Below, piece after piece: positions 1 to 15,431 of a DNA stretch of 15,431 nt; within the stretch, counting starts at the first letter, position 1; each line of letters starts with the position of its first letter. The DNA lies in assembly GCA_028280355.1 (NCBI GenBank), contig JANQMB010000108.1, forward strand, positions 1 through 15,431, in the 5' to 3' direction. Origin of the DNA: Verrucomicrobiales bacterium (GTDB taxonomy: Bacteria > Verrucomicrobiota > Verrucomicrobiia > Verrucomicrobiales > DEV007). Both the position numbers and the translations under genes were made by a program. The notes under the pieces are model-generated. The model was not told the origin of the DNA. It saw only the letters and a list, made by a program, of their open reading frames with translations, and made no database searches.

Positions 1-926
1 TCGCGCACCGCCGCGACGAAATCGGCGACGATCGCCTCGTGCCCCTCGGTGTCTGAGACCGCCGCGCTATCAGCGCCGCTGTGTACCTCGAACCCCCCGC
101 TCCGCGACGGGTTCTCCACCCCCTCGACATCCCAGAGGGTGATCTCGTCGTTCTCCATCACCAGCGTCCCCCGCTCCGCGTGGATCTCCAGCACCGGGGG
201 GAAGCCCCCCGGACCGCAGACCGTCGAGGCGGTGAGGCTGCCGATCATCCCGCCGGGGTAGCGCATCGCCGCCACCCCGTGATCCTCGACCTCGATGTCC
301 CAGCGGACCGTCCCCAACATGCTCACCACCTCGTCCGGCATCCCGAAGAACCAGGTGAAGATGTCGACATTGTGTGCCGCCTGCTGGATGAAGGGGCCGC
401 CGCCGTCGATCTCGTACCCACCGCGGTAGTCACCGGAGCCGTAGTAGGCCATGTCGCGGTAGAACTTCACCCGCATGTCCGCCGCATAGACCTGCCCCAG
501 ATCCCCGCCCTCGAGCAGCCGCTTGACCGCGATGTTGTCCGGGCTCATCCGGCGCTGGAAGGCAACGGCCAGGGTCACCCCGGCGTCCGTACAGGCCCGC
601 TCCATCGCGTCCATGTTCGCCCGGGTCACGTCGAGCACCTTCTCGGTCAGGACATGTTTGCCACGGGCCGCCGCCTCGACCGCACCCCGGTGGTGGAGGC
701 CGTTGGGGGTGCAGAGGATCACCGAGTCGAACCCGGCACCCTCCGCCGCCGCACCGATCGACGGGAACACGGGGAGGCCGGCGGCGTTGTCCGGGCCCCG
801 GCCCGACCGCGACACGACCCCGACCACCGCGGCACCCGCCACCTTCCCCACCGCCTCGATGTACGTGCGGCCGATGTTGCCCGAACCGACGACGACGAAA
901 CGGAAATCTTGATCGCGATCGCTCAT
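1..926 (-). CDS. Gfo/Idh/MocA family NAD(P)-dependent oxidoreductase (partial; C-terminal end lies beyond the window start)
   Basis: Reverse-complement translation from ATG (complement of 924-926) reads MSDRDQDFRFVVVGSGNIGRTYIEAV...ILCTPNGLHHRGAVEAAARGKHVLTEKV... This has the N-terminal Rossmann GxGxxG motif and the conserved H...EK motif of Gfo/Idh/MocA enzymes. No stop occurs before the window edge. The plus-strand ORF 81..1382 in the track is its antisense shadow fused to the next gene. Confidence 0.8.
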   Translation of the reverse strand, partial: MSDRDQDFRFVVVGSGNIGRTYIEAVGKVAGAAVVGVVSRSGRGPDNAAGLPVFPSIGAAAEGAGFDSVILCTPNGLHHRGAVEAAARGKHVLTEKVLDVTRANMDAMERACTDAGVTLAVAFQRRMSPDNIAVKRLLEGGDLGQVYAADMRVKFYRDMAYYGSGDYRGGYEIDGGGPFIQQAAHNVDIFTWFFGMPDEVVSMLGTVRWDIEVEDHGVAAMRYPGGMIGSLTASTVCGPGGFPPVLEIHAERGTLVMENDEITLWDVEGVENPSRSGGFEVHSGADSAAVSDTEGHEAIVADFVAAVR

Positions 927-998
927 CGCCCGAACCCTAGGCGCCACATGCAAAAAAGTCCTGCGCTTCTCCGCAGCGATGCCAGAATACCGCCAGCC

Positions 999-1382
999 AT
1001 GCCCATCAAGTTCCTACACACCCGCATCCGCGTCAGCGACATCGACGCCTCGATCGCCTTCTATGAGAAGCTCGGCTTCAAGCTCGCCAGGCGCAACGAC
1101 AAGTCCCCCGCCGGCAACCGCCTGGCCTTCCTCGAACTCGACGCCAGCGAACACTTCCTCGAACTCTGCTACTCCCCAGACTTCAAAGTCGAGTTCCCCG
1201 AGGACCTGATGCACACCTGCGTCGGCGTCGAGGACATCGTCGAATACTGCGGGGGGCTCGAGGGCGAGGGCATCGAGATCTGGCCCGGCGGCTGGCGGGA
1301 CAAGTTCGCCGGCGACGACATGAAGATGGCCTTCGTCACCGACCCCGATGGTTACGAGGTCGAGATCCTCGAACGACAATGA
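999..1382 (+). CDS. VOC family protein, glyoxalase I (lactoylglutathione lyase)-like, 127 aa
   Basis: Starts at ATG 999, in frame with the 81..1382 track ORF. MPIKFLHTRIRVSDIDASIAFYEKLGFKL...LAFLELD...MAFVTDPDGYEVEILE closely parallels the GloA pattern (HT.LRV.D...S..FY...LG..L, ..AFV.DPDGY.IELIE). GC3 is high in this frame. Confidence 0.85.
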   Translation: MPIKFLHTRIRVSDIDASIAFYEKLGFKLARRNDKSPAGNRLAFLELDASEHFLELCYSPDFKVEFPEDLMHTCVGVEDIVEYCGGLEGEGIEIWPGGWRDKFAGDDMKMAFVTDPDGYEVEILERQ

Positions 1383-1457
1383 ACGGCGCCCAGGGGGGGA
1401 TCTCCGCGCCAAAACTTTAGGGTTCCCCTCGTCCGCGCCCCCCCTAGGTTCCCGGAC

Positions 1458-1670
1458 ATGGAGAAGACCAAAATCCTCTGCCCCTTCTGCGGGGTGGATG
1501 CGTTCGTCGATCCCGAGAGTCGCGGGCGGTCGGTCTTCTGCCCGCAGTGTGGGGGAGAGATGACCATCGACGGGACCCCGCTCGCGCCGCCCAGCGGCTC
1601 CGCCGTCCCGAGGCCGAACATCCCCCCGGCCCCGCCAGGGCCCGGGAATCCCCAGCAGCCATCCGGCTGA
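1458..1670 (+). CDS. small zinc-ribbon protein (CPFCG...16 aa...CPQCG) with a Pro-rich C-terminal tail, 70 aa, hypothetical
   Basis: ATG start. Two CxxC pairs 16 residues apart form a rubredoxin-like zinc-ribbon pattern. GC3 in this frame is very high, so it looks coding. No Shine-Dalgarno is visible, as for several other genes here. It ends at TGA 1668-1670, just before a coding-like segment in another frame. Confidence 0.5.
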   Translation: MEKTKILCPFCGVDAFVDPESRGRSVFCPQCGGEMTIDGTPLAPPSGSAVPRPNIPPAPPGPGNPQQPSG

Positions 1671-1678
1671 GCCTTGGA

Positions 1679-1810
1679 CAGGTTCTGTCCGCGGTCCTCT
1701 TTGCCACGACCCATGCTGTGACCGGCAGCGCGATCCCCGTGCCCTCGGCCGCCGCCTTCCTCGGCCTCGGCGGCATCGCCCTGCTGCGCCGCCGCCTCTG
1801 CGTACGGCAC
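1679..1810 (+). pseudogene. coding-like segment in a different frame encoding a PEP-CTERM-like sorting signal (…SAIPVPSAAAFLGLGGIALLRRRL…); no start codon of its own; possible frameshifted continuation of the zinc-ribbon ORF or a gene remnant
   Basis: In frame 2 (codon starts 1679, 1682, ...), third positions are almost all G/C from ~1679 to ~1810. The peptide has Pro-rich VPS, then a hydrophobic Gly-rich helix, then an RRR cluster, the classic PEP-CTERM architecture. After ~1811 third positions turn AT-rich, so this frame stops looking like coding. The nominal ORF in the track, 1547..1897, begins inside the zinc-ribbon ORF in another frame. Confidence 0.35.
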
Positions 1811-1958
1811 CAGTATTCTTTCGGGTCGAATTTTTGGGTTTGTCCCCTAATTCCCTTATCTTCTGGGGTCTGCCTGCCCCCTATGATTGCTGCATGAATT
1901 TGTTCTAAGGTCCCCTGCTCCCCCCGCGTCCCCTATCCCACAGACCACCAACAAAGAC
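1811..1958 (+). promoter_or_regulatory. AT-rich (for this genome) non-coding region upstream of the secreted-protein gene; probable promoter/5'UTR
   Basis: Local drop in GC, for example tattctttcgggtcgaatttttgggtttgtcccctaattcccttatcttc. No frame here has coding-like GC3. It lies directly upstream of ATG 1959. Confidence 0.3.
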
Positions 1959-2414
1959 ATGAAGAGACCAATCGCAATCCTCGCCGTCCTCTCCGCTCTC
2001 GCCATCTCCAACAAGGCGGACGCCGCCGCCGCTGGCGGGGCGATTATCTATGCCGATGGCAAAGAGGTCGCCGGCTACGTCGACAGCTTCCCCGACGGTC
2101 CGATAGACCCTTCGTGGGCCGCCCCGCTGCTCGGGCGCCTAGAGGGGGTCGCTTTGAAACTCGCGGATAGCCACGTTGTCGTGGTGGATCCGAAAGACGA
2201 CACGAAGGCGACCCTGAAGGGCAAGATCAAGGTGTCCGCGAGCTTCAGGGGCAGGGAGATCGCCACAGCCAAGACCGACAAGCTCGGCCTCGTCAAACGC
2301 GATGGGGAGTGGTACGTCTCGGGCAAGGAAATCGACCGCATCATGGTGGCGGCCGGCGCGAAGGCCCCTGAAAAGGTTGTCGAGCAGGCCCCAGAGAAGA
2401 AAGCGGGCAAGTGA
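1959..2414 (+). CDS. secreted/periplasmic hypothetical protein, 151 aa, Lys-rich C-terminal half, Sec signal peptide
   Basis: Internal ATG at 1959 of track ORF 1887..2414 gives MKRPIAILAVLSALAISNKADA|AAAGG. This is a positively charged n-region, a hydrophobic core and an AxA cleavage site. The upstream TTG extension crosses the AT-rich region and is unlikely to be coding. Codon usage is somewhat AT3-richer than in neighbouring genes. Confidence 0.7.
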   Translation: MKRPIAILAVLSALAISNKADAAAAGGAIIYADGKEVAGYVDSFPDGPIDPSWAAPLLGRLEGVALKLADSHVVVVDPKDDTKATLKGKIKVSASFRGREIATAKTDKLGLVKRDGEWYVSGKEIDRIMVAAGAKAPEKVVEQAPEKKAGK

Positions 2415-2471
2415 GCCCCTAGCTACCCGTGCGCTATCGCGACCCCGGGGGAGACCTGGCGATCGCGACCG

Positions 2472-5400
2472 CTAGTCCCCCTGCTGCACATCGGACTCGA
2501 TATCCACAGGAAGCTTCGGCGCCGCCGATTTCTTCTTCGCCGTCTTCTTCTGGGGGCGTGACGGCGCCTCCTCCACGGGCTGCACCTTGATCTCCACATC
2601 CACCGGCACGGCGCGCAGGCCAGCGATGATCCCCTGTAGCTGCTCGACGGTCTGCTCGGCCAAGGTCTGCGGCTGGCTGTAGCTCTGGCCGGCGGTGACG
2701 ATGGTCTCCCTGATGTCGTCGAGCCCCTTGCTGAAGGCGCCCATGGCACCGACGACGCGGGAGACCGGGTCGTCCTCACCGCCGCCGCCGAGCAGCTGGT
2801 TGCGGCTAAAAGTCTTGACGATCTCCTCCCAGCGCGTCGCCTCTTCGCCCTCGAGCAGCCCCTCCATCTCCTTGAATTTGAGCAAGTTGGCCTCCGCGCC
2901 GGAGGTCAGGGTCTGCGACTCGTTCTCGTAGTGGTCGATGATCGCCGCCTCGACCTCCCCGTCGGTCATCAGCGGCAGGATCTTCTCCGCCATGCGGTTC
3001 ATGTTGCGGTAGCTGCCCTGCAGCTTGAAGGCGGGTTCGGTGCGGTAGGCGTCCTCGGTGGCGGCGCTGCGGATGTACTCCTGGTTGACGCGCAGCACCG
3101 AGTCGCGCACGCGCATCAGCTTCCTCGTCACCGAGACCAGCTCCTCGATCTCGTCGGCCGTGTAGTTGCCCTCGAAGTCGACGCCCTCGGCGCCCCCGGT
3201 CTCGGCGATGTGCATCACCGCGTAGACGTCCTTCTGCGAGCGGCTGGCCAGCTTGCCCATCACCGGGTTGGAGGTGAGGGCGTTCTCGATGTAGCTGTTC
3301 TCGAAGGCGCGCGCGTGGGCGCCGATGATGTCGCCCAGGTTGTAGGTGTCGGCCCGGTTGGCGAGCATGTCCGGGATCTGGAACTTGCCGCCGCTCTCGG
3401 TGTAGGGGTTGCCGGCCATCACCACGGCGACCTTCTTGCCGCGCAGGTCGTAGGTCTTGGCGCGGCCGTTGTAGACGCCCTCGATCTTGCGCTGCGCGTC
3501 GCACAGGGAGATGAACTTCTGCAGGAACTCGGAATGGCAGTGCTGGATGTCGTCCAGGTAGATCATCACGTTGTCCCCCATCTCCAGGGCGAGGTTCAAC
3601 TTGAGGATCTCCTCGCGCGCGCCGGCGTTGGGCGCGTCCTCCGGGTCGAGCGAGGTCACGTCGTGCCCCAGCGCCGGCCCGTTGATCTTCATGAAGGTCA
3701 CGCCGAGCCGGTTGGCGATGTACTCCATCAGCGTGGTCTTGCCGTACCCGGGCGGCGACACCAGCAACAGCATCCCCATGCGGTCGGTGCGGGTCTCATC
3801 GCCCGCGGTGCCCATCTGCTTGGCCAGGTTGTCGCCCACCAGCGGCAGGTAGACCTCGTCGAGCAGCCTGTTGCGCACGAAGCTGCTCATGACCCGCGGC
3901 TTGAACTCGTCGAGCCGCATCCGCTCGCGCCGCCCGGTCACCAGCGCGGTCTTGAGGGTCACGAATGACTCGTATCGGGGCACGGCCTCGCGGCAGAAGT
4001 GGCGCAGCCGGGCGGTGAACTCCAGGTAGTCGAAACGGTAGCCCTCCGGGGAGACCCGCGGGTGCGCCCCGGACAGCCCATCGATGTCGCGCGCCAGCTC
4101 CACCTCGACCACGTGCTGTGCCTTGAAGCCGCGCAGCAGCTGCACGGCGGCCTCGGGGAGGTAGGTCTGGTCGGCGGCCGCGCCACCCTCCGCGCAGAGC
4201 AGGCCGGCCAGCCAGTCGGTGAGCGCCTGGTAGCGGGCGACGGTGTCCCCGTCGAGCTCGGCGAGCGCCTGCTCGAGCTTCTTGCTCAGGCGGCGGGCGG
4301 TGAGCGTCTTCTTGAAATGCCCCACCAGCTCCCCCGCCGCGGCCGAGATCGAGGTCTGCTCCGGGTCGAGCAGCTCGTGGAACAGGTAGAGCGCCGCCTC
4401 GTCCACGTCGCAGCCCGCGAGGCGCGGCAGCGAGACGGCATAGCGGTCGAGGAAAGAGGCGAGCAGCTCGCGCAGCTCGGCGATGTAGGTCTCGCGCGCC
4501 TCCAGCCCGGGGAAGCTGAGCGCGGCCATGCCGAACGAGCGCAACTTGGCGGCCAGCTTCTCCTTCTCCGCGGCATCGCCCCAGGCCTGCCAGAACAGGA
4601 GCCCCAGCGCGCGCTCGGCCGGCGGGTGCTTGAGCAGACCCGCGCCCCGGTGGATCGGCAACAGCGCCTCGAGGATCTTCGCCGCATCGCGGTCGTGGAC
4701 GCCCTTGGTGTACCCCTCGGCATAGCGCGGCGCCATGAACTCGCGCCCGGCCTCGGCGAGCTCCCCCCCCCCGGGGGTATCGGCCGCCGAGCCGCCCGGC
4801 GCGCCCTCGACCTCCTCCAGAAACTTCCAGGCCAGGTACTCGGCGCGGTAGACCTCCCCGTTCTCGCTGACGACGGTCTGCTCCCAGACCGGGCGCGTGT
4901 CGAGGAAGCCCTCGTCGTCGATGTGCTCGAAAAACTCGGTGCCGTTGAGGTGGAAGAACATTTCGCCGTCGCGGGGGACGGCGGTCAACTCGAGGTCCTG
5001 GGTGTTGACGTTGAAGCGGTGCTTGCCGAGCTGGATGATGTCCTTGCCGTCGACGAACAGCTCCTGCCGGTCCTTGAGCTGGCGCACGGCGTCCTCGCGC
5101 ACGGTCTTCAGGCGGGTCGAGACGTCGTCCGCCTTCACCGAGTCGCCGAGCTTGGTCAGCCGCGCGATGATGTCGCGCACCTTCTCGATCATCAGGTCGC
5201 CGGCGAAGTAACCGTTGATCTCGTTGACCGTGCCGAAACCCTCCAGGCGGCGCCTGATGCCACCGAGGATCCGCTCCGCCGACTTCAGGAGCGCGCCCGC
5301 GCGCCGCCCGCGCTCCTCGAGCAAGGCCTGCTTGCGCGTCTCGAAGGCCTCGTAGATCCCCTCGCGCTTCTCGGCCAGCTCGGTGATGTACTCGTCGAAC

Positions 5401-7622
5401 TCGCCGAACTTCCCCTCCAGCTCCTCGAGGGTGACCATGGTCTTGGTCAGGAACTCCTCGCACTTCTCCGGCGTCTCGCAGAGGTCGAGGTAGTTGATGA
5501 CCGCCTGGTCGAGCAGCTTCACCTGCGCGCCGAACTGCGCCTCACCCTCGACGCGCGCCAGCTCCCTGCGGCGGTTCTTGAGCGCCACTTTGACGGCGTT
5601 GAGCTCGGCGTAGATGGTCGAGATGTCGTCGATGATCGCCGTGGTCTGCGTGGCGTCCTCGATCTTGAGGTTGCCGACGATCTCGATCAGCATCTCCAGC
5701 TCGCCGCCCGCCGCGGCGATCGCCTCGCCGACCCCGTCGGCCTCGGTCACCTTGTCCAGCTTGCCGATCTTCGCCTGCTGTGTGGCGACGGCTTTGCGGT
5801 AGGGGTCGAGCGCCTCGGGCTTCAACAGGAAATTCACACAGGCGGCGGAGACCTTGTCGGTCGAAGCCACCACGTCGGCCTCCAGGGTGTCGACGGTTCC
5901 GGGGTCGACGTAGCGCAGCTCGCGCAGGCCGATCACCTCGCCGCGCACGGAGCGCAGCTCGGCGAGGCGGTGGACGAAACCGAGGATGTCGTCCGGCCGG
6001 GTGTGCTCGGCGGCCGAGAGGATCTTGCGCACCGCGTCGCCGACCCGCCCGGTCTCGTCGCGGGCGGCCTTGCGCAGGCGCTGGACTTTGTCGAACTCGT
6101 CGATCGCCGCCGCCGCCGCGCCGCGGATGACCTCTAGCGGTTCCCGCAGCCCGCCAGCCTCGCTCTGGCCGATCCAGAAGTAGCTGTCGCAGATGTCACC
6201 GGTCTTTTTCGCCAGGTCGACGTAGAGGTCGCCGTAGCTGTCGTCCTTGCCGAGCAGGGTGAGCACCTCGTGGCACTCGGCCATGCAGCGCACGACGTCG
6301 GCGTTGCCGATCTTGTAGAGATAGGAGCCCGCCGCCTCGCAGGGGGGGGCGTGGTCGCCGGCGGTGTACGGCGTCTGCCAGACCTGTAGCGCGTGGTGCT
6401 TGCCGGGCTCCTCCTCGGCGCGGAAGTAGATCATCTCGCCGGACCCGAACAGGCTGTAGCCGCTGCACAGGATCGGCGTGTCGACCTGCTGGCTGATGAG
6501 GTTGTAGGGCATCAGCACGTATTCGCCGCCGCGCCGGTTATAGAAGACGAAGAGGAAGTCCTCGCCGTTGGAGGAGGCGATGCGACGCTCGAAGACCATC
6601 TGGTCGAGCCCGTTGGCGAAGATCTTCGTCTCGCCGGTCTGCAGGTGGTATCCGTCGGCGAAGATGATGCCGTGGTCGTCGGGCAACAGCACGCAGGAGT
6701 GGCGGATGGAGTCGATGCGCTCGACGCGGCCGGTCTTCTCGTTGAACACCAGGATGCGGAACTGCTCCTCCTGGTAGGGCTTGATCTGCAACAGGATCAG
6801 GCTGCCGACGATCGCGTAGAAGACCTCGGCGTCGTCCAGGGTCTGGTCGGCGTTGTCGACCGGCTCCGAGTAGACGCCCTGGCCGGTCTCGGTGTTGTCC
6901 TCGACCTTGACGGTGAGGTCGCCACCGATGGTCTCGACGAAGAGGCGGTCGTCGACCGAGATATGCGGGTGGGCCCCGGGCCGGTGCATCTCGCGGTGGG
7001 CGCGCACCCAGTCGAACTCCTGCTGTGGGGGGAAGACGTACTCGTGGTCGGAGCGGTTGCCGACGTACTCTAGTTTGCCCTCGCCGATCCGGAACTTGAA
7101 GGTCTTCAGATCGTCGACGTCGCGCCCGATGCGGAAGGCCATGAAGAGGTGCGGGCCGCGCACCATGAACTTCACGAACAGGGTCTCCTTGTAGTACTTG
7201 TAGAGATACTTGAAGTCGTCGGCGAAACCGTCGCCCTCGATCAGATCCGAGAGCCCGAGGGCGTGGAAGATGTGCGTCTCGCTATCGTGGCGGTAGACGG
7301 CGAAGACGTCTGAGAGCTCGGTGGTGGACTTGAGCCCGAGCTGGACGTTGTAGCCGAACAGGAACACGCCGCCACCGATCGCCACCATGTCGCGCGGGGT
7401 GCAGTTGTTCTTGGTGGTGACCCGCTCGGTCGCCACCAGCTCCGGCTCGATGGCGCCAAACACCGCCTGGCGCTCGCCGTTGAGTTTGCCGAGGCGCCCG
7501 CGCAGGTCGGCCGCGCCCCTCTCGAGGCGCGCCCGGATCACCTCGTAGGCGCCGCCCTCGAGCTGGGCGGAGGCGGCAGGGGCTGCTAGGGCCGCGGCTG
7601 TTTCGGGGTCAGGCATCGTCAC
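2472..7622 (-). CDS. giant multidomain protein (1716 aa): beta-rich aromatic N-terminal domain (~aa 50-480), long alpha-helical/coiled-coil middle, AAA+ ATPase module of MoxR/AAA_5 type (~aa 1280-1440), Lys-rich C-terminal tail
   Basis: The ORF is uninterrupted with normal amino-acid composition. All overlapping ORFs in other frames are Arg/Gly/Ala/Pro-rich shadows. Walker A LLLVSPPGYGKTTLMEY is encoded around 3732-3755 on the minus strand. Walker B NVMIYLDDIQ is encoded around 3543-3567. A sensor-like region KKVAVVMAGNP lies downstream. GTG 7622 sits 8 nt from a GGGAGGG Shine-Dalgarno. The alternative ATG 7616 overlaps the stop of the upstream small ORF as ATGcctGA. Confidence 0.9.
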   Translation of the reverse strand: MTMPDPETAAALAAPAASAQLEGGAYEVIRARLERGAADLRGRLGKLNGERQAVFGAIEPELVATERVTTKNNCTPRDMVAIGGGVFLFGYNVQLGLKSTTELSDVFAVYRHDSETHIFHALGLSDLIEGDGFADDFKYLYKYYKETLFVKFMVRGPHLFMAFRIGRDVDDLKTFKFRIGEGKLEYVGNRSDHEYVFPPQQEFDWVRAHREMHRPGAHPHISVDDRLFVETIGGDLTVKVEDNTETGQGVYSEPVDNADQTLDDAEVFYAIVGSLILLQIKPYQEEQFRILVFNEKTGRVERIDSIRHSCVLLPDDHGIIFADGYHLQTGETKIFANGLDQMVFERRIASSNGEDFLFVFYNRRGGEYVLMPYNLISQQVDTPILCSGYSLFGSGEMIYFRAEEEPGKHHALQVWQTPYTAGDHAPPCEAAGSYLYKIGNADVVRCMAECHEVLTLLGKDDSYGDLYVDLAKKTGDICDSYFWIGQSEAGGLREPLEVIRGAAAAAIDEFDKVQRLRKAARDETGRVGDAVRKILSAAEHTRPDDILGFVHRLAELRSVRGEVIGLRELRYVDPGTVDTLEADVVASTDKVSAACVNFLLKPEALDPYRKAVATQQAKIGKLDKVTEADGVGEAIAAAGGELEMLIEIVGNLKIEDATQTTAIIDDISTIYAELNAVKVALKNRRRELARVEGEAQFGAQVKLLDQAVINYLDLCETPEKCEEFLTKTMVTLEELEGKFGEFDEYITELAEKREGIYEAFETRKQALLEERGRRAGALLKSAERILGGIRRRLEGFGTVNEINGYFAGDLMIEKVRDIIARLTKLGDSVKADDVSTRLKTVREDAVRQLKDRQELFVDGKDIIQLGKHRFNVNTQDLELTAVPRDGEMFFHLNGTEFFEHIDDEGFLDTRPVWEQTVVSENGEVYRAEYLAWKFLEEVEGAPGGSAADTPGGGELAEAGREFMAPRYAEGYTKGVHDRDAAKILEALLPIHRGAGLLKHPPAERALGLLFWQAWGDAAEKEKLAAKLRSFGMAALSFPGLEARETYIAELRELLASFLDRYAVSLPRLAGCDVDEAALYLFHELLDPEQTSISAAAGELVGHFKKTLTARRLSKKLEQALAELDGDTVARYQALTDWLAGLLCAEGGAAADQTYLPEAAVQLLRGFKAQHVVEVELARDIDGLSGAHPRVSPEGYRFDYLEFTARLRHFCREAVPRYESFVTLKTALVTGRRERMRLDEFKPRVMSSFVRNRLLDEVYLPLVGDNLAKQMGTAGDETRTDRMGMLLLVSPPGYGKTTLMEYIANRLGVTFMKINGPALGHDVTSLDPEDAPNAGAREEILKLNLALEMGDNVMIYLDDIQHCHSEFLQKFISLCDAQRKIEGVYNGRAKTYDLRGKKVAVVMAGNPYTESGGKFQIPDMLANRADTYNLGDIIGAHARAFENSYIENALTSNPVMGKLASRSQKDVYAVMHIAETGGAEGVDFEGNYTADEIEELVSVTRKLMRVRDSVLRVNQEYIRSAATEDAYRTEPAFKLQGSYRNMNRMAEKILPLMTDGEVEAAIIDHYENESQTLTSGAEANLLKFKEMEGLLEGEEATRWEEIVKTFSRNQLLGGGGEDDPVSRVVGAMGAFSKGLDDIRETIVTAGQSYSQPQTLAEQTVEQLQGIIAGLRAVPVDVEIKVQPVEEAPSRPQKKTAKKKSAAPKLPVDIESDVQQGD

Positions 7623-7812
7623 CTTGTCGCCCTCCCGTGAAACGGTAGCCGGCGGCGTCCTCCGCGACCCGTCCGGTCGGCCTCGCCATCCCTAACTCGA
7701 AGGCGAGTTCGCAAAGCTCCGCCATCAAGTCGATGCGGGTGGCGATCGCCTCTGGCGTCATCGCCGTCGAGATCGCCCGCCCCAGCGGATCCGGCTTTTC
7801 AGTCTCGTCCAT
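7609..7812 (-). CDS. small hypothetical protein (~67 aa, MDETEKPDPLGRAISTAMTPEAIATRIDLMAELCELAFELGMARP...)
   Basis: High GC3 (~80%) in frame. The ATG at complement 7810-7812 is preceded by GGAGAAG about 10 nt upstream. It overlaps the 3' end of the nucleotidyltransferase gene by 14 nt. Its stop overlaps the start of the giant gene. The longer 85-aa version from 7866 would overlap the NTase gene by 68 nt and has no Shine-Dalgarno. Confidence 0.45.
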   Translation of the reverse strand: MDETEKPDPLGRAISTAMTPEAIATRIDLMAELCELAFELGMARPTGRVAEDAAGYRFTGGRQGDDA

Positions 7813-8272
7813 CCCGAATCTTCTCCAACGCTTCGACATCAGCCAGGTCCTGTGCCCTGCCCGCATTCCGCTTCATGGCGATGAGGTCGTCCATGCCGAG
7901 CACCCAAACCTTCCTGCCGCCAATCTCGAACTCGACCCTCTGCCCCCATGCCTCACGCATCGCCGGACCGACCTCGAGGAGGTCGAGCATGACGAGCTCT
8001 TCGCGATCGACGCGCGAGATCCGGTGTACGACTTGCTCCTCATCCGAGTTTCTCCTGAAGGTCATTGTGTCCGCCCGGAGTATAAAGCCAGCCGCCCGGG
8101 CAAGTTCTTTCACGCGCGCGACATCGTCGCTCGCGACGAGGAGATCCACGTCCTCCGTGGCGCGAGGGTAGCCGTGGATGGCCACCGCCCACCCCCCGCA
8201 GATCGCATAGTCAACCCCAGCGTCAGACAGGGCATCGACGATCTCGTAGAACGCCTTCCTAACGCGGTTCAT
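7799..8272 (-). CDS. minimal nucleotidyltransferase (Pol-beta superfamily, MNT-like), 157 aa
   Basis: ICGGWAVAIHGYPRATEDVDLLV is a G[GS]-x(9-13)-[DE]-x-[DE] Pol-beta NTase motif, here with Glu/Asp (E-D-V-D) as the putative metal ligands. The C-terminal LGMDDLIAMKRNAGRAQDLADVEAL matches the conserved tail of small MNT-type nucleotidyltransferases. ATG 8270-8272 lies 2 nt after the flotillin stop. Confidence 0.8.
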   Translation of the reverse strand: MNRVRKAFYEIVDALSDAGVDYAICGGWAVAIHGYPRATEDVDLLVASDDVARVKELARAAGFILRADTMTFRRNSDEEQVVHRISRVDREELVMLDLLEVGPAMREAWGQRVEFEIGGRKVWVLGMDDLIAMKRNAGRAQDLADVEALEKIRDGRD

Positions 8273-8274
8273 CG

Positions 8275-10359
8275 CTATGCCCCCAACCCCTTCAGCAACT
8301 CCCCGGCCTTCTCCTCGGCCAGGCCGAAGCGCTCGGCGGCGCCGAGCAGACCCCTGAGCTTGGCGGTGGTCGCCTCGCTGTCGCTGGCGGCGATCATCTG
8401 CCCGAGCAGGGCGCTGACGCTGAGGTTCTTCAGGTCCTCGCTGCTCACTCCGAACTGCTCGATCCAGCTCGCGACCTGCGCCTTGAAGTACTCCGGGTCG
8501 CCGTTGAAGAAGGTGTCCCGCACGTCGCTCAGGGCGCGGCTGTTGTCGATCGTGCGGTCGACCGCCTTGCCGTTGGTGATCGCCTTGGTGATCTTGTCGA
8601 AGAACTCCGACTCGCCACCGACGATGTCGATCTTGGCGCTCTTCAGGGCCTCGCCGACGACCTTCGCCTGCTCGGCGGCGATCTGGCGCTGCACGTCGAT
8701 CTCGGCCAGCTCGACCTGCTTGTCCTTCTCGAGCTCCAGCTTGAACTCCTCGTGGCCCTGGCCGGCCTCCTCGAAGAGCTTCATGGCGGCGGCCTTCTTC
8801 TCGATGCCCTCGGCGTCGGCCTCGAACTTCTGCCTGGCGACGCTGGCCTCGGCCGTCCCCTGCCTCTCGGTGGCGTCGGCCTTGGCCTTGAGGACCTCGG
8901 CCTCGCCCAGGCCTTCGGCGGCGGCCTCTGCGGCGGTGGCGTCGGCGAGCATCTTCTTCGCCGCGGCCTCCTTCTCGGCCGCCTCCTGGGTCGCCTCCGC
9001 CTCGGTGACCACCTCCTGGGCGTGCAGTTCGGAGGCCTGGCGCCCCGCGTCGGCGGCCTTGACCCGCTCGTAGAGCTCCTGGTCGGCCCTCAGCTGGGCG
9101 GCCTCCTTGACCGCCTCCGCCTCCTTGATCTTCTTCACCAGCGCCTCCTGGGCATCCTTCTCGGCCAGCGTGACGGCGACCTGTTTCTCGCGGTCGGCGC
9201 CGGCGAAGGCCTCCGTGTCCAAGATGAGCTGCTGCTCCTCGACCACGGTCTTCTCGACGGCGACCCGCTCCTTGATGACCTCCTGGATGTTGCGCTTCTC
9301 GACCTCGACCTCCTTGTCACGCTCGATGCCCTTCAGGGCGGTGACGCGGTCACGCTCGATGGCCTCGAGCGAGCGATCGCGCTCGACGCGCTCCTTCTCC
9401 ACCGCGTCGGTGCGCTCTCGGTTGCGCGCGGCGACGATGACCTGCCGGTTTTTGTTCTCCTCGGCCACCTGCAGTTCCTCCTCGGTGGAGATGCGCGCCT
9501 GCTCCGACTTGAGCCGCTGCTCCTCCTCGACCTTCTTCGCCTCCGCCCCCTCGCGCGCCTGTACGGCGGCGACCTCGCGGGACTGCTTCGCCTCGGTCTC
9601 CGCGAGCTGCCGCTCCAGTTCCAGGATCGCCTCGCGCGCCTCGACGTCCTGCTGCTTGATCACCTTCTGTTTGTCCCGCTCGATGTCGTTGGTGAGCATC
9701 GCCTGCTCGGCGGTCTGCTTGGTGATCTTCTTGATGCCCTCGGAGTCGAGGATGTTGTCCGGGCTCATCGCCGCCAGGGGCGTCTGCTCGAGGTAGTCGA
9801 TCGAGGCGTCGTCGAGCACGAAACCGTTCAGGTTGGTGCCGATCACCTTGACGATCTCGTCGCGGAAGGTGTCGCGCTCCTCGTAGAGCTCGGTGAAATC
9901 GAAGCGCTTGCCCACCGTCTTCAGCGCCTCGGAGAACTTCGCGTCGAACAGGTGCTCGATCTCCTTGTGGCTCGAGGCGCGGGAGCAGCCGATCGACTGC
10001 GCCACCCGCTTGACGTCCTCGTTGACCGGGTTGACCCGGACGAAGAAGGCCACCTTGATGTCGGCGCGGATGTTGTCCCTGCAGATCAGGCCGTTGCTTC
10101 CGGAGCGGTCGATCTCGATGCGCTTGACCGAGATGTCCATGATCTCCTTGCGGTGGATCACCGGCAGGACCAGCATGCCCGAGAAGGTCACCTTGGTCTC
10201 GCCCATCCCCGTGCGCACCAGCGCGCGCCCCTGCTCCACCTTCACGAAGCACTTCAGGACGACGATGACCACCAGCACCAGGACGGCCACCGCTGCCGCG
10301 ATGACGATGCCGACGATGTTCTGTAGAAAGTTCGCTAGGGTTGGGTCGATGGCTGTCAT
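8275..10359 (-). CDS. flotillin-family protein (SPFH/band-7 domain plus extended E/K/A-rich coiled coil), YqiK/FloT-like, 694 aa
   Basis: N-terminal TM helix IVGIVIAAAVAVLVLVVIVVL. The SPFH core (~aa 40-230) includes EQGRALVRTGMG...TFSGMLVLPVIHRKEIMDISVKRIEID...IRADIKVAFFVRVNP. A very long heptad-like E/K/A/Q-rich region follows, then a conserved flotillin C-terminus. ATG complement 10357-10359 is preceded by a GAGGAGA Shine-Dalgarno. Its start overlaps the stop of the upstream gene as ATGA. Confidence 0.9.
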   Translation of the reverse strand: MTAIDPTLANFLQNIVGIVIAAAVAVLVLVVIVVLKCFVKVEQGRALVRTGMGETKVTFSGMLVLPVIHRKEIMDISVKRIEIDRSGSNGLICRDNIRADIKVAFFVRVNPVNEDVKRVAQSIGCSRASSHKEIEHLFDAKFSEALKTVGKRFDFTELYEERDTFRDEIVKVIGTNLNGFVLDDASIDYLEQTPLAAMSPDNILDSEGIKKITKQTAEQAMLTNDIERDKQKVIKQQDVEAREAILELERQLAETEAKQSREVAAVQAREGAEAKKVEEEQRLKSEQARISTEEELQVAEENKNRQVIVAARNRERTDAVEKERVERDRSLEAIERDRVTALKGIERDKEVEVEKRNIQEVIKERVAVEKTVVEEQQLILDTEAFAGADREKQVAVTLAEKDAQEALVKKIKEAEAVKEAAQLRADQELYERVKAADAGRQASELHAQEVVTEAEATQEAAEKEAAAKKMLADATAAEAAAEGLGEAEVLKAKADATERQGTAEASVARQKFEADAEGIEKKAAAMKLFEEAGQGHEEFKLELEKDKQVELAEIDVQRQIAAEQAKVVGEALKSAKIDIVGGESEFFDKITKAITNGKAVDRTIDNSRALSDVRDTFFNGDPEYFKAQVASWIEQFGVSSEDLKNLSVSALLGQMIAASDSEATTAKLRGLLGAAERFGLAEEKAGELLKGLGA

Positions 10360-11096
10360 TGTATCTCCTCTGTCTTTATGGGTTCCGTTTTACGGATGGT
10401 GTAAATCTGTGTGCCCTCCTCGTGGTCGATGACCATCACCTCGTCGCCGCGCGAAAGCGGCCCGGCGCCCCCGGCGACCCGCGCCTGCAACAACAGCGGC
10501 GAGCCGTCGATATCGACCTCCACCTGCCCGTAGCTCTCCGTCACCTCGCCCGTCTTGACGACGCCGACGCAACCCACCACCTTGACCTCCTCGCGGGCGC
10601 CGCGTCTAAGACCGCGCATCAGCGGTTTCATCGGGCTGGTGACGATCCGGGTGAGGGTGGCGCTGGTGATGAAATTCCCGACCAGCAGCCCCGCGGCCAG
10701 GACGAAACCGCCGCCGGGGTTGAGGTAGTAGTTGGCGATCATCGATGTCCCCCACATGAGCAGCGACATCATGCTGATCACCAGCGTCAGCGGCACCTCG
10801 CCCGCGTTGACAAACTTGAGGACGGCCACCCCGAGGTCGCCGAGCCCGCCACCGCTGTGCGCGCCGTGGAGGTCGTGGCCGGACGAGTGGTCGCCATCAG
10901 CGTGGGCGTCGACGTGGGCATCGACGTGGGCGTCCACATCGATGGCCACGTCCATGTCCCCGTCCAGGTCGACGTCGAGGCCCTCGTGGTGTGCGAGGCC
11001 GACCGCCACCATCAGCCAGTAGAGGCCGACGAGGCAGAGCAGCACGGTGAGCGGCAGGTTGTGCCAGACCAGGGCTTCTTGGACAATCTCTCCCAT
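10356..11096 (-). CDS. NfeD-like / YqiJ-like (DUF1449-type) membrane protein with C-terminal OB-fold beta domain, 246 aa
   Basis: N-terminal TM helix LTVLLCLVGLYWLMVAVGLA. An acidic His/Asp-rich loop follows. Two more hydrophobic helices are LGVAVLKFVNAGEVPLTLVISMMSLLMWG and GGFVLAAGLLVGNFITSATL. The C-terminal beta-rich segment VKVVGCVGVVKTGEVTESYGQVEVDIDGSPLLLQARV...GDEVMVIDHEEGTQIYTI is typical of the NfeD OB-fold. It sits upstream of the flotillin gene, the canonical NfeD-flotillin (yqiJ-yqiK) arrangement. Confidence 0.8.
   Translation of the reverse strand: MGEIVQEALVWHNLPLTVLLCLVGLYWLMVAVGLAHHEGLDVDLDGDMDVAIDVDAHVDAHVDAHADGDHSSGHDLHGAHSGGGLGDLGVAVLKFVNAGEVPLTLVISMMSLLMWGTSMIANYYLNPGGGFVLAAGLLVGNFITSATLTRIVTSPMKPLMRGLRRGAREEVKVVGCVGVVKTGEVTESYGQVEVDIDGSPLLLQARVAGGAGPLSRGDEVMVIDHEEGTQIYTIRKTEPIKTEEIQ
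10899..10934 (-). repeat. tandem 12-nt coding repeat (3 units) encoding (D-A-H-V/A)3 inside the His/Asp-rich loop (~10842-10991) of the NfeD-like protein
   Basis: Plus-strand units agcgtgggcgtc / gacgtgggcatc / gacgtgggcgtc run in tandem. The minus-strand frame translates them as DAHVDAHVDAHA. The antisense plus frame shows WASTWASTWAST in track ORF 10732..11022. Confidence 0.7.
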
Positions 11097-11228
11097 TGCA
11101 GTTTCAGATCACGTCCCCAGAGGTTGGGGGCGATGCGGTGTGGCGGTCAAGCCCGCCACCACCACCCCCTCTGCCCCGGAGACTTTCTCTACGCCGTGAA
11201 AATTAGGTGGCCAGCCGCCCCATGCCTA

Positions 11229-11253
11229 TTATAAAGGGGTTGTGCGTTTATAA
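11229..11253. promoter_or_regulatory. pair of palindromic TTATAA hexamers (centres ~19 bp apart) in the divergent intergenic region between the NfeD-flotillin operon and the HTH regulator gene; candidate operator / -10 elements
   Basis: ttataaa ggggttgtgcg tttataa. These are the only AT-rich islands in an otherwise GC-rich 185-bp intergenic region (11097-11281). They lie 30-50 bp upstream of the regulator start codon. Confidence 0.3.
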
Positions 11254-11281
11254 CCGCGCTCCGCCCCAACCCGCATACCGG

Positions 11282-11743
11282 ATGGAATCCCACGAAGTCA
11301 TCAAGAACGCCTGCGAGAAATGTAGCCCGAAGGAGGTCGCCGCAGAGCTCGGCGTGTCCCTCTCGCTCGTCTACAAGTGGGCGCAGCCCAACACCGAGCT
11401 CGGCAGCGGCAGCCGGAACCCCCTCGACCGGGTGCTCGAGCTGGTCCGCATCACCCGCGACCCGAGGATCATCGAGTGGGTCTGCGAGCAGGCCGGCGGC
11501 TACTTCGTCCGCAACCCGAAAAGCTCCTGTGAGGAGGGATACGAGGTCATGCCGGCGACCACCCAGATCGTCGAGCAGTTCGGTGCGCTGTTGGCCGAGA
11601 TCAGCAAGGCCGCGCAGGACAACTCCATCACCGACGAGGAGTCGTCGCAAATCCGCAAGGTCTGGGATGCGCTGAAGTCATACACCGAGGGCTTCGTCAA
11701 CTGCTGCGAGGAGGGCGACTTCACCAAGATCCGCAACCCGTAG
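11282..11743 (+). CDS. helix-turn-helix DNA-binding protein, phage lambda CII-like HTH (…[21 protein letters not shown]…), 153 aa, putative transcriptional regulator
   Basis: Internal ATG of track ORF 11207..11743. The upstream extension from GTG 11207 is AT3-rich and spans the TTATAA boxes, so I reject it. The HTH segment resembles the CII motif (AE.[LV]GV..S.[IV]S.WK.). GC3 is high throughout from 11282. It is transcribed divergently from the flotillin operon and ends 11 nt before the SDR gene. Confidence 0.7.
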
Positions 11744-11754
11744 GCGGGGGGACG

Positions 11755-12498
11755 ATGCGCAGGCTAGCGGGGAAAAGGGCTGCCGTCACCGGCGGCGGCT
11801 CGGGCATCGGCCGGGCGATCTGCGAACGCTTCGCCGAAGAGGGAGCGGAGGTACAGGTCCTCGACCGGGACGCCGGCGCCGGGGCGGAGGTCGCCGCGGC
11901 GGTGGGCGGGGGCTACCACCGCTGTGATGTCTCCGACGGAGCATCGGTGGCCAACGCGTTCGCCGGGCTCGCCCCGGACATCCTCGTCACCAGCGCCGCC
12001 ATCGCCCACGTCGGGTCCCTGGAAACGACACGGCCGGGAGATTTCGACCGCGTGATGGCCGTCAACGTCCGGGGGGTCTACCTCTGCATGCAGGCCGCGC
12101 TACCGGGGATGCTGGAGCGCGGGGGCGGCGCGATCTTGAACCTCGCCTCGGTGGTCTCCAAAGTCGGGATCCCCGACCGCTTCGCCTACTCCACCAGCAA
12201 GGGCGCGGTGCTCGCGATGACCCTGTCCGTCGCCCGCGACTACGTCGGCCGCGGCGTCCGCTGTAACTGCCTCTGCCCCGCACGTGTGCATACCCCCTTC
12301 GTGGACAACTACCTAAAGGAGAGCTACCCCGGGCGGGAGGCGGAGGTGTTCGCGGAACTCGAGGCCTCGCAGCCGATCGGCCGGATGGCGGAGCCCGGGG
12401 AGATCGCGTCCCTCGCCGCCTACCTGTGCTCGGGGGAGGCCAGCTTCGTCACCGGCGCCGCCTTCGACATCGACGGGGGCTTCACCAGGCTGCGCTAA
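11755..12498 (+). CDS. SDR family NAD(P)-dependent oxidoreductase (classical short-chain dehydrogenase), 247 aa
   Basis: TGGGSGIG cofactor motif at the N-terminus. Catalytic S (LASVVSKVG) and YSTSK (Y-x3-K). A PG-type motif, [15 protein letters not shown]-like Shine-Dalgarno 3-4 nt before the ATG. Confidence 0.9.
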
Positions 12499-12519
12499 CA
12501 GACCCTCCCAGACAGAGAG

Positions 12520-13383
12520 ATGAAACTGATACGATACGGACCGGCGGGCGACGAGCGACCGGGGCTGTTGCTCGACGATGGGCGGAGGGTCGACGCCTCC
12601 GCCGTGGCGCGGGACTACGACGAGGCGTTTTTCGGCGGCGGCGGCCTGCGGGAGCTGGCCGGCTGGGCCGCCGGGGACGCGGGCTCCGCCCCGGAGGTCC
12701 CCGCCGACGCCCGCCTGGGCGCCCCGGTCGCGCGCCCCAGCAAACTGCTGTGCATCGGGCTCAACTTCAGCGACCACGCCGCCGAGACCGGCGCCGACCT
12801 GCCCGCCGAACCCGTCCTGTTCAGCAAGGCGACCTCCTCATACAGCGGCCCGAACGACGACATCGTCATCCCGAAGAACAGCACCCAGACCGACTGGGAG
12901 GTCGAGATCGCCGTGGTGATCGGCAGGCGCGCCAGCTACGTGAGCGAGGGGGAGGCGGCGGAGCACATCGCCGGATACGTGTTGCACAACGACGTCAGCG
13001 AACGCTCCTTCCAGAAAGACCGGGGCGGCCAGTGGGTCAAGGGCAAGAGCGCCGACACCTTCGCCCCGCTCGGCCCCTTCATGGCCACGCCCGACGAGGT
13101 CCCGGACGTCGATGCCCTCCCCATGTGGCTCAAGGTCAACGGCGAGACCATGCAGGACGGCAACACTTCCAACCTCATCTTCAAGATCCCGTTCATCGTC
13201 AGCTACCTCAGCCAGTTCATGTCGCTGCTACCCGGGGACATCATCTCGACAGGCACACCCGCGGGGGTCGGCATGGGGATGGACCCGCCGCGCTACCTCC
13301 GCCCCGGCGACATCGTGGAACTCGGCATCGGGGGGCTCGGGAGCGCCCGGCAGAAGGTCACCGCATACGATAACTCGCGTTGA
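12520..13383 (+). CDS. fumarylacetoacetate hydrolase (FAH) family protein (2-keto-4-pentenoate hydratase / 2,4-diketo-3-deoxy-acid hydrolase-like), 287 aa
   Basis: Starts MKLIRYG. LLCIGLNFSDHAAE, KNSTQTDWEVEIAVVIG, GYVLHNDVSER and PGDIISTGTPAGVG are the conserved FAH-fold metal and substrate motifs. Confidence 0.9.
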   Translation: MKLIRYGPAGDERPGLLLDDGRRVDASAVARDYDEAFFGGGGLRELAGWAAGDAGSAPEVPADARLGAPVARPSKLLCIGLNFSDHAAETGADLPAEPVLFSKATSSYSGPNDDIVIPKNSTQTDWEVEIAVVIGRRASYVSEGEAAEHIAGYVLHNDVSERSFQKDRGGQWVKGKSADTFAPLGPFMATPDEVPDVDALPMWLKVNGETMQDGNTSNLIFKIPFIVSYLSQFMSLLPGDIISTGTPAGVGMGMDPPRYLRPGDIVELGIGGLGSARQKVTAYDNSR

Positions 13384-13415
13384 CCGGAGGACATGTTGAC
13401 CTAAGAACACCGACA

Positions 13416-14192
13416 ATGGACCTACAGCTACAGGACAAGATCGTGCTCGTCACCGGGGGGGCGAAAGGCATCGGCGAGGCGATCGTCCGCGCCTTCGCGG
13501 AGGAGGGCGCGACCCCGGTCATCCTCGGCCGCAACCCGGAGGAGGCGCAGGGTCTCATCGGCGCCCTCGGCCGCGGGCACTCCTTCCACGCGGAGCTGAC
13601 CGACGTCGGGCAGATCGAGTCGGCGGTCGCCGCGGTCCGCGACGAGGTCGGGCCGGTCGACGTCCTGGTGAACAACGCCGGGGTCAACGACGGGGTCGCG
13701 ATCGGCGCGACGGCGGCGGAGTTCGTCGCCTCGCTGGAGCGCAACCTCGTCCACCCCTTCGTGCTGGCGGGCCTCCTGCTCGACGACCTCAAGGCGGCGC
13801 GGGGCAGCATCGTCAACATCGGCCCCAAGGTCGCCGAGACCGGGCAGGGCGGAACCTCCGGGTACGCCGCCGCCAAGGGCGCCATGAACGCCCTGACCCG
13901 CGAGTGGGCCATCGACCTGGCCGCCCATGGCGTGCGTGTCAACTGCGTCGCGCCGGCCGAGGTCATGACGCCGCTCTACGAGAACTGGCTGGCGAAGCGG
14001 CCAGACCCGGCCGCCGCCAGGGCGGAGATCGAATCGACCATCCCGCTCGGGGGGCGCTTCACCGAGGCGGCGGAGATCGCCGACCTGGTGGTGTTTCTCG
14101 CCTCGGGGCGCTCCGGCCACACCACCGGACAGATCATGTACCCCGACGGCGGCTACACCCACCTCGACCGCGCCTACGCCCACGACCCGTGA
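13416..14192 (+). CDS. SDR family oxidoreductase (2-keto-3-deoxy-sugar-acid dehydrogenase-like), 258 aa
   Basis: [24 protein letters not shown] is a canonical SDR N-terminus. The catalytic triad is visible as a Ser in [10 protein letters not shown], then YAAAKGA (Y-x3-K). I prefer the ATG at 13416 to the TTG at 13380, which overlaps the FAH stop, because SDR N-termini start 6-8 residues before the TGG motif. Confidence 0.85.
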
Positions 14193-15379
14193 TCGAGCGC
14201 ACGGACACGCTGGTGATCGGGGGTGGGATCGTCGGCCTGGCCACCGCCTACCACCTCACGCGCGGGCGCCGCCGGCGCGCCGTCACGGTCATCGAGAAGG
14301 AGCCGGACATCGCTGCCCACCAGACCGGCAACAACTCCGGCGTCCTCCATTCGGGCATCTATTACAAACCCGGCTCGCTCAAGGCGATCAACTGCCGCGA
14401 GGGCAAGAGGGCGATGGAGCGCTTCTGCCGCGAGGAGGGGATCGAATACGAGATATGTGGCAAGGTCATCGTCGCCACCGGGGAGGACGAGCTCCCCGCC
14501 ATGCGGCGGATCTTCGAACGCGGCCAGGCAAACGGGGTCGCCTGCCGGATCATCGACCGCGCCGAGCTGTCCGACCTCGAACCGCACGCCGCGGGCGTCG
14601 CCGCCATCCATGTCCCCGAGGCGGGCATCGTCGACTACCGCCAGGTCTGCGCCCGGCTCGCCGAGAAGATCGAGGCAGAGGGTGGGCAGATCCTGAGGGG
14701 TGAGGAGGCCCAGTTCATCACCCCGGCGGGGGACCTGGTCTCGGTGCAGACCCGGTCGGGCAGAGAGTTCGCCGCCTCCCACGTGGTCAACTGCGCCGGC
14801 CTCTACTCCGACCGCATCGCAGACAGGGGGGGCTCCAGGCCACCGCTGAAGATCGTCCCCTTCCGCGGCGAGTACTACGAGCTCAAGGAGGGCGCCCGCC
14901 GGCTGGTGCGAAACCTCATCTACCCCGTCCCCGACCCCAGCTTCCCCTTCCTCGGCGTCCACTTCACGCGCATGATCGGCGGCGGCGTCGAATGCGGGCC
15001 GAACGCGGTGCTGGCCTTCGCCCGCGAGGGCTACAGCAAGTTCAAGATCAACCCCGCCGACCTGATCGAGTCGCTGACCTACCCCGGCTTCCTCAAGCTC
15101 GCCGCCAGATACTGGCGCACCGGCGCCGGCGAGATGTGGCGCTCGGTGAGCAAGCGCGCCTTCGTCAGGGCGCTGTCGAAGCTGGTCCCGGAGATCCACC
15201 CAGGCCACCTCGTGCCCGCCGCCGCCGGCGTGCGCGCGCAGGCGGTGGGCGCCGACGGCTCGATGGTCGACGACTTCTTCATCACCAGGAACGGGCGCGT
15301 CCTCAACGTCTGCAACGCCCCGTCCCCCGCGGCGACCGCGTCGCTCAACATCGGCAAGCTGATCGGCGAGAACCTGTAG
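14189..15379 (+). CDS. FAD-dependent L-2-hydroxyacid oxidase/dehydrogenase of the LhgO (L-2-hydroxyglutarate oxidase) family, ~396 aa
   Basis: GTG start overlaps the SDR stop as [19 protein letters not shown] is the FAD-binding GxGxxG motif. [23 protein letters not shown] matches the LhgO/YgaF signature (HQTG.NSGV.H.G.YY.PGSLKA). The ORF extends to TAG 15377-15379. Confidence 0.85.
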
Positions 15380-15389
15380 CGGGCCGGGG

Positions 15390-15403
15390 CGGGGAATTCC
15401 CCC
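15390..15403. terminator. perfect 14-bp palindrome cggggaattccccg, 11 nt after the LhgO-like stop codon; possible terminator hairpin or protein-binding palindrome
   Basis: Seen directly. The revcomp is identical. It can form a 5-bp GC stem with an AATT loop. There is no clear downstream U-tract, so its terminator function is uncertain. Confidence 0.25.
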
Positions 15404-15431
15404 GTGACCTCCGGGCCTTTCGCGCGCATTA

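What the first reader, a model, noticed from the sequence alone, without database searches (positions are those of the whole stretch)
1458..1897. Zinc-ribbon ORF followed, out of frame, by a coding-like PEP-CTERM-type segment: possible frameshift or gene remnant
Frame 0 (1458-1670) encodes a CxxC…CxxC zinc ribbon plus a Pro-rich linker. Immediately downstream, a different frame has strongly coding-like GC3 from ~1679 to ~1810. It spells SAIPVPSAAAFLGLGGIALLRRRL, a near-textbook PEP-CTERM/exosortase sorting signal. It has no start codon or signal peptide of its own. The junction region contains a CCCCCC homopolymer (1622-1627), the most likely site of a 1-nt indel, and both frames look coding across it. 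Options:
1. An assembly or sequencing indel splitting one gene.
2. A genuine pseudogene.
3. Programmed frameshifting.
4. A remnant of a PEP-CTERM protein whose N-terminus was displaced.
If real, the PEP-CTERM motif also implies an exosortase system in this organism.
Basis: partly seen in the sequence, partly recalled or inferred. Interest (0 to 1): 0.5.

Follow-up and report, generated by a model that had tools for sequence, protein, structure and literature searches.

The report
Intact zinc-ribbon gene plus PEP-CTERM-like relic
A small zinc-ribbon gene, conserved in one other organism and complete as it stands, is followed in another reading frame by about 40 codons that look like the decayed tail of a cell-surface sorting signal; this is an ordinary gene fragment, not a frameshifted gene.

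Summary
The sequence features are real. ORF 1458-1670 encodes a CxxC…CxxC zinc ribbon with a Pro-rich tail. From about 1685 to 1801 the codon-position GC signal moves to the -1 frame, which spells AIPVPSAAAFLGLGGIALLRRRL.

The frameshift reading is not supported:
- A second assembly of the locus is 100% identical.
- An exhaustive search found one orthologue, P0005 (64 aa, 72% identity, dN/dS about 0.2). It has its own stop codon inside the same Pro-rich tail.
- Frame-0 conservation runs across the C6 homopolymer.
- Frame 2 does not look coding upstream of 1667.

The zinc-ribbon gene is therefore complete.

The downstream segment resembles a PEP-CTERM signal more than chance predicts. A relaxed motif hit only true PEP-CTERM tails plus this segment in 1.83 million six-frame residues of Verrucomicrobiales DNA. 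But it is not "near-textbook":
- It reads P-V-P, not P-E-P.
- Pfam scores it 12.1 bits against a cut-off of 20.7.
- It has no canonical start codon.
- 33 low-GC codons follow the Arg cluster before a stop.

A functional mini-ORF with a CTG or ATC start overlapping the stop codon is not excluded. Interest is low.

The parts
1458..1670 (+). Complete small zinc-ribbon protein gene (70 aa, P0001). CxxC pairs at 1479-1490 and 1539-1550; Pro-rich tail from about 1575; TGA at 1668-1670.
   Evidence: ORF and translation. Sub-threshold zinc-ribbon Pfam hits. Orthologue P0005: 72% identity, 64 aa, own stop codon. dN/dS about 0.2.
1622..1627 (+).
   Evidence: Frame-0 residues on both sides align with the orthologue, PRPNI-PPAPP against PRPQIVPPTPP. 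Frame 2 upstream of 1667 scores -23.5 bits.
1667..1798 (+). Coding-like stretch in the -1 frame, LSLGQVLSAVLFATTHAVTGSAIPVPSAAAFLGLGGIALLRRRL. It contains a signal-peptide-like hydrophobic run (about 1670-1717), P-V-P at 1736-1744, a hydrophobic helix at 1748-1786 and RRR at 1787-1795. Probable relic of a PEP-CTERM tail. CTG 1667-1669 overlaps the TGA of the upstream gene (CTGA); ATC lies at 1661.
   Evidence: GC3 36/39 over 1685-1801. Motif specificity. Pfam PF07589 12.1 bits, below cut-off. Codon log-odds +10.2 bits.
1799..1897 (+). Continuation of the same frame to TGA at 1895-1897. GC is about 0.5 with no codon periodicity, so it looks like intergenic sequence rather than coding.
   Evidence: GC3 15/31, and GC 0.51 over 1802-1894. 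GC profile.
1417..1451 (+). Upstream motif pair TTAGGGTT … TAGGTTC, 7 nt before the ATG. It is conserved with the same 27-nt spacing in the orthologous locus L085 and may be a promoter or operator of the zinc-ribbon gene.
   Evidence: Direct comparison of the two sequences. Function was not tested; the sigma-70 consensus scan found nothing.

Best explanation
There are two separate things here, not one broken gene.

(1) ORF 1458-1670 is an intact, expressed-type small gene. It encodes a cytoplasmic C4 zinc-ribbon protein with a Pro-rich tail and belongs to a very rare family with two known members.

(2) Immediately downstream, in the -1 frame, lie about 40 codons (about 1680-1800). These are the decayed 3' end of a former PEP-CTERM (exosortase-sorted) surface-protein gene. 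The helix and the Arg cluster survive. The body of the gene, its start codon and signal peptide are gone. The signature Glu now reads Val (GAG to GTG would be one change). The stop that should follow the Arg cluster is missing.

Shown: the sequence features, the completeness and purifying selection of the zinc-ribbon gene, and the specificity of the motif in this lineage. Inferred: that the segment descends from a PEP-CTERM gene and is no longer functional.
For: - The zinc-ribbon gene is complete. Orthologue P0005 (72% identity over residues 1-61) ends with its own TAG after 64 codons in the same Pro-rich tail. pS is 0.61 against pN 0.21, giving dN/dS of about 0.2. An independent assembly is identical.
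- The downstream segment is PEP-CTERM-like. The relaxed motif P-x-P + 1-5 residues + 11-18 hydrophobic or small residues + [RK]3 occurs 8 times in 1.83 M six-frame residues of Verrucomicrobiales loci plus the window. Seven are true VPEP…RRRR tails, with a stop 0-4 residues after the matched [RK]3. The eighth is this segment.
- The null rate of that motif is 0.017-0.045 per window.
- The best tblastn match of the frame-2 peptide among the loci is the L027 PEP-CTERM tail.
- PF07589 is the only Pfam family hit for the frame-2 peptide.
- Frame-specific GC3 of 0.92 ends exactly after RRRL(C).
- Signs of decay: P-V-P where 9 of 9 true tails keep the Glu; 33 low-GC codons before a stop; no canonical start codon; codon log-odds below every in-frame window of confident genes.
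Against: - Model-based support is weak. Pfam gives 12.1 bits against a cut-off of 20.7, and the hit is lost with a longer query. The HMM built from related tails gives only 4.2 bits, rank 56 of 18,851.
- No homologue of the segment and no orthologous locus that extends downstream could be found. The only orthologous contig ends at the stop codon.
- The antisense frame over 1670-1810 has a similar codon log-odds of +10.9 bits.
- High GC3 retention could also mean that the segment is still translated.
- The motif was noticed first and tested afterwards, so the p-values are optimistic.
Confidence: 0.55

Rival explanations
1. A functional mini-gene. A 44-46-codon (or 77-79-codon, up to the TGA at 1895-1897) ORF starts at a non-canonical codon that overlaps the end of the zinc-ribbon gene: CTG 1667 in a CTGA overlap, or ATC 1661. 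It is translationally coupled to that gene and encodes a signal-peptide-like N-terminus (RLSLGQVLSAVLFATTHA|V) followed directly by a PEP-CTERM-like anchor.
For: - The onset of frame-2 periodicity coincides with the stop codon of the upstream gene.
- CTG and ATC are table-11 start codons at 1667 and 1661.
- Frame-2 GC3 is 0.92.
- Codon log-odds is positive at +10.2 bits, no worse per codon than the proven zinc-ribbon gene at +10.1 bits over 70 codons.
Against: - CTG and ATC starts are very rare, and there is no Shine-Dalgarno-like sequence upstream.
- No gene was called here in the Logan annotation.
- There is no homologue among about 15 billion proteins.
- All 9 true PEP-CTERM tails in relatives sit in open stretches of 179-576 codons, never in mini-ORFs.
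- The Glu is missing, and the 33-codon continuation is composed like intergenic sequence.
Confidence: 0.13
2. A chance resemblance. The 288-nt spacer between the zinc-ribbon gene and the next gene is plain non-coding DNA, or a generic hydrophobic stretch, that happens to read as P-x-P + hydrophobic run + RRR in one frame.
For: - Scores are sub-threshold with every curated model.
- The HMM from related tails gives 4.2 bits, and about 46 random six-frame segments score higher.
- The Pfam hit is unstable.
- 2.5% of off-frame windows reach the same codon log-odds.
- An antisense frame scores equally.
Against: - The motif has no false positive in 1.83 M residues, and its null rate is at most 0.045 per window, or about 1e-3 for this spacer alone.
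- The periodicity is in the same frame and ends exactly at the basic cluster (binomial tail 0.006).
Confidence: 0.17
3. One gene split by a 1-nt deletion, either real or a sequencing error. The original protein would be zinc ribbon, Pro-rich linker and C-terminal membrane anchor.
For: - The architecture zinc ribbon + Pro-rich linker + transmembrane segment is common. Examples are the L082 440-aa protein and the L057 456-aa protein.
- Frame 2 is open from 1446 onwards.
Against: - The orthologue stops by itself in the equivalent tail.
- Frame-0 conservation crosses the C6 run.
- Two assemblies agree.
- Frame 2 is not coding-like before 1667, so the indel would have to lie within about 5 nt of the stop codon.
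- A PEP-CTERM-type tail requires a signal peptide (PMC3237569), which a cytoplasmic zinc ribbon does not supply.
Confidence: 0.08
4. Programmed -1 ribosomal frameshifting from the zinc-ribbon frame into frame 2, for example at C CCC CCG (1622-1628).
For: A heptamer of the X XXY YYZ type exists at 1622-1628 (read directly). A small hairpin lies at 1676-1690.
Against: - The heptamer is absent from the orthologue, which reads atc gtg ccg ccg.
- Frame 2 between the heptamer and 1667 is non-coding-like.
- The hairpin region folds no better than shuffled sequence, z = -0.9.
Confidence: 0.02

Closest known systems
PEP-CTERM / exosortase sorting signal (Pfam PF07589, TIGR02595; Haft et al. 2006, as described in PMC3237569 and PMC4960237)
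   Same: The layout is tripartite: a short Pro-containing motif, a hydrophobic helix of about 13 residues rich in Leu and Gly, then an Arg cluster. The residues just before the motif (…GSAIPVPSA) resemble real tails of related genomes (…TAAVPEPSS). The lineage (Verrucomicrobiales) uses this system heavily.
   Different: The Glu of P-E-P is Val. The segment is not at the end of its reading frame; 33 more codons follow. It has no canonical start codon or upstream protein body. It scores below the curated cut-offs. An exosortase could not be looked for.
MYXO-CTERM / GC_trans_RRR-type C-terminal sorting domains (TIGR03382, TIGR03901)
   Same: A helix followed by RRR. TIGR03382 gives 14.1 bits, close to its cut-off of 15.85.
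   Different: It is below the cut-off, it has no Gly-Cys signature, and that family belongs to Myxococcales rather than Verrucomicrobia.
Small stand-alone C4 zinc-ribbon proteins and N-terminal zinc-ribbon modules of PVC-group proteins (nearest Pfam: PF08271 Zn_Ribbon_TF, PF14354 Lar_restr_allev)
   Same: CPxCG … CPxCGG spacing. The module is 31-41% identical to repeated or N-terminal ribbons in larger proteins (P0006-P0027; L057).
   Different: It is below every Pfam and NCBIfam cut-off. It stands alone with a Pro-rich tail. Only two members are known.

Membership tests
PEP-CTERM sorting domain | Pro-Glu-Pro signature motif | tested here: not met
   The segment reads P-V-P (ccc gtg ccc, 1736-1744). 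All 9 true tails in related loci keep the Glu: 7 read PEP and 2 read PEA.
PEP-CTERM sorting domain | Transmembrane helix directly after the motif | tested here: met
   SAAAFLGLGGIALL (1745-1786) has the same length and Leu/Gly-rich character as real tails.
PEP-CTERM sorting domain | Cluster of basic residues after the helix | tested here: met
   RRR at 1787-1795.
PEP-CTERM sorting domain | Located at the extreme C-terminus of the protein | tested here: not met
   The stop comes 33 codons after the RRR in that frame. In the 7 tails found by the motif search the stop comes 0-4 residues after the matched [RK]3.
PEP-CTERM sorting domain | [quoted passage not shown] | tested here: inconclusive
   There is no ATG, GTG or TTG in frame between 1547 and 1718. 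A signal-peptide-like run (LSLGQVLSAVLFATTHA) exists, but only behind CTG or ATC codons. No signal-peptide predictor was available.
PEP-CTERM sorting domain | Score at or above the curated model cut-off (PF07589 / TIGR02595) | tested here: not met
   PF07589 gives 12.1 bits against 20.7, and the hit is lost with the 149-aa query. TIGR02595 was not reported.
PEP-CTERM sorting domain | Exosortase (EpsH/Xrt) encoded in the same genome, usually with many PEP-CTERM paralogues | not testable with these tools
   Only this 15.4-kb contig is available. None of the six window proteins scanned against Pfam matched an exosortase family, and the six-frame scans list only their top 25 families. The window contains no other PEP-CTERM-like tail.
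C4 zinc ribbon (e.g. PF08271 Zn_Ribbon_TF) | Two CxxC knuckles with ribbon spacing | tested here: met
   C8-P-F-C11 and C28-P-Q-C31 are invariant in the orthologue.
C4 zinc ribbon (e.g. PF08271 Zn_Ribbon_TF) | Score at or above the Pfam gathering cut-off | tested here: not met
   21.7 bits for P0001 and 24.2 bits for P0005, against a cut-off of 29.

The most novel reading that the evidence does not exclude
The -1-frame segment is a live mini-gene. It would start at a CTG or ATC codon that overlaps the stop of the zinc-ribbon gene and would be translationally coupled to it. Its product would be a cargo-less peptide made only of a signal peptide and a Glu-less PEP-CTERM-like anchor. The zinc-ribbon protein and this membrane peptide would then form a previously undescribed two-gene small-protein module.
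Probability: 0.1. Interest if true: 0.4.

Novelty: new member of a known kind. Interest (0 to 1): 0.15.

Why it matters
It matters mainly for annotation. The 70-aa zinc-ribbon ORF should be kept as a complete gene, not flagged as frameshifted. The downstream stretch should at most be marked as a PEP-CTERM-like gene fragment. The fragment hints that this uncultured Verrucomicrobiales lineage uses exosortase sorting, like its relatives, and that the spacer was shaped by a rearrangement. The zinc-ribbon protein itself belongs to a very rare two-member family of unknown function, which is a minor curiosity.

Tried and rejected
- **Word-indexed protein search with the fused peptide** found only the query's own 70-aa protein.
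- **Genome-collection scan with the downstream 151-aa protein** found nothing.
- **Scan with the neighbouring ATPase** returned 80 Verrucomicrobiales loci. None carries the zinc-ribbon gene, the segment, the 151-aa gene or the glyoxalase next to the ATPase, so synteny is not conserved.
- **The two homologues of the 151-aa protein** have unrelated upstream regions.
- **The metagenome scan** returned only an unrelated Firmicute-like protein with a zinc ribbon, linker and transmembrane segment. It is an analogy, not an orthologue.
- **The profile search with both zinc-ribbon orthologues** found no third member, and the viral collection had none.
- **The orthologous contig L085** ends exactly at the stop codon, so the key downstream comparison was impossible.
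- **Other scans.** Promoter and terminator scans found nothing in 1300-2100 and the Rfam scan nothing above threshold in 1200-2200. The hairpin at 1676-1690 is not significant.
- **An empirical Pfam background over all six-frame chunks of the window** was uninformative. The tool lists only the top 25 families, and the candidate's own hit fell below the filters.
- **The antisense ORFs 1352-1810 and 1444-1776** were rejected as shadows of the conserved zinc-ribbon frame. Their products are low-complexity, and the GC order of codon positions 1 and 2 is the wrong way round.

Full report
**What is in the sequence**

The window is a whole 15,431-nt contig, held by NCBI and re-assembled by Logan from SRR20820735. 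Its genes place it in Verrucomicrobiales. The neighbouring 1,716-aa DUF3686/AAA ATPase (2472-7622, minus strand) has its best matches, 56-69% identity, in 80 loci, nearly all labelled Verrucomicrobiota (Verrucomicrobiales, Akkermansiaceae, Rubritalea, Haloferula, Prosthecobacter).

Around the finding, the genes on the plus strand are:
- a glyoxalase at 999-1382;
- the 70-aa ORF at 1458-1670;
- a 288-nt spacer;
- a 151-aa secreted orphan protein at 1959-2414.

The 70-aa ORF has C8xxC11 and C28xxC31 and a Pro-rich tail. It hits zinc-ribbon families only below their cut-offs.

The position-specific GC maximum switches frame just after the stop codon. Frame 0 has GC3 of 0.80-0.93 up to about 1680. 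Frame 2 (the -1 frame) has 0.87-0.93 over 1680-1830. Counted by codon, frame 2 has 36/39 G or C at third positions over 1685-1801, then 15/31 over 1802-1894. Frame 2 reads LSLGQVLSAVLFATTHAVTGSAIPVPSAAAFLGLGGIALLRRRL and then continues for 33 low-GC codons to TGA at 1895-1897.

**Is the zinc-ribbon gene broken? No.**

- The Logan contig L001 is 100% identical to window 1-3026. The arrangement is therefore not the product of one assembler, although the reads may be the same.
- The exhaustive phmmer search of 1.84 billion representative proteins found one close relative, P0005. It is 64 aa long and 72% identical over residues 1-61.
- Its gene, on JGI contig L085, starts at the same Met. It ends with its own TAG inside the equivalent Pro-rich tail: …PPSGSAVPRPQIVPPTPPAES*, against …PPSGSAVPRPNIPPAPPGPGNPQQPSG* in the window.
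- Frame-0 residues are conserved on both sides of the C6 homopolymer. That rules the homopolymer out as an indel site.
- Over 60 aligned codons pS is 0.61 and pN is 0.21, so dN/dS is about 0.2. This is purifying selection in frame 0.
- Frame 2 upstream of 1667 is not coding-like. Its GC3 is 29/40 and its codon log-odds is -23.5 bits. The statement that both frames look coding across the homopolymer therefore fails.
- The C CCC CCG heptamer could in principle be slippery. It is absent from the orthologue, and the hairpin after the stop codon folds no better than shuffled sequence. Programmed frameshifting has no support.

**What is the downstream segment?**

Evidence that it is related to PEP-CTERM:
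- I searched all six frames of about 915 kb of Verrucomicrobiales loci plus the window (1.83 M residues) for a relaxed motif: P-x-P, 1-5 residues, 11-18 hydrophobic or small residues, at most one residue, then [RK]3. It occurs 8 times. Seven are unmistakable PEP-CTERM tails, such as AVPEPSSALLGSIALLGLLRRRR*, with a stop 0-4 residues after the matched [RK]3. The eighth is the window segment.
- Codon-shuffled and Markov nulls give 0.045 and 0.017 chance hits per window. Those chance hits are Ser/Thr/Cys-rich, not Leu/Gly-rich.
- The best tblastn match of the frame-2 peptide among the loci is the L027 PEP-CTERM tail.
- PF07589 is the only Pfam family hit by the peptide.
- The codon periodicity is in the same frame and stops exactly after the basic cluster.

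Evidence that it is not a working, typical PEP-CTERM domain:
- The signature reads P-V-P. All 9 true tails in relatives keep the Glu: 7 read PEP and 2 read PEA.
- PF07589 scores 12.1 bits against a cut-off of 20.7, and the hit vanishes when the 149-aa open stretch is the query.
- A narrow HMM built from 7 tails of related genomes gives only 4.2 bits, rank 56 of 18,851 six-frame segments. The score rises to 15 bits if the Glu is restored.
- There is no ATG, GTG or TTG in frame between 1547 and 1718.
- The frame does not stop after the Arg cluster.
- The codon log-odds of +10.2 bits is in the top 2.5% of off-frame windows but below all 356 in-frame windows of confident genes. The proven zinc-ribbon gene is no better per codon.
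- The literature definition requires a C-terminal position, a P-E-P motif, a helix, a basic cluster, an N-terminal signal peptide and an exosortase in the genome (PMC3237569; PMC4960237). Two of these are met, three are not met when the model score is counted, one is inconclusive, and one is untestable here.

**Most likely history (inferred)**

The spacer holds the last 40 or so codons of a former PEP-CTERM surface-protein gene. Its 5' part was lost when the present arrangement arose. The zinc-ribbon gene sits in different surroundings in its two known hosts: a glyoxalase here, and a PIN toxin pair with an ABC ATPase in L085. That fits local rearrangement.

Single-base changes would account for two of the defects. 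GAG to GTG gives Glu to Val. TGA to TGC after RRRL removes the stop. Both are conjecture.

**Rivals**

- A live mini-ORF cannot be excluded. CTG 1667-1669 overlaps the TGA of the zinc-ribbon gene in a CTGA arrangement, and ATC lies at 1661. The first 17-19 residues look like a signal peptide with a T-H-A cleavage-type site. Against this, the start codons are non-canonical, no gene was called there, no homologue exists, and true PEP-CTERM tails in relatives always belong to open stretches of 179-576 codons.
- Pure chance remains possible, given the weak model scores.
- A split gene would need an indel within a few bases of the stop codon, and the orthologue contradicts it.

**Limits**

No orthologous locus that extends downstream could be obtained. 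L085 ends at the stop codon, a third family member was not found, and synteny with the flanking genes is not conserved. The rest of the genome, and so the exosortase question, is out of reach.

**Verdict**

The frameshift interpretation is wrong. This is an ordinary gene fragment next to a rare but intact small zinc-ribbon gene, and interest is low.

Noticed in passing
window 1417-1451; L085 2375-2409: The only conserved non-coding sequence between the two zinc-ribbon loci is a pair of motifs, TTAGG(G)TT and TAGGTTC. Their start-to-start spacing is 27 nt in both loci, and the second motif ends 6-7 nt before the ATG. It could be a -10-like box for a leaderless mRNA, or an operator.
   Followed up: partly
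window 1389-1399 / 1438-1448: A G7/C7-containing inverted repeat (11-nt arms, 91% complementary, 38-nt loop) lies between the glyoxalase stop codon and the zinc-ribbon start codon.
   Followed up: no
window 2472-11096 (- strand): A 1,716-aa DUF3686 + DUF7902 + AAA ATPase is conserved across Verrucomicrobiales. Further along the minus strand lie a 694-aa Glu/Lys/Ala-rich protein with an N-terminal hydrophobic segment (8275-10359), which reads like a coiled-coil membrane protein, and an overlapping 246-aa hydrophobic protein (10356-11096). Neither has a Pfam hit. The two overlapping genes may form an operon.
   Followed up: partly
window 11207-11743 (+): This ORF matches Phage_CP76 (CII-like regulator, E 2e-11). 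It may be of prophage or mobile-element origin.
   Followed up: no
window 1959-2414 (+): The 151-aa secreted protein is nearly an orphan. It has only two homologues (63% and 56% identity) among 5.8 billion protein clusters, and each sits in a different genomic context.
   Followed up: yes
L080 and L081 (C-terminal tails of the 363- and 426-codon open stretches): Two Prosthecobacter-type PEP-CTERM tails read V-P-E-A instead of V-P-E-P. The third motif position therefore varies naturally, while the Glu is kept.
   Followed up: no
L057 11833-13203 (-): A Luteolibacter 456-aa protein has an N-terminal zinc ribbon, similar to the window's, fused to a multi-pass membrane domain. The same ribbon module occurs as tandem repeats in other proteins (P0006, P0010, P0016).
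   Followed up: partly
window 2053-2191 (+): A weak Rfam radC RNA match (22 bits against a gathering score of 40, E 0.07) lies inside the coding region of the 151-aa gene. It is probably chance.
   Followed up: no

Follow-up and report, generated by a model that had tools for sequence, protein, structure and literature searches.

The window, by which we mean the whole 15,431-nucleotide stretch of contig JANQMB010000108.1 (assembly GCA_028280355.1, a Verrucomicrobiales bacterium) that was analysed, holds a block of five co-directional genes on the minus strand at positions 2472-11096, and all five open reading frames (ORFs) were confirmed at their coordinates. A gene for a putative regulator diverges from them. 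The features are as follows.

11282-11743, plus strand: CII/CP76-like HTH regulator (Pfam Phage_CP76, 2e-11; PHROG_101 'CII-like transcriptional activator', 2.3e-14)
11097-11281, no strand: divergent intergenic region of 185 bp that separates the YqiJ-like gene from that of the CII-like regulator, read from the sequence
10356-11096, minus strand: YqiJ/YuaF-type NfeD-like membrane protein, 246 aa, core gene 1
8275-10359, minus strand: SPFH/flotillin-like protein, 694 aa, core gene 2
7799-8272, minus strand: minimal Pol-beta-fold nucleotidyltransferase (NTase), 157 aa, cargo gene 1
7609-7812, minus strand: small helical protein, 67 aa from ATG 7812, cargo gene 2
2472-7616 (ATG) or 2472-7622 (GTG), minus strand: giant AAA+ protein, core gene 3
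3732-3749, minus strand: Walker A motif GYGKTT of the giant's AAA+ module, from the translation
3540-3563, minus strand: Walker B region IYLDDIQH of the same module, from the translation

The initial annotation had read these genes as a unit packed for joint transcription, with an NfeD/YqiJ and flotillin pair, a minimal Pol-beta-type NTase in third place and a giant AAA+ protein at the end, and that much stands, on the junctions given here and the family matches given further on. The stop codon of the YqiJ-like gene and the start codon of the flotillin-like gene share an ATGA at 10359-10356, as read from the sequence. The flotillin-like TAG ends at 8275, leaving 2 nt (CG) before the NTase ATG at 8272; the NTase TGA (7801-7799) falls 14 nt within the small ORF, whose own TGA (7611-7609) overlaps the start of the giant by 8 nt (ATG) or 14 nt (GTG). 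No terminator-like site above shuffle expectation was found within the block. Alternative starts exist for two of the genes: the longest ORF in the small-ORF frame has 85 aa, from ATG 7866, and the giant has 1716 aa from GTG 7622 or 1714 aa from ATG 7616, the start used in the public annotation of the same contig. Since the window is GC-rich (~67% GC) and contains 87 ORFs of at least 50 aa, both strands counted, ORF length alone is weak evidence. Homologues support all five ORFs, with 3073 matches for the giant, 53 loci for the YqiJ-like protein and 127 matches for the NTase, and they also back the flotillin-like protein and, via an HMM, the small ORF.

How much of this block is found elsewhere? 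The Walker B pattern, used as a search query, recovered giant homologues in the genomes of at least 591 species, which belong to Verrucomicrobiota, Planctomycetota, Bacteroidota, Desulfobacterota, Kiritimatiellota, Omnitrophota and Clostridia, and the core of YqiJ-like, flotillin-like and giant genes is conserved across at least seven phyla. Order and strand are kept across lineages: among the 73 informative loci, i.e. those with sufficient upstream DNA, 70 have a flotillin-like gene immediately before the giant, on its strand, and a YqiJ-like gene precedes the flotillin-like gene in 53 loci (tblastn). The initial annotation had called for a check of the full five-gene order and would have counted missing synteny with flotillin/NfeD as refuting its reading; for the giant this synteny holds strongly, whereas the NTase and the small ORF are absent from all of the 80 species-representative loci. 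In Bacteroidota, CesT_Tir_1 (2.9e-58) and PspA (6e-41) come before the trio, with CesT–PspA present in 16-18 loci, and a divergent HTH_3 regulator, sometimes also PLD, stands beside it. Neither CesT nor PspA is present in the 15-kb window. The three-gene core is already described: Ravi et al. (2024, PMC11237479), in a survey of phage-shock proteins, reported an operon of YqiJ, flotillin and a β-propeller/coiled-coil AAA+ protein, and recognised 'abbreviated' forms lacking CesT/Tir–PspA as widespread in bacteria and archaea. That study was purely computational and did not establish a function; the NTase cassette and the cargo slot discussed below are not mentioned in it. Widespread and strongly conserved as the core is, our literature search found no experimental work on it or on the giant family, nor any paper mentioning DUF3686.

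The YqiJ-like protein has three hydrophobic segments by hydropathy (~8-37, 103-121 and 130-149), an Asp/His-rich acidic loop after the first transmembrane (TM) segment and an OB-like C-terminal region; three TM segments and first place in the operon are also the traits of its counterpart in Ravi et al. The window protein itself gave no match in Pfam and its assignment rests on orthology, with YqiJ_N found in 14 of 23 syntenic orthologues (best 3.6e-8) and NfeD in three of the 23. Orthology also carries the assignment of the flotillin-like protein, for which the window sequence gave nothing significant in Pfam. Band_7 is matched by three of 29 orthologues (3.3e-13), the family profile matches the SPFH protein QmcA (8z5g, 1e-3), and orthologues bear the NCBI and JGI names 'flotillin family protein' or YqiK; no match to Flot (PF15975) was seen for the family. 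The protein has a single TM-like segment at its N-terminus (6-45), a Band-7 region of divergent sequence and a long coiled coil rich in Glu, Ala and Lys, and so agrees, together with the Band_7 and QmcA matches, with the flotillin-like member of the operon of Ravi et al. Positive charges follow the single TM helix, so the part with the SPFH domain and the coiled coil is expected on the cytoplasmic side.

The giant begins with an N-terminal helix, a β-rich DUF3686 region and a helical rod of ~400 aa that includes DUF7902; its single AAA+ module is preceded by a small β domain and then a helical one, and is followed by a helical C-region and finally a conserved tail. Pfam matches cover DUF3686 (6.7e-181, residues 39-482), DUF7902 (1.2e-26, 603-687) and AAA/AAA_5 (1285-1408). 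The AF2 models, whose confidence is low to moderate (mean pLDDT 59 and 63), show a helix at 25-55, a β-rich part at 60-430 (low pLDDT), the helical rod at 434-853 and an AAA core with pLDDT 70-88. Because the DUF3686 part is poorly modelled, the label 'β-propeller' leans on the literature; the fold rests mainly on its published description, and with that reservation DUF3686 and the AAA module fit the β-propeller/coiled-coil AAA+ protein of Ravi et al. Hydropathy gave no TM segment, as for a soluble, cytoplasmic protein. All 76 giants compared, which come from several phyla, have the same Walker A motif GYGKTT; [IL]Y[ILV]DDIQH occurs in 72 of the 76 and MAGNPY in 74, and identity between phyla is 46-70% across ~1,700 aa; the family forms 291 clusters at 50% identity (E ≤ 1e-30). 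Which AAA+ proteins are its relatives? The search for solved structures returned generic AAA+ folds only, with nothing significant for the N-terminal 1,160 aa, and Foldseek did not place the AAA+ module in one clade, as RuvB, Rix7, MCM, NorQ, spastin, FtsH and Vps4 match about equally. No PspA-like segment was detected in the giant (hhalign probability 0.2%).

In this lineage, the divergent CII-like protein is a candidate for regulating transcription of the operon. Homologues occur in seven other loci: in five (L004, L007, L017, L020 and L026) the gene is the immediate upstream neighbour of the YqiJ-like gene and divergent from it, in L024 it is more distant and in L032 it is co-directional. 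The 185-bp divergent region is presumed to be the promoter/operator; a sigma-70 consensus was not found in it, a result that is uninformative for this phylum.

But how did an NTase come to lie between a flotillin-like protein and the giant? The NTase matches Pfam NTP_transf_5 (6e-8), DUF6036 (2e-6) and AbiEii (6.5e-5), the last over positions 12-112 of a 238-position model (23.4 bits). Its hGG…DxD…D motif is intact (G26, D41, D43 and D97), and G26/G27, D41, D43 and D97 are invariant or nearly so in the family alignment (A5). The small ORF has no match in the profile libraries; its helical 67-aa product carries the motif (D)M(S/T)PEAIxxR(I/L)xxxxEL. Of 82 NTase loci, 27 have a match to an HMM of the small ORF immediately behind the NTase, and these 27 contain no flotillin, giant or YqiJ genes; the HMM also finds the small ORF in L168-L170. 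In L083 a homologue (45% identity, 38 aa) overlaps the NTase stop, and there the pair lies between unrelated genes. Conversely, the NTase and small ORF were found in 0 of 80 species-representative giant loci, HMM search included. The GC3 of the cassette is 0.77-0.78 (NTase 0.766) versus 0.95-0.96 in the flanking core genes. The NTase and the small ORF are an autonomous, patchy pair outside the conserved core.

The nearest relatives of the locus show the cassette in several states. In the closest of them (L168), the flotillin-like protein is 87% and the giant N-terminus 82% identical to those of the window, and the cassette sits in the same slot with the same junctions, but its NTase is only 41% and its small ORF 32% identical, and the two NTases are not mutual nearest relatives. 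The cassette is intact, closely coupled to the genes on either side, and occurs in at least two genomes. L170 has the C-terminal half of the NTase alone, the catalytic half being gone, next to an intact small ORF, and L169 has a small-ORF remnant only (57% identity), the NTase being gone; both have kept the giant and flotillin-like genes. A Y1 transposase occupies the slot in L165, and in L166 the slot is empty. This order of decay, with the NTase going first and the small ORF kept, resembles that of a toxin–antitoxin module, and we regard the NTase as a putative toxin-like partner and the small ORF, a conserved partner of this NTase subfamily, as a putative antitoxin-like component. The slot itself is a general cargo hotspot, with inserts in half of the loci: the flotillin-to-giant spacer exceeds 200 nt in 35 of 70 loci, versus three of 51 for the YqiJ-to-flotillin junction, and it contains, depending on the locus, PDDEXK_3, Y1_Tnp, ParE, SHOCT, DUF559, AbiEii with DUF6922, or DMP19. 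The NTase-fold AbiEii cargo is that of L036.

The initial annotation had combined a membrane scaffold, a nucleotide-transferring enzyme and an NTPase effector in one functional module. Because the cassette is absent from all 80 species-representative loci, autonomous elsewhere, an outlier in GC3 and decaying in relatives, that scheme joins two unrelated units, and the place it gave to the NTase and the 67-aa ORF has to be given up. The five-gene block is probably a composite of a conserved three-gene core and an inserted two-gene NTase cassette. The best reading of the whole, to which we give a probability of roughly 60%, is an envelope-stress or membrane-remodelling operon that carries selfish cargo. 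The SPFH protein and its NfeD-type partner would build an oligomeric assembly, either a cage or a microdomain, at the membrane's inner face. The giant, co-expressed with them, would dock on the SPFH assembly through its propeller and rod, and its ATP hydrolysis would remodel, load or dismantle that assembly; it may also act on PspA polymers where PspA/CesT are co-encoded. We infer this remodelling role from the architecture and the neighbours of the giant. The operon would be part of an envelope-stress response under the divergent HTH regulator. The NTase and its small partner would have been inserted exactly into the flotillin-to-giant spacer in the ancestor of a small verrucomicrobial sub-clade, where they would ride on the transcription and translational coupling of the operon and behave as a toxin–antitoxin-type selfish module, dispensable for the core.

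Could all five genes instead form a membrane-anchored anti-phage or abortive-infection system, with flotillin/NfeD as sensor of membrane perturbation, the NTase as maker or transferrer of a nucleotide signal and the giant as effector? The five genes are tightly coupled translationally, the NTase shows weak AbiEii similarity, phage-type regulators adjoin the operon (CII-like here, XRE-type in Bacteroidota), the slot draws toxin–antitoxin-type and nuclease genes as defence islands do, and the cassette diverges very fast between close relatives. However, PADLOC-DB v2.0.0 (systems described to 2023) gave no significant model match, with marginal ones to IetA (17.6 bits over 29 P-loop residues, 5.1e-4) and AbiEii (8e-4) and none of any kind for the flotillin-like, YqiJ-like and small proteins. 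The NTase and small ORF are missing from the 80 species-level loci, decay while the core stays intact, and form the same pair autonomously elsewhere; the core is 46-70% identical between phyla amid housekeeping and metabolic genes (in the window, too, the operon is flanked by metabolic genes), and its recurrent partner is PspA–CesT. The resemblance to defence systems that the initial annotation had raised finds no direct support, and we consider this explanation unlikely.

Alternatively, the sub-clade may have co-opted the cassette to regulate the core: the NTase might, for instance, nucleotidylylate the giant or the flotillin-like protein, and the small protein might be its adaptor or inhibitor. 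In favour of such a role, the cassette sits exactly between two core genes, 2 nt behind the first and with its last stop codon overlapping the start of the second; a second genome shows these junctions too, the catalytic residues are intact, and the slot of L036 holds another NTase-fold cargo. A lineage-specific functional tie of the cassette to the operon is conceivable. Yet L170 and L169 have a truncated or deleted NTase while their giant and flotillin-like genes stay, the pair occurs without the core in at least 27 loci, its GC3 is an outlier and the other cargo of the slot is heterogeneous (nuclease, transposase, ParE), which makes co-option improbable.

That the giant is a DNA-repair ATPase beside flotillin by accident, as its public names have it (Pfam text for DUF3686, 'ATPase involved in DNA repair'; NCBI orthologue name, 'DNA repair ATPase') and as might be suggested by RuvB, which is among the closest matches of the AAA+ core in sequence and in fold, is very hard to believe: the similarity to RuvB covers only ~45 residues of the P-loop (20-26 bits), the scores of RuvB models are 23-26 bits versus cut-offs of 282-299, PDB matches cover the P-loop only, Foldseek matches RuvB no better than the other folds listed above, Pfam detects no nuclease, helicase or DNA-binding domain, membrane-protein genes are adjacent in 70 of 73 loci across phyla, and the literature search found no paper supporting a repair role.

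The three-gene core connects a very large AAA+ ATPase with two membrane-organising systems under active study, SPFH/flotillin cages and PspA/ESCRT-III. The block also shows that closely overlapping starts and stops are no proof that genes work as one unit, as two of the five here are hitchhiking cargo; toxin–antitoxin-like, nuclease and transposase genes land repeatedly in the flotillin-to-giant spacer, and the NTase and small-protein pair is a candidate new toxin–antitoxin-like family with an instructive decay series.

How does the operon compare with known systems? The giant is an AAA+ ATPase genetically tied to membrane proteins that form polymers or cages, namely SPFH proteins and PspA (the bacterial ESCRT-III), and in this it is like Vps4–ESCRT-III, NSF/SNARE and p97, by analogy only. 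A 2025 review (PMC7619361) states that a Vps4-like ATPase appears to be absent in bacteria, and because reviews see bacteria as lacking a Vps4-like PspA regulator, the giant is a concrete, testable Vps4-like candidate. On this analogy, we suggest only tentatively, and think it rather doubtful, that the DUF3686 giant might be the missing bacterial counterpart of Vps4-type machines, a dedicated remodeller that would dock on flotillin/SPFH cages and on co-encoded PspA polymers and recycle them in membrane repair. Unlike Vps4, it has no MIT domain, and neither sequence nor fold places it in the Vps4 clade. If the suggestion were true, the widespread three-gene operon would be a self-contained membrane-repair machine, and strong read-through transcription under stress would explain why the spacer tolerates selfish cargo.

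With the operon of Ravi et al., the operon of the window shares its three protein architectures, their order and their strand, and it corresponds to their 'abbreviated' form; the Bacteroidota loci have the same layout as the full form of Dokdonia ANH61663.1. It departs from the full operon in lacking CesT and PspA and in having a CII-like, not XRE-type, regulator, and from the described operon in the cassette between its flotillin-like and AAA+ genes. The cassette in turn recalls NTase-type toxin–antitoxin modules (AbiEii/AbiEi of type IV, MenT/MenA of type VII, MNT–HEPN): a small Pol-beta NTase with intact catalytic carboxylates, in the G[GS]…DxD…D arrangement of AbiE/MenAT-type enzymes, has a small overlapping partner gene, and the pair is autonomous, patchy and fast-diverging, with the NTase lost first and the partner kept. 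It differs from AbiEii in size (157 aa against the 238-position Pfam model) and in its better Pfam matches to NTP_transf_5 and DUF6036. In place of a full-length AbiEii/DUF1814 protein with an AbiEi/MenA-type antitoxin upstream, there is a downstream 67-aa partner that matches no family and is neither an AbiEi-type wHTH nor a HEPN protein. The first two core genes have their known counterparts in the SPFH2/flotillin–NfeD2 pairs, E. coli YqiJ–YqiK and B. subtilis YuaF–YuaG (FloT) (Hinderhofer et al. 2009, PMC2636767), in which an NfeD-like protein with three TM segments likewise stands directly upstream, translationally coupled, of an SPFH protein that has an N-terminal anchor and a long coiled coil. 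Unlike in those pairs, the SPFH domain of most members of the window family is too divergent for Pfam Band_7, and the pair of the window is followed by a 1,700-aa AAA+ protein.

The five-gene block is confirmed. A GC-rich window (15,431 bp, GC ~67%) with 87 open reading frames (ORFs) of ≥50 aa gives ORFs no evidential value when taken alone, but all five minus-strand ORFs claimed by the initial annotation are present with their overlapping or near-abutting junctions, and homologues were found for each. The block and the regulator next to it are laid out as follows.

11282-11743, plus strand: CII/CP76-like HTH regulator, divergent, upstream of the operon
10356-11096, minus strand: YqiJ/NfeD-like protein
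8275-10359, minus strand: SPFH/flotillin-like protein
7799-8272, minus strand: nucleotidyltransferase (NTase)
7609-7812, minus strand: 67-aa ORF
2472-7616, minus strand: giant AAA+ protein, annotated from the ATG at 7616, with an in-frame GTG at 7622

Read from the sequence, the YqiJ-like gene ends and the flotillin-like gene begins in a shared ATGA (10359-10356). Two nucleotides, CG, separate the flotillin-like TAG (end 8275) from the NTase ATG at 8272. The NTase in turn terminates (TGA, 7801-7799) 14 nt into the 67-aa ORF (ATG 7812), whose own TGA (7611-7609) falls within the first codons of the giant. A terminator scan of the window gave no terminator-like sites inside the block above shuffle expectation, and a promoter scan gave no sigma-70 sites, a consensus that is uninformative for this phylum. 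Do these five genes form one system? The block is best described as a known, computationally described and experimentally uncharacterised operon type, made of the YqiJ-like, flotillin-like and giant genes, plus a selfish cassette of the NTase and the small protein.

A scan with an alignment of giants, covering a single genome for each species, revealed relatives in at least 591 species, and 80 loci were kept, from Verrucomicrobiota, Planctomycetota, Bacteroidota, Desulfobacterota, Kiritimatiellota, Omnitrophota and Clostridia. In 70 of the 73 loci with enough upstream DNA, the giant is immediately preceded by a co-directional flotillin-like gene (tblastn and all-against-all clustering), so the synteny with flotillin/NfeD on which the initial annotation had staked its proposal holds. 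A YqiJ-like gene precedes the flotillin-like gene in 53-57 loci. In three loci with ample upstream DNA (L044, L049 and L056), neither a flotillin-like nor a YqiJ-like gene could be detected within 10 kb of the giant. Bacteroidota loci carry CesT_Tir_1 and PspA ahead of the trio, sometimes PLD, and a divergent XRE/HTH_3 regulator instead of the CII/CP76-like type. Ravi et al. 2024 (PMC11237479) have described this operon on computational grounds and noted that shortened forms with three genes are widespread in bacteria and archaea; Table S3 of that survey includes Dokdonia ANH61663.1 with the same gene order. The three-gene core is thus genuine and conserved, and it has been published before; our literature search found no experimental work on it.

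The window copies of the flotillin-like, YqiJ-like and 67-aa proteins have no significant match in Pfam, NCBIfam or PADLOC, and the identities of the first two were assigned from the matches of their syntenic orthologues. YqiJ-like orthologues match YqiJ_N (14/23) and NfeD (3/23) in Pfam. Band_7 is matched by three of 29 flotillin-like orthologues (3.3e-13); NCBI and JGI name the orthologues ‘flotillin family protein’ or ‘YqiK’. The flotillin-like family profile matches the SPFH protein QmcA in the PDB; a sequence search there with the window protein alone gave no match. Hydropathy indicates three TM-like segments in the YqiJ-like protein and one in the flotillin-like protein. Between TM1 and TM2 of the former (residues ~40-75; window 10872-10979, minus strand) there is a strongly acidic Asp/His-rich repeat loop (DVDLDGDMDVAIDVDAHVDAHVDAHADGDH…); its DxDxD pattern is kept in the consensus of the YqiJ-like alignment, which suggests that the loop may bind cations.

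Seven other Verrucomicrobia-type loci have homologues of the phage CII/CP76-like regulator. In five (L004, L007, L017, L020 and L026) the homologue is divergent and adjoins the YqiJ-like gene on its upstream side, in L024 it is more distant and in L032 it is co-directional. On its outer flanks the block is bordered by metabolic genes coding for SDRs, an FAA hydrolase, a DAO oxidase and a glyoxalase-domain protein. A convergent 175-aa ORF at 1887-2414 (plus strand) has an N-terminal hydrophobic signal-like segment, a Lys/Ala-rich C-terminus and a GC3 of 0.78, below the local norm; it has no match in Pfam or PHROGs.

What, then, are the NTase and the 67-aa ORF? Searches of the 80 species loci by tblastn and with HMMs on six-frame peptides detected neither gene. 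Both are compositional outliers, with GC3 of 0.766 and 0.779, against 0.961 for the flotillin-like gene, 0.954 for the giant, 0.874 for the YqiJ-like gene; the neighbouring regulator and metabolic genes are at ~0.90-0.92. The 157-aa NTase belongs to a family of ~150-aa proteins (best match ~44-47% identity), matches NTP_transf_5, DUF6036, DUF2204 and marginally AbiEii in Pfam, and retains the catalytic G-G…DxD…D residues; the literature search found no papers on DUF6036. Locus L083 has an NTase homologue flanked by a glycoside hydrolase and a phosphoglucomutase; after it comes an overlapping 55-aa ORF (L083:5465-5632), 45% identical to the window small ORF over the core. A metagenome scan retrieved 80 further NTase loci. 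Run on 82 NTase loci, a small-ORF HMM found a match in 27, each time in an ORF that overlaps or adjoins the NTase stop; none of these 27 loci encodes the flotillin-like, YqiJ-like or giant genes. The small proteins share the motif DMSxxAIxxRLxxxxxLxxLC, sometimes as a tandem duplicate (window 7609-7812; L083; NTase loci L087-L129), and this family, which always follows this minimal NTase subfamily, is covered by no Pfam, NCBIfam, PHROG or PADLOC model. The pair is best described as cargo.

The site that it occupies (window 7609-8274) is a general, recurrent cargo slot across loci L003-L082. Between the flotillin-like gene and the giant the median distance is 185 nt, with 35/70 loci above 200 nt; between the YqiJ-like and flotillin-like genes the median is 18 nt, with 3/51 above 200 nt. 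Inserts in the flotillin→giant gap are on the same strand and mixed: PDDEXK_3 (six loci), IS200-like Y1 transposases, a ParE toxin, a SHOCT protein, DUF559 endonuclease-like proteins, an AbiEii NTase with DUF6922, and DMP19. A plausible explanation for cargo at this position is that a strongly expressed operon provides read-through transcription. Several uninterrupted spacers contain strong palindromes (L028:9895-9990, L017:9911-9960) resembling REP elements or attenuator hairpins, and these may be linked to the REP-associated-type Y1 transposases in the same slot of other loci.

A search with the flotillin-like protein found closer relatives than one with the giant, and their slots differ in content.

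Slot content in the closest relatives (percentages are identities to the window's proteins)
L168 (L168:2162-2820): flotillin 87%, giant N-terminus 82%; intact but hyper-divergent cassette in the slot, NTase 41%, small ORF 32%
L170 (L170:5080-5491): flotillin 75%; C-terminal NTase half, lacking the catalytic N-half, with an intact 65-aa partner
L169 (L169:3148-3366): flotillin 77%; NTase absent, small-ORF remnant 57% identical
L165: giant 70%; Y1 transposase and a weak small-ORF trace
L166: giant 67%; bare spacer of 78 nt

The slot junctions of L168 are those of the window (TAG-CG-ATGAAC…; …GATGCCTGA), and the two NTases are no nearer to each other than either is to NTases in unrelated contexts. 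The simplest history is a single insertion in the ancestor of the sub-clade, then very fast divergence or cassette exchange, then loss. The NTase was lost before its small partner, which persists (L170 and L169 compared with the window). This is the order expected of a toxin-like NTase and an antitoxin-like small protein, and it points to putative roles of these kinds.

It is possible that the NTase has been co-opted as a regulator in this sub-clade, although the decay series in the relatives speaks against this. The initial annotation saw in the architecture the logic of a membrane-anchored anti-phage or stress-response system. A five-gene defence system is disfavoured by the cargo evidence, which places the NTase and the 67-aa ORF outside the core, by the lack of a significant PADLOC match, and by the housekeeping context and deep conservation of the core. 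The idea of a novel five-component system does not stand. The core alone could contribute to phage tolerance via membrane surveillance; a literature search for SPFH, anti-phage and AAA+ returned no relevant paper and one unrelated megaplasmid paper.

The giant is identical to an NCBI-deposited protein (public annotation P0001), and the window's closest relatives are Verrucomicrobiales. Pfam assigns it DUF3686 (6.7e-181, residues 39-482), DUF7902 (1.2e-26, residues 603-687) and a single AAA/AAA_5 module (~residues 1285-1408); hydropathy gives no TM-like segments. The family forms 291 clusters at 50% identity (E≤1e-30), mostly 1,600-1,900 aa long, and identity between phyla is 46-70% over ~1,700 residues. 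All giants compared (76/76) carry GYGKTT, and MAGNPY and DMLANRAD are almost as constant. A PDB sequence search with the giant profile found no related structure beyond the AAA+ P-loop. The AF2 model of residues 1150-1716 (14-sequence alignment) has a mean pLDDT of 59, with 70-88 in the AAA+ core; Foldseek matched it about equally to RuvB, Rix7, MCM, NorQ, spastin, FtsH and Vps4, so its AAA+ clade is not assignable. The AF2 model of residues 1-1160 (mean pLDDT 63) shows confident helical parts (helix 25-55, rod 434-853, domain 980-1160), a poorly modelled beta-rich region (60-430) and a small beta unit near 860-900; against the PDB, Foldseek gave no matches at E≤0.001 and weak propeller/solenoid and spectrin-rod matches. 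A PspA-like helical rod, prompted by one JGI record that names an orthologue ‘phage shock protein A’, was rejected (hhalign probability 0.2%). The C-terminal tail (residues ~1669-1716; window 2475-2618, minus strand) reads LRAVPVxVEIKV(V)PV, a variable Lys-rich stretch, then LPVDI…Q, a pattern that is invariant or nearly so across the 18 aligned giants of Verrucomicrobiales type; the tail may serve for docking or membrane binding. The ‘DNA repair ATPase’ reading stems from that product name and from how Pfam describes DUF3686. Its one support, and the sole link to DNA-repair naming, is a 45-residue P-loop stretch resembling RuvB; no experimental basis for either label was traceable, and the literature search found no papers on DUF3686, nor on flotillin with DNA repair ATPase.

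How might the core work? SPFH proteins such as HflK/C, QmcA and flotillins build large membrane-attached cages with NfeD partners, and AAA+ modules, when attached to large scaffolding domains, typically remodel such assemblies or take them apart. Positive charges come after the single TM helix of the flotillin-like protein, an arrangement that should place its SPFH and coiled-coil body in the cytoplasm; the giant would lie on this same side and act on the flotillin cage and/or PspA polymers, with the adjacent HTH regulator presumably controlling the operon. An envelope-stress or membrane-repair role is most likely, favoured by the recurrent PspA-CesT linkage. The operon family is worth experiments, and the cargo slot and the cassette decay series are neat features. 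According to a 2025 review (PMC7619361), a Vps4-like ATPase is apparently absent from bacteria; the giant is a candidate functional analogue of Vps4.

Follow-up and report, generated by a model that had tools for sequence, protein, structure and literature searches.

A giant DUF3686-family AAA+ ATPase encoded with a flotillin in a Verrucomicrobiales genome: a candidate remodeller of flotillin/YqiJ assemblies

The window analyzed here is a 15,431-nucleotide stretch of DNA from a Verrucomicrobiales bacterium (GCA_028280355.1, contig JANQMB010000108.1, positions 1 to 15,431 of the forward strand). It contains a row of genes on the minus strand that ends with the gene for a giant ATPase, and a regulator gene that diverges from them. 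The genes flanking this group are metabolic. The features are as follows.

2472..7622 (minus strand): giant ATPase gene, 1,716 codons from the GTG at 7622
7609..7812 (minus strand): 67-aa ORF, its ends overlapping the nucleotidyltransferase stop and the giant gene start
7799..8272 (minus strand): nucleotidyltransferase, 157 aa (NTP_transf_5 / DUF6036 / AbiEii-like), an inserted passenger gene
8275..10359 (minus strand): YqiK-type flotillin/SPFH protein, 694 aa, with a TM segment, Band_7, a long coiled coil rich in E, A and K, and a C-terminal module that is conserved
10356..11096 (minus strand): YqiJ/NfeD-like membrane protein, 246 aa, with three TM segments, an acidic linker rich in D, and a beta domain at the C-terminus
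11282..11743 (plus strand): divergent phage CII (CP76)/YmfL-like HTH regulator (Phage_CP76 E 2e-11; NCBIfam YmfL E 4e-8)

The GC content of the window is 66% and long spurious ORFs occur in other frames, such as one of 712 aa at 3999..6137 on the plus strand. Homologues were found for the minus-strand frame only, with more than 3,073 proteins in addition to a DUF3686 match at 602 bits, so the ORF at 2472..7622 is not a chance one. The Walker A, Walker B and sensor-like motifs that the first-pass annotation had quoted were all located in it: SPPGYGKTT at residues 1289-1297 (nt 3732-3758), MIYLDDIQ at residues 1353-1360 (nt 3543-3566) and VVMAGNP beginning at residue 1400. The public gene call (P0001, 100% identical) starts at the ATG at 7616 and yields 1,714 aa. 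As read from the sequence, this ATG overlaps the stop of the small ORF upstream, and it is likely the true start.

The giant protein matched Pfam DUF3686 (PF12458) at 602.1 bits (cut-off 25), with residues 39-482 covering profile positions 1-448 of 448, and DUF7902 (PF25472) at 93.1 bits (cut-off 26) over residues 603-687. The Pfam order is DUF3686, DUF7902 and a C-terminal AAA/AAA_5, and the protein belongs at full length to the DUF3686-DUF7902-AAA+ family, named "DNA repair ATPase" by NCBI. The homologues do bear this label, in line with the first-pass annotation. At 50% identity the family forms at least 449 clusters, with 449 representatives reaching E ≤ 1e-30, and it is found in at least 579 species. 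Its full-length representatives are 1,500-2,036 aa long and most align along nearly the entire 1,200-residue query. Compared with this family, the protein is collinear, is 58-70% identical to Verrucomicrobiales proteins, keeps every family motif and shows no structural difference. Genes of the family are also carried on megaplasmids. A scan against NCBIfam matched no family model, so the NCBI product name must have come from some other rule. Literature searches on the Pfam names DUF3686 and PF12458, and on flotillin together with the repair label, returned zero papers, and no experimental study of any family member was found in the searchable literature. The N-terminal and middle regions did not prove to be one known enzymatic family: the N-terminal part falls in a known Pfam family, DUF3686, which is a domain-of-unknown-function entry and not a family of enzymes.

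Two AF2 models of the giant protein, with pLDDT values of 86.8 and 87.1, predict the order helix, divergent beta-propeller, spectrin-like bundles, small beta domain, variable helical domain, AAA+, helical region and disordered tail from N to C terminus. The main segments are listed below.

6375..7442 (minus strand): divergent beta-propeller-like domain, core of DUF3686, residues 61-416
5058..6323 (minus strand): long-helix bundles resembling spectrin repeats, including DUF7902 (603-687), residues 434-855
4923..5039 (minus strand): small conserved beta domain, residues 862-900, from AF2 and the motif LGxHRFxVN
4113..4910 (minus strand): all-helical domain in AF2, the least conserved part, residues 905-1170
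3339..3770 (minus strand): AAA+ alpha/beta core, residues 1285-1428
2988..3338 (minus strand): AAA+ lid with the conserved motif RTEPxFKLQGSYRNMN, residues 1429-1545
2475..2609 (minus strand): C-terminal tail rich in Lys, not conserved and predicted to be disordered, residues 1672-1716

The models agree with the earlier reading of the N-terminal ~430 residues as beta-rich and propeller-like. The middle of the protein is helical, as had been expected. Rather than one long coiled coil, AF2 places folded spectrin-like bundles there, together with the small beta domain and the helical domain of variable sequence. In the small beta domain, whose LGxHRFxVN motif is conserved, four strands are common to both models while a fifth (898-900) is present in the second only. 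Even when close relatives are compared, the mean identity over residues 1001-1200 is only 0.26-0.37. The invariant motifs of the family include the acidic EDNT, DQxLDDAE and SPNGED. The Lys-rich tail, with PQKKTAKKK at residue 1690, is present as annotated. Its pLDDT is below 50 from model residue 812 on and it has zero conserved columns. Since it is non-conserved and predicted to be disordered, it argues only weakly for the membrane or nucleic-acid binding suggested earlier. A sequence search with the whole protein against solved structures gave matches at the Walker A region only (Rix7, p97 and RuvB) and was uninformative for the remaining ~1,500 residues. The second degenerate AAA+ or McrB-like module that had been considered is absent from the models, which show only propeller, small beta and all-helical parts outside residues 1285-1545. 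A PspA/ESCRT-III hairpin hidden in the helical region was considered too, a JGI homologue (P0034) being labelled "phage shock protein A", and was rejected by profile-profile comparison (0.3%).

The single AAA+ module, at residues ~1285-1545, has the fold of an alpha/beta core with a helical lid. Based on their positions in the AF2 secondary structure, we assigned K1295 to Walker A, D1357-D1358 to Walker B, N1405 to sensor 1 and R1423 to the Arg finger; R1539 in the lid is a candidate sensor 2, and a beta-hairpin (residues 1379-1392) lies ahead of sensor 1. K1295, D1357, D1358, N1405, R1423 and R1539 are invariant across 48 diverse sequences, and the catalytic residues are so even in relatives with N-terminal parts only 26% identical. 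SPPGYGKT is identical in 71 of the 72 full-length representatives, and DDIQ follows it after exactly 64 residues in 66 of them. The Walker motifs are thus kept in orthologues, and judged by sequence all AAA+ catalytic residues of the giant protein are intact. In its Walker B an Asp-Asp pair takes the place of Asp-Glu, so that hydrolysis might be slow or might act as a switch. Between strand 2 and helix 2, the loop (GPALGHDVTSLDP) is without the aromatic pore-loop motif, which counts against classical substrate threading. This segment (1315-1332) is a loop with no hairpin, as read from the AF2 secondary structure rather than from coordinates.

Pfam AAA_5 scored above its cut-off for the giant protein, and the structures nearest to the module are from CbbQ/NorQ (MoxR), dynein and midasin. 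It shares the beta-hairpin before sensor 1 with the MoxR ATPases CbbQ, NorQ and RavA. We take DDIQH and QGSYRN to correspond to the MoxR motifs DE(I/F)NR and GASPRA, respectively. The giant protein differs from MoxR ATPases in having ~1,280 extra N-terminal residues and a DD rather than DE Walker B, and the helix-2 beta-hairpin insert is not visible in its modelled secondary structure. Characterised MoxR ATPases work with a VWA partner (CbbO, NorD, ViaA), whereas the operon of the giant gene has no VWA/MIDAS partner; a VWA domain was absent from the giant protein, from the window genes and from the conserved neighbours in ~80 loci. In common with dynein and midasin (Rea1), it has an AAA_5-type module with a long helical region before it and a binding domain at the end. 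Those proteins have six AAA+ modules per chain, while the giant protein has one and would need to oligomerise.

The conservation of the gene neighborhood was examined in 60 loci. In 57 of them the gene immediately before the giant gene, with the same orientation, encodes a YqiK-type flotillin, the other three being without an adjacent flotillin, and a YqiJ/NfeD-like gene precedes the flotillin in 50; beyond these two, no further conserved gene was found in the neighborhood. The giant ATPase gene is the final gene of a conserved operon consisting of a YqiJ/NfeD-like gene, a YqiK-type flotillin gene and itself. This gene order is also kept in Proteus, Streptomyces, Deinococcus and plasmid pQBR103, and around the most divergent representative (P0256). 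The co-operonic flotillin proposed in the first-pass annotation is confirmed both by this adjacency and by a Band_7 match on the N-terminal 250 residues of the window's protein. That match (E 1.1e-10) was detected only when residues 1-250 were scanned alone, as the full-length flotillin had no significant match in Pfam and none in NCBIfam. With the partner missed by both at full length, the association is easily overlooked in automated annotation. PspA genes occur near some operons. CesT_Tir_1 and PspA lie ahead of yqiJ in 7-9 Bacteroidota loci, YjfI-PspA is within the operon cluster of pQBR103, and PspA is 6 kb downstream at one further locus (L088).

Residues 23-474 of the flotillin are 30% identical to E. 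coli YqiK (E 8e-43). The alignment stops at residue 474. Of 64 partner flotillins compared, 63 have the C-terminal module (residues 561-694), and so do the partners in Streptomyces, Proteus, Deinococcus and P0256; it went undetected in E. coli YqiK, which was the single negative control protein, and in the pQBR103 flotillin. When the C-terminal 220 aa were searched against the database, nearly all of the 120 matches listed were short pieces (128-385 aa) without gene context, and those with a name were called flotillin or YqiK. Among solved structures, none matched the flotillin as a single sequence, and with a profile of 32 sequences the sole match was a weak one to QmcA, in coiled coil. The family profile of the YqiJ-like protein matched E. 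coli YqiJ with an hhalign probability of 96.7%. Pfam YqiJ_N was found in 13 of its 28 members and NfeD in 2, the window's protein having no Pfam match by itself. The two upstream genes of the window are homologous to E. coli yqiJ-yqiK and B. subtilis yuaF-floT. E. coli K-12, in contrast, has sib/ibs loci and no giant ATPase gene after yqiK, and blastn of Proteus yqiJ-flotillin DNA against E. coli genomes found no match.

The nucleotidyltransferase gene is an inserted passenger and no conserved component of the operon: related loci lack it at that position and have other small selfish genes there. The 67-aa ORF, for which no family match was found, is probably its partner. The CII-like HTH protein is a candidate regulator of the operon. 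Its homologues lie upstream of yqiJ in six related loci and are divergent in five of them; an operator search in the intergenic region between yqiJ and the CII-like gene found no repeats.

A computational description of the flotillin-YqiJ-AAA+ operon was published by Ravi et al. in 2024, with the ATPase given as Betapropeller+Coiled-coil+AAA-ATPase, Dokdonia as an example, and an abbreviated operon form among those covered (PMC11237479). The flotillin link of the giant ATPase is thus already in the literature, and the gene studied here is one more member of the family. The three core genes of the window have the identical order. The extended form of that description is matched by Bacteroidota loci, divergent HTH+protease regulator included, whereas the window has neither CesT/Tir-PspA nor phospholipase D and represents the abbreviated form. 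The window also differs in having a CII-like regulator instead of XRE-S24 and a nucleotidyltransferase cassette inserted ahead of the ATPase gene. It contributes one further orthologue and no new biology past that.

We propose, with a probability of roughly 0.55, that the giant protein serves, as a member of its family and operon, in the ATP-driven remodelling of a flotillin/YqiJ assembly for membrane maintenance. This mechanism is drawn from gene neighborhood and analogy. The AAA+ modules would probably form a ring, as do CbbQ, NorQ and RavA, from which the long helical arms would hold the propellers outward. Through its propellers or arms the giant protein would attach to the cytoplasmic flotillin/YqiJ assembly, possibly at the flotillin C-terminal module. 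Powered by ATP hydrolysis, it would then reshape the flotillin assembly, open it or take it apart, or else work on proteins that the assembly holds. Such remodelling would serve an envelope-stress or membrane-maintenance response, which in some lineages may be tied to PspA and a CesT/Tir-type chaperone.

The loci with PspA raise the alternative of a Vps4-like role, in which the ATPase would disassemble or recycle an ESCRT-III-type PspA polymer and flotillin/YqiJ would be only a membrane platform. The shared operon of CesT/Tir-PspA in Bacteroidota and pQBR103, the nearby PspA of L088 and the ESCRT-like analogies that Ravi et al. propose for PspA-AAA+ associations (PMC11237479) are consistent with this role. 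However, PspA does not adjoin the operon in about 50 of 60 loci, the window included. The AAA+ module is MoxR/dynein-like rather than Vps4-like, no MIT domain was found, and profile-profile comparison of the giant family with PspA gave nothing (probability 0.3%). We therefore regard the Vps4-like role as unlikely.

A role in membrane-protein quality control is likewise doubtful. Here the giant protein would be a protease-free counterpart of FtsH that unfolds, extracts or releases clients confined by the flotillin assembly. SPFH cages do pair with AAA+ machines, examples being HflK/C with FtsH and prohibitin with the m-AAA protease, and HflK/C-FtsH and the operon studied here have in common that an SPFH scaffold at the inner membrane is linked genetically to an AAA+ ATPase. 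In addition, S. aureus FloA-NfeD is reported to stabilise unfolded proteins (PMC11222466). FtsH, however, is a membrane-anchored classical AAA protease, whereas the giant protein belongs to another AAA+ group and has no TM segment, no protease domain and no aromatic pore loop. A protease partner gene is missing as well, and the best matches of the module are the non-threading MoxR/dynein types.

It is improbable that the giant protein is an anti-phage or conflict NTPase, whose propeller would sense an invader and whose ATPase would trigger a membrane effector. The occurrence of the gene on megaplasmids, the toxin-antitoxin-like and selfish small genes that adjoin it, and the historical link of PspA to phage stress would fit such a role. 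However, PADLOC gave no significant match for the operon proteins: the best one of the giant ATPase was a weak match to IetA, at E 5e-4 and 17.6 bits over the Walker A region only, and flotillin, YqiJ and the regulator had none. A toxic effector domain is absent. The operon is stable across phyla and collinear at full length, unlike diversifying defence genes; its flanks in the window are metabolic, and the small neighbors vary between genomes as passengers would. As for a DNA repair ATPase, a very improbable reading, the name is an inherited label (Pfam DUF3686 description and NCBI product name) that lacks support and is probably wrong, since the giant protein has no DNA-binding, nuclease, helicase or SMC/Rad50-type domain, RuvB models match residues 1276-1320 only (23-26 bits against cut-offs of 282-299), a match to any further repair family was not obtained, repair genes are absent from all ~80 neighborhoods and the conserved partners are membrane proteins.

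We infer instead that the giant protein uses ATP to remodel assemblies of flotillin/YqiJ, and perhaps of PspA, beneath the membrane. A more specific version can be offered only tentatively: the family may be the missing ATP-driven engine of flotillin (and PspA) assemblies for membrane maintenance, a homo-oligomeric, single-module relative of MoxR, dynein and midasin. Its spectrin-like arms, tipped with propellers, would engage the flotillin dome at the partner-specific C-terminal cap and then open the dome or take it apart. Tractable hosts that bear the operon are Proteus mirabilis, P. fluorescens SBW25 with pQBR103, Streptomyces and Dokdonia, and the models and residue invariance point to K1295, D1357/D1358, R1423 and R1539 as targets for mutagenesis. 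If the specific version is true, the family would be a bacterial counterpart of Vps4 acting on ESCRT-III or of FtsH in HflK/C. A conserved, catalytically intact AAA+ partner of 1,700 residues in many phyla is an obvious candidate for the energy-consuming step of flotillin assemblies.

The giant ATPase gene belongs to a set of five minus-strand genes in the window whose ends overlap or almost touch:

Genes of the operon
10356..11096 (-), YqiJ/NfeD-like protein gene
8275..10359 (-), flotillin gene, 694 aa
7799..8272 (-), nucleotidyltransferase gene, 157 aa
7609..7812 (-), ORF, 67 aa
2472..7622 (-), giant ATPase gene

The giant ORF has 1,716 open codons counted from the GTG at 7622, from which residues are numbered here. 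The public gene call P0001 starts at the ATG at 7616, six bases past the GTG, giving 1,714 aa with 100% identity to the giant protein; its contig has 15,431 bases and is covered in full by the window. Since the G+C content of the window is 64–71% and other frames of the region also hold several long ORFs, such as 3999..6137 (+) with 712 aa, ORF length by itself is no proof of a gene. Instead, homology identifies this frame as a gene, as it is matched by more than 3,073 database proteins and scores 602 bits against Pfam DUF3686. The nearest relatives are Verrucomicrobiales proteins with 58–70% identity, and many Verrucomicrobiales relatives carry the NCBI product name "DNA repair ATPase". An exhaustive phmmer search of 1.84 billion cluster representatives with residues 1-1200 found 449 of them at E <= 1e-30, and 991 with the threshold relaxed to 1e-10. 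Seventy-two representatives are at least 1,500 aa long (longest 2,036 aa) and most align over nearly the whole query, indicating a single family with a fixed architecture and not a reshuffling of domains. When one genome per species was scanned with a sequence pattern, the family appeared in at least 579 species; the matches listed come from phyla such as Verrucomicrobiota, Planctomycetota, Bacteroidota, Desulfobacterota and Kiritimatiellota. Plasmid records searched by tblastn added Pseudomonas, Proteus, Vibrio, Halomonas, Photobacterium, Streptomyces, Nonomuraea and Deinococcus. Within this known and previously described family, the giant gene is an ordinary orthologue. The first-pass annotation was right about the existence of a giant ATPase gene and, for the most part, about its interpretation, and every peptide it quoted was located in the protein.

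Features of the giant protein (residues; AF, AlphaFold2)
25-55, helix (AF)
39-482, DUF3686 (PF12458, described as "ATPase involved in DNA repair"; Pfam, 602 bits)
61-416, beta-rich domain of ~26 strands (AF)
434-855, very long helices in bundles, up to 58 residues (AF)
603-687, DUF7902 (Pfam)
862-900, small beta domain (AF)
905-1170, all-helical domain (AF)
1177-1198, two beta-strands, 1177-1180 and 1194-1198 (AF)
1199-1270, two long helices (AF)
1285-1408, weak P-loop matches (Pfam)
1285-1428, AAA+ alpha/beta core with beta-hairpin 1379-1392 ahead of sensor 1 (AF)
1289-1297 (nt 3732-3758 (-)), SPPGYGKTT, Walker A
1353-1360 (nt 3543-3566 (-)), MIYLDDIQ, Walker B
from 1400, VVMAGNP
up to ~1545, helical lid of the AAA+ module (AF)
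up to ~1670, further helices (AF)
from ~1672, tail with pLDDT <50 (AF)
from 1690, PQKKTAKKK, Lys-rich

The nucleotide-binding motifs are strongly conserved. SPPGYGKT is identical letter for letter in 71 of the 72 full-length representatives, and DDIQ follows at exactly +64 residues in 66 of them. In an alignment of 48 sequences with N-terminal identity down to 26%, the Walker A K1295, Walker B D1357 and D1358, Q1360 and H1361, sensor 1 N1405, R1423 at the arginine-finger position and QGSYR(1539)xM of the lid at the sensor 2 position are all invariant. Poor conservation of the Walker motifs in orthologues, which the first-pass annotation had named as a refutation, is clearly not what is seen. 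Walker B is unusual in reading Asp-Asp instead of Asp-Glu, and replacement of the catalytic Glu by Asp is universal in the family. Also unusual is the loop at the would-be pore loop 1 site (GPALGHDVTSLDP), which is highly conserved but lacks an aromatic-hydrophobic pair. The family-invariant DDIQH (window 3543-3566 (-)) and QGSYRNM (3003-3029 (-)) may be conservative variants of the MoxR/dynein DE(I/F)NR and GASPRA. AAA_5 was the sole Pfam P-loop match to span the whole domain (positions 2-125 of 139; 26.5 bits vs a cut-off of 22). Scans of the protein against NCBIfam and PADLOC gave nothing beyond Walker A-level noise, and a PDB sequence search matched the Walker A region alone.

The structure was predicted in two AlphaFold2 runs on 48-sequence alignments, covering residues 1-900 (mean pLDDT 86.8) and 861-1716 (87.1). 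Foldseek matched the beta-rich domain to many beta-propeller proteins with E values of 2e-6 to 1e-3 and probabilities near 1. These included axonemal WD40 proteins, chains of Elongator (Elp123) and the Ski2-3-8 complex, CyRPA, the clathrin terminal domain and linker, and prolyl oligopeptidase. As TM-scores were low, the modelled domain is propeller-like yet divergent. Conservation is lowest in the 905-1170 domain, with identities of 0.26–0.37 over residues 1001-1200 even among close relatives, and the Lys-rich tail is neither ordered by pLDDT nor conserved in the alignment. The models contain a single AAA+ module and no second degenerate AAA+ or McrB-like fold, for which the first-pass annotation had suggested a check, because propeller, small beta domain and helices make up the rest of the protein. 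They support, though by a modest margin, its MoxR/AAA_5-like assignment. A hidden ESCRT-III-like hairpin was rejected, as a profile comparison with PspA was negative. Sequence and models together show that the giant ATPase combines one catalytically intact MoxR/dynein-type AAA+ module with a conserved propeller and helical arms.

Scanned at full length, the flotillin matched nothing significantly in Pfam and nothing at all in NCBIfam, while its residues 1-250 alone matched Band_7 (Pfam, E 1e-10). The E/A/K-rich coiled coil of the protein probably triggered the HMMER composition filter. Public precomputed annotations likewise show '-' for its relatives. Without a full-length family match, the link between flotillin and ATPase will escape automated annotation. 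Against E. coli YqiK, the flotillin showed 30% identity over residues 23-474 (E 8e-43). The YqiJ-like protein alone had no Pfam match, but its family profile aligned with E. coli YqiJ at an hhalign probability of 96.7%, and YqiJ_N and NfeD were matched in 13 and 2 of its 28 family members, respectively. Between its TM helices 1 and 2 lies an acidic, Asp-rich low-complexity linker (DVDLDGDMDVAIDVDAHVDAHVDAHADGDH; residues ~35-95, window ~10800-11000 (-)), which is present in nearly all family members at highly variable length and may bind cations.

Among 60 related loci with sufficient upstream sequence, 57 have the flotillin gene immediately upstream of the giant gene and on its strand, and 50 have a detectable YqiJ. 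Clustering of all neighbourhood ORFs revealed no further broadly conserved gene upstream or downstream. The order YqiJ-like, flotillin, giant also holds in Proteus mirabilis, a Streptomyces linear plasmid, Deinococcus grandis and P0256, the most divergent representative tested (27% N-terminal identity). The operon link of the giant ATPase to a YqiK-type flotillin and a YqiJ/NfeD protein is near-obligate. The C-terminal ~135 residues of the flotillin (561-694; window 8275-8679 (-)) form a conserved module with the consensus KIDIVGGE..FFD..AIT.GK.VDR...TFFNGD...SSED.KNLS. It was found in 63 of 64 flotillins adjoining the giant ATPase, and also in the Streptomyces, Proteus, Deinococcus and P0256 partners. 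It was undetectable in E. coli YqiK, which lacks a giant partner and was the single negative control, and in the flotillin of the Pseudomonas fluorescens plasmid pQBR103, the exception among partners. The module is a candidate docking site for the giant ATPase; given the pQBR103 exception and a negative control of one protein, we regard it as a lead, not a result.

The short gap between flotillin and ATPase genes is a recurrent landing site of small selfish or toxin-antitoxin-type genes. Insertions occur in the window (7609-8272 (-)), in related loci L001, L005, L009, L014, L018, L045, L054, L068 and L081, and in L087 (4722-5241). The window holds the nucleotidyltransferase and 67-aa ORF, each overlapping its neighbours; other loci hold PDDEXK_3, an IS200-like Y1 transposase, ParE or a PIN-like pair and, by eye, a 23S-rRNA-IVP protein and a DUF559-like gene. 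In E. coli K-12, the type I toxin-antitoxin loci sibD/ibsD and sibE/ibsE directly follow yqiK. Divergent from the operon is a phage CII (CP76)/YmfL-like HTH gene (11282-11743 (+)), which has homologues upstream of yqiJ in six related loci from Verrucomicrobiota, Opitutales and Kiritimatiellota, five of them divergent. Bacteroidota loci carry an XRE-S24 regulator at this position. The CII-like protein is probably a regulator of the operon; no operator repeats were found in the intergenic region 11097-11281. Elsewhere in the window, a 433-aa ORF (81-1382 (+)) matches glyoxalase/VOC in its last ~120 residues alone (311-430), its long N-terminal part probably being an over-extended call in high-GC sequence. 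A 175-aa ORF (1887-2414 (+)) that converges on the giant gene matched nothing significantly in Pfam, NCBIfam or PADLOC and is not kept beside the giant gene in related loci.

Full-text searches found no mention of DUF3686 or PF12458, nor of flotillin together with "DNA repair ATPase", and no experimental study of the giant ATPase was found. Exactly this operon, with CesT/Tir-PspA and three further genes including a YqiJ/YuaF three-TM protein, was described computationally by Ravi et al. (mSystems 2024, PMC11237479), who found abbreviated operons of only flotillin, YqiJ and sometimes the ATPase to be more widespread. For Dokdonia donghaensis, their Table S3 gives a divergent "cHTH+Protease", then CesT_Tir, YqiJ-YuaF, Band-7...Flotillin and "Betapropeller+Coiled-coil+AAA-ATPase". 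Our Bacteroidota loci match their arrangement gene for gene, and the window carries an abbreviated form of this published, computationally defined system.

The link of the operon to PspA is recurrent. CesT_Tir_1 and PspA lie upstream of yqiJ in 7–9 Bacteroidota loci, with the XRE-S24 regulator divergent. In pQBR103, the operon is fused to a yjfIJKLMC-like set of YjfI, PspA, rhomboid, DUF2491, DUF350, DUF1190 and a glutathionylspermidine-synthase-like gene. In the Proteus mirabilis locus L085 (3681-5461 (-)), two genes divergent from and upstream of yqiJ-flotillin-ATPase resemble, by eye, LemA-like and TPM-domain-like genes; TPM domains have been reported as PspA partners (Ravi et al., PMC11237479).

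We propose that the AAA+ modules probably assemble as a ring, like CbbQ, NorQ and RavA, which would present several long arms with propellers at their tips. These arms may engage the cytoplasmic flotillin/YqiJ assembly, and ATP turnover would remodel that assembly or its clients within an envelope-stress response. A non-threading remodeller or switch fits better than a Clp-like unfoldase, given that an aromatic pore loop is missing, Walker B is DD and the resemblance is to MoxR/dynein. A Vps4-like role directed at PspA is conceivable where the operon includes PspA but unlikely overall, since PspA is missing from most loci and the AAA+ type and absent MIT domain count against it. A protease-free quality-control role modelled on HflK/C-FtsH seems similarly doubtful. 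A defence system is less probable still, as PADLOC matches are all weak Walker A-level noise, there is no effector domain, and the architecture is stable, unlike that of diversifying defence genes. A DNA repair ATPase is very improbable: the inherited label is its sole support, and neither DNA-related domains (Pfam, NCBIfam and PDB sequence searches) nor repair genes among the clustered neighbourhood ORFs were found. For experiments on the workings of bacterial flotillin assemblies, it is the family, rather than the window, that offers a good way in.
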